From Octopus sinensis (taxonomy: Eukaryota), in assembly GCF_006345805.1 (NCBI RefSeq), contig NC_043024.1, positions 3,348,001 to 3,412,000 on the forward strand: a stretch of DNA of 64,000 nucleotides, given 5' to 3'. The notes beneath the pieces were generated by a model. That model saw only the letters and a program-made list of their open reading frames with translations. It made no database searches and was not told where the DNA came from. Made by a program: the position numbers and the translations under genes. Within the stretch, counting starts at the first letter, position 1. The number at the start of each line of letters is the position of its first letter. Below, piece after piece: positions 1 through 64,000 of this stretch.

Positions 1-1310
1 CTACCAAATGCTGAGAGATCAAGTCTGTCTTTCAGCCTTTGGTACAGGAGAGTGGGGGCAGTTAGTGAAATTACCAAATGAGTCAATTTAATTGGTTATC
101 CTCCTCCATATTTCTTTGTAGTTGGTGTCTATATATCAATGTTCTTGGAAACAGCATGAAAACCATCCACTTATCCATTCTTTCACCTATCCTTGAAGGC
201 TAACAAATTTGAGGATCTTGGAAAATAGGGGGAGGAGCTCATCATCATCACCACCATTTAACATATGTTTTCCATACTGGCATGGTTGGACAGTTCAACA
301 GGAGCCAGCCAACCAGAGAGTTGTATCATGCTCCAATATCTGCTTCGACACAGTTTCTGTGGCTGGATGCCCTTCCAAATGCTAAACACACTACAGTGTG
401 TACCAGATGGTTTTTACTTGGCAGTGGCATCCATGTGGTTATCAGGTAACTCACAAGACAAAAACCCATAAATGGGGTGGGGATGGGGAGTAGCCTTGGG
501 AAAGCTGGCTTTATGCCATGTGTTGAGGGGCTAAGACATGATCGAAGAACAGAAAGCAGTATCTTGCTGCAGCAGAGATGCATGGATGGTGGTGAAGATG
601 TGTCAGGCATACCCTCAATTTACAGGAGGGTGGATATAAAAGAAGTGTAACAGAGGACTGGACTGGGTAAATGAGTAGGTAAGTTCATAAGAGTATGGAA
701 GGAGAGTGACAGATGGACAGAGATGAGGATAGAGGAGGATGCAGTGCGGGGTGAACATGGGTGGTTGTGCGATCAATTGTGAATATCAAATGGAGGAGAT
801 ATAATAAGTGTTTAATTTAGAATGACTTGTAACTAAACAATAGGTAACAGTTTATCTTTTACTTGTTTCAATCACGCCAGGACACTGACTTGAAAGGCCC
901 AGTCAAACTGACCCCAGTAGCCATATTCCAAAGCCTGGTACCCATTCAATCAGTCTCCTCCACCAAACAAACCTACACCGGCTGTCAAATGGTGGAAGGG
1001 GACACATACACACATAAGAGGAAGAGTGAGTCAAGGAGGTAACAGATGTTAGGGAGATAATAAATAATGTGAAGTATGTGGAGGAGTGAGGTGGAAGAGA
1101 GATGCCCAGTGCCAGGAATGAAGTTAGAGGAGATAGAAAACACTAGTTTTTTTATTTACATTTTTCTAACCTTTCAGCTTTGAAAATTTGAAAGACCCCG
1201 CCCAAAAAAAAAACAATGTGTCACCAAGTCAAAAAGATTGTGAATTGCTCTATGTGGGTAACATCACCTTGAAGGTGTAACACATGAATCTTTTCTAAAC
1301 CCCACCTTAC

Positions 1311-1581
1311 TGCTTTATAAAAGGACATGGAGGCTTTGGAACACTGTGTCCCTGAGGAGGTGGGGAGAAACAGACAGGGTATTCAAAGCTGACCCAGGAC
1401 TCAACAGAAAAAAAAAGAAAGAAACCCACAGAAAACATAACAAAAGCCTGAAGATGATGAAGCAGTATATATATTCCATAACTTCATCAAGTTGTTTACT
1501 CATTAAGAGACCTCTCACTGAATAAATTATTGATTCAACTTCAGCTATTTACTCACAAAGAGTACATTTAAATAACATCGC
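1311..1581 (-). other. Candidate exon of the minus-strand transcript (acceptor ambiguous)
   Basis: Acceptor TTTATTCCAG at 1582 with several internal alternatives, donor GCA|GTAAGG. Non-repetitive sequence with short ORFs only. Confidence 0.3.
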
Positions 1582-3239
1582 CTGGAATAAATAAGTTTGT
1601 TTGACAGGTCATTGTTCTATTGTAAAAGCTGTGTCAATGAATAATAGATTTAGGTCATTGCTGCCAACACAGCTAAATGATAGAACTTCAACCAACAAGG
1701 GAACTAAGTCACAACATCACAGCTTTTCAAATGAGGATATCTATGTGCACCAGAGACATTTTTAAAATACAACTTGGGGTTTTAGAAAATCCATGCTTGA
1801 TACCTTGAGTATCCTGTAAAAGATGTTATTTATAATTACATGTGATTAAAAAAAGTAGATATGGCCATGTAGGTAAGAAGCTCTTTTCTCAGTCACATGG
1901 GTTCAGGTTCAATCCTACCACATGGTACTTTGGGCAAGTGCCTTTTTTTTGTGTGACACTAGGATGAGCAAGGTCTTATAAACGAATATGGTAGACAGAG
2001 ATAGCAAGAAGCTACAGTCACAAAATGTCACCATTCGTAGTTTTGCAGCTGGGTTTCAACTGGTGACATTTGTTCACATTGTCTATCAACAAGGAATCAG
2101 TTAACTCTGTGTTTTCAGATTCCTCTAGAATACAAAAAAAAAATGTCCCTTACTTGAAAACCAGTTATGGTAAGGGTTGGTGACAGGAAGAACATCTGGC
2201 TATAAAAATCCTACCTCTTATTCTATCCCTTTCTTCTCATACTAGCATGAAAACAGACATTAAACAAACACAATAAATAAACAGGTAAGCAAGAATTTAT
2301 TTATTTTTCCTTAAATTTTTGACTTGAAAGCATCATTTATTTCCTATGTAACTTCTCTATGTGAAACTTACCAGTAATTTCTTCATCTCCAGCTTGTCAT
2401 CAAGTCAAAACCATTGAAAGACACTGCTGCACATGTATGCATGAACATAATGGAAATAACATTCTTAAATCATCATTATCACCAGACTGAGGACTGGTGA
2501 ACCAAATGGCTGCACCAGGCTCCAATCTCAATCTGGCAGAGTTTCTACAGCTGGATGCCCTTCCTAACACCAACCACTTCGAGAGTGTAGTGGGTGCTTT
2601 TACGTGCCACCGGCATGAAGGCCGGTCAGGCGGTACTGGCAGTCAGGCAAAGCACTTGGAGGCCTCCTCACTAGCTTGTGATGGTATGAGAAATATTGTT
2701 TGTTGATACAATGGTTTTTACAGCTAGACTAACGACTTTCCTACTCCCAATTTTTTTTCTTTTTATATTGTGAAGTTATTTAACCCTTTTGATACCAACC
2801 ACCTGAAACTGCCCAAGGCTCTATGACAAACTTATTGTTTCAAAAAGGTCTAAATTATGATCTTCCTTCAAAATTTTTCGCTAAATTGTTCCAGGCCCCA
2901 GTTTAATAATGCGAAAGTTATTTTACTAAATTCTTCATTATTTTAAAAATTAATTGAAACAGTAACAAAAGGGTTAACATTTTAGCAGTCAGATTACTGT
3001 CAAGATATATTATTCACATTTTGAATTAGTCATGGCTTATCTGGTAGCTTTGTGATTTCAACGATATGTCTATCTTTAGAATGACATAGTAGGGTAAGCA
3101 GGAGAGGTTGGAGCTGGCTGGCTTGAACATAAAACAGGAAGAATATCTGAGCTGGATATAGCTGGTTTAAAAGCTAAAGGGTGAAGAGGGCTATGCCTGT
3201 CACTCTTTATCAGGACCTTGGGGAATGGTAGATGGAAGT

Positions 3240-3900
3240 TCTAATATTCTCAGACTGTGGCAGTGAGACATGGACAATGACCACTGAGGACATGCAAAAG
3301 CTTGAAAGGAATAAAGCTAGCAAGCTCTGCTGGATGGGGAATATCAGTGTGCATGTACAAGAGAATGTAAGTGATCTGAGAGAAAAATTGGGTATTTAGG
3401 CATCAGGTGTAGTGTGCAAGACAGAAGACTGTGCTGATATAGCCATGTGATGTATATGAATGAAGAGGGTTGCATCAAGAGGTGCTGATCTCTAATTGTG
3501 GAAGGAAGATGTGGAAGGGGTACACCTACGAAGATATGGGACAAAGAGGTGAGAAAGGATCTTCAGAAGGTGGGCCTCACGGAGGAGATGACAAGGGACC
3601 AAGAGTTCCAGCGGTTTACTGTACTGGAGAAAACACGTCAAGCTAAGTAAAATCGTGACCATCTATACATACAAGCAGGACTCCTACATCCCTCTGGGAG
3701 CTGGAACCATGTAAAAGCACCCATGCTAGTGCCGTGTAAATAGTGTCCAGTACACTCTGTAAAGTGGTTAATGTTAGGAAGGGCATCCAGCTGTAGAAAC
3801 CATGCCAAAGCAAACAAACAGAGCCCAGGCTGATCAGCTCCAGTCAAACTATCCAACCCACACCAGTATGAAGAACAGACGTTAAATGATGATAATGGTA
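3240..3900 (+). mobile_element. RTE LINE 3' fragment
   Basis: Decayed GSETW...RGRP-type coding end plus the same 3' UTR as 46650-47490. Similar pieces at about 16020-16690 (-), 33130-33530, 36080-36790, 54590-55190, 58070-58490 and 62220-62370 (-, RT fragment). Confidence 0.8.
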
Positions 3901-4229
3901 ATGATGTACACCTATTTTGCATGCTTACATCAAGGACTCTGTTAAAAGGAAAAGATGATGATGCTCAACCAGGTGAACATATTAAATGAACCCTTAAAAA
4001 AACAGCTACAGAGTACTTCCACAGTCCCCATCTAGCAATGCCAGTCAGGAGAGGAGGTCAATGAGAGGGTTAGGGGAGAAAATATTTGGTCAATAGTACC
4101 AGACATAGGGACAGAGCTGGGTGCTTCTCAGGAGAACACAATAACATAAAAAGATTTTAAGTGATTAGTAGATCTAACAGTTAACTATCAGCAATTGTAT
4201 TTAACATTAAAACAAATAATTATTATTAT

Positions 4230-6560
4230 TAATACGGTGAGCTGTTAGAATTGTTAACATGCCAGTCGAAATGCTTAGCAGTATTTAGTCCGTCTTCATG
4301 TTCTGAGTGCAAATTCCGCTGGGGTCTAATTTGTCTTTTATCCTTACGGAGTCAATAAAATAAGTACCAGTGAAATGCTGGGGTCAATGTAATCAACTTA
4401 CTTACTCCTCCGAGGTTGTTGGCCTTGAGCCAAAATTTGAAACTATTATTATTATCATTGTTATTAGTGAGTGAGGGAGCAATGCATGCCATCAAAATAA
4501 CACTGAGGTAAAATATATGAAGCCCAGAATACCCATCATGACTACCCATCTGATAAGGGTATACCAATTACACGCATCACAACCATATGTGCACGACATG
4601 GTGATCTCAAAGCAAAATAAACAGTGCATGACCTTACAGATGGGGCCCAGTTTGAATTTTCGTCAGGTCGAGTGGGCCATCCCGCTCAAAAGGTCCCTGA
4701 ATAAGGGTTGTTTAAGGATGTTGAACGACACACTTATGTTTCCAGAGGTGAATTATCCAAACCCCAAAGAATTCTTCTCAACACCTGGCTTTGATGCTAA
4801 TTTCTGCTCGTGATCAGAGATGCACATATCGTCAGCCACCAAGGAATATGCTCAACTGGTTAAGGTCAAGCAACTGACAAGCAAATTTGTGGTGTTGAGC
4901 AGAATATTTGTTGTAGCCCATCTTTTACACCAAGACAAAACAATGTACATGATAACACTTCCAATCATTTAAGATCAGTAACCGTGAGAGCCACTGCCTG
5001 GTACTACATCAGGGCATTGGAGACCAAGCTGACAGAATAGTAAGCATGCTGGAAAAAACACTTAATAGCAAATTCCAAAGTCAACTTTGCCTTTTATCCT
5101 TTCAAGGCTGATCCCAGTACTCAACTGATACAAAATTTCAGGGCTTGTGTCTATTAGTAGAAAGAATTATTAAAGTGGTCAGCTGGTAGAATCAATGGAG
5201 TATAGCAGAATATGCTTTGCAGCATTTCTTTCAGCTTCCTACATTTGGAGTTCAAATCTTGCTGAGGTCAACTTCTTTGTTCTTTTGGGGAAATCAATAA
5301 AATAAAATACCAGTCATATACTGAGATCAATGTAATAGATTAACCCTCCTACCCTTCAAAATTTCAAGCCTTGTGCCTAAATCAGAAACCATTATTATTT
5401 TTATTATTATTTAAGGCAGCGAGCTGGACAAAATGCTTAGCGGTATTTCACCCATCACTATGTTCTGAGTTCAAATTCTGTCAAAGTTCGGGGTCGAATA
5501 AAATAGATACCAGTTGAACACTGGGATCAATGTAATCAACTCATCCCCTTCCCTAAAATTGCTGCCCTTGTGGCAAAATTTGAAACCGTTATTATTGTTT
5601 CTTTATTGCCCACAAGGAGCTAAACATAGAGGGGACAAACAAGGACAAAGGGATTAAGTCAATTACATCAACCCCAGTGCACAACTGGTACTTATTTAAT
5701 CGACCCCGAAAGGATGAAAGTCAACGTCGACCTTGGCGGAATTTGAACTCAGAACGTAGTGGCAGACGAAATACTGCTAAGCATTTCGCCTGGCATGCTA
5801 ACGATTCTGCCAGCTCGCCTTATTATTATTATTATTATAACCGTTATTATTATTATTATTAAGCTGGCAGAATTGTTAGTGCACTGAGCAAGATGCTTGG
5901 CAGCATTTTATCTATCCTTACATTCAGAGCTCAAATTCCACCAAAGTCAACTTTGCTTTCATCTTTTCGGTGTCAATGAAATAAGTACCAGTGCATTACT
6001 GGAATTGATGTAATCGACTGCCCCTTCCCCAGCAAAATTTCAGGCCTTGTGCTTATAATAGAAATTATTACTATTATTATTATCATCATTGCAAGTTAAT
6101 AGAATCATTAGCATGCAGACAAAGTGCTTGGTAGCATTTCGTTCATCTGTCTTTGTGTTCTGAGTTCAAATTCTACCAAGGTTCACTTTGCCTTTCATCC
6201 TTTTGGTGGGGGTCAATAAATTAAGCATCAGTTAAGTACCGAAGACAATGTAATCAACTAATCCCCGCCCACTCACCTGAAATTCCTTGTCTTGTGCCAA
6301 AATTTGAATACAACATTATTATTATTATTATCATTAAGGCAGCCAGCTGGCAGAATTGTTAGCACGCCAGGCAAAATGCTTAGCAGTATTTCGCCCATCA
6401 CTCTGTTCTGAGTTCAAATTCCACCAAGGTCAACTTTACCTTTCATCCTTTCTGAGTCGATAAATTAAGTACCTGTTGCATACTGGGATCGATCTAATTG
6501 ACTGGCCCCCTCCCCCAAAATTTTGAGCTTGTGCCTAGAGTAGAAAAGATTATTATTATT
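4230..6560 (+). mobile_element. Array of tRNA-derived SINE family 2 (about 8 copies, one inverted) separated by (ATT)n
   Basis: Recurrent GAGCTGGCAGAA...GAGTTCAAATTC...GCCTTTCATCCTTTCGGGGTCGATAAA...AGTACCAG units of about 200 bp. Confidence 0.9.
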
Positions 6561-8951
6561 ATCATCATCATCATTATTATCACCATCATTATCATCATCA
6601 TCATTATTATTATTATTACTACTACAACCATATGTTATTATGCAATTTGGTATATATTAGTATATATTGATTCATTTTTAATTGTGTTTTGTTGTTCCTG
6701 CACTTTTAATGTTGGAATTTAGGTCTAGGTTACATGGAGAATACATTGAACTAATTGAATTATTAATAATTAGGCTAGACTGAAGTATTATTGTGTTTGT
6801 TCAGTCAGAGAAGGCGAGACAGTCAAGTTTTGACAGGTTAGTGACATTGCTCTGATTCATATGCAGTTTGAACATTTGGAGAGAGTACCTGAGCAAGGGG
6901 GACAATTCCATAGGATGAAATAACTGACGGTGGAGAAACTATTTTTTTTTCTTTAGTAGTTTCAGGTCAAGAGCTGTGGTCATGCTGGAGCACAGATGTT
7001 GGAAATAAGTTGATATTGGTTTCAAATTTTGACATAGGGTCAGCAACTTCAGTTGATTACATCAACCCCAGTACGCAACTAGAAGATACTTGCCCAAGGT
7101 GCCACACAGTGGGACTGAACCCAGAATGATGTGACTGGGAAGCAAGCTTCATGATTAATTAAGAAGAGGGGGACAGTGACCTTGATTTTTGCAGCCCCTA
7201 CCAGATTATTTGTTTGACCATCTGTAGAGGAAATATAGACAAGTGAAGCAACTCCAGAGGAAGTTCTAGAGGAAGAAGGATTGGTAAAAATATTTAAGTA
7301 TTTAGTCTGCAATATGATATCCGTTTCATAAATGTCATAAAATTCAAATAACCAAGAAAAAAACGCAAGTTCAAATTCTGCTGAGGTCAACTTTGCCTTT
7401 CATCTTTTCGGTGTCAATGAAATAAGTACCAGATGAGCACTATGGTCAGTGTAATTGACTTAGCCCCACTCTTTGAAATTGCAAGCCTTGTGCCAAAATT
7501 TGAAACCAATATGGACATGTTTCTAATGGCTGTGCCCAAGCATGGCCACAGCTCAAGCTGAAGCTGGTAAAGAAAAAGAAAAGTAAAAGAATGAAATCAT
7601 TAAAATAAAATCAATAATTGAAGTAATTGTTGGGAGTGAAATCAAACTGACTAAATCCAGGGATTCTGTAGGTTATGAGAGACTACATATGAATATCTAG
7701 AATGTTCCTCTTGACAGTGTAGGTTGAGGCAGGACTAGCATTTGCCTAGGCAGCAAGTCACCCACCTCCATGCCAGAAACACTGTCCAAGAGTAAGGTCA
7801 CATCTGATACAGCTTGGGGGTGGGGGGGTGGCAGTCAGGTCATCAGAGGAAGTGCCATCAGACCACAAGCAGTCACAGTAATATTGTAAGGTGTCTCATC
7901 TGACATTGTAACAATGCCATCAGCTCATTGCTCTGGAATGGAACTTTATCTATTGGGCCCCAAAAGGATCAAAGGAAAAGTTGATTCCGGCAACATTTGG
8001 TACGCAGATTATTCTGTCAAATGTAATTTTTTTTTTTATTCACTTTGTTTTGAATTAATCATGCATTATCTCATAGCTTTGAGATTTCAATGATGTGATT
8101 GTTGATTTATACAATGACATATTAGGATAGGTGTGAGAGGCCAGAGTTTGAACATAAAACAATATTTTGGTCCGGTGTAGCTGGTTTAAACACTAAAGGG
8201 TTAAACTCAAACCACAGAGAACAGGAATAAGCGCAACAAGGTCAACACTGTTATGTCCAACAGCTCCTTGCTTGAACCAATTAAAATAGAAAGAAATAAA
8301 AAGGAATTTCTCCATATTTTCAATTCAACAGTAAATAAAATTAATAGTATTAGACATTATAAAAACCAATTTATGATAGACACAAAAAAAAGCAACTCAT
8401 AGTTATCTCCCTGTTTTGAAATTTATGACAGTGGAAGAAAAGCAGTATCCATAACATATTTTGTGGTACCTCAGAGACTGAAAGGCAATGGATTAAGCCA
8501 ACATCATCATTTAACATCTGTTTTCCAGGTTGGATGGTTTGTCTGAAAACTGGTAAGCCAGAGAGCTGCACCAGGTTCCAATCTGATTGGCAAGATTGCT
8601 ATAGCTGGATGCCCTTCCTAATGCCAACCAATCCGAGACTCTGGTGGGTGTTCTTTACGTGCCACCAGCATGGGTGCCATTGACTTGACAGGTCTACACA
8701 AGCACGGTCTCCGTCACCTGTCACTGCCTCCATGAGGCCCAACGCTTGAACGGTGATTTTTACGTACCAGTCAGACAGCACATTTGATTTGCAACAGAAA
8801 GAAATGGTGCATCAAAACACTGAGTTTATTCTAAGTGTGTGTAGTGTTTTCTGCTATGCATATGTAGTGTTTTCTCGTGTGTGTCTTGTATGTGGTGCAT
8901 GTTTTCTCCTATGTAAGTAGTGTCTTCGATATGCATGTTTTCTATAAGTAT

Positions 8952-9105
8952 GTGTGAGTGAGTGAGTGAGTGAGTGAGTGAGTGAGTGAGAGAGAGAGAG
9001 AGTGAGTGAGAGAGAGAGAGTGAGTGAGAGAGAGTGAGAGAGAGAGTGAGTGAGAGAGAGAGTGAGTGAGAGTGAGTGAGAGAGAGAGAGAGTGAGTGAG
9101 TGAGA
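8952..9105. repeat. (GAGT)n/(GA)n compound microsatellite
   Basis: Direct reading. Confidence 0.97.
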
Positions 9106-10857
9106 GTTAGCTTTCTCCAGTGTATAAGCTGTGTACTTTCTCCAGTGTTAAGAACTGGGTATTTTCTCATGTGTGGCTTGGCATTTTCTCCCTATCTGCA
9201 AGAACCATCATCAACAAGATTTTAGTTCAACATTCATCTTTGGTGGGAGGGAGAGTTACCATGGTAAATTAGTGGTGGTATTTGCATGAATAAACCCACA
9301 ACCCCATACTGATTATGCAATGTAAACAAAAGGTGCACAAAAGATGCAGTGAGATGCAAAGCAGGCTGAAAGAGAAGAAGGTGCACATAAGCAACAGATA
9401 TACAGAAGTAATTAGAAAAAGAGTATCACTGAAATGTAATATTGTAACTGATTGTACTTAGAAGGGGTTGACAGGGTCTGTTACCTAGGCAACAGATTCA
9501 GCAGTGGGAGTGAGTGTTGTAAAAATAGAGTGATTAAAATTATAACAATGAATAGGAGCAGACATGGCTGGGTGGTAAGAAGCTTGCTTCCCAACCACAT
9601 GGTTCCAGGTGGATTTGGTAGATGGAAACTGAAAAGAAGTTCACTATGTGTGTGTGCATCTTTGTGTCTGTATGTCCCCCACCACTTGACAACTGTTGTT
9701 GGTGTGCTTACATTCCTGTAACTTAGCAGTTCAGAAAAAGAAACTAATAGAATAAATACCAGACTTTAAAAAATTTTTTTTAAAGGTACTGGGTTTAATT
9801 CATTTGACTAAAAGGTTTTCAAGGTGGTGCCCCAGCATGGCCAGTTAAATGACTGAAACAAGTAACAGATATAAAAAAATAAAGATTTACATAGGAACCA
9901 GAGGTACAAGGGGGAACTATTACCTATGCTGGCAATAAAAGGTTTCCATCTTCAAGTGAAGAATGATTACAATATCACACTTTGCTTGTAGGCAAAGTGT
10001 AGGATTACATGGTGGTGAGATATGGATGTTGAATGCAGAGGATGTGCAAAAGATGAAAAAAGAGAAAAGGAAAAAAAAAAGGCAACACCGATTCGTGAGG
10101 GATTAGAATATAGATCGACAAATATGAATAGTACAAAATATTCAATGTGTGTCTCTCATCTGTGAGAACTCAGAACTGGTTAAAGAGTATATTAGTGATA
10201 TGACAGTGTTAATAATAATCCTTTCTACTACAGGCACACCATCATCATCATTGTCATTTAACGTCCTCCTTCCATTCTGGAATGGGTTGAATGGTTTCAC
10301 CAAAACTGGCCAAGCAGAAAACTGCATCAGAATTCTATGTCTGTTTTGGCACGGTTTGTATAGCTGGATGCCTTTCCTAACACCAATCACCAACAGAGTG
10401 GACTGAGTGCATTTTATGTGGCACCAACACAGCTGCATGCCTAACACCAACCACTTTACAAGGTGGACTGGATGTTTTTTTGTTTTTTTTTACATGGCAA
10501 CAGTATTGGTAGGATCACTGAGTAACTCACAAGCAAAAGATCCTTTGAGAGGGGTGGAGCATTGAAAGAAGCGGCCTTGAGTCAATGGGAATGAATATGT
10601 AGAACTGCATAAAAAATACACAGCCTTCCAACAGTCATATAAACACAAGCAACAGGAGTAGCTGTGTAATAAGTAGCTTGCTTACCAACCACATGGTTCC
10701 GGGTTCAGTCCCACTGCGTAGCACCTTGGGCAAGTGTCTTCTATTATAGCCTCGGGCCGACCAAAGCCTTGTGAGTGGATTTGGTAGACAGAACCTGAAA
10801 GAAGCCTGTCGTATATATGTATGTGTGTGTTTGTCCCCTCAACATCGCTTGACAACC

Positions 10858-11084
10858 CATTTCTTTATTACTCACAAGGGGCTAAACACAGAGAGGACAA
10901 ACAAGGACAGACAAATGGATTAAGTCGATTACATCGACCCCAGTGCGTAACTGGTACTTAATTTATCGACCCCGAAAGAATGAAAGGCAAAGTTGACCTC
11001 GGCGGAATTTGAACTCAGAACGTAGTGGCAGACGAAATACCGCTAAGCATTTCACCCGGCATACTAACATTTCTACCAGCTCAC
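10858..11084 (-). mobile_element. SINE family 2 (alternative tail) nested in a family 1 SINE
   Basis: 12-bp TSD CGCTTGACAACC at 10846-10857 and 11085-11096. Confidence 0.9.
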
Positions 11085-11593
11085 CGCTTGACAACCGGTG
11101 CTGGTGTGTTTCCATCCCCATAACTTAGCGGTTCGGCAAAAGAGACCAATAGAATAAGTACTAGGCTTACAAAGAATAAGTCCTGGGGTTGATTTGCTCG
11201 ACTAAAAGTGGTGCTCTAGCATGGCCACAGTCAAATGACTGAAACAAGAGAGTAAATAGAGAGAGTTAATGCATTCTGTGTAGCAGAGCATTGTGGGTTA
11301 CTTCTGGGGCATGTTATTCCAATCCAACACCTGAAAGTTGAGGAAGGTGTTTAGTCAATTACATCGAACCTCAGTGTATGACTGGTACATTATTTTATCA
11401 ACCTTGAAAGGGTGAAAGGCAAAACTGATGAGTAATGTCAGACAAGGAAAACTGTGCTTGCATGGATGTGATGTTCATGAAGGATGCAAATTGGGTGAAG
11501 AATTATTGCATGATCCAACTTGACTTTAAAAAAAAAAAAAAAAAAAAAAGAAACTGGTTCCAAAGACAGACAGCAGTCAAAATAAATACTAAC

Positions 11594-11695
11594 ATCATGT
11601 TTCTTGCATATTTCCCACGACTGGTTTTCGCTGATCACATGAACATGTGGACAATTGGATGACTGGCGCATTATAGCTGGCTTCGCTTGGACACA
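11594..11695 (-). other. Candidate exon (102 nt) of the minus-strand transcript
   Basis: Strong acceptor (T)nCTTGCAG, donor GAT|GTTAGT, CpG-retaining unique sequence. One open frame CVQAKPAIMRQSSNCPHVHVISENQSWEICKKHD, not recognised. Confidence 0.45.
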
Positions 11696-11849
11696 CTGCA
11701 AGAAAAAAAAAAAACGAATAAAAATTAGCAAGCATCTATGTTAATCATAATGAATTTTTTGGTTTGTTAGTTTCTAAAATATTATAACACACACAAATAA
11801 GTAGCAATGTTCACCATCATCATCATCATAAAGGCATTTTGTACGTCTC

Positions 11850-12860
11850 ACCAAGGTAGACTTTGCCTTTCATCCTTTTAAGGGCCAACAAAATAAGTAC
11901 CAGTTGAGCACTGGGGTCTATGTAATTGACTTACACCCACCCTAAAAATTGCTGGCCTTGTGCCAAAATTTGAAATCATTATCTTTACTATCATTATTAT
12001 TAAGGCAGCAAACTGGATGAAATGCTTAGCGGTACTTCACCAGTTGCTACCTTCTGAGTTCAAATTCCACCAAGATTGACTTTGCCATTCATCCTTTCGG
12101 GTTCAATAAATTAAGTACCAGTTATGCACTGGAGTTGCTGTAATTGACTAGTTCCCTCCCACCAAATCTGAGGCCTTGCACCTCCAGTAGAAAAGATTAT
12201 TATTATTATCAAGGTGGTGAGCTGGCAGAATCGTTAGCATGCCAGGTAAAATGCTTTGTGGCATTTCATATGTCTTACCTTTCATCATTTCAGGGGTCGA
12301 TAAATTAAGTACCAGTAAAACACTGGAGTCGATGTATTCAACTAGTCTCCTTCCCAAAAATTTCAGGCCTTGTGCCTCTAGTAGAAAGGATTATTATTAT
12401 TATTATTAATAATAATCTTGTGGTGAGCTGGCAGAATTGTTAGCATGCTGGACAAAATGCTTAGTATTTCACCCATCACTACATTCTGAGTTCAAATTGC
12501 GCCGAGGTCAACTTTACCTTTCATCCTTTCAGGGTCGATAAATTAAGTACCAGTTGAATACTGGGATCAATGTAATCGACTTATCACTTCCCCCAAAATG
12601 GTTACCCTTGTGGCAAAATTTGCAACCATTATTATTATTATTATTATTTAGGTAGCGAGCTAGCAAAATTGTTAGAACATTGGGCAAAATGCTTAGCAGC
12701 ATGTTGTCCATCTTTACATTCTGAGTTCAAATGCTGCTAAGATGGACTTTGCCTTTCATTCCTTTGGGATCAATAAAATTAGTACCAATGAAGCACTGGG
12801 GTCAACACAATTGACTTACCCAAACCCGTAAAGTTCCTGGCCTTATGCCAAAATTTCTAA
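11850..12860 (+). mobile_element. Array of five SINE family 2 copies
   Basis: Same unit as 4230-6560, head-to-tail with (ATT)n spacers. Confidence 0.9.
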
Positions 12861-13045
12861 CTGATATTCATCATCTTTTAATGCCTGTTTTTCCATGTTG
12901 GCATGGGTTGGATGGTTCAACAGAAGCTGACAAGCCAGAGAACTGCACCTAGCTCCAATATCAGCTTTGGCATGGTTCTCTTTGTGGCTGGATGCCATTC
13001 CTAATGCAAACCACTTTATAGAATGTACTGGATACTTTTTAAATA

Positions 13046-13205
13046 CAGTAATTCCTTGTCTACCGTGGGTGTTACATTCCAACCCCAACCCCCCATGACA
13101 GGTGAAAATCCGCAAAGTAGAAACAGTACTATAAATGCAAAACAACACCACAGAGGAATTGATGTAAGCTTAAATAATAAACCACAATATGGCGAGGGAT
13201 TACTG
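13046..13205. mobile_element. pogo/Tigger-type MITE
   Basis: TA-flanked TIRs CAGTAATTCCTT / GAGGGATTACTG. Confidence 0.75.
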
Positions 13206-13692
13206 TAGCACCAACAACAGTGGGGGGCACACCACAAGGTAACTCAAAAGATGAACTCCTTAACTGAAAGGGGGAAGTAATATTGAGGAAAGTGGCTTTA
13301 TACTAAGTGATGAAAGGTTAAAGTAGGATAGAGGGTCTGAAACAGATGTCCCCCACTACTGCTTGACAACCAGGGATGGTTTGTTTATGTCTCTGTAACT
13401 GAGCAGTTTGGCAAGAGAGACCAATAGAATAAGTACCAGATTCATTCAACTAAAACATTTTACAAGGCAGTGCCCCAGCATGGCAGCAGTCTTACGACAA
13501 ACAAATAAGAGATGTTAAGTGTGAAACCTGAAGCACAAGTGAGCTGTGTGAGAGGGGATGGTCACTAAAGACATTAGCCGGCATAAGAAAGTTGGTATAG
13601 TCTACTGAATGAGTAATGTTACCCAGAATGCAAAGTTGCAGCCAAAGTGAGCTTTGAGGTTGATGGCTGGGTGTTAAAGGCATTAGCTAAAG

Positions 13693-13967
13693 CAGTGGTT
13701 CCCAAACATTTTTGAGCAGCTGTCCCCTTGACACCCAGGCCACATTCTTAGAGCCCCCACCCCAACTAACCATCACAAACACAGACCTCTTTCTGAAGCA
13801 AATTCAAAGCAATTGTATTTAACAAATAAAACTTAACCTAATGAACACATTATTTTGTTGTTTTTACATGAATCGCTACCCCGTTATTGCCCCACTTTTC
13901 TTCAATGTCCCCTTGGAACTTTCCACTGCACCCAGGGGAGCAATACCGCCCACTTTGGGAACCATTG
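13693..13967. mobile_element. hAT-type MITE
   Basis: TIRs CAGTGGTTCCCAAA / TTTGGGAACCATTG. 8-bp TSD AGCTAAAG / GGCTAAAG. Confidence 0.8.
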
Positions 13968-14898
13968 GGCTAAAGTATGCTGGAGATGACTATTGGAATA
14001 GTTGTTTGGAAGTGGTAAAATAACGAGTACTGAGTGAGAAAGAAGGGATACACTGAGTAATGCTCAACACATACAAACAGATGAGATGGTCATGGTTGGA
14101 CCACTTTTGATTATGGGTTAGCTCAATCAGGGATGAACTACAACTAAAACAAGTTCTGAATTATTTCTTTGTTGTAATCATGTTACCCACAATCACTATT
14201 ACATGATTTGGAAGTAATTTAAAATCAACAATTAATAAACTGAGTCAATGAGGGAGCTTGTATGTGGTTGCTTGAATTGCTAGAAATCGCACCCAAATAA
14301 ACTTCAAGAAATAAACAAGGCTGAAATGCTTGATCAGGTTCACATGGGCAGAACATAAATTAAAATAAGACATTTGCAGGCAGGTCCAAGCGTCCTATTA
14401 TTTTGCAGGCCTGAAAATAACAACCAAGATTTACCCAAAGTGACTGAGAAGATTCAGTAGAAAAGAATGAGAATTGTTGGTCATTGCATCGGTCACCTAG
14501 AAGAATCAGTGTGTCAACTGGTCTTATGACAGTTAGTTGAAAGAAGAATCAATAGGGGAAGAAAGCATCAAACCTATGTGGACAACTTGCTTTAAGGACA
14601 GTGGAATGACAAATGTTGAGAAATTAAAAACATGCATGGAGGACCGTGGTGGATAGTGTGCTTGTATAAAATCACTGAAGCATTTGGGAAGATGGCCAAA
14701 CTAAAACTGATGTGAAAGCGCTTACATGCTTAACCCTTTCTGTTGAAATAAGCTATCTTACCAACCACATGGTTCTGGGTTCAGTCCTACTGTATGGCAC
14801 CCTGGGCAAATGTCACGACCAAAGCCTCGTGAGTGGATTTGGTAGATGGAAACTGAAAGAAGCCTGTCGTATATATGTACATGTATGTATGTGTGTGA

Positions 14899-14930
<32 letters not shown>

Positions 14931-17142
14931 GTATGTTTGTTTGTCCCCCCCCCCAACATTGCTTGACAACCGATGCTGGTGTGTTTGCACCCCGTAACTT
15001 AGCAGTTCAGCAAAAAGAGACCAATAGAATAGGTACTAGGCTTCCAAAGAATAAGTCCTGGTCTATTTGCTCGACTAAAGGCGGTGCTCCAGCATGGCTG
15101 CAATAAAATGACTGAAACAAGTAAAAGAGTAAAAGTGTACCTTTACTTCAATTAATTTTGAAATTAATGAAGAATTTGGTAAATTAACTTTGTCATTATT
15201 AAGCTTATGTTTGGAATATAAATTAACGTGAAATTTTGATGGAAGATTTTTAGTTTTGGTCAATTTAAAATGATGGGTTGGTTATTAAAGGAATTCAATA
15301 TATTCTAGTAGTTGTTTACCTCTTCGTCAGTCTTGATCAAAAACACTTATGATGAAAAGCATTCCAGCCATGACAATCCTGTCCTTTTAAAGCTAGCTAG
15401 GAATATATATTATACAATGTCCTTCCCTGCTCTTTATAAGGGACATTTGACTTATTTCTAATAGGTCAATTGAAAAAGTTCTTACCATTTTTCATTCCAT
15501 TTCCCACCTCCTGGCAATTTTTCAAAACTAAATTTACCCCACCCACCCTCCTTATTTTGCTCAATATGACCTTGCACTTTTATCATGCTAAAACAACAAA
15601 CAAAGAGGAAATTTTTAAATAACTGTTTTTCAACATTATTATTTTAATTACAAATAACAATAAAAACAGTCACATCACAATGTTATTACACTTAATAATG
15701 ACCTAATGAATAGATACCAGAACCAAACACATTCTTCTAAATTAGACTGAATTAACAACAGCAATTATGAATTACACAATACAAATTGTTAAATTCTAAG
15801 TGAAACAATGACCAGATTTGATATTCTTTCACAAAACAGGATTACTTCATATTTTCTCAACATCAAATTTTGTACAAAAAAAAAGTACAAATCCAGAACC
15901 AGCAAAGTTAATTAATGAGAAGGTAAAATTTATCCTAATTTCAGGGCCCTAGATGTCGAGGCCTCCCTCTATGGCTCAATTTGGCTTGAGTGTTAGACCA
16001 GAAAAATGTACATCATCAACATTTAAAGTCCATTGTCTATGCTGGTATGAATTGGATGGTTTGACCAGGGTTGGCAAGCTGAGGGACTGCACCAGACTCC
16101 AGTCTGATTAGGTATGGTTTCTACAGCTCGCTAACCTTCCTAATGCCAACCACTATGAGAATGTAATGGGTGCTTTTATGTGCTGCTGGCATGGGTGCTG
16201 GTTACGTGACACCAGTATCTGTCATGACTGATTTCACTCGGCTTGATGGGTCTTGTACTCAAGCAAGGCATGTTACTAAAGGTCTGTCATTTGTGGTTGC
16301 CTCCATGAGGCCCAATGCTCAAAAGTGGTTTTTACATGCCACCAGCACAAGTGCCAATTGCGCAACACTAGCATCAGTCACATTGCCTTCGTGAAGCTCA
16401 ATGCTCAAAAGCTGCTTCTTACATGTCACGAGCACAGGTGCTAATTACACGACACCAGCATCATCCACATTGCTTCCATGAGGCCCAACACTCAATAGAT
16501 GGTTTTTATGTGCCACAAGCATTGGTCATGACAATGATTTCACTTAGCTTGACAGGTCTTCTCAAACATGGCATATCACCAAAGGTTTCGAACACTAGTC
16601 ATTGCCTCCATGAGGCCCAACATTTGGAGATCATGTTTCATCACCTCATCCCATGTCTTCCTGGGCCTACCACTTCCATAGGTACCCTCCACATAGTTGG
16701 GAAGCAAGTTTCTTAACCACACAGCCAAGATGCAGATGTGGTTACATGGTTAAGAAGACTGCTTTCCAGTTATGAGGTGTTCAATTCAGTCCCACTGCAC
16801 AACAACTTGGGCAGGCGGGTCTTCTCCTACAGTCCCAGGCTGACCAAAGTCATGTGAGTGGATTTTGTAGATGGAAACTTCCATGAAAAATACGGTAAGG
16901 ATTAGCATTAGGAAGGGCATCTGGCTGTAACAAATCTGCATCAACAAATTCTATCTGACCCATGCAAGCATGGCAGACAGCATGTTAAATAATGATGATA
17001 GCTCTTAAGCAAGTTAACAGCCATTTAGCACAACCCAGGAACTGAATATGGTGTGTCAGACAAACAATGCCTGAAATAACACACAACAACCAATGGAAGA
17101 TTTTATATGTATGTATGTATACATATTTATTACACACATGTA

Positions 17143-17359
17143 GGAGGAGGTGCTGAAAAGTTCCTGGCTTTAAGGGTATTGTGAAAGGCCTGGTTGGGGG
17201 CCCAACCTTCCAAGTTCTTTTACAGGGCTGAGAAAAACTGAAGGACCACTGCAATGAGTATGTGAATCTGAGAGGGGAATATGATGAATAAAATCATAAC
17301 TAACTAACCCTCCTGTATTTTCTTTTACCCAAAGCCAGGAAGTTTTCAGCCCCACCCAT
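17143..17359 (+). mobile_element. Mariner-derived MITE (internal deletion derivative)
   Basis: TIRs GAGGTGCTGAAAAGTTCCTGGCTTT / AAAGCCAGGAAGTTTTCAGCCCCAC. The interior retains a mariner C-terminal remnant (KLKDHCNEYVNLRGEYDE*). Confidence 0.8.
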
Positions 17360-17543
17360 TTGTGTGCGTGTCTGTAGGCACAGGCATGGTTGTGTGGTAA
17401 GAAGCTTGCTTCCCAGCCACATGGTTCCTGGTTCAGTCCCACTGCGTAGCACCTTGCATAAGTGTCTTCTATTATAGTCTTGGATCAACCAAAGCCTTGT
17501 GAATGGATTTGGTAGATGGAAACTAAAAGAAGCCCGTCATATA

Positions 17544-18461
17544 CTGGGTCATCCCATAAATAATACAGTTTTTTCAATTGCAAGAACTAAAAGTCTGAGG
17601 GGGACAAGATAAACTACCTGCATCAACTTGCTATAAAAGCAGGTAGTAATTTTACCTTGGACTTATTCTTTTGTACAAGTTTTGAAGAATGCAGTTCAAT
17701 TTTAAGTTATTTTTTCAAAGCTGTAATGGAAATGACAGAGGAGCATTTTTGCCATATTTTGGTTTGTGAGTTCAATAAAGGCAACAACGCAAGGGAAAGT
17801 GTGAAGAATATTAATGCAGTTTATAGGGATCGGACAATAACTATACTCCAGTGTCAACAATGGTTCCAGAAACTCTGAGCTAGAAACTAGTCTTGAAAAC
17901 AAGCCTCATCTGTAGAGCTCAATGAGGATGTCCTGCAAACCCTGGTGGAATAAAATCCCACCTTAACTGTTGAGGAACTAGCAGAGACTTGGATTTGGTC
18001 AGTCAACCATTCATCGACATCTGCGTGTCATCGGAAAAGTCAGTAATTTGGGTCAATAGGTTCCTTATAAACTTTCCAAGTCTAATTGCATGCTGAGAGT
18101 GAATGTGTGCTCTCCTTTATGAATGAAACTTTTTTGAACTGAATAGTGACTGATGATAAGAAATGGGTTCTCTACAAAAAATGTCAAGTGCTGAAGACAG
18201 TGGGTAGGGAAAGGAGAAACACTAGCACCCCAGGCTAAAGAAGGTCTTCACTCATGTAGGGTGTTGTTATCTGTTTGGTGGGATGTGAAAGGTTTAGTCC
18301 ACTTTAAACTTTTAAGCCCAAAGCAAACAATAAAAATCTACAGCAAGCAGCTTGAGCAACTTAAGTGAGCACTAGAAGAAAAACGACCATCTTTGGTTTC
18401 AAGATGAAAGATGTTCTTCCATCAGGATAATGCTCAGCCATATACAGTGAGGATGACATTC
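17544..18461 (+). pseudogene. Mariner transposase remnant (left TIR present, 3' truncated) inserted in a SINE
   Basis: MEMTEEHFCHILVCEFNKGNNA...CQQWFQK, then decayed VPYKL, VTDDKKWVLY, LLSVWWD and FHQDNAQP motifs. Preceded by TA. SINE halves at about 17376-17541 and 18462-18535. Confidence 0.9.
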
Positions 18462-18590
18462 CTATACATTCGACTAAAAATTCAAGGCGGTGCCCCAACA
18501 TGGCCGCAGTCTAAAGAGTGAAATAAGTAAAAGATATATAGATACACACATATACAAACTTAAAAAAAAAAGATAATCAACAGTACATAC

Positions 18591-18652
18591 CAAATCAAAC
18601 ACAGCAGCTGTCTTCAAGAAGATCGAATGTTAGCTAAAGCTTTTAAAGGCAT
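18591..18652 (-). other. Candidate non-coding exon of the minus-strand transcript
   Basis: Acceptor TTTTCCAATGTTTCAG, donor TTG|GTATGT. Stops in all three frames. Confidence 0.45.
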
Positions 18653-18706
18653 CTGAAACATTGGAAAATATAAATAATTATTAGTGACAGAAGTAGTATT
18701 AATATC

Positions 18707-19005
18707 AAGGCAATATTTATATCCAACTTAACAATGACTGTTGTGTTAGAACACCAAATACTGCAATAGCTACCTAGAGAGAACCTCTCATACAGACCCT
18801 TGGTGCATAAAAGCACTCGTATCTATATCATTGGCAAACGAGAATCATCTGCAGCAGCCGCTGGAAACTGCAAATAATTGTCTGTCAATGATATGAGTGC
18901 TTTTACGCACCGCAAGTTTATACAAGATGTTCTCTCTAGGTAAATAATGCAGTATTTGGTGTTCTGACAAAACATCCACATTAAGTTGGACATAAAGGTT
19001 GCCTT
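18707..19005. repeat. Imperfect palindrome of about 300 bp (foldback/MITE-like)
   Basis: Arms align along their length, e.g. TCCAACTTAA, AGAACACCAAATACTGCA, TACCTAGAGAGAAC and TAAAAGCACTC with their reverse complements. Loop about 10 nt near 18855-18865. Confidence 0.85.
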
Positions 19006-19834
19006 TCATAAATATATTTATATATAGGCACAGACGTAGCTGTGTGGAAAGAAGCTTGCTTCCCAACCACATGTTTCTGGGTTCAGTCCCACTGTATGAC
19101 ACTTTGGACAATTGTCTTCTACGATAGCCTTGGGCCAGCCAAAGCCTTGTGTGTGGATTTGGTAGACAGAAACTGAGAGAAGCCTGTCATATATATATAT
19201 CTTTACATATATAAAACTGAGAATGTGTGTGTGTGTGTGTCTGTGTGTTTCCCTAAAACTTGAGAACTACACAACCAATTTCATTCAAATTTTACACATG
19301 ACTTACTTAGGGTCCAGGGAGTGTCATCGGCAAAACAATTTTTTAACTTTTTGCCTAGGGCGAGCCCACAGCAATATCATATCTTTTCCACTACGATTCC
19401 CTAAAACTTGAGAACTACACAACCAATTCCATTCAAATTTTACACATGCCTTACTTAGGGTCCATGTAGTTTCATGGGCAAAAAAAATGTTCAACTCCTT
19501 GCCTAGAGCGAGCCCATAGCAATATCATATCTTCTCCACTATTTCAGTATTACGTGTTAAAAGTGAAACAAAAACGTTTCTCTATTTTATGTCAGATACT
19601 TTCACTTTAACAATAAAAATAATAATAACAATTGAATTATATGTAGTAGTAATAATTAAAATCAAACTAAAGTAACATGACAAAAGTAAAATAGCAATTG
19701 GTATAAATTGCACCAATGATTTGAACTTGAATAAGTGGTTTCACATGAATGGAATAAATAAAAAATAAAATTAGCGTGCAGAAATGGAATAGTCCAAATG
19801 GATAATAAAAAATTAAATTAAAGAAAAGACTATC

Positions 19835-20150
19835 TCTCTATATATAAACGGCGTTTGCTGTGCGTGTTTCTGTGTGTCTGTTTGCTTGTACACCCTGACC
19901 ACAGCTTTCAACCGATTCTGATGAAACTTGAACACCCATAAGCCAATGTCATAATTCAAAACTAACGCAGCGAAAATTTGAAAAGTTCCCCCAGTTCTGA
20001 AAAAAATCGATAAATTCGACATGGGGTCGAGAATCAAAACACAAACCGGATAATTTACCATCATTTTTTCCATTTTTTTGCTATAACTCTCTAAAATGAC
20101 TTTATAGTTATTTCCCTTACAAACTGAGCAACGCCGGGCGATACTGCTAG
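19835..20150 (+). mobile_element. Second short Helitron-like element
   Basis: Starts TCTCTATATATAAA and ends GAGCAACGCCGGGCGATACTGCTAG|T, typical Helitron termini. Confidence 0.65.
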
Positions 20151-20200
20151 TTGTCTATAAGTATACAATGTAAAAAAAAGATTTGAACACATGGAGGAAA

Positions 20201-22104
20201 TCTATCCACGTGTGTTGTGAGTTATTTTGTATGTGAAAATTGAAAAAAAAACTTTAAAATTGTCAAAAAATTGAATCGCGCGCGAGCCGTTTGCGCCGCT
20301 ACGTGTTTGAACCTTTATAGAAGGTGTGTCGACCCTCAAGTCATGGAGACTTACGCGGGGGTCGCCACAACAAAAAGTGACGAGTCTCTTAGAATAAAAG
20401 AAGTGTTCTTTAGAAAAGAACAATTGAAGGAATACGAGAAGTTCGTCAAAAGGGAGGGTGACAGCGTGAAGCTGGTCCCGCCTGTGGAAACAATAGAAGA
20501 GAAAAATAACAAGACGATAACGTATAGAACGCAAGATAGAAACACGAGAAAACTGGTGAGAGTGACGATTGAAGAAATAGAGAAATGTCTGGGGGACATC
20601 ATGAAAAAAGCGACTTTTGTAGACAGAGGAAAGAAATATGGTACGGTGGAGGTGAGATGCGCAACAAAGGAAGTGGCGGCCTCATTGGCTTCCACTGTCC
20701 TGAAAGCGGAAAATTTCACCATGTGGCCGACGTATAAAGGAAGACGAGGGGTACGGGTAAGAGTCCCAAAGGTGCCCCCAGATATTAAAACAGAAATGCT
20801 GGTAACAGCCATTATTGGGGCAGCAAAAGAGGAAGTAGAAATAGGGTCAATTAAGGAGACGAACGTTGTAAATTGGAAGGGATTCGGAGTAGAGTTGTGG
20901 CTGATGGCCACAATGGAAGACATCGAAAGATTTCCCTTCCAATAGAAATAGAAAACGAGAAAACAATTAGTGTAATAGTGGAAGGCAGAAAACCGAATTG
21001 CTACCTGTGCGGATCAAGAGGGCACATAAAAAAGGAATGTCCGCTGTATGAATTCACAGCGGAGCAAAAAGAGACACAAAGTGGAGAGAACGAACACGAA
21101 GGAAAGAACAGCGAAAACAAGAAAAGGAAATAACGGAGAAACAACAAGAGAAGGGAAGTAACAGCGCACTGAAGGAAAATGAAAACAAGGGGAAGATAGT
21201 AGAAAAGGAGCAAAATCACAGGGTGCAGAAGTAGTGGAGAAGGAGCCAAGGCAGAAGCAAGAGAAAGAAAAGGAAAGTACATTAAAGGAAAGAGAAAAAG
21301 CAGGAAAAGAACAAGAGAAGGAACAGAACCAAGAGAAGGAAAAGATGGTATGCAAAAAGGAAAAGAAACAACAGGAAAGGAACTTAAGGCACAGGGTAGA
21401 GAGACGGCAGACAAAGAGCCAAAAAGACAAGAGAAGGAAAAGAAAGAAGAGAAAGCAAAAAGAGAGAAAGAGAGAACCGAGGGAGGAGAAAAAAAAGGAA
21501 GTAAGTCCTAAGAGAAAAACTAGAGAAAACGTAGGTACGAATAGAAAATTCAAATACTATGGAACGTTGATCCATCACAGGCACTGTGAGGAGATGGAAG
21601 ATTTAATAAACGTAACAAACGGATATACGTGGGTCAGGATGGGCACCGAATGGAAAGAAACAGGTGCACTCGTCCACGAGAATGACGCCGAGGCGTTCAT
21701 CGAGGCAGCTGGCAAGAACGTGTCAAAACATATGAAATGCCGACTTACAAGGTGGCCTCGAACGATGGAAGTTTACTCAGATTTGGTAGACATAATGGAG
21801 TATATATAAAAAAAAGGTATTGTGAAAACTTTAATTTGAAATGATAAAAAGAACTTTAAATTCTGAAAAAAAAAAAAAAGAAATGTTGAACTTGTAAAAC
21901 TTTTGAAATGTATGTTGAAAATGTATAAAATGTTTTATTTGGAAAATATTGTTGACGAATAAAAAACAAATGACGAAATGTAACCGCTCGATTTCGGGGA
22001 TCGAGTGGGCATTACACCACATTGTACAAACTTCATAATTCATTATTCATTTTCCCGATTGTATTGTCCCATCTATGTAGCCCCTAGTGGGTAATAATAA
22101 AACA
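20201..22104 (+). mobile_element. ORF1-only (gag-like, zinc knuckle) non-autonomous non-LTR retroelement with 12-bp TSD
   Basis: Direct repeat ACATGGAGGAAA at 20189-20200 and 22105-22116. ATG at 20343, frameshift near 20940, CYLCGSRGHIKKEC (CX2CX4HX4C), K/E-rich linker, C-terminal domain ending at 21809. No RT/EN. A-rich 3' end. Confidence 0.85.
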
Positions 22105-24958
22105 ACATGGAGGAAAACACCTTTGAAAAGTGTCTTGGTGCAACTATGAAAGGTATCTAATCAGAGACGGTAAATTCACCACAATAGAAGCAAGGTTAGA
22201 GTCAACAGAGCGTGCAAGGGAGTACTCGACTCGAACTTGCAAAATAGAAATATTTTATTTTTACCTTTATATCTGGGATGTAGGACGTCCTGGAAAAAAA
22301 TTTTTAATGCCCCTCCCCACCCTAGAGGTAGGCTGGATTGTAGCCACACTTCTATACAAGAGGGAGGACAAGATACAATTGATCGAAATTACAAGAGACG
22401 GGTTAACAATTCCAGTCTGTTATATATTTTGAGTATTGTTATCACTAGCGATATCAAGATATAACTTTGTATTTTGTATTTTATGTGTAGATGTATATAT
22501 ATAGATGTACATGTAATATGTACACATATATATACACATATATACATGCACTAGCACTATGACCCGGCAACGACGGGTTTTAATGCTAGTATATATATAT
22601 ATATATATATATATATACAAGGCAATGTGGTTCATGCTGGTGTTGCATAACTAGTACCCATGCCAGTGGCACGTAAAAAGCACCTTTAGAGTGCTGAGCT
22701 TCATGGAGGCAATGACAAATGACTGAGACCTTCGGCAATATACCGTGCTTGAGTAAAAGACCTCATCAAGCCAAGTGAAATCATAGTTATGGCAGATACC
22801 TGAGTCACACAACTGGCAGCCATGCCAGTGACACATAAAAAGCACTCATTACACTCTTGGAGCAGTTGACATTAGGAAGGGCTAAATCAGCCTGAAGTCT
22901 GGTGCAGCCCCCTCAGCTTTCCAACCCTGGTCAAATCGTCCAACCCATGCCAGAATGGACAACAGGTATTAAATGACAATGATGAGATATAAGCAAAACA
23001 CAGGCATGTGACTAAGTTGAAGGCAGATTTACTTTTGCCTTTATAGCATGTAAAGAAAACAGAGTTGTAGGAGTGTACACAGCACATGTATTACAGCAGT
23101 ACTATGCGTAGCTTAAATACCGAGACTGAAAAGCAGGAGCAAATTATGCCACCTAATCTACAAAAAAAAATTTTTTAAATTAAATATTTTGCATTTTATG
23201 CAAAGTAATGAGAGTAACCTTAATTTTATTGAATTAGGTGCATACTTTTCCATAAAAAGAAAATGTTGCTATACATCTATTTTATTCAAGGTAACCCTAA
23301 CCCTACCTTACCTACCCAAGTGGCACGTCCCTGATATATATATACATAAATACATATATATATATATATGTACACACTCACACAAAACAAGCACTTAAAT
23401 GCAAAAATGCAAAACAAGGTGGAAAAAATAGCACTTGAATACCAAAAGGCAGAGTTATATGCTTTTATTAAAGCTGGGAGAAATCTTCACAAACAGTTAC
23501 TAAGAGTTTCAGGTTACCATTCATTAGGCAGTATGATCGCGACTGTCCAATAAACTAATGTGAAACTGAGTAACAGCTTGTGAAGAATTTTTTTTTAGCT
23601 TTAACGAAAGATAAGGCAACAGCACAAAAAGAAAACACATGAGAGACAAAATTTAAGAAACGTAACTAGTTTAAAACTTTAAAAAGGAACCTGACGTTTT
23701 GGATGCTAATTCTTCGTCAAGAGAAAGATAGAGAAATAAAAAATAAAGAGAATGAGAAAAGGTGAAGCAAGGTAGATAGAGGTCAGGTGGGAATACGATT
23801 CTATGAAGGGGATAAAAGAAGGGAGGAGGGGTAGAGTTGTGTCTGCAAGTATATGAGTATACGTGTAGAGATGGATGCGGGAGAGGTCTGGTTGTGCAGA
23901 TTTTTAGGGGGTGTGGGTTTCTTCGGGCATATGTAGTCGTGTGGAGGCATATACAGTGTCCATAAATTTGTCAAAGATGTGTGTGTGTCTGTCTGTCTGT
24001 TTCCCTAAAACTCGAGAACTACACAACCAATTTCATTCAAATTTTACACATGCCTTACTTTGGGTCCGGGGAGTGTCATCGGCAAAAATTTTTTGACTTC
24101 CAGTATAAACTAGAAAGGACTGCAGAGAAACAATAACATCGATGTCTCACATACACACATGACTGCAAAACTGATAACAAACCCAGGCCAGATGTGAAAT
24201 ATATACCCTAAATATAGATCAACTGATAATTTGGTCCCCGGCAAAATGTGATATGAAGACACCCCCATTCAAACAATTCAAGTATCTTAAATTTTTTAAA
24301 ATGCTGGATGACTGATGTATCTGTTAGTCTTTACTTGTTTCAGTCATGAGACTGCGGACATGCTGGAGCACTACTTTGAAGGGTTTAGCTGGACAAATCA
24401 ACCCCAGTACTTTTTTGCTTCAAAAGCCTGGTACTTATTCTTTCGGTCAATTTTAGCCGAACCGCCAAGTTACGGGGATGTAAGCAAACTATCAGCAGTT
24501 GTCACGCGGTGGTGGACAAACACACACACACATCCGACGGGTTTCTTCCAGTTTGTCTAATAAATCCATTCACAAAGCTTTGATTGGTTCGGGGATATAA
24601 TAGAACACTCTTGCCCAAGGTGCCTTGCAGTGGGACTAAACCCTAAACTACGTAGTTGGTAAGCAAACATCTTACCATGCAGCCACATCTAATGCGTTAC
24701 GTGAGGGCTCCCTATAGCTTCTAGTCAGTGGGAGATTTCCTTAAAAGTGAAGCACCTTACCATCTGGTCTAGCTGGACCGTAACCCTTTACAAGGGCCAG
24801 TATATGTTCTACAATCCTTCATATTACATAAGGCGCGGGTAACTTTTAAGTAGCAGTAAGCTTTAATTAAATTGCTCATTCATCCTCGTCGTTAATCATC
24901 CACGCCATTATTAAAACAGTAATTCTTTAAGTACAGAGTAAGCCATAACAACATTTAC

Positions 24959-25046
24959 TTAACCAGAGAGAAATCGTGAGCGAATGGGGAAGAGAGAGAA
25001 TTGTTCATATTAACAGGGGTGTGCCTAAATATCTGAGGAATTTTAG
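24959..25046 (-). other. Candidate exon of the minus-strand transcript
   Basis: Long T-tract plus TAG acceptor, donor AA|GTAAAT. Contains a short ATG frame MNNSLSSPFAHDFSLV. Confidence 0.5.
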
Positions 25047-25169
25047 CTAAAAAAAAAGAAAAAAAAAGGTAATGTTTACGATATATAAGCATGACCTTTC
25101 GCAGCCCAGACAGAAAGTCATTAAGAGCCACACGCGACCCTAATAGTGGTCCATGCTCGAGATGTAGAT

Positions 25170-25720
25170 TATACACACGGCGTTAATGCATCATATACAC
25201 ACACTCAGCGTTAATACATTATATAGACCATATAAACGGTGTAAATGTATTATATACACCACGGAGTCAATGTATTAGATATACATACAGCGTTAATGTC
25301 TCATACACTATGTACATGGGCAATGCATTATATACACCATATACAGTTAATAACATTAAAACATATCAATATACATCAAACTACATACATTGCTAACACA
25401 GACAATCCACATATACGTCAAATACACATCACACATATATATACATATAAATAAATATACGATATATACATCGAACAGAGCTTATACACTCAGACTGTAC
25501 ATTAAATATACCGTATATACATCGTCAATATATCAAAAGTAGTGTATGGCACCACACATACCATACATTATGTGGTATGTGTGGTGTATAGCATACACAC
25601 ATGGTCAATGCATCATGTTTAATATTCTTGTACGTCAATACGTCAGGTATATCGCATATACAATCATACATATACGCTGTTGAAACATGAAATACATTGG
25701 ACATGCGTTAATACATCATA
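25170..25720. repeat. Degenerate minisatellite, unit about 30 bp (CACGGCGTTAATGCATCATATACAC-like)
   Basis: Recurrent GCGTTAAT / GTCAAT..CAT.ATATACAC motifs. Confidence 0.6.
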
Positions 25721-25897
25721 CACACACACACACACAGAGATAAATTGATGTACACATACACACATCATTAATAAATCTAAATATACAGTATATACACCAA
25801 CACTTGAAAAATAACATATAAAATAGATGTGCGATACTTTGCTGCTCTATACTTTAAGAGTGTGATTCTTACTCGTATACATGATACATTGACAATC

Positions 25898-25933
<36 letters not shown>

Positions 25934-26413
25934 GCACACATATATAATGTTAGATATATTACACATACACACACGCATGGTCAATAGGCCTAAATCAAAA
26001 ATAACATACATTCATTCTTAGTGCATCAAATACATCGGACAAATATTGTTAATTGATGAGATATATACACACATCGTAAACACCTGAAATATATATATAT
26101 ATATATGCACATACAAAAACACATACACACCCAGCAACATACATGTTAGTACGATGACTGTTAACTGACCGTTCGCCCCTCCTTGCATCGGCCGTGCACT
26201 GTGTCTTGTGTCCGTCCGAAGACCTCTTTCGACCAACACAAATATAATCACACTGACCACTCTGATGTATAATAAATAATAGCCACAAGAATGTTAGGCC
26301 GAAAACAGAAGCCTTAACAAACATAACGCACCATGACAAATCATTTTAAAGATTGAAATAAGGAAAAAGAAAAAGGAAACAAGAAGAAGAAATAGGAAAG
26401 GAATTCAATTTAC

Positions 26414-26560
26414 CTGAAATAAAACCAAAGAATTCGAACAGAAAAACCTGCAGCAATGAACGAGGTGATGATGGGGGAGAGCAAAATAAAGGCCCTCTTC
26501 GTAATATAGCAGCTGTTAATTTAAGGTTTAAATAGTCTAAGGTCGTCTATAGAGACATAT
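26414..26560 (-). other. Candidate non-coding first/leader exon of a minus-strand transcript (5' boundary uncertain)
   Basis: Donor CAG|GTAAAT on the minus strand at 26414/26413. Repeat-free, CpG-retaining neighbourhood at about 26140-26940. No open frame. Confidence 0.4.
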
Positions 26561-27306
26561 ATATTTTGATGTTATATATTTATATACATATGTATATAAA
26601 TATAAGTCATAAGCCAGTAGCATTCATTGTCCAAGACATGGACCTTGTTTAAAACGAGGAACAGTACTAATAAATAAATGATTTTTTTTCGATATTTTCA
26701 AACTTATTTTTTTTAACTAGTGATATAATATATACAAGTATTTTGATAAATGAAACAGTAATTTTTAATTAATTTTTAAAATATCGTTTGAAAAAAAATT
26801 ATTATTATTAATATTAATGAATAATAATAAAAGTTCGAAGCAAGTTCGGTAATATGAAAGCATCAGAAATAATTACGTAAATGTACGACGCCTGAGTTAA
26901 CATTCATTGACGGAGAATTACGGAGATTACCGAACACTTTATTTTTTTAATCTATCCATTTTTATGCAATTTTTTATATTTTCGGAACCTAATCAATGTT
27001 GTATAATTAGTGATATATAATTAATGTTAGCCTATTTCTGTTGTCGTTGTTGTTGTTATTTTTTTAGCGGATAGATGGATTTTTTTTGTTGTTATTGGTA
27101 AATGTACTTGTAAGAATCGATTAAATTTTTGGTAATAAATTTTCAATATATCACCACGGCTACTATTACTACAAATGTATCAATACTACTACTACAAATT
27201 AGGATGCTACTACTTTCCATAAATGTATTATTTTGCGAAATCCTATACGTGGCCACTTGACCTGCTAGAAATAGTAACCAAATCTCCCTCTAATCAAGCA
27301 CATACT

Positions 27307-27732
27307 CAGAGCCCGATTTAGACCCTGTGGGGTCTCTGGTCCAATAGGTTTTGACAAAGGCTTTACGATGACAATTCAAAACATGAGATAATATAGAGAG
27401 CCCTATTAAATTTAGTAGTCGCAAACAATTTAAAGAGGCCCCAAAACTTAAAAGGACTTCTTAATAAGAGGGGCTCAGTTAAATTTAATAGCTTGTTAAA
27501 TTTATAAGGGCCCAGTAAATCAAGAGGGCTTAGTAATTTTATAAGAAGTCTTTTGGATTAAAAAATATCTTAAAATTAAAATTACAAATTATTTGATTAC
27601 TTTAAATATATTATTTTTAATTTTCAACTCACTTAAGGGTTCTATGAGTTAAATGGAGGTTCCAATACTCAGGGACCCCTAAGCTTGGAGGCTTTTGGGC
27701 TATGGCCCATGTTATATGTAAATCTTGCCCTA
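27307..27732. mobile_element. hAT-type MITE
   Basis: Perfect 8-bp TSD CACATACT (27299-27306, 27733-27740). Degenerate TIRs CAGAGCCCGATTTA / TAAATCTTGCCCTA. Confidence 0.75.
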
Positions 27733-27924
27733 CACATACTATCTTAAATAAATAGATATATCTCACATTTTTCTGTTTGAATTTCTAAGGCGCAGGTGTG
27801 CAACCACATGGTTCTGAGTTCAGTCTCATTGCGTGGCACCTTGGGCAAGTGTCTTCTACTATAACTTCAGGCTGACCAAAGCCTTGTGAGTGGATTTGGT
27901 AGACGGAAACTGAAAGAAGCCTGT

Positions 27925-27964
<40 letters not shown>

Positions 27965-28214
27965 CATGTTGTATGTGTGTGTATATGTTTGTGCGTCTGA
28001 TTTTGTCCCCTAACATTGCTTGACAACCGATGCTGGTGTGTTTACATCACTGTCACTTAGCGATTTGGCAAAAGAGACCCATAGAATAAGTACTAGGCTC
28101 CTAAAGAATAAGTCCTGGGGTCGATTTCTTTGACTAAAGGCAGTGTTCCAGTATGGCCGCAAGTAAAAGAGTAAAGGAGATATTATCATTATTGGGCACA
28201 AATGAAGACAGAGA

Positions 28215-28850
28215 CCTGGCAGAATTGTTAGCACAATGGGCGAAATGCTTTGTGGTATTTTGTCCGACTTTACATTCTGAATTCAAATTCCACCATGGTT
28301 GTCTTTGCCTTTCATCCTTTTGGGGGTCAATAAAATTAAGTACCAATGAAACACTGGGGTTGATTAAATTGACTAGTCTCCCCCACAAATTTCAGGCCTT
28401 GTGCCTATAGTAGAAAGAATTATTAGACACAGATGCAAAATCCTTGGTGGTATTCCATCTGTCTTTGGGTTCTGAGTTCAAATTCCGCTGGAGTTCATAT
28501 TGCCTTTCATCCTTTCGGAGTCAATAAAATAAGTACTAGTTGAACACTAGGGTCGATGTAGTTGACATATTACCTCCCCTGACCTTACTGGCCTTGTGCC
28601 AAAATTTGAAACCATTATTAGACACAGATAAGGTGGTAAGCTGGCAGAATTATTAGCATGCCAGATGAAATGCTTAGTGGCATTTCATCCATCTTTATGT
28701 TTTGAGTTCAAATGTTGCTGAGGTCAACTTCGCCTTTCATCCTTGCAGAGTCAGTAAAACAAGTACCAGTTGAGTGAAGGAGACAATGTATTCAACTTGA
28801 AAACTCCTGCAAAATTTCAGACCTTCTGTCTGTAGTAGAAAGGATTATTA
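28215..28850 (+). mobile_element. Array of three SINE family 2 copies
   Basis: Three head-to-tail units, each followed by TTATTAGACA(C/A)A. Confidence 0.85.
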
Positions 28851-31800
28851 GACAAATATACATGGACTAGTGTCCTCATTTTGGTGATTATAGATGCAAA
28901 ATTTGGGCCAATGTACCTTCCAGCCTTGTTCAGGTTATATTCTTTGGGTTTCGAACCAAGTACGGACAACAGAATGAGAACAGATGACTGTATAACTTAG
29001 TGTTTTCATATTCAATATAGAATGTACATCTTTTGGAACATTGTCATTTTATGAGATTTTGCTGGCAAATTCTTAAATTAACATAAACATTTATTTACAA
29101 GAAAAGAAATTACAGGAGAACTTCCTTCTAATTCTTCTAAATCTTTCGGTTAAAACTGTATTCAAACTATTTGTGGGGAAGTTTTTTATCACAGCAACTG
29201 GTCGTACACCACAAGGTTCAACAGAAGAGTGTGTTAAAAAGTGAACTAGCAATAATTATGTAAGGAGACAGACAAGTTAGTGTTAACATATTTAATGTAG
29301 GGAGCATCAAAAAACTAATTCAAAATATTCTGCAGTTAGACAAAAAAAAAAGCAACAACAGGAAAAGAACAATATTTGTTGATGGCTATAGCAAGTGAGG
29401 GAGATAACCATACATGTGTTTTGTAATGGACCCATCCATCACAGCAAAAAGGATATCCTAAAACCACTCAGTTATGTTTGTGCATATGTGTAAGGCCCTG
29501 TCCCCCTCCTTTCTCCTCTCTATCTGACATGTCAAGCATTTCACCTCCCCCCACCCCACCATCTATGGTACTCTACTCAGTGCTGTACTCACCCAAGCGC
29601 AGTTTCCACCATTCTTTGTCAGCCCTGCCTACACTGTTTCGACCAATCATCCCCTTTCTGTGCCTTCAGTCACTGCTCTCACCCAGTGCCCCATCAATAC
29701 CTACCATCACAATCTACCTACTATTGCCCATTGGGTATCTCTGTATCTCCCTCTCTTTGCATGCACTTTCTATACCAACTTTATTAAAACCACCCCTATA
29801 TCTCCCACCTCACCTCTCTGCATACTAGTATTACCCATCACCTGCGTCCATATCCTTGTTCATAAATCATTACATTAACCTCCACTCCACACTATCACTC
29901 ATACAAAAGCATCTATACTCTTTTTGAACCCCTCCCCAAAACCCACTGTCCATGTCCTCTCCTATGTTCACCTTCTTGTTCTATAGGACAACCTAGATGA
30001 AATATTAGGTGCAATCATTGCTATGTCGTTAAGAAATTTGCTTCCTAACCATGTGGTCTTTGGTTCAGTCCTACTGCATGGCACCTTGATACAAATGTCT
30101 TCTGCTATAATCCTGAACTGACTAAAGCCTTGCGAATGGATTTGGTAGACAGAAATTGCATGAAAGCCTGTTGTCCACTATATAAATGTGAATATTTGTG
30201 GTTATATATGTGTGTTTAGCCCCCAAAAGCTCAGAAATTATGCATTTTTGAGAAAAACGAGCTTGATTTTAAAAATCTGCATCCCAAAGACAATGTTGTC
30301 CGTAAATAATAATAAAAAATATAATTTCCTATGAGAAATAACTCAACTTTTTGTTCCACAACTCTCCTACTTGCTGTCTGTCACCATGACTCTATCTCTC
30401 TCTATTATGTACCACTCTCTCTCTCTCTCTCTGTACACGTTGCTTTCATTTTGTTTAAAATTTCGTTTTCTAATGTTTACTTTCATTTAATGACATCTAT
30501 TACACACAAATCCTTTTTTTCTGATTAGGTAAAAATGCTCAAACTTTAAACATCTGTAATATTTTTCTAAAAATTTTCTGGAATAAATGATTCTCAAACT
30601 TGGATTCAGCATCAAAAAGTACGCCAATATACCAAATTTGAAAATGTTTATCTAATTTTTAGATTGCAAATTCTACGACAGCAGCAGGAAACATGTTTCT
30701 CTCATTCACTTTTCTCATGGTAAACTTTCCCCCATCTTAAACATTTTCACCACATTCTCTCTCACTCTCTATAAAAGTATATTGCTCATGTTCAGTATGT
30801 GTGTGTTTGTCAGTGTGTGCATATGCATGTGTGCAAGGAATTTTATTAGGTTGACAGTGTGAATTAAAAAAGTATGTAAAAAAATAATTCATTTTAATAG
30901 CATACTTTTGTGAGTAAATATGCTTTCCTTACCCCACACATGCATGGACTCGGTTGGTGGGAATTAGGAGTTTAATTTACAAATTGTTGTAGTTGTTGCT
31001 TAAATCCCAGTGATGGACCACCACATCACCATTTCTGAGGAGAAAATAATGAAAAGCATCAATATATGTCAGAGTGACAAAGAAACAAGCAAGGAGCCAG
31101 GTGGTCATAGGATGTGCTAGAAGCAACAACTAAATCTCCCTTAAATTACATACCTTTTCATCAGAAAATTATTTTGAAATTATAAACTGAAACAAATTAT
31201 ACATTTGGACTGTCCATATTTTAAAACTAGGATTAAAAAGAATTTTGGAAAAAGCCGAAATTTTAGGATTTATGGAAACATTAAAAAACACTATTGTTTT
31301 CAAATTACATTTCATTTTCTGTTTCAAAATAAAGGAAGAGAGGATTCCAAAAATTTTTCTTCTTTTAAACCTTCAAGGCTTCCCCCATTGTTTTAAAGAG
31401 TGTAGTGCAATAAAAATCAGTACTTGGCCAAAATCAGTACTGAATGAGTGAGGGGAAGCGGATTGAAAAAGAAACTCATAAACTTTCAATTTATTATTTT
31501 TGTTACTGAAAAGATGTCTTCCACTGCTTTTTAAGTGTGTAGTGCAAAAAAAAAAAATAAATAATAAAGAACAAATTCCCCCCTTTGATGTGGGAGGATT
31601 TCATAGGTTAACCTAATGCTAGCTACTTTACAGAGTGTACTGGGTGCTTTTTATGTGGCATCATCACCAGTGCTTATTATGTGGACACCAACACCCACAC
31701 CAATGCTTCTTATGTGGCACCTTGGTTTTAGGATATCAATTCTGTTGAGGTAGGTGGGTTTTCTTATTTGAGAAAACTTGTGCCTCTATTTGTACAGTTA

Positions 31801-33589
31801 GATGTACAATTGCTAATGTTGAGTTTAGAGCTTAACATAGATTATCATCAAGTCAGCTTCCGCGACAGTGGTTTGGTTACTACTTTACTTAGTATCACTA
31901 TTGGTTATGATAAGGCAGTGAGCTGGTAGAGTCATTAGCATGCTGAGCTAAATGCTGAGTGGCATTTCATCTGTCTGCACGTTCTGGGTTCAAATTCTGC
32001 TATGGTTGACTTTGCTTTTCATCCTTTCGTGGGTCAATGAATTAAATACCAGCTGAATATTGGGGTTGATATAATCAACTAGCACTCTCTATTAAAATTC
32101 CTGGCCATTTGCCAAAATTTGAAATCATTATTACTGATTATGATATAGGGAGCAAATATAGAAAAAGTCATGATAAATACCAGTTTAAAAACAGACCTTT
32201 ACAAAAACACTCCCTTCTTTCTTCAGGGCATGTTTTCCCTTTTCCTTATAGTTATATTTATTTATTTTTCACTCCTTTATCCTTTTACTATTATCCATTT
32301 AAGTTCTCTCTTATTTCTTTAATTACAATCCTGTCTTTCTATTTCTTCTCCTCTCATCCTTCCCTTCTCTCTATTTCTCTATTCTATTTGCTTTCTATCT
32401 ATTTCTCTCTCAACATGAAAGAAGTCTTGGTGTGTTCAACTGTAGACATTTGATCTATAGTGGAAGCAGACTCAATGACAGTAATCTACATGATGCTCTA
32501 AACTCAACATGTTATAACATAATGCAATAAAATGTTCGCCTGATGATTCGTTGTGGTTAAGCATCTAACAGCACTTGCAACATTTAATACTGTAGTCCCA
32601 AACAACTACAATGCTGAAATGCATGTAAGAACAAATTATATATACACACACACATATCATACATAGATACATATATGAATGCATGTATTCAGTTATACAT
32701 GCCTATACACAAACCCCAAACAGAACCTCTTCTCAGTTTCTCAGGAAAAGAAGCCAAATTGTGCTCATGAGCACATTAACCCTTTAGCATTCAGATTACT
32801 CAAGTAAATGTAATAGTTATTTAATCACATTATTTTGAATTTATTATACATTATTTTGTAGCCTTGAAATTTCAATGACGTGATTGATTAGTTTTAAAAT
32901 GACATTGTAGGGAGATGTGAGAGGTCTGGTCATGTCAGTTTGAACATAAAGCAGGTAGAATATTTGGGCCTGATATGGCTGGTTTGAATACTAAAAGGTT
33001 TACTAATGTCCTAGAAATTATATATACGTATCATCATATTTCATTCTATAACTGCTATCTCTCAGGAGTACAAGGTTACAGCATCTGGCTGTTATCTAAC
33101 ACTCCGTTGAACCCCTAGTGAGAAACTGATTGGTAAGATTGGCCATAATGGACACTTTGATGGTAAATGTGCAGGAACAATTAGGACAAAGAACGTGCAA
33201 AGAAAAGACTTCCTCAAATGCTTGGTGGGTGTGTGAAGAAATAGTAGATAGCTTCTACTACCTAGGTGACCAAGTTAGTAGAGGAGGAGGAAGTTCTAAA
33301 AGCATAGTTGTTAGATTGAGAACTGGCTGGGCAAAGTTCAGAGAGCTTTGGTAACAAACGCCTCTCCCTGAGAGTGAAAGGTGACGTCTGTGTATGGATA
33401 GCCATGCTACATGGCAGTGAAACATGGGCTGTGACTACAAAGGACATGCGAAGGCTTGAAAGAAATGTCATGAGCAGAGCAGCTAGCATGCTCTTCTGGA
33501 TGGGTAATGTCAGTGTGCACATATGACACGGTGTAAATGAGAAATCTGACTGCTATTTCTAACAGGTCAAGCGAGCCACAGCATAGGCT

Positions 33590-33900
33590 GTAACACTTGC
33601 ATGGGTAGCCTTTTTCTAGAAGCGGGCCGCATGAGACATAAGCCATCATTTGGTGGGCTGCACGACTAAAATATTGAAGGTAAGTTTTCGTTTAGGTGTA
33701 CCATTCATAAAGTCCCGCAGGTTAGAAGTTTCCCATGACTGCCCTAAAATTGGGAGCGTTTACATTATCTCCCTTGGATATTAGGCGGAAGTGACGTTAA
33801 AAGAACGGCGCGGATTCTGTTTCATAAATATTGTTTAAGCAGAGTTTGAGGTGGCTATGCGATAATCGATAGATTTCGTGTTTAATAGGATTATTATGTT
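33590..33900 (+). promoter_or_regulatory. CpG-enriched promoter-like region upstream of BBIP1/ANAPC5
   Basis: Local CpG retention against a CpG-poor background. CGGAAGTGACG (ETS-CRE composite motif) at about 33786-33796. Consensus donor AAG|GTAAGT at 33679/33680. Confidence 0.6.
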
Positions 33901-34148
33901 AAACTAAGTATTGGGTAAACACAAGGAGATATATAAAGCAAAGCTGTCTTACTACACCGTTTCTTCAACTACAAGACGTTTAACAAACCAATCAGAAAGA
34001 AATATATTTCTTCGATCATGTATTTGTTGTCTTAAACTGTAATTGGTGTTTAAAGCAGTTATTTTTCTACAAGAAAACAATCACCCGAAGACGGGAAATA
34101 AATTGCTAGAAACAAAAGTTAGAGAAGAATATTTAAACCTATCTGAAT

Positions 34149-34337
34149 ATGTCTAAATCTAATGTGACTATCAAAGAAATATTGCCGAAGAAAGAGCGAG
34201 TCTACGACAGGGCCGTGCCATGTGCCATCCTTTGTAAACCGAAATTGCTGCCGCTTAGGTCGGTCACTTTAGAGAAATTGGAGAAAATTCAACGTGAAGC
34301 CCAGGATATTATTAAAAAAGAAGAAATGTTACAATAA
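34149..34337 (+). CDS. BBIP1: BBSome-interacting protein 1 (BBS18/BBIP10), 62 aa, intronless CDS
   Basis: ORF MSKSNVTIKEILPKK...AILCKPKLLPLRSVTLEKLEKIQREAQ carries the family motif E(V/I)LPK...LCKPKLLPL(K/R)SxTLEKLEK recalled from vertebrate BBIP1. Clean ATG to TAA. Confidence 0.9.
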   Translation: MSKSNVTIKEILPKKERVYDRAVPCAILCKPKLLPLRSVTLEKLEKIQREAQDIIKKEEMLQ

Positions 34338-34662
34338 TACAACCCACACGCCTCACATGCATTTGTCTTTCTAACTATTATACACATCGTACATCTTTCT
34401 CCAAATCGCTGCATCTTCTAGAATAGAACATTTCCTCTCCTCTTTAGATAAAGTAATTGGTAAGTTTTGACAATTTTTATTTGATATTTGCCTTTTAAAA
34501 TTCTTTCTAGGTTTTGTGTTTTTTATCGCTTACACGTAGTGTAGGTCTTGGTCTCCTTAGTTTTACTTAGCAACCGGTCACCAACAAACGATGGCATGGC
34601 TCTACACCCACACATCTCTTGCTTCAGTTAAATAAATATCTATCACTTTTGATCACAAGAGA

Positions 34663-34693
<31 letters not shown>

Positions 34694-34694
<1 letters not shown>

Positions 34695-34889
34695 TACTTA
34701 AGAAGAGTGATCCCGGTGCGCGTACTCGCGCATCCGCGCTAGCTAGTCGTGACTAGTCGATCCTACGACTACCTAGCAAAGTAAATAAAACACAAAAACA
34801 CAGTAAATAATTTTTTAAAACGAAGTAAATAAAACAAAAACAAAGTAAACGACTAGCTAGCGCGCACCGGGACCACTCTTCTTAAGTAG
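34694..34889. mobile_element. CpG-rich TA-flanked MITE between BBIP1 and ANAPC5
   Basis: TIRs of about 29 bp, CTACTTAAGAAGAGTG(A/G)TCCCGGTGCGCG, with one mismatch, plus an inner inverted CTAGCTAGTCGT. TA on both sides. Confidence 0.85.
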
Positions 34890-35743
34890 TACCATATATA
34901 TATAAATAAATAATAAATAAATAAAATATATGCATATATACGTACATATATGTACGTACCTACCTCTACATGTATATATACATGCATATATGGGTACAGG
35001 ACACCAAAAAAACGTCGAACACAATGAGAAACGAAAACATAGACACAAAATCAAGGAAATGGACATTTTTTTAAAACAACGAAAAAATAGAGTACAGGAC
35101 ATACAAAACAAGGAAAATTCCCCTTCTTCAGTCGCCTTAATTTCATCTACTCCACGTTTCGAAATGATATATATACATATATAATTTCGTTTCTGGGTAA
35201 TATTGTAAACATTAACCATGTATATATACGTTAAAAAAAGTAAAGATCCCCTTCGGTTATCTTCCTAGTCACAAGTCCGGGCAAGGTTGTCTTATGAAAC
35301 ACCCTAGGATTTATTCTTTGTAAGCCTAGTACTTATTCTATTGGTCTGTTTTGCTGAACTGCTAAGTTACAGGGACGTAAACACACCAACATCAGTTGTG
35401 AAACGATAGTGGGAGAACAAACAGACATGCAAATACATAAACACGTACAACACACACGTATGACGGGGCTTCTTTCAGTTTCTGTCTACCAAATCCACTC
35501 ACAATGCTTTGCTCGGCCTGGATCTTCCAGTTCTGAAGATTTGTTTAAATTTGAACCCTCAACTAAAAGATCATCAAAAGTTATTCAGACGTGCCCTATG
35601 CTTTAATAATTCTGCTAATCCATATCTTCGGCATCTCACCCATCATTTTAATAAATTCTGATCTGATCTGATCAGTGTAATCAATAATATAATCAAGAAT
35701 CATTTTTATTTTATTTTTATTTTAGGATTATCCAGCTCTGAAA

Positions 35744-35989
35744 ATGTCTTACGTATCATCTGGTTCAGATTTGTTCATGTTTGAACCCTCAACTAAAAGA
35801 TCATCAAAGGAACAAGTCACCTCTCACAAAGTGACCTTACTTGTTCTGCTTTATGAATTCCTAAATGCTTATGAGAAAAAGTCACAAATTCGAGAACAGT
35901 ACCAACAGAATTTGGACCTCAAGGTGGAAATGGATTTTACTGATGTAGAAGTGAAAGCTATTCTTACATTAATATTAGATCTTTATCAG
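35744..35989 (+). CDS. ANAPC5: Anaphase-promoting complex subunit 5, coding exon 1 (exon begins at acceptor, 35726)
   Basis: Polypyrimidine tract and TAG acceptor at 35725, ATG at 35744. VTSHKVTLLVLLYEF...LILDLYQ resembles human APC5 VTPYKIAVLVLLNEM...LLLPLLQ. Donor CAG|GTAAGC, phase 0. Confidence 0.88.
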
Positions 35990-36205
35990 GTAAGCTTACA
36001 CAGGATTTTTTCATTTGTTTTCACATTCATTTTGATATGCTTGCATGGGTTAGAGGAATATATTATTGAGGGCTTGAAAGAAATGAAGCTAGTATGCTTT
36101 GCTGGGTGTGCACAGTCAGTTTGCATGTACAAAAGAGTGTCAGCTTCTTGAGAGAAGAATTGGGCATAAGAGGTATCAGATGTGGTGTGCAAGAGAGACT
36201 GTGCT

Positions 36206-36500
36206 GGTATGGTCATGTGATGCATATGGATGAGGATGGTTGTGGAGGGAACCTGAGGAAGAGGTAGACCCAAGAAGACCTGGGTATGGTCATGTAATGC
36301 ATATGGATGAGGACAGCTGTGGAAGAGGTAGACCCAGGAAGACCTGGTTATGGTCACGTGATGCATATGGGTGAGGATGGTTGTGGAGGGAACCTGTGGA
36401 AGAGGTAGACCCAGGAAGACCTGGTTATGGTCATGTGATGCATATGGATGAGGACAGCTGTGTAAAGATCTCTAACTGTGGAAGGAACCTATGGAAGATG
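36206..36500 (+). repeat. Minisatellite built from RTE coding sequence
   Basis: Four units starting TATGGTCA(T/C)GT(G/A)ATGCATATGG at about 36207, 36284, 36348 and 36425, alternating about 77 and about 63 bp. Confidence 0.85.
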
Positions 36501-36889
36501 TAGACCGAGGTGGGACGAGGTGGTTAAGCATGATCTTTGGATGTTGGGTTTCAAGGAAGCGATGACAAGTGATCGAGACCATTGGCAATTTGCTGTGCTT
36601 GAGAAGACTCGTCAAGCCAAGTAAAATTGTAGTCATGGCCATGCTGGTGGCACATAAAAGCACCAGTGACACATAAGAGGCACCCACTACACTCTTGGAG
36701 TCGTTGGTGTTAGGAGGGGTGTCCAACCACAGAAACCAAGCCAAACCAGACTGGAGCCTGCTACAGTTCTCCAGCTTACAGTTCTAGTCAACAACAGACA
36801 ACTAAATTTCTCACTATTCACTAGCAAAACTGGTAGAATTTCCACAGATTTCACTCATAGTAGTAATAATAATGATAATAATAATCATA

Positions 36890-37238
36890 AGAGCACTCAG
36901 AGAGTGCAAACCTCAGCCAAGGCAACACCAATGTCCTCTCAATGATTAGCCAGAGGTGATTTTTAAAATGAGAATATTTGAAATAGATTTGACTGCTCTC
37001 ACAAATGAGAATACTAAAAATGAACCTGACCATTCTCAAAAATTAAGTAAAAAAAACAGGAAAAATAATCCAGAATCCTTATCTGTTACCAGATCGATCC
37101 CAAAATCTAATCAGTTCATGCCAGTCACAAGGCCAAACATCCCTGAAAGTTTCATCTGAATCCACCCAGCGGTTCATGGACAAACAAGCAAACACAACTG
37201 AAAACAATACTTTCACCTTTGCTAAGATAGAGGTAATA
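36890..37238 (+). mobile_element. Helentron/HINE-like non-autonomous element
   Basis: Begins GAGCACTCAGAGAGTGCAAACCTCAGCCAAGG and ends with a degenerate hairpin ...ACCTTTGCTAAGATAGAGGTAAT. Classification is from recalled motifs only. Confidence 0.4.
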
Positions 37239-37848
37239 ATACTATGTGTCAATATTTTGTGCTTCTAAGGCATAAGGCAGCAAACTGGTAGAATATTTAG
37301 ATGCTAAACTGTATCTTGTCTGTCTTTGCCTTCTGAGTTCAAATTCTGCTGAGGTCAACTTTGCTTTTCATCCTTTTGGGGTCAGTGAAATAAATACCAG
37401 TTGAACTTATCAACTTATCCCCCTCCTCTGATATTGCTGGCCTTGTGCTAAAATTTGAAACCAATATTTTGTGCTTCTAACAAAATTTCATTACACATCA
37501 TCACTATCTTTCTTTTGTAGCTGGGGTAGCCCTGTACCCCAGCTAAGACTCTTATTCCTGTTCCTCTATCATATTTTTTTCTCTCAACATCTGGTATAAG
37601 CTACCTCCATTCAGTTGAGGGGTCTTGTCTTGCAAGGTGCCTGCAACCTCATGAGTGCCAGTGACATAAAAAAAGAAACACGCCCAATCCACTCTGTAAA
37701 GTAGTTGGTGTTTGGAAGGGCATCAAGTAGTGTGTAACCATGTTGAAATAGGCATTGGAGTTTGACACAGTCCACTGACTGCCACATCCTGTCAAAGTGT
37801 CTGACCCATGCCAGTGTTGAATACAGATACTGAATAATTATGATTTTT

Positions 37849-38059
37849 AACAATTGCAGCGTGGAAGGTGTTTATAAGCCATTTAAGAAACACATAAAAT
37901 TCATTAGATTCACTTCAGCATGGAATTTTGTTAGTGAATGGTCGCGGTCTCAAAGCGACGAAAATATTTTGACAAATTAAATTTGAATGTTGAAGTGAAT
38001 CTAATGGATTTTGTGTGTTTCTTAAATGGCTTATAAACACCTTCCATGCTGCAATTGTT
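37849..38059. repeat. Foldback element with inverted arms of about 72 bp
   Basis: AACAATTGCAGCGTGGAAGGTGTTTATAAGCCATTTAAGAAACAC... is mirrored by ...GTGTTTCTTAAATGGCTTATAAACACCTTCCATGCTGCAATTGTT. Confidence 0.85.
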
Positions 38060-38206
38060 TTCGTTCTAGCATACGATCTCAGATCAGGTCGCTTGCTATA
38101 CAAGTACATCTCCGTAATATTATGATTATAAAAGTGTGAAAAGAGAATTCATAAATAATTTTCCTTCCCAATGATGTTATCTCTTTATCTTTTATCCACA
38201 TTACAG

Positions 38207-38289
38207 GGACCTGAAAAGGCTCTTCGTGATTTAATTCCCCGTGTGAAGAAAGTGACAAATGCAAAGTTGGCTGACAGATTTACAGGAAG
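38207..38289 (+). CDS. ANAPC5: ANAPC5 coding exon 2
   Basis: TTACAG acceptor. GPEKALRDLIPRVKKVTNAKLADRFTGR vs human GPDITLSKLYKLIEESCPQLANSVQIR. Donor AG|GTTTGA, phase 0 to 2. Confidence 0.8.
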
Positions 38290-39899
38290 GTTTGAAAAGA
38301 TTTTTATAATATTTTAATTTAAATTGTAGTGTCATTGTTTTTTTTTTGTGTGTGTGTGTTGGGGGTGGGAGGGATTCCTTTATCAGAATGTGGTCAGTCG
38401 AAGAAAACTTGTCTGTAGTTAAGGGCGTATGACAGTATCAAAAATATTATACAAGTTGGTCAGAAGCCCTCTAGATTTTCCAGCCCTAAGCTTTAGCCTA
38501 ATAAGTCTTGCTGAGCCTGCTTCCCTGTGCATGTGTGCTTGAGTCTGTCTGTTCGTATGAGTTTTTGTGTGTATGCATGTGTATCTATATTTATTTAGCA
38601 TGACGTGATTCCAACTCACAATGTCTTTATTCCTTAATAAGAATAAGATAGAGGCCTACTCAAGTGCATATGCATATGCTTTATGAGATATGTAGACCAC
38701 AATCACTTAATTACATAAGGAGGAGTCGGAGGTGCCAATAGTAGAGGAGTCGGAGTCAAAGTTTTTGTTTCAACTCCACAGTCCTGGTTAAGTTGAATAG
38801 TGGGAAGATAGGCAAGCCTATAGGTAGGTAAGTTGAATGATAGACTGGTAGGCAGGTACATAAGTAGTATGGACAGACACACACATGACCATACAAACAC
38901 TCTACACACAGACATGGATACATGCACAGAAACTTACACACACAGACACATGCACGCATGCAAACTGAAGTACACACACATACATACACAAACATGCACA
39001 CACAGAGACACATGAATACACAGACGTGTACACACATGCATACATACATATGCAAGCACATATACACACACACACACACACAAATGCATGCAACAAGGTC
39101 TCAAGTAGACAAATGCGGCCTCCATAATGGACTGAATCAAAAGTCATTGAAAAGGTTGCAAGTTGCAATGAAAGAGCTTTGACAAACAAAAGCAAAACAA
39201 ATGACTCACTGTTTAACCAAATTAAACAAACAAACGATTAGTTTGTTGCATATTTAATCAGTTGACAAATAATAAAAGAGTGGAGTTGAACCAGTGTGTG
39301 TGTTAATTATATTGGCATAAGGACACTTCCTAGATGCAACAAAATTTGTTTCAACACACAAATTCACATAAAGAATCTTGCAAACTGGGTACAAAAAGGA
39401 TTTTAAATAAAGTTTGTATCATAAAGCCAAGGGTGGTTCCGGGTGGGTTGGCACCAAAAGGAGTAAACATAAGTGCTATTTATTTCATCTTCACTTTAAC
39501 TTTATTATTATTGTTTTTAGTTTATTTGCCAAAGTTCTTTCACCACACATCCTGTGACCCCTTCAGAGACTTTCTGTCCCACATGCTTCCTCTTGTCCTG
39601 CTTATTCCATTCTGTCTTGTCAAATAAATCAGCATTGAATTGTGGATGCCACATAAGTGCTGCCAGAACATCTGATATCCACTCCGCAACAACTACATCA
39701 GCAATGTTGCTTCTATAGCAGTTAGGGGCCTGCAGGCCACAAGCAGACCAGGGGACTTTCTGAGCAGCATGCCAGTGAAAATTTACCTTGAATTTTATAG
39801 AAATGCGATCTGCTTGATGACATGCCTTGTCTTGTGGCTTGCTTTCTCATAAAAGGTCACCTAGCCTGCTCTATAGCAATTCCTCTCTCTAATTTCCAG

Positions 39900-40012
39900 G
39901 TTGACTGTCATAGCTGAAGGAGGAATCCGAGCCCTCAATGAGTTTTTTAATCAATTTACAGACGATTTTTTGCATTTCTCAGAAACATTAATGCATAAAT
40001 CATCATTGTTCG
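39900..40012 (+). CDS. ANAPC5: ANAPC5 coding exon 3
   Basis: TTCCAG acceptor. LTVIAEGGIRALNEFFNQFTDDFLHFSETLMHKSSLFG vs human IKLMAEGELKDMEQFFDDL...HKTSVVG. Donor G|GTAAGT. Confidence 0.88.
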
Positions 40013-42628
40013 GTAAGTTTGAAAAAAATTAGTTTTTGTTTGTTTTTGTTTTGTCCTTCCTGTATCCATCTCCACTCCCATTCCATGCTCCAAAGGTGGT
40101 GATTGTTTCATTTAATGATTGTTTAAAACGTAACCTATGTACATTAACATACGCATGCATTGAATTCTTTTGTGGTCGTTTTCATCATTGTCATCATCAC
40201 CATCCTTATCAATCACGTCATCTTTATTCACATCATTTCTATTTTCATCCACTATAACCTTTCAACATCTGACAAGGTCACCTCCTCCCGTTTCTTCTCA
40301 AATGATTTTTGTCTTGTAAGTTACTTGGTGACCCTTTCAGTGCAAGTGCCACTTAAAAAGCACTCAGTCCACACTGTAAAGTGGTTGGCATTTGGGAGGG
40401 CATCCAGCTGTAAAAACCTTGCCAAAACTGACCTCACCTGTGCTTGTGCCATGTAAAAAGCACTCAGTCCACTCTGCTGGGTGATGGTGTTAGGAAGGAC
40501 ACCCAGTTATAAAAATCCTGCCGAAACAGTCACAGAAGTCTGGTGCAGGCTTCTACCTGGCTGGCTCCTGTCAGACCGTCCTACCCTTGCCAGCATGGAA
40601 GGTGGACGTTAAACGATGATGTTGATGATGATGATGATGATTCCTACAGGCTTGTCCTTTACAGGTTCCAATGCCATGTAAAATGTACTCATGCTGGTGC
40701 TGACTAAATGCACCCTGCACACTCTGTAGAGTATTTGGCATTAGGAAGGGCATCCAACCATAGAAACCAGGCCACAACAGAAAACTGGAGTTTTAACAGC
40801 TCTCTGGTTGGCCTATCTAACCCATACTGGTATGGAAAACAGACGTTAGATGACGACGACAACAATGATGATGATGATCATGCTGAACATTGCCATGTTC
40901 TTAATTATCATTGTCTTCTAATCACTTCATACTCTCTTTCACTCTTTTACTTGTGTCAGTCTTTTTGACTGTGGCCATACTGGAGTACCACTTTTAGTTG
41001 AACAAATTGACCCCAGGACTTATTCTTTGTAAGCCTAGTACTTATTCTATCGGTCTCTTTTGCTGAACCGCTAAGTTACGGGGATGTAAACACACCAGCA
41101 TCTTTTGTGAAAAAATGTTGCGGAGGACAAACATAAACACATGCACACACACACACACACACACACATACACACACACACGTACATACATATATATGACA
41201 GGCTTCTTTCAGTTTCCGTCTACCAAATCCACACACAAGGCTTTGGTCGGCCCGAGGCTATAATAGAAGACACTTGCCCAAGGTGCCACGCAGTGGGACT
41301 GAACCCAGAACCATGTGGTTGGTAAGCAAGCTATTTACTACACAGCCACTCCTGCGCCTATAAAATCTTCAATTTTAACATGTATTCCATCTTTAGCACG
41401 ATTCTCACCAGATTCATCATCATCTTTATCATCATTATCACCATCATCATCTTCATTATTGCCTGCTATCTTTCCTAAGCTGACAAAAGTATAAGTTCGG
41501 GAACTGCAAACAAAAACCGTTAGACTATTGGAGGAGATGCTTTGTACTTTTTGTTCTGGGTTCAAATCCTGCCAGGGTCTACCTAGATGGCAAACTTAAA
41601 CTTTAACCCTGTTTAACATCGTCACCTGAACCTGTGGGTCTTTATTTGAGCCATGTCTCCAGTTTGAAGATAATGTCTTTCCCTCACTTTCTCCTTTCCT
41701 CCTGTCCACCTGTCTTGGAGGCCCTGAAAGAGATCACGAGTAGCTCCTTTTTCTCATGCCCTAACAATAATGTAAAAAATCTCAGACTGTTAATAATAAT
41801 AATAATGCTTGGGGAAAATGCTACGGTAATAGCAATAATGTGTTTCTTTTAAAGATAATTTATTTATATTATGATAATGGGTTTACATTAATTATAAAGG
41901 AAAGTCGTTGGTACTAGGAAATGCATCTAGCTGTAAAAATTGTGCCAAAGTAGACAGTGGAGCTTGGCATAGTCCTTTGGCTTACCAACTCTTGTCAAAC
42001 CATCCAACCCATGGATGATGGATGTTAAATAAAGATGATGATAATGTCATCATCATCATCGTTTAACATCCGCTTTCCATGCTGGCATAGGCTGGATGGC
42101 TTGACTGAGGACTGGCAAGCTAGTCAGTTGCACCAGGCTCCAATCTGATCTGGCAAGGTTTCTACAGCTGGATGCCCTTCCTAACACCAACCACTTTGAG
42201 AGTGTAGTGGGTGCTTTTTACATGCCACTGGCACAGGAGCCAGTCGGCACTGGCATCGACCACGTTCAGATGATACTTTTTATGTGCCACCAGCATGGGT
42301 GCCAGTCAGGGGGCACTGGCATCGGCCTCATTCGATGGTGCTTTTTACGTGCCACCAGCATGACTTATATTAATTACAATAATGTATTATATTAAGTGGA
42401 GTATTAAACCAGTTAGCTGGCAGAATTGTTAGCATGCTGGATAAAATGGTTTGTGTTCTGAGTTCAAATACTGCTGAGCTTTGACTTTGCCTTTCGTCTT
42501 TAAAGGGTTGATAAAATAAGCACCAGTTAAGCTCAAGTCTAAGTAATTGACTCTCTCCTTCCTCAAAAATTACCGACCTTGTGTCAAAATTAGAAATTAT
42601 TAATTAACTGGATTAATTAACATTTCAG

Positions 42629-42794
42629 GTCTGTTCGCCCGGAGGATGATGGTAACTTTCAACATGTTATCGTTGAGTGAAGTGGTCAACATATTCAACC
42701 GTTTTCATGCTGAAATGATGAGTATTACTGCTGATAAAGAGAAAAATTGTAGAGACTCAGTTGGTCCGGACGATGCTTTCGGTCAGGGCAAGAC
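42629..42794 (+). CDS. ANAPC5: ANAPC5 coding exon 4
   Basis: TTTCAG acceptor. GLFARRMMVTFNMLSLSEVVNIF vs human GLFLRHMILAYSKLSFSQVFKLY. Donor AC|GTTAGT gives the phase needed for exon 5; the 3' end is less certain. Confidence 0.82.
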
Positions 42795-43116
42795 GTTAGT
42801 ATTGATTGCAGTAACACAGATTGGAATATCTGTCCTTGTTGTGTAGAGGATGGTTTCTGGGTGTTGTGTGGTGGAGATATTGTAACTTGAATGTGTATTT
42901 GTGGATACGTAAAAAGAACTAGGGTGACACGAGAAAAGCACTGGTGATGGTGCCACATAAAAAGCACCTAGTATGCACTGTAAAGTGGTTGGCATGAGGA
43001 AGGGCATCCAGCTGTAGAAACCAAGCCAAATCAGACTTTGTACCTGTTGTGGCACCTGGCCTTACCAGATCCTATCAAGCCATCCAACCCATGCCAGAAT
43101 GGAAAATTAACCTTAA

Positions 43117-43323
43117 CCCTTTAGCATTCAGATTACTCTGTCAAATGTAATGCTTTTTTATTCACATTGTTTTGAATTAATTTTGCATTATCTTGTAAAC
43201 TTGAGATTTCAATGATGCTATTGCATATTTTTAGAATGACACTGTAGGGTAGGTGTGTGTGAGTGGCTGGTTGAAGTAGGTAGAATATTTGGGCTGGATA
43301 TGACTGGTTTAAATGCTAAAGGG
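43117..43323. mobile_element. Second TTAA-type MITE family (representative copy)
   Basis: TTAACCCTTTAGCATTCAGA...AAATGCTAAAGGGTTA. Other copies at about 2978-3183, 8005-8200, 32780-33000, 61460-61666 and 62500-62600. Confidence 0.75.
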
Positions 43324-43723
43324 TTATAGGATGATGATGATGATGATGATGGTGTGTGGTGGTAGTAGTCTGGCCATGTTTTGTAGCAATTGTAACATGG
43401 ATGCTTGTGTGTGTGTGCATGTGCAAGCACGCATGCAGACTGTGTTGTGGGTGTTCAGTGTAACCATGTGCGAGTATGTATGTGTACATGTGTGCATTTG
43501 TGTGAATGTTGTGTGGTGGTGGGAGTGTAGTGTGGATGTGTTGCATGGCTGGAGTAAAGTGCAGCCAGGTTATGTGATGGTGTTGGTGATAGTGATGGCA
43601 GTGTGGCCCAGAGTGGGGAGAATGGAAATGGAGGGGCAGGCTGGGATCAAGGTGTGAAGTGTGTGTGTGAGAGCTTCATATATTCCTGCCTAACCAAGCG
43701 TTTATATTTCTTGCCCACAACAG

Positions 43724-43784
43724 ACAACCACCCCCTGTGACGTATAAATCTCAAAAACAGGCAGAATATTACATAGCCAACCAG
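43724..43784 (+). CDS. ANAPC5: ANAPC5 coding exon 5
   Basis: QPPPVTYKSQKQAEYYIANQ vs human GPLSQKQAEFFLSQQ. CAG acceptor, donor CAG|GTGAGT. Confidence 0.88.
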
Positions 43785-44408
43785 GTGAGTGTTTTTATTT
43801 CTTGGATTTTTTTAATGCTTTTTATGCTCTGTGTTTTTGTTTTACTGCCAGCTTCATTGCTATTGTCTTCAGCCCAGGTAGAAAGCATCCTCCATAATGT
43901 TCACTTCCAGTCATAGAATATCTATAAAACACTTAGTGTGGACTGGATGCTTTTTGTGTGGTACCAAATACTGGCAGGGTCACCAAGTAACATGCAAGTA
44001 TATATTCTTTTATTTGTTTCAGTCATTTGACTGCGGCCATGCTGGAGCACCGCCTTTAATCAAACAAATCGACCCTAGGACTTATTCTTTGTAAACTTAG
44101 TACTTATTCTATTGGTCTCTTTTGTGGAACTACTAAGTTACAGGGACGTAAACACACCAACATCGGTTGTCAAGCACTGATTGGAGGCCAAACACAGACA
44201 GACAGACACACACACATGTATAAATCCGATGGGTTTCTTTCAGTTTCTGTCTGCCAAATCTACTCTCAAGGCATTGGTCGGCCTGAGTCCATAGTAGAAG
44301 ACACTTGCCCAGGGCACCATGTAGTGGGACTGAACCCGGAACCATGTGGTTGGTAAGCAAGCTACATACCACACAGCCACAATATGTGTGTGTGTGTGTG
44401 TGTATATG

Positions 44409-44445
<37 letters not shown>

Positions 44446-46179
44446 TTTCTCAAGATGGCTACATATTTTTTGTACCATCTCTCTAACTTAACCCTTGCTT
44501 GTTCTGTCTATGTTTCATGTTGGCTAAATATTTTTCATACTCTTATTCCTTCCCAGTGACTATGGCTTCTGGTGCTCTGTCTGCTACTCATTGCTATTGT
44601 CTTCAGCCCAGGTAGAAAGCGCCCTCCATAATGTCCACTTCCGGTCATAGCATATCTATAAAACACTTTACTTACATGTTTTCCTCTCTGTTTTTCACGC
44701 AATTCATCCAACATAGACGCTTCTTGGATGCCCAGTTATGCATTGCTAAACTAAGATATTCGCTTTTTTTTCGATTTTTTTCACGCATTAATTCGCCATT
44801 CGCTATAAATACTTTTATTCATCATTATCATCATTTAACGTCCCCTTTCCATGCTAGCATGGGTTGGACGATTTGACTGAGGACTGGCGAACCAGATGGC
44901 TGCACCAGGCTCAAATCTGATCTGGCAGAGTTTCCACAGTTGGATGCCCTTCCTAATGCCAACCACTCTGTGAGTGTAGTGGGTGCTTTTATGTGCCCCT
45001 AGCACAAGGGCCAGTCAAGTGGTACTGGCAATGGCCACGCTCAAGTGGTGTTTTTTACGTGCCACCTGCGCAGGAGCCAGTCCAGCGGCACTGGCAACGA
45101 CCTTGCTCGAATGTTTTTCACGTGCCAGTGAGGCAGCGCTGGCAATGATCCCGTTTGAATGGTGCTTTTTATGTTCCACTGGCACGGAAGCCAGTCAGCT
45201 GCTCTGGCAGCGATCATGCTCAGATGGTGCTCTTAGCGTTCCACTAGCATGGGTGCCAGTCATCAAATTTGCGAATTTGATTTGATTTTGATTATTTACT
45301 AATATCTACTATCGTAAGCTAATTATTTAAATTGACTCTTCAATATATCACTTCCTAATCTCCCTCTCTCAGCCTTTGTTTCACCATAATTCTTCATGCA
45401 ATTTTCTAAATGTAGTCTCTCCTTCCTTCCTGTGTTCTCAAGTTGGCTTCATAGCTTTTTTATACCATCTCTCTAAATTAACCCTTGCTTGTTCACGGTG
45501 CACTCACCCATTCCCAGCCCCACCACCAATACCGGATATCTCTCTCTCTTCTCCCTCCATTATTGGATATCTTTCTTCTCCCACCACCATCACCATATAT
45601 ATCTCTTCTATCACCGGAAACCACCTCCCTCACTAGTGGTATCCTCTACCATACCTGCAATCTCCTCTCTCTCTCCCAGGACAAATGCAACTAGTTTAGC
45701 TGCTCACCTACTTAATCGGCTATCTTTTGTTTTGACTCAAAATTTGTCAACAAACTACTCGGTAATTTCCATGGACGTATTGAAGTAGAAAGAGAAAGCT
45801 AATGGGCTGTACGTGCGTACTTGATCCTCTGTGTGTGTGTATGGGCGTACTTGTTCCTCTCTTCTCTCACTGGTGGTATCCTCTATCATACTTGCAATCT
45901 CCTCTCCCCCTCTCTCTCCTGGGACAAATGCAACTAGTTTAGCTGCCCACCTTCTTAATCTAACATTGGTATATTGATATTGATATTCTCCTTTAACTAT
46001 CTTTATTGATTTACTTGTATCTGCAACACCAGTAATGCTTAAATTTACGTTTTTACGATGTCTGTAATGCTTATACTTACAATGCCACTAACACCTTCTC
46101 CTACCCTCTGTAGGAGCAACAATCTTAACATGCTTGAAGTTTGAATGTCGACAGATTGGAAGTGAGAACAAGTGTAGTA

Positions 46180-47490
46180 TGTCTATCAAACAAACACAAA
46201 AAGGTACATAGGTATAAAATCTTCTGGGAAGGTAACAGTGATGGAGTAGGGGGTGTAGGCATACTCCTCATGGAGAAATGGGTGGATAAGGTCATAGAGG
46301 TAGTCAGGGTAAGTGATAGAGTGCTTAAGCTCAGGCTAGTCCTGCAGAATAGTATAGCTACAATTATCTCTGCCTACGCCCACAAGCTGGCCTATGAAAC
46401 AGTCAGAAGAACCACTTTTATGATACCCTTCTACAAGCTACCTTAAAGACAAGCGGTAATGACTGCAGCTGGAGATTTTAATGGGCATGTCGAACTGCAA
46501 TCCGGTATCTTCCATGGTGTTCATGGGGGCCATGGAATTGGTTTCCGAAATGAAGTGACCAAGTCTGTAGTGGGGGTGGATGCTCGGAGAGCATTGCCAC
46601 AAGAATAAGAATAGCCTAGGAAAAGTTCAGAAAGCCCCTGCCTCTACTGGTGACAAAGAGCCTCTCACTCAGAGTGAAAGGTAGATTGTATGATGCATGT
46701 GTGCGAACTGCCATGTTACATGGCAGTGAAGCATGGTCCATGACTGCTGAAGCCATGCATAGGCTTGAAAGAAATGAAGCTAGTATGATGCGCTGGATGT
46801 GTAATGTCAGTGTGCACACGACAGAGTGTAAGTGCCCCGAAAGAAATGTTGGACGTAAGAAGCATCAAATGTGGTGTACTGCGCTTGTATGGTCATGTGC
46901 TGCATATAGATGAGGAGAGCTGTGTGAAGAAGTGTCACTCCCTAACTGTGGAAGGAATCCATGGTAGAGGGAGACCCAGGAAGACATGGGATGAGGTGGT
47001 GAAAAATGACCTTCGGATATTGGGCCTCACAGAGGCAATGACGAAAGACCAAGACCTCTGGAGATATGCTGTAATTGAGAAGACGGCAAGTAAAGTGAGA
47101 TCACAGCCTTAGCCTACACCAGTGTTACATAACCAGCCCATTTAAAAAAAGTACCTTTGAATCATTGAGTGACATGCTGTGCTTGAGGAGACCTATTGAA
47201 TCAAGATAAGTCAAAATCAAATCACAATCAAATGGAAATTGTAGTTGTGGCCAATGCTAGTGCCACCTGACTGGCTCCCTGTGCCAGTGACATGTAAAAA
47301 GCACCATCCGAACATGGTCGATGCCAGCCCCTCTGCCCTGACTGGCTCCTGTGCTGGTAGCACATAAAAAGCATCCACTACACTCACAGAGTGGTTGGCG
47401 TTAGGAAGGGCATCCAGCTGTAGAAACATTGCTAGATCAGATTGGAGCCTGGTGTGGTCTCCTGGCTTGCCAGTCCCAGTTAAATGATGA
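46180..47490 (+). mobile_element. Internally deleted RTE-clade LINE (endonuclease fragment joined to C-terminus and 3' UTR)
   Basis: APE motifs GGVGILL..WVDKVIEV.RVSDR, IISAYA and AGDFNGHV. Then KGRLYDACVRTAMLHGSEAW, YGHVL and RGRPRKTW. 3' UTR ends in (GAT)n. Confidence 0.88.
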
Positions 47491-47579
47491 TGATGTATCT
47501 ATATGTGTGTGTTTATATATGTCTATATCTATATTATGTGTGTGTGTGTACATATATATGTGTGTGTGTGTGTATATGT

Positions 47580-50560
47580 ATAACGATAATGAAGATAACC
47601 CTAGAAGGGCCATTAACATATATACCCTTCCCTTTGACATTCAATTCTTCAACATATGTGACAAATCTTACAACATGAGCCAGATTTATCCAACAACATT
47701 ACCCTTCAACAAAAGGGTCTACATCCCAAGACATACTAATGACCATATGGAAGCACAGTTCACTATAGCTAGGACCAGACTTAGACAGATTTTAGAACTA
47801 TACACTAAGAGACAGAATAAGACAGAGGCCCAACAACTCGGGATTAAACCCGCATGTGGCCTACGTAAGCTCATTCAGCGCACGAGGAACGGAGAGGTGG
47901 TATACCTTCCCACAGATAAGTCCGGCAGGATGTCAATAGACAGCTTACCAAACTACATCCAGGCAATGCAACCTCATATCGCCAATACGAAAGTAACAAC
48001 TTTACAGGCGCATGAGGAGAGAGAAAAGGTCCTCAATGCCCACATGATGATGTGGACAATTGTTCTGGGACCCCAGAAATGCACAGCTAACAATTTCCAA
48101 GCCTGGAACAATGATATCTCGGCACTGTATGGATTTCGCAAGGACCATAAAGTAACCACTGACCCTATAGCAGGACTACCAACAAGACCAGTCTGTGGAG
48201 TGAATATCGCTAGCAACTACAGAATCTCCTACTTCCTCTCAATGATCATACGCCCTATAATCCGGATGTCACCTGATGTTTGTGACAGCACGGAAGATCT
48301 TCTCAGCAGGATCAATAACTGTAACAACACTTGCAACCTGACAGGATGTATGGTGGGTAGCATGGATGTAGTATCCCTATACCCATCGATCGACGTGGAT
48401 TTTGCGGTGGAGAAGTGCGTGGAGATGATCAACGAGAGCCAGGTGGAGTTCCGTAATGTCAACACAGAGGAACTGGGCCTCCTACTTAGACTGACATATG
48501 ACAATGAATACCTATATAAACATGATCTTAGTAGTTTCTGCCCCAGTAGACGTTTAAGAAGTAGACCACCCACAATTACTTCTATGGCTAGGAAGACCCA
48601 TATAGAGAGACAGAGCGGATGGACCAGAGCCATACGGAGCCCCGCAAATGTCCATCAGGTAAAGAAAATGATCGCACATGCACTAGGAGCTAGTATAAGA
48701 GTTACCCTAAAAGGCCACACGTTTAAGTTTAACAATAAAATATATGCCTAGGATGAGGGGGCAGCCATCGGCGTTAGTTTCTCTGGTGATGTGGCCAACC
48801 TTTTCATGGTATGGTGGGACAGAAGGCTTAAGGAACGCCTAACACAGAACTCCATACTTGTGAACATGTACTCTCGCTATGTTATCAACATAGTGGTAAA
48901 GGCACCCCCACAAGAGAGTACTGTTGAAATAGAAATAGAAACTAATACCATGGAGAGTATCCAGCAAATAGCTAACTCCATCCACAAGAGTATTAAGGTC
49001 ACAATAGACTACCCTACTAAACACCCCAACCATAGACTACCAGTACTAGACACAGAACTCTGGCTAGAAACTGTGAATAATAAAACCCAAATCCTTCATT
49101 TGTACTATGCCAAACCTATGGCCTCCAAATACTTGATCCACCGGAACTCAGCCATTGCGGACAATGCCAAATTCAATATTTTGATGGCAGACCTTGTCAG
49201 AATAATGAGAAATGTGTCCCGCATGTGCGAGCCTACAGAGTTAAAGAGGGACATACAACATTTCATTCACCGCATGCAGTTCTCAGGTTACAGCCATAAA
49301 GAAAGGATCAGAGTATACAAAGGAGCCATGAAGAAACTTGATAATATCTTATGTAATGATGGGAATGGGATTTGCCCACTCTATAGGAACAAGTCATGGA
49401 ACACTATGGAAAGGACAAAGAAGAAAATAGGGAAGGCCAACTCTTGGTATGATAGCCACAAATACCAGAGTGTCATGTTTGTTGACACCACCCCTGGAGG
49501 TGAACTGGCGTACCGCTTTAGAAGGACCCTAGACAAACTTAAGCTAAGGATTAAGGTTGTTGAAAAGCCAGGCAACCCTATCAAATCCATAATCAGTAGA
49601 ACCCCCTGTACGGATAGGTACTGTACTATGTGTAGATTTAGCCCACAAACAAACTGTAAAGCCAGAAATGTAGTCTATAGTATAAGATGTATAGAGGGAT
49701 GATGCAGTAACAAGACAACGACATACGTAGGGGAAACGGCAAGAAGCATAGGAGAGCGGGTAAATGCACATTGGAGAGAACTTAAGGAAGGAAAGAGCTC
49801 ATCTATTCTGTACCAACACGCCGAGCAGGAACACGGGGGATCAATCAACAACATAGAAGTTAAAATCTTGTCCACACATAGAACAGACGCAACAATCAGA
49901 CAAATTACGGAAGCTACACACATAATAGAAGATAAACCTAGCCTGAATAGGAAACTTGAATGGAACACTAGCACACACCACAACATATGACAGAAGAGGA
50001 TCCCCATAAACTGGTTACAATATAAACAAAACTGAAAACATAATAAAATGAAATACACTGATAAATAAACAAATGGAAGTATATAACTATATAGGTTTTT
50101 TTTATATTTAAAATTTTTTTATTTATTTAAAAAAATTTTTTTATTATTATTATTATGACTAGTATTGTTATACATACATACAAGCATACGTAATAATAAT
50201 GATAATAATAATAATAAGTGGATGTAAGCACATGAACAAGATAAGAAAAAACAAAAACAAATTACACGAACGTATATAAACAGAAGATACAAATATTACA
50301 GGCATCCCCCTCCCCCCACACACTAAATAAACATAGATGCACATAGAGATATAAGCATGCGCAAATGAAGACATACAATAGAAATACAAAATGGCTGATG
50401 GTTAGTAAGGAGAGAGACACAATTAAGTAAGAAGAAAGCAAAGGACCACTGATGCGGTCACAGGAGTGTGACGAAAAAACTCTGGCCAAAATAAGATTAA
50501 GATTAATTTAAAAAATAAATAACACTGAAGCAAAGTAACACCAAATATATAGTGCGTGTG
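47580..50560 (+). mobile_element. Penelope-like retroelement (RT plus C-terminal GIY-YIG), 5'-truncated and decayed
   Basis: One reading frame from about 47580 to 49990 with in-frame stops at 48749 and 49700. RT motifs DHK..PTRPV, SMDVVSLYPSID, GAAIG and LPVLD. GIY-YIG motif VVYSIRC...YVGETARSIGERVNAH...LNRKLEW. The catalytic DD is missing (YSRYV-INIV). Confidence 0.92.
50444..50487 (+). ncRNA. Degenerate minimal type I hammerhead ribozyme in the Penelope 3' region
   Basis: GACCA-CTGATGCG-GTCACA-GGAG-TGTGAC-GAAA-AAACTC-TGGCC. Stem I, core and a perfect stem II are present. The last A of CUGANGA is changed and stem III is broken. Confidence 0.6.
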
Positions 50561-50624
50561 TTTTTATTGGCTAAACTTGCAATATGACCATTCTGAAATA
50601 TAACAATATATATATATATTTATG

Positions 50625-50669
<45 letters not shown>

Positions 50670-50925
50670 ATGTATATATACATATATGTATGTATGTATA
50701 TATATAGATGTATACACATGCATGTTGGGCTTCTTTCAGTTTCTGACTTTATATCTATCAGATCCACTCACAAGGCTATTTATTGTAAAAGTCACTTGCC
50801 CAAGGTGCCATGTGGTGGGACTGAACCTGGAATCATGTGGTTTGGAAGCAAGCTTCTTACCACACAGCCACACCTATTGATTTTAATATTGTTTTCATTA
50901 TGTTTCCTTCATCTTCTCTGTTCAG

Positions 50926-51027
50926 GCATTCCTCATTCACCATAATGTCACTAAAGCTGCACCACCCAATGAATTACAAGAGCGGATCAGAAACTTACTT
51001 AAAGAGAATCCAAATTTAGCAGAAGCT
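50926..51027 (+). CDS. ANAPC5: ANAPC5 coding exon 6
   Basis: AFLIHHNVTKAAPPNELQERIRNLLKENPNLAEA vs human ASLLKNDETKALTPASLQKELNNLLKFNPDFAEA. TTCAG acceptor, GTAAGT donor. Confidence 0.92.
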
Positions 51028-51298
51028 GTAAGTATGGTTGTTTGTTTTACTTCTATTGTTCCGTGATAGCATGGGTTGGGTGAACACATTATTGAAATGT
51101 TATTTCGAAACCTGATATTCTTGCTGTTGCTAACTCTTACCTGTTTTTCAAGTAAGGGATCTCTTATTTCAGACATTTTCATGCTTAACTGCTAAATTAC
51201 AGTGATGTAAACACACCAACATTGATTGTCAAGCAGTGTTGTGTGTGTGTGTGGGGGGGGAGGGAACGCAGACACAGGACACACAAGCAGATGTATAT

Positions 51299-51336
<38 letters not shown>

Positions 51337-52199
51337 ATGAATATATGAATTTATATCCATTTCTATTCAACAGTTAATTACTTCTTTTCGTTTCTTCACC
51401 TACACATGTTTCTGCAGCAATTAACTATTGCACACTGCAAAATTTGCATCTTTATGTACCCTTATTGTTAGTTGTTACTTCTTCAGGGTGGATACAACCA
51501 CATTGTTCAGATAGAATCTAATTTAATGGAGTGTGCATTAGTTAATTGCTGCAGAAATGAAAAATAATTTACTGCTGAATAAAACTGGATATACACTGTG
51601 GCCATGCTGGAGCACTGCCTTTAGTCGAGCAAATCAACCCCAGGACTTATTCTTTGTAAGCCTAGTACTTATTCTGTCCGTCTCTTTTGCTGAACCGCTA
51701 AGTTACGGGGACATAAACACACCAGCATCGGTTGTCAAGTGATGTTGCGGGGGGCAAACACAGACACACAAACATATACACACACCCACTCACACACACA
51801 CATATATATAAATAAATAACCCCCCCACACACACACACATGATGGGCTTCTTTCAGTTTCTGTCTCCCAAATCCACTCACAAGGCTTTGGTGGCCTGAGG
51901 CTATAGTAGAAGACAATTGCCAAGTGCCCCACAGTGGGACTGAACCCAGAACCATGTGGCTGGGAAGCAAACTTCGTACCACATAACCATGCCTGCACCT
52001 ACTGTGTTTGTGTTAACATATTTAATGCAGGGATTATTAAAGATTTAACTAATGCTCCCTTGTTGTTGTTGTTGCTGCTGTCATTTAGCCTTGGGTGGGC
52101 TGTTATCAAGAATAGATGCACCTTCATTCATTTATCTGTGTTTTTATTGAGGTTTTGGTGAAGGTCATGACCTTTGATTCTCTTCTTCTTTATCCTCAG

Positions 52200-52405
52200 C
52201 ACTTCTTGAGTTACTTAAACAACATCCGTGTCAAGGAATTCTGCACAGCTTCTCACAACCTCTATCACTATTTTGACCGATATGTCCTGCCGTCAGTGGA
52301 CCAAAGCAATGTCCAGCAGTTCAAAACTAAAGAGAATATTGATGACAGCAACCGTCGTTATGCTGCACTGAATCTTGCAGCTTTGCACTTTAGTTTTGGA
52401 CACAA
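52200..52405 (+). CDS. ANAPC5: ANAPC5 coding exon 7
   Basis: HFLSYLNNIRVKEF...HYFDR...RYAALNLAALHFSFGH matches the diagnostic APC5 motifs HYLSYLNNLRV, HYFDR and RYAALNLAALH. Canonical splice sites. Confidence 0.96.
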
Positions 52406-52849
52406 GTAAGTCCCATTGATTTTTCAGTTAGACCTTGAACTTGTTTTATCTTGTACTTATTTCAGTCATTGGACTGCGGCCATGCTGTGTCACAGCCTTG
52501 AAGGATTTGTTTGAATAGACCAACCTCAGAACTTATTGCTAAAGTCATCATGATTGTCATTCTACACCCATTTTTCCATGCTGGCCTGGGTTGGACAAAA
52601 TACATGCTCCTGTGTCTGGAATTGAACCTTCTCTCCTCTCCCCCCAGGCTGCCTGGGTGAAAGCCAGAAATGCTAATCACTCGACCACATGTGAGTCTGG
52701 TACTTGTTATCTTGGTCTCTTTTGCTGAACTGTGAAGTTATGGGGACATAAGCAAACTCTATACCGGTTGTCAAGTGGTGCAATGGGGACAAATACAAAC
52801 ACACACACACACACACACACAATTCAAATAATAAGACAAAGAAAAACTT

Positions 52850-53015
52850 TAGACGTAGGAGTGGCTGTGTGGTAAGTAGCTTGCTTACGAACCACATGCT
52901 TCTGGGTCAGTCCCACTGCATGGCATCTTGGCCAAGTGTCTTCTGCTATAGCCTCGGGCTGACCAAAGCCTTGTGAGTGGATTTGGTAGACGGAAACTGA
53001 AAGAAGCCTGTCGTA

Positions 53016-53062
<47 letters not shown>

Positions 53063-53262
53063 TTTTGTGTCTGTGTTTGTCCCCCCAACATTGCTTGACA
53101 ACCGATGGTGGTGTTTATGTCCCCCGTAACTTAGCGGTTTGGCAAAAGAGACTGATAGAATAAGTACTAGGCTTACAAAGAATAAGTCCTGGGGTCGATT
53201 AGCTTGACTAAAGGCGGTGCTCCAGCATGGCCACAGTCAAATGACTGAAACAAGTGAAAGAG
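52850..53262 (+). mobile_element. tRNA-derived SINE family 1 (representative full copy)
   Basis: A box TGGCTGTGTGGTAA, B box GGTTCAGTCCC-like, central (TA/TG)n, tail ...AATGACTGAAACAAG. More than 15 copies, e.g. 10653-11260, 14750-15135, 27788-28180, 40945-41360(-), 44008-44380(-), 51596-51998(-), 57125-57530(-), 61795-62172(-). Confidence 0.9.
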
Positions 53263-53926
53263 TATATCGTTATTGACCAGTTACAAGTGTTTCTGTTCCA
53301 CCACTGCTTTCGTTGCCAGTTTATGCAAAAGTTTAAAGTGAAAATTTATGTAATATTTGTAGTTTTATATTTCATGTGTCTTTACATTGAGTTCAAATTC
53401 TGCTGAGGTCGACTTTGCCTTTCATCCTTTCGGGTTTGATAAATTAAGTACCTGTTGTGTATTGGGGTTGATCTAATCAACTGCTTCTCCTCCCCAAATA
53501 AAATTTTGGGCGTTGTGCCTAGAGTAGAAAAGAATATTTGCAGTTTTAAACATCAGAGTGGCATTTCCTCAGAGCTGCATCAAAGGTGTGCTCATACATG
53601 GTGCATCTGTCAGACTTTGTGTTTTACTTGTATTGGGAGGAAAGAAAAATCAAGTAAATATGTAGTCATGCTGGGGCAGTGCCCTGAAAGGTTTAGCGAA
53701 ACAATCATCCCCTGCACATAGTTTTTTCAGTCTGGTGACTGAAACTAGCAAAAGGTAAAAGTTACATACACACACACACACACACAGAGGTGTGTGCTCT
53801 TCTACAGCAGCACACCTGTTTCTGCCCTCATTCTTGATCACTCTCTCTCTTCTTGCTCTTCCCTCTGGCTGGGTAACCAGGTATCTCCTTTAGAGCAGTA
53901 CACCTGTTTCTGTCCTCATGCTTGTT

Positions 53927-53963
<37 letters not shown>

Positions 53964-55632
53964 GTCTGCCTCTCTAACACACTCTAACCTTTTGGCCATC
54001 TGGCACAAGATCACCTCCTCCAATGCCCCCTCCCCTCTCAAAGATTCTTTGTCCTGCAAGTTACCTGGTGACCCTGCCAGAACTGGTACCACTTAAAAAG
54101 CGCCCAGTCCTCACTGTGAAGTGGTTGGCATTTGGAAGTGCATCCAGCTGTAAAAACCATGCCAAAACAGACCTCACCTGTGCTGATGCCACTCTGCAGG
54201 ACGGCCGGTGTTAGGAAGGGCAGCATCCAGGTGTAAAACCCTTGCCAAAACAGACACAGAAGTTTGGCATAGTCTTCTGCTTGGCCAGCTACTGTCAAAC
54301 TGTCCAACCCATGTTAAATGATGATGTTGACGATGATTGCTTCATCTTGACAGATGATAGCTGTCTCAAGAACACACATCACAATCCCTCCATTGATGAG
54401 CTCTCAGATAACTTTTAAGACCAGCTGCTGTCTGGCAGGGCTTAAAACACAAGCAACAGATATTATTCAAGTTTCTTTCACATTGGAATCTGATTCTGAA
54501 GGAATGTTTCTGTGAGCCAGCATATGTCTTTTTAGCCCAGATATTGTCTTACAAGTTTTTGTGACATGTACCTCTCCCAAACAGTTGAAGGAATCTGGGG
54601 TAGAGGTAGACCCAGGAAGACATGGGGGTGAGGTGGTCGAGTACGACTTTTGAACGTTGGGCCTCACAGAGGCAATGACGAAAGACCAAGACCTCTGGAG
54701 ATATGCTGTGATTGCGAAGACCCGACAAATGAATTGAGTTCATGGTTCGCAGGATGGCCTGCTGTGCTTATCTTGGATCGTAGGGCGACCTGTTGTGCTT
54801 GAGGAGACCTTATTGAGTCAAGTACATCAACATCAAAATAAAAATCAAATGGAAATTGTAGTTGTGATACCTGTGCCGGTGGCATGTAAAAAGCACCATC
54901 CGGAAGTGGCTGATGCCAGCACCGCCTTAACTGGTGTCTGTGCCGGTGACACGTAAAAAGCACCAACTGATTGTGGCTGTTGCCAGCCTCCTCTGGCCCC
55001 TGTGCTGGTGGCACGTAAAAAGTATCCACTACGCTCACAAAGTGGTTGGCGTTAGGAAGGGTATCCAGCTGTAGAAACACTGCCAGATCAGCCTGGAGCC
55101 TGGTGCAGCCTCCTGGCTTCCCAGACCCCAGTTGAATCATCCAACCCATGCTAGCATGGAAAATGGATGTTAAACGATGATGATGATGATGATAACACAA
55201 GTTGTAAGAGGCAGTTGGAGTTCAAGATTATTAACTACCTGGGCATTTCGATTTTCATGTGACTTCATATGATTCATGTATCCTGCTTTTGACAACAGAA
55301 CATTCATACATGCATACAGTTGAACCTTGGCTTATGAATTTAATTCAAGATGAGAAATGGCAGATTCGAGCAGGGATGTGCTCTGAGTGAAAGCTAAACA
55401 CCTCTCCCGCTTATGCTGCCAGCTTGTGTGTACATTACTCGAAACACTGTTTGTCACCCAAGATGTTTTGTATTTGGAAAATTGTTCATAAACTGAGCTT
55501 GCACTGAATGTATGTGTGTGTCTGTGTGTACGTATGCATGTTTTATGTATGTATGTAACTAACAAATTAGCCAACCAACCATTTGTATTGCTTATTTAAC
55601 CACCATTAAACCAATTTCCATCTGTTTTTCAG

Positions 55633-55714
55633 AGAACAAGCTATTGCAGCCTTACGAGAAGCCATTCGTATGGCTCAGGAAAATAACGATCACTTATGTC
55701 TCCAGCACGCTTTG
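55633..55714 (+). CDS. ANAPC5: ANAPC5 coding exon 8
   Basis: EQAIAALREAIRMAQENNDHLCLQHAL vs human QQAELALQEAIRIAQESNDHVCLQHCL. Canonical splice sites. Confidence 0.95.
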
Positions 55715-56320
55715 GTAAGAACAATTAGTTTGGCATTTTCTAGCTTTCTCTTATTCTCTTCATTCCCTTCTCTCTTCTTTGTCATCAACCTGAGCACCTG
55801 TCTGTCACTATCCTCCCTATCTCTCTTTGCACCTATCTGTCACCTTCCTCTCTCTCTCTCTCTGTTTGCAGTTGTCTGTTGTCTCTTTCTCTATTTCTTT
55901 CCATTTGTCTTTCTCCCTCATTCCCTTCTTCTCATTCCCTTCTTTGTCGTCAACCTGTCTCTTTCTCCCTGCTTGTTCTAATTGATTCTTTCTCTCTCTT
56001 TCTTTTACATTATGTCACCTCCTAAGGTGGAGAGCTGGCAGAAATGTTAGCATGCCGGGTGAAATGCTTTCGTCTGTCTTTATGTTCTGAGTTCAAATTC
56101 TGCCAAGGTCGACTTTGCCTTTCAACCTTTAGGGGTCAATGAATTAAGTACCAGTTGCATACTGGAATCAGTACAATTGACAGGCCCCCTCCCCTAGAGT
56201 AGAAAAGATTATGTTACCTCCTCCCCTAACATGCTTTGTCTTGTGGCAACTCCAAGTACGATTATAAGCTAATAAATTAAACTTTCATTTATTCACTGCT
56301 TTCAATCCATTTTTCTCCAG

Positions 56321-56395
56321 GTTTGGCTGCATCGTCTTGGAGATGAGGGAAGTGCTGAAACAGCAAAACTTATGAAGAGACAAATTTCTCTCCCA
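56321..56395 (+). CDS. ANAPC5: ANAPC5 coding exon 9
   Basis: VWLHRLGDEGSAETAKLMKRQISLP vs human SWLYVLGQKRSDSYVLL...GLP. CTCCAG acceptor, GTAAGT donor. Confidence 0.85.
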
Positions 56396-57315
56396 GTAAG
56401 TATTGAAATATAAAATCTACATCATTGTCATCATCATCATCATCATTTCCATCATCATTGTAATCACTGATCGTCATCATGACCATCATTGTCATATGTC
56501 TGTTTACCACACTGGCATGAAGAACTGCTTTCAATTATCAGGCAACCCCTATGGACTTAAATGGGGACAGCCCTTATACATAGTTTTCGTTCAGCTAGTT
56601 ATACTATTAATGTTACTTTTTCTTCTTGAATTGTCTCTTCTGTCTTTTAGTCGTTTCAGTCATTAGACTATGGCCATGCTGGGGCACTGCCTCGAAGAAT
56701 TTTTTTGTTGAATGAATTGACTCCACTAATTTTTTTTTTATGTCTGGTACTTATTTTATCAGTCACTTTTGCGAGACAACTAAGTTATTGGGACTTAAAT
56801 GAACCAACACCGGTTGGGAGACTTACACAGACACAAAGATGCACACAAACATGCGTGTGTGTATTATATGTGTATACATATGCAACGAGCTTCTTTCAGT
56901 TTCCGTCTAACCAACCAAATCCACTCACAAGGCCCTGGTTGACCTGAGGTTATAGAAGAAGACACTTGCCCAAGGTGCCATGCTGTGGGACTGAACCCAG
57001 AACCATGTGGTTGGCAAGTAAGCTTCTTACCACACAGCCATGCCACTTAGGATTTCTGATACTTACATAAATATCTCAACAGTTAACTCTTTATGTTTAG
57101 CTGTTGCCAAACCATTGTTAATCTCTCTCTTTACTTGTTTCAGTCATTTGACTGCAGACATGCTGGAGCACCGCCTTTAGCCTAGCAAATCGACCCCAGG
57201 ACTAGTAAGCCTAGTACTTATTCTATCGGTTCTCTTTTGCTGAACCGCCAAGTTACGGGGATGTAAACACACCAGCATCGGTTGTCAAGCGATGTTGGGT
57301 GGGGGTGGGTGACAA

Positions 57316-57364
<49 letters not shown>

Positions 57365-57656
57365 CGACGGGCTTCTTTCAGTTTCCATCTACCAATTTCC
57401 ACTCACAAGGCTTTGGTCGGCCTGAAGCTATAGTAGAAGACACTTGCCCAAAGTGCCACGCAGTGGGACTGAACCTGAAACCATGTGTTTGGTAAGCAAG
57501 TTACTTACCACACAGCCACTCCTGCACCTATTGAAAAATAAAGAAAATAATAAGAAGCAACAATCTTTAATCATATCTTTTTGTATTCACTTTTATCTGT
57601 TGATGATGGTTAACGTTTTTGTCATAGAATCTTGTCTTATGCTCTTTTTTGTTCAG

Positions 57657-57724
57657 GCTTTGGCATTGTTGAATATCCAGTCTCTTGCTAAGTACAATGC
57701 ATTTGCTAAAATGAAACCAGCCAA
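57657..57724 (+). CDS. ANAPC5: ANAPC5 coding exon 10
   Basis: ALALLNIQSLAKYNAFAKMKPA vs human YLASLGIQSLVQQRAFAGKTA. TTCAG acceptor, GTAAGT donor. Confidence 0.88.
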
Positions 57725-58790
57725 GTAAGTAGGGCATTTTAAATTTGGTTACAAAGTTACAGAGTTGAAATGTGTAACCATTTCAACCTGGCAAATTCTC
57801 AATTTCCACTTCAGTTTCTTTTTTCTAGACTGTCTTTGGCTTAGAGAAGAGGAAGGGCTGTGTTCACGAGTCTGATGAGTAGAAAGGAGGACTTTAGATT
57901 GAGAGCAGAGATGTGGCTTGAATGCTTGCAATAGAGTACTTTCGTTTACTTAAACCCTTTGCTCCCTATGGAGCATGAGCCATTGATGATCTCTCTCCAC
58001 CATTCTCAACTCTGGGCTGTCTTTCCTACATTCTTCAGGTCTTGTTGGTTCTGAATGTGGAGGGTACCTGTAGAAGGGGTAGACCCAGGAAGATGTAGGA
58101 CGAAGTGGTGAGAAAGGATCATTGGACGCTGGGCCTCACTGAGGAAATGACTGGGTATCAGCAGATGTGATTTGCTGTACTTGATAAAATGTGCCAAGCT
58201 AAGTAAAATCGCTGTCTCCCATACATAGAGGCTTGTCCTTTCATGTGCTGATGCCACTTAAAAAGCACCTGTGTTGGTGCTGCATGAATGCACCCATGCA
58301 GGTGGAACATAGAAAATACCTGATACACTCTGTAAAGTGGTTGGCATTAGGAAGGGCATCCAGTCATAGAAACCATGCCACAACAGACAGTTGGAGTCTG
58401 GACTGCTCCATGTTAACCAGCCCCATGTCAAACCATCCAACCCATGCCAACATGGAAAATGGACATTATACGATGTTGAGGATGATGATGATCATCATCA
58501 TCATTGTTTCTGTGATGTTACTTGTCTCTTTGTAGGCCCAATGCAAGCATTTTTTTTAACCCCTGGGAAGTTTGGCCCCTATCCTTTGACTTCTCCAGCA
58601 TAGGATGCCCTGCCAGGAGCTTTGTGTTCCACTTGGTTCTCAGGTCAATGAGGCGTGCATGCCACCACACTGCAACAAGAACTGGACCTTGTGGTTGCAA
58701 ACGAGTGACCCCTGGTAATGGCAGCAGTGATTCCACACAGCTTCTGTCCAGCAAATTACATTCTTTATTATAGTATGAATTAGAAATTAA

Positions 58791-59262
58791 CCCTTTTGAT
58801 ATCAACTTGGCTGAAGCAGCCTCTGGCTCTGTAGTACAAATGTCTTGTTTTCAAAAGTTTTGAATTAAAATCTTCCACCAAACCTTAGTAACAATTTATG
58901 TTCCTAACACTAGCTTAATGATAACAAAGCTATTTTACTAAATTCTTTTGTTTTATTTAAAATTAAAAGAAACAGAGCATCTCAACAGAAATATGGCAAT
59001 GAAAGGGTTAAAATATATAAAAGAGAAACAATTCTTAATCCTTTTGGTACCAAACTAGCTGAAGCCACCTCTGGCTCTGTGTAGTACAAATGTCTTGTTT
59101 TCAAAAGGTCTGAATTAAAATCTTCCACCAAACCTTCATCACAATTTATGTTCCTAACACTAGCTTAATGATAACTAAATTATTTTACTAAATTCTTTGG
59201 TATATTTAAAATTAATTGAAAGAAACACAAAACATCTCAGCAGAAATACGGTAACAAGAGGG
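58791..59262. mobile_element. Two adjacent TTAA-flanked piggyBac-type MITEs (58791-59007, 59039-59262)
   Basis: TTAA-CCCTTT...AAAGGG-TTAA termini. Same family at about 2784-2973 and inverted at about 14730-15280 (split by a SINE). Confidence 0.75.
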
Positions 59263-60776
59263 TTAATTAGGCAAGTGTGATGGGACAGATGCACTTTTTG
59301 TAATTAGTTATCAAATTTATCAAAATTGCAGCATTGTTATACAGTAAATACAAAGCATGTATTACATATGTGTGTGTATTCTTTATTTATTATTTTTTTT
59401 TTTTACTTGTTTCAGTCACTTTGACTGTGGCCATGCTGGAGCACCACCTTTAGAAGGGTTTTAGTTGAACAAATCATCCCCAGGACATGGGGCTAGTTAG
59501 CATGGAGCAGTCCAGACTCCAACTGTCTGTTGTGGCATGGTTTCTATGACTGGATGCCCTTCCTAATGCCAGCCACTTTTCAGAGTGTGTCAGGTATTTT
59601 CTATGTTCCACCTGCACGGGTGCATTCATGCAGCACCAACACAGGTGCTTTTTAAGTGGCATCAGCACATGAAAGGACAAGCCTCTATGTATGAGAGACA
59701 GCGATTTTACTTAGCTTTAGCACATCTAGTACTTATTCCAATAATCTCTTTGACCTGAGGCTATAGCAGAAGACACTTACTCAAGGTGTCACGCAGTGGA
59801 ACTGAACCTGGAACTATGTGGTTGGGAAGCCAACTTCCTACCACAGTGCATTGCTGCAGCTACTTCTCTTCTGTCGAACCATGAGAGTTTCTTCTGCTGA
59901 ACCTTCTGGATTCAGTCTTCGCATGCATAGGTATGCTAATTAACCCATAGCTGGGACCCTGGTACTCTGCAACAAAGTTGACCTAAGAATCATAGTGGCT
60001 AAGAGGTGGTTCCTTACTTGTCAAAACCCTGGAATTCCTGAACTGGGGCACCACTCCTAATGAAGTATAATGTTGTGCTTCTGTTAAAATGGAAGCACTT
60101 AGATTGTGGAAATGTGATTTTAACCATTAATTTTAAAGAAATGGAAGAGCTGAAGTGGAATTGTGTCATTGACTAAGTCGCAGAAAACAGATGAGACTTT
60201 GTTACATGGTTTGTGTAACGTAAACTTTTTTTTGCTTAATTTAATAATTTTATTATTATACTTGGGGATGACCATATTTTGTTAATTAAACACACACACA
60301 CTATATATGGTCTTTACTTCAGCATTATTATCATTATTAAGGTGGTGAGCTGGCAGAATTGTAAGCACGCCAGATGGAATGCTTCGCAGCATTTCGTCCA
60401 TCTTTACGTTCTGAGTTCAAATTCTGCCAAGGTCGACTTTGCATTTCATCCTTTCGGGGTCGATAAAATAAGTGGCAGTTGAACACTAGAGTCAATTACA
60501 CAGACTCCTCCCCTCTCCCAAAATTGCTGTCCTTGTGGCAAAATTTAAAACCATTATTATTATTATTATTAGTATTATACTTTCTTTGTCAAAGCTCTTT
60601 CATCACACATCCTGTGACCTCTTCAGTAACTCTGTATCTCAAATGTTCTCTTGTTCAGCTTAGTCCATTTTGTCTTTCTGTGATATCTATCCTTATTTGC
60701 ACATGTGTTTTGTGTGTATATGGATTTGCTTACTACACTGTTTGTACCTGTTTCTTTTATTTGATTAAATTTTCAG

Positions 60777-60890
60777 TGTCATTGAAAGCATGTTATCCAA
60801 TAATGTCCTGAGTAGTCAGTTCTCTCATGGGGAGTTTGCTTGCATCAGCCTTGCACAGATTGCTGCTCTCTGGCATACCTATGGCAAGAG
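60777..60890 (+). CDS. ANAPC5: ANAPC5 coding exon 11
   Basis: VIESMLSNNVL...CISLAQIAALWHTYGKR vs human ...DISIAQKTAIWRLYGRS. TTTCAG acceptor, AG|GTAAGA donor. Confidence 0.88.
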
Positions 60891-63251
60891 GTAAGACATT
60901 CCTTTGTTTTATTTATTCTTTTTGCTCATTTCATCATCAGACTTCCTAAGTCCCTTTTCCCTTTCTAAACCAGGAGTAAATCTTGGGAGCTTCATGTCAT
61001 CATTTCTTGTTGTCATGGTTGCCTTTTTTAAAACAGGTTCATACCAGCAAATGACCTTCTTGTCTCCTGCTATTTTAGTCACCTCTTACAACACATAGAA
61101 ACATGTTCAGTTACTTTTAACCTTGTTTCAATCATTGGACTGCGGACATACTGGGGCATCACATTGTAGAGCTGCATAAATTGATCCTGGTACTAATTTT
61201 TTGTTTTGAAGTCTGGTACTTAATTCTCTTGATCTATTTTGCCTAGCTACTAGGCGATGTAAACAAACCAACACTGGCTGTCAAGCAGTAATGGGAAAAA
61301 CACAGACATCCTGCCACCCATACACCCACCTACACACATGAGAAGCTTCTACACAGTTTCTGTCTGCAAAATTTACTCACAGGGCATTGACTGGCCTTGG
61401 GCTATAAGAGAGAAGACACTTGCCCAAAGTACTGTGCAGTGGGACTGAACCTGAAACCATTCAGATTTCTCTGTCAAATATAATGCTTATTTAGTCACAT
61501 TGAGGTAGATTAGACATGCTTTACTTTGTGGCTTCGAGATTACAATGTCATTGTTTATTTTTAGAATGACGTTGTAGGGTTGGTGTGAGAGGCTGGATCT
61601 GGCCAGTATGAAGATAAAACAGGTAGATTATTTTGGTTGGATATGGCCAGTTTAAATGCTAAAGGGTTAATATGGGTATTATCTTACTTCACTCACTGAC
61701 TTGAATGATGCTCTGGTGCATCCATCACAATGCAGCTTATGGTCCCTGCTGGTCTGCCTGTGATTCTGCTTCAACTCTTATGTGTCTGTACTCTCTTTTA
61801 CTTGTTTCAGTCATTTGACTGTGGCCATGCTGGAGCACCGCCTATAGTCGAGCAAATCGACCCCAGGACTTATTCTTTGTAAGCCTAGTACTTATTCTAT
61901 CGATTTCTATTGGTTCCTTCTGCCGAACCACTAATTTACAGGGGCGTAAACATACCACCATTGGTTGTCAAGTGATGTTGTGGGGACAAACACAGACACA
62001 CACACACACGCACGTATATACACACATATATATGACAGGCTTCTTTCAGTTTCTGTCTGCCAAATCCACTCACAAGGCTTTGGTCGGCCTGAGGCTATAG
62101 TAGAAGTGGGACTGAACCTGGAACCATGTGGTTGGTAAGCAAGCTACTTACCACACAGCCACTCCTGCACCTGTAGCTTACATTGGGTTCAGCATTTGTG
62201 CATATTGAGTGAAGTCATCTTCCTAAAGGTGCTTGGCACTTCAGATTCCTTTCTTCTTTCCTATTTGATGAAACCTTTGTCTTTGCTAAGTTTATACGAA
62301 AGCCTCTCAATTCTAGGCTTTTCTCCCTTGCCCAGAATTTCCTCTTTAATTCCCTTGTAGATTCAGCTATATGTACATGTGTGTGTGTCTTTGACTTTGT
62401 TGTTGTCCCACCACCACTGCTTGACAACTGGTATTGATTTGTTAGCATCCGTGCAACTTAGTAGTTTGCCAAAAAAAAGATCAATAGAACAAGTACCAAC
62501 CCTTTAACATTCAAATCGGCCATATCCGGTCCAGATATTTCTACAAATCCTATGTTGAAACCATCCAGATCAAGCCTCTCACACCTGCCCAACAAAGGTA
62601 TTTGGAAAATAAACAATCATCATCATCATCATCAGTTAACATCTGTTTTCCGTGCTGGCATGGGTTGGACGGTTTGACTGGAGTAGGTAAGGCCAGGGGC
62701 TGCACCAGGCTCCATTGTCTGTTCTGGTATAGATTTTTTTATAGCTGGATGCCCTTCCTAACACCAGCCACTTCATATAGTGTACTGGGTGCTTTTAACA
62801 TGGCACCAATTACATCATCGAAATGGAGCCCAGAACTATGAGATAATCCATGATTATTTCAAAAACAAGCATTAAATTTGACAGAGTAATCATCATCATC
62901 ATCATCATCATTTAATGTCTGTTGTCCATGCTGGCATGGGTTGGACAGTTTGACTTGCGCTGGTAAGCTGAGGGGTCTGCTCCAGACTCCTGTCTGATCT
63001 GGCATGGTGTCCATGCCTGGATGCCCTTCTCAATGCCCACCACTCCAAGAGTAAACTGAATGCTAAATGGTTAAAAGGGGGTTGATTTGTGTGACTAAAA
63101 CCCTTTGAGGTGGTACCCCAGCATGGCCACAGTCTAATGACTGAAAGCAGTAAAAGAAAAATGAGTATAACTTTGCTCATCCCTGACCCCATTCAAAATA
63201 TCTATGTCTTTGTGTCTTTAGTAAGAAATTTCCTTATGGTTGTCTTTGCAG

Positions 63252-63375
63252 AGAAAATTGTTCCCTTATCAGCCAATTGATCCTCCATCTAGACACGTCA
63301 GATGCAGGAATCTATCGAAACGAGGAATCAGTTTGTATTGCCATGTGTAACTTGGCCAGGCATCATTTTGATCAG
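63252..63375 (+). CDS. ANAPC5: ANAPC5 coding exon 12 (gene continues beyond the window)
   Basis: ENCSLISQLILHLDTSDAGIYRNEESVCIAMCNLARHHFDQ vs human ...QMLLSMNS...NTESFAVALCHLAELHAEQ. TTGCAG acceptor, CAG|GTAAC donor. Confidence 0.9.
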
Positions 63376-64000
63376 GTAACTCCAAATCCTTTAACTTCAG
63401 CATTATCCATACACATGCATGTGTGTATAGGTATGTTTGTGTGTGTGAGAGCATATGTATATATGTGCCTGTGTATTTGACAGTTTCTGTGTGAATGTGT
63501 GTACTTTTATGCATATGTGTGTAAGCTAAGATCAGATTGTTCATTATTGATCACAGCACCAGTGAGGGTAAAATCAATGAACTATATACAATATGTATCG
63601 AATCAACAGTTTTTCATTAACTTCTGTAATATGTTTTATATAAACCCTTCACTATTGTCTTTGTAATATGCTCTTCTTGTGGCTCCTGTGGCAAATAAAT
63701 GCAATTATTATTATTAAGTTGGCAAATGGCCGTGACTACAATTCACTTGGCTTGACGAGTCTTCTCAAACATAGCATATCATTGAAGGTTTTGGTCACTT
63801 GTCATTGCTTCCATGAGGCCCAATGTTTGAAGATCATTTTTCACCATTATTCAGAATGTAAGAATGGATGAAATTCTACTACTACTACTACTAATAATCT
63901 ATTTTACTAAAGGCACAAGGCCTGAAATTTTAGCAGAGGGGATAAGTTGATCAAGTTGCTATGGTGATCAATTGATGTTGCTTATGTAAGCGACTTAACC

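What the first reader, a model, noticed from the sequence alone, without database searches (positions are those of the whole stretch)
33590..35989. BBIP1 sits inside the apparent ANAPC5 transcription unit: shared first exon or bicistronic mRNA
Seen: ANAPC5's ATG exon starts at a strong acceptor only 18 nt before the ATG, so an upstream exon must exist. The best donors I found upstream are AAG|GTAAGT at 33679 (before BBIP1) and TTG|GTAAGT at 34459 (in the BBIP1 3' region). The clearest promoter-like CpG/ETS-CRE region lies in front of BBIP1, and an AATAAA follows at about 34631. Inference, three models: (a) one leader exon splices either to the BBIP1 exon or to ANAPC5, giving two unrelated proteins from one promoter; (b) a single exon carrying the whole BBIP1 ORF splices 34459 to 35726, making BBIP1 a uORF of ANAPC5; (c) a separate TSS lies inside the BBIP1 3' UTR. 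Models (a) and (b) would couple a ciliary BBSome subunit to a mitotic APC/C subunit. I know of no report of this arrangement.
Basis: partly seen in the sequence, partly recalled or inferred. Interest (0 to 1): 0.78.

Follow-up and report, generated by a model that had tools for sequence, protein, structure and literature searches.

The report
Octopus two-protein BBIP1–ANAPC5 messenger RNA
In octopus, assembled sequencing data splice the gene for a small cilium-transport protein (BBIP1) onto the front of a cell-division gene (ANAPC5), so one messenger RNA likely makes both proteins; cuttlefish keep the same gene order, while other animals appear to place BBIP1 in front of different, unrelated partner genes.

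Summary
Model (b) holds. In 6 of 6 RNA-like runs laid (six studies), a contig carrying the whole BBIP1 ORF (34149-34337, 62 aa) splices 34459→35726 into ANAPC5. Two DNA-sized runs pass 34459 unspliced. No joint uses the 33679 donor. BBIP1 has one octopus-type copy, and 140 nt with stops separate the two ORFs, so there is no fusion. A cuttlefish 'APC5' gene model begins with BBIP1's first 34 residues, so the order is shared by octopods and cuttlefish. None of 80 other BBIP1 loci showed ANAPC5. In 20 of them BBIP1 instead precedes LMBR1-like, RITA, VPS25 (a bivalve) or SRR1 genes. This scan already noted BBIP1–LMBRD2 on other DNA, and FlyBase lists the fly pair named there as dicistronic. The partners vary, so a cilium–mitosis coupling is unsupported. 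ANAPC5 is likely reached by leaky scanning plus reinitiation after six tiny uORFs (inferred). Evidence is contigs only: no long reads, no translation data. Verdict: a real new variant of a known kind, not found in print.

The parts
33784..33797 (+). ETS-CRE-like promoter motif at the point where the transcript contigs begin (promoter role inferred)
   Evidence: 1 match, 0 in 100 shuffles; contig 5' ends at 33785, 33791, 33792, 33799, 33808, 33855
33785..34459 (+). Shared first exon: leader, BBIP1 ORF and 122 nt of spacer; 5' end approximate
   Evidence: one contig per run covers it in 5 of 6 runs, two overlapping contigs in X14
33857..34035 (+). Three leader uORFs: 33857-33865 (2 codons; AUG lost in label B and D runs), 33896-33907 (3), 34018-34035 (5)
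   Evidence: variant G33859A
34149..34337 (+). BBIP1/BBS18 ORF, 62 aa, intronless, first cistron
   Evidence: only octopus-type copy in G000
34162..34374 (+). Three more out-of-frame mini-ORFs: 34162-34167 (1 codon), 34220-34237 (5), 34357-34374 (5); plus an in-frame AUG at 34326
34460..35725 (+). Intron 1 (1266 nt, GT..AG); holds AATAAA 34631, an inverted-repeat element, repeat fragments and a partial copy of exon 2
   Evidence: joint in 6 of 6 RNA-like runs, 0 of 2 DNA-sized runs
34631..34636 (+). AATAAA inside intron 1; possible poly(A) signal of a BBIP1-only isoform, use not shown
35726..35989 (+). Exon 2: last 18 nt of the spacer, ANAPC5 start at 35744, residues 1-82
   Evidence: in-frame stop 7 codons before the ATG in the spliced RNA
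35744..63375 (+). ANAPC5 coding exons 1-12 of 17 (the other five lie within about 8 kb beyond the window)
   Evidence: joint 35989→38207
33677..33685 (+). Consensus donor at 33679, upstream of the promoter motif; no use seen
   Evidence: no joint

Best explanation
Assembled contigs join one first exon holding the whole BBIP1 ORF to ANAPC5 exon 2, so a single promoter likely makes one bicistronic mRNA that is the main source of both proteins, with ANAPC5 probably reached by ribosomes that scan past the BBIP1 start and restart after tiny upstream ORFs. Shown: the exon, the splice, the separate ORFs, the single copy, and the same order in cuttlefish. Inferred: (1) the contig is one molecule (about 0.88); (2) both ORFs are translated from it; (3) the route to ANAPC5 is cap-dependent leaky scanning plus reinitiation after 1-5-codon uORFs, not reinitiation straight after the 62-codon BBIP1 ORF and not an IRES (about 0.6); (4) the pairing arose when a BBIP1 exon without a used terminator came to lie in front of ANAPC5 in a cephalopod ancestor, one of several such pairings of BBIP1 in animals. 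On this reading the link sets a dose ratio and does not reflect a shared function.
For: Joint 34459→35726 (GT..AG) in X18, X1, X4, X8 and X6, X14: 6 of 6 RNA-like runs, six studies, two organism labels. Depth over exon 1 equals that of a single contig in the four runs. X6 and X14 also splice 35989→38207. Contig lengths leave 109-692 nt beyond a full ANAPC5 CDS (arithmetic, only exons 1-3 were laid). DNA-sized X16 and X17 run through 34459 unspliced. An O. vulgaris gene model reads through the same junction, and its accession is consecutive with ANAPC5. The Sepia 'APC5' model shares its first 34 aa with a BBIP1. That BBIP1 cluster and that ANAPC5 cluster list the same longest-contig lengths, 4553 (Logan) and 194083 (ENA). 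The stop is at the same position in four cephalopod BBIP1 sequences. All six out-of-frame uORFs are 5 codons or shorter: P about 0.003 for summed length, and 0 of 92 genomic windows match this. The spacer folds no better than shuffles, z=0.1. Short uORFs favour reinitiation and eIF3 is lost within about 12-60 codons (PMC10275272, passages).
Against: All evidence is assembled contigs. They drop rare isoforms, cannot show strand, start or single molecules, and the runs are only guessed to be RNA (X18 has no kind on record); their spliced introns are my ground for calling them RNA. The short-uORF test was chosen after seeing the data. Split up, it gives P about 0.02 for the leader and only 0.05-0.14 for BBIP1 ORF plus spacer. 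uAUGs are not depleted (6 against 8.8 expected, P=0.15), and the BBIP1 start is no weaker than ANAPC5's (both have A at -3), unlike green-algal leaky bicistrons (PMC11291117, abstract). Eight AUGs precede the ANAPC5 AUG. The BBIP1 stop lies 122 nt before a junction, which would invite nonsense-mediated decay by the vertebrate rule (recalled). Low-depth contigs (2-3.3) lie in the 3' end of intron 1 in 3 of 4 runs. A short unexplained piece of depth 115 covers 35713 in X18. The cuttlefish link rests on a chimeric gene model and matching contig lengths, not on DNA that I read.
Confidence: 0.75

Rival explanations
1. The bicistronic mRNA is real, but ANAPC5 is translated by another route: reinitiation directly after the BBIP1 stop, ribosome shunting, or internal entry in the 140-nt spacer.
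For: The BBIP1 start context is as good as ANAPC5's and uAUGs are not depleted. FlyBase notes that most fly dicistronics do not fit simple scanning (PMC4528330, passage). One study found eIF3 retained for up to 60 codons (PMC10275272, passage).
Against: The spacer is unstructured (z=0.1) and contains its own 5-codon ORF. Viral termination-reinitiation needs stop and start within about 20-30 nt; here the gap is 140 nt.
Confidence: 0.25
2. A BBIP1-only mRNA ending at the intronic AATAAA (34631), or an ANAPC5-only mRNA from a start inside intron 1, exists alongside the bicistronic form and supplies much of one protein in some tissues.
For: AATAAA at 34631. CpG-rich sequence extends through intron 1. 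Low-depth contigs lie at 35494-35746. 114 of 159 fly dicistronic loci have a monocistronic alternative.
Against: In one search the depth over exon 1 and at the donor is fully accounted for by the one spliced contig in all four runs. Much of the intron's CpG lies in repeats.
Confidence: 0.25
3. Model (c): ANAPC5 has its own start inside the BBIP1 3' region, and assembly merged two overlapping transcripts into one contig.
For: A contig across two genes shows no single transcript (tool caveat). An ATTAAA at 34311 could in principle end a BBIP1 mRNA at its stop.
Against: BBIP1 would need a 3' end before 34459 (no AATAAA in 34338-34459) or a read-through into the intron. The same single path is seen in six studies, and the only promoter-like motif found is before BBIP1.
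Confidence: 0.08
4. Model (a): a leader exon ending at 33679 splices either to BBIP1 or to ANAPC5.
For: Perfect consensus donor; one contig of depth 3.5 in X18 covers 33540-33774.
Against: That contig crosses 33679 unspliced. No joint from 33679 appears among the listed joints of six runs, and the main contigs start 106 nt or more downstream.
Confidence: 0.02
5. The pairing was selected to couple cilium assembly to the cell cycle: stress or quiescence would shift ribosomes between BBIP1 and ANAPC5, as in ATF4-type control.
For: The order is kept in octopods and cuttlefish. The layout of short uORFs followed by a longer ORF fits. STREMI-SLC35A4 responds to the integrated stress response (PMC13303939, abstract passage).
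Against: BBIP1's partners elsewhere are unrelated to mitosis. One leader uAUG is lost in label B and D runs. There are no translation data.
Confidence: 0.12

Closest known systems
Drosophila CG42511–CG8135 dicistronic pair (FlyBase; PMC4528330 File S1, rows read)
   Same: Listed as exclusively dicistronic, unrelated proteins, 141 nt from stop to start (140 nt here).
   Different: The partner here is ANAPC5 and the spacer is split by a 1266-nt intron.
STREMI–SLC35A4 and the 'gene symbiosis' class of human bicistronic transcripts (PMC13303939; passages and section 13 read, supplements not seen)
   Same: A small conserved complex-associated protein upstream of an unrelated gene; both genes are older than the pairing; no shared function needed.
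   Different: There the downstream CDS is intronless and retroposed. Here the downstream gene has 17 coding exons, and the upstream ORF is intronless in many other animals too, so retroposition is not shown. The passages I read describe one pairing event per pair, not a cistron with several partners.
Green-algal bicistronic mRNAs translated by leaky scanning (PMC11291117, abstract and passages; PMC7896298, passages)
   Same: Two separate conserved ORFs on one mRNA, short unstructured spacer, different reading frames.
   Different: The two hallmarks, a weak ORF1 start and AUG depletion, were not met here; the uORFs are short rather than few.

Membership tests
BBIP1/BBS18 (PF14777) | Score over the Pfam cut-off and match to solved BBS18 | tested here: met
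   73 bits against cut-off 26; 6vbu E=3e-15; all 11 invariant columns of a 30-sequence alignment present
ANAPC5 | Apc5_N and ANAPC5 domains, with a start homologous to other ANAPC5 proteins | tested here: met
Exclusively bicistronic mRNA (FlyBase sense) | Both ORFs on one spliced transcript path | tested here: met
   6 of 6 RNA-like runs; contig level only
Exclusively bicistronic mRNA (FlyBase sense) | Single molecules span both ORFs | not testable with these tools
   all runs laid are contigs; no raw or long reads were listed
Exclusively bicistronic mRNA (FlyBase sense) | Separate ORFs, no fusion or read-through | tested here: met
   140-nt spacer, out of frame, three stops in the ANAPC5 frame within 20 codons; conserved BBIP1 stop
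Exclusively bicistronic mRNA (FlyBase sense) | No monocistronic alternative | tested here: inconclusive
   none assembled, but contigs drop rare forms; low-depth intron contigs exist
Exclusively bicistronic mRNA (FlyBase sense) | Both proteins are translated from this mRNA | not testable with these tools
   no ribosome profiling or proteomics; only conservation and single copy
Green-algal leaky-scanning bicistron | ORF1 start weaker than ORF2 start | tested here: not met
   both contexts have A at -3 and differ at 1 of the 10 positions printed; no species-specific Kozak model was built
Green-algal leaky-scanning bicistron | AUG depletion before ORF2 | tested here: not met
   6 observed against 8.8±2.2, P=0.15
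Gene symbiosis by retroposition (STREMI–SLC35A4 type) | Both genes predate the pairing | tested here: met
   homologues of both far outside cephalopods; ANAPC5 beside 0 of 80 other BBIP1 loci
Gene symbiosis by retroposition (STREMI–SLC35A4 type) | One member is an intron-lost retrocopy | tested here: inconclusive
   BBIP1 is intronless here but also in many other loci
Gene symbiosis by retroposition (STREMI–SLC35A4 type) | Stress-responsive translation of the downstream ORF | not testable with these tools
   needs reporter or profiling data
Trans-spliced operon (nematode type, recalled) | The downstream gene is cut out with a spliced leader at its acceptor | tested here: inconclusive
   the acceptor is joined in cis to 34459 in all six runs; loose-end tables were truncated (533 and 2353 rows not shown) and a 21-nt excess near 35713 in X18 is unexplained

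The most novel reading that the evidence does not exclude
BBIP1 is a serial hitch-hiker: a portable first-exon cassette (promoter, tiny uORFs, 62-codon ORF, no used terminator) that different animal lineages have independently attached to at least four unrelated genes (ANAPC5, VPS25, RITA1, LMBRD2). What is selected is being an upstream cistron, not the partner. In cephalopods the cassette would also work as a translational switch between a ciliary and a mitotic complex.
Probability: 0.2. Interest if true: 0.8.

Novelty: new variant of a known kind. Interest (0 to 1): 0.55.

Why it matters
Bicistronic mRNAs joining unrelated proteins are known, and the standing question is whether the pair is functionally coupled or only shares a promoter. 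One upstream cistron with several different partners across animals is a natural experiment on that question: the property would lie in BBIP1 (for example a required low dose, or a weak terminator), not in the pair. I put the partner-swapping part alone at about 0.55 and the switch part much lower. In practice, annotation pipelines garble this locus (two public models fuse pieces of BBIP1 to ANAPC5 sequence), RNA-seq cannot separate the two genes, and a knock-down or promoter edit of one gene in cephalopods would hit both.

Tried and rejected
Run listing: no RNA holder was on record; the runs laid were guesses or of unknown kind. No cover at 34536-34701 in the four runs, while DNA-sized X16 goes on to 34651: a weak hint only, not counted as evidence. 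Contig 5' ends near 33790 are also weak, because DNA-sized X17 has a contig end at 33777. Fused BBIP1 proteins: none among 22 longer candidates, and none with a second family among the 14 longer true BBIP1 hits scanned (16 proteins, one of them ANAPC5 itself, one a false repeat hit). This was a false blank, since the Sepia chimera was found from the ANAPC5 side. Long Mytilus ANAPC5 models carry no BBIP10 domain. Second BBIP1 copy: two further hits over the cut-off (G000 C8615, C9733) are 99% identical to each other, 31% GC, gene-dense, with tiny introns and no match to the window's repeats (0 hits against 16 for a control stretch). I read them as a co-assembled other organism, not a paralogue (inferred). 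Short-chain dehydrogenase exons 1.5-5 kb behind BBIP1 in 5 loci were dropped as partners: an AATAAA follows the stop in at least L020/L022 and L067, and the two groups differ. Loci L071 and L077, whose next ORFs lie about 0.1-0.4 kb behind BBIP1, were not counted: they look like compact non-animal genomes (my judgement). Pfam scan of 108 further downstream ORFs from 33 loci: 3 hits, no new close partner. Argonauta BBIP1 was found but its ANAPC5 was not, so adjacency there is untested. For O. bimaculoides there are only similar UniProt id ranges; not used. The O. vulgaris model's extra intron inside BBIP1 (34258/9→34422) was not seen in any run. No structure or complex prediction was run, since no binding is claimed. 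No BBIP1 tree was built (62 aa, few named sequences), so independence of the pairings is not tested.

Full report
Observation. The ORF 34149-34337 is BBIP1 (PF14777, E=1.2e-20; BBS18 structures). The downstream gene is ANAPC5: exon 2 equals residues 1-82 of an annotated Octopus ANAPC5, and 17 coding exons map to the window and the next 8 kb of G000. The organism is an Octopus species by these matches. A promoter-like motif at 33784-33797 is unique in the window and lies downstream of the 33679 donor.

Transcript structure. One search listed 24 runs, none on record as RNA. I laid 8 of them. Six small runs from six studies (X18, X1, X4, X8; X6, X14) each show the joint 34459→35726 with GT..AG ends, on a contig of 2771-3659 nt that holds the whole BBIP1 ORF. 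In five runs one contig covers exon 1 from 33785-33855; in X14 exon 1 is in two overlapping contigs. X6 and X14 also splice 35989→38207, which is my ground for treating these runs as RNA. The two DNA-sized runs (X16, X17) cross 34459 unspliced and lack the joint. No listed joint uses 33679. After exon 1 the contigs are 109-692 nt longer than the 18-nt leader plus the 2280-nt CDS, consistent with full-length ANAPC5, although only exons 1-3 were laid. Limits: contigs drop rare forms and show neither strand, start nor single molecules. Low-depth contigs lie in the 3' part of intron 1 in three runs, and a short piece near 35713 in X18 is unexplained.

Two proteins, not one. In the spliced RNA, 140 nt separate the BBIP1 stop from the ANAPC5 AUG, out of frame, with stops in the ANAPC5 frame. 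Four cephalopod BBIP1 sequences stop at the same column. G000 has one octopus-type BBIP1. A family search found two more hits on small contigs; these look like another organism in the assembly (inferred). Between labels A and B the BBIP1 ORF differs by one third-position change (34205), while leader and spacer carry several substitutions and deletions of 3 and 11-12 nt; the numbers are too small to test.

Conservation in cephalopods. O. vulgaris models CAI9741812.1 and CAI9741813.1 are consecutive; the first is BBIP1's N-terminal half read on through the same 34459/35726 junction. The Sepia pharaonis 'APC5' model CAE1263703.1 starts with the first 34 residues of a BBIP1 (P0002) before entering ANAPC5 sequence, so BBIP1 lies upstream on the same strand there. 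The cluster of that BBIP1 and the cluster of that ANAPC5 list identical longest contigs, 4553 nt in Logan and 194083 nt in ENA. This suggests shared transcript and genomic contigs but is indirect. The octopod-cuttlefish split is roughly 270 million years old (recalled).

Other animals. Of 217 confirmed BBIP1 matches in metagenome contigs, the best 80 were returned; many are near-duplicates and short. None has ANAPC5 (tblastn and HMM). Twenty have a same-strand Pfam-named gene close behind: LMBR1-family 14, RITA 3, VPS25 2, SRR1 domain 1. Spacers were 16-256 nt in the 17 measured, and 9 of 10 spacers checked lack AATAAA/ATTAAA. In L058, L064, L038 and L041 the partner ORF is uninterrupted, while related loci are broken by introns, as expected of spliced bicistronic mRNA (inferred). 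The L043 BBIP1 is 64/71 identical to Dreissena BBIP1, so a bivalve pairs it with VPS25. The taxa of the other groups were not established. I did not measure how often any gene has so close a neighbour in those genomes, and some look compact. Some loci have an AATAAA soon after the stop and are probably monocistronic (L020).

Mechanism. Eight AUGs precede the ANAPC5 AUG: BBIP1's, one in frame near its end, and six opening ORFs of 1-5 codons. Their number is unremarkable (P=0.15) but their shortness is not (summed length P=0.0026; 0 of 92 genomic windows). The test was post hoc, and for ORF plus spacer alone P is 0.05-0.14. The same shortness does not hold in all partner loci (L058 has a 49-codon one). 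The spacer has no unusual structure. I commit to leaky scanning past the BBIP1 AUG with reinitiation after the tiny ORFs (about 0.6). This rests on the known dependence of reinitiation on ORF length (PMC10275272, passages; PMC11291117, passages). Translation itself is not shown.

Known systems and literature. FlyBase lists 159 dicistronic pairs, 45 of them exclusive (PMC4528330, passages). 'Gene symbiosis' describes such unions in vertebrates (PMC13303939, passages and section 13). Searches: BBIP1+ANAPC5 gave 2 papers, both with single mentions (listing and abstract starts only). BBIP1+bicistronic gave 3 (listing). BBIP10+polycistronic and CG42511 gave 0. Searches listed 20 of 92, 25 of 145, 5 of 6, 20 of 656 and 12 of 30 papers, none on this pair by title or abstract start. 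PMC2276209, PMC7530721 and PMC7896298 have no BBIP mention in the main text. Their supplements, and those of PMC13303939, were not seen and could list the pair. The library lacks most subscription papers.

Verdict. Real and well supported at contig level: a BBIP1–ANAPC5 bicistronic unit shared by octopods and probably cuttlefish. It is a new variant of a known kind. Interest 0.55.

Noticed in passing
window 35526-35579 (+): Partial copy of ANAPC5 exon 2 inside intron 1 (42 nt at 93% identity, 15 of 18 residues), directly after a repeat fragment. Low-depth contigs cover this area in three runs.
   Followed up: partly
window 34692-34891: Element with 31-nt terminal inverted repeats (97%) inserted in a TA run, high copy by depth; looks like a MITE.
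   Followed up: no
window 34142-34154 and 35737-35749: The start contexts of BBIP1 and ANAPC5 are nearly identical (12 of 13 bases, read); chance or shared optimum, unexplained.
   Followed up: no
L094:4160-8000 (G000 C8615; near-identical copy on C9733, L095): A divergent BBIP1 with a tiny intron lies about 135 nt before WDR35/IFT121, another ciliary gene, on AT-rich gene-dense contigs without octopus repeats: probably a co-assembled organism, perhaps a dicyemid parasite (name recalled, untested).
   Followed up: partly
G000 C9497 and C12444: VPS25 matches at two kinds of place: C12444 (intron-spaced, octopus repeats, no BBIP1 in the 5 kb before it) and two divergent compact copies on C9497, possibly the same foreign organism.
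   Followed up: partly
window about 47600-49960 (+): Long degraded reading frames in ANAPC5 intron sequence that look like a reverse-transcriptase retroelement (judged by eye; not scanned).
   Followed up: no
window 33540-33774: A contig of depth 3.5 in X18 ends 11 nt before the main contig begins and runs upstream; it could be a divergent promoter transcript, but contigs give no strand.
   Followed up: no
L055:1421-2753 and L041:1345-2450: BBIP1 169 nt before an SRR1-domain ORF and 107 nt before a RITA ORF; organisms not identified.
   Followed up: partly
P0192 and P0194 (public models): The O. vulgaris ANAPC5 model starts at a later Met (697 aa) and the Sepia model has a chimeric N-terminus; both look like annotation errors caused by the bicistronic leader.
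   Followed up: partly
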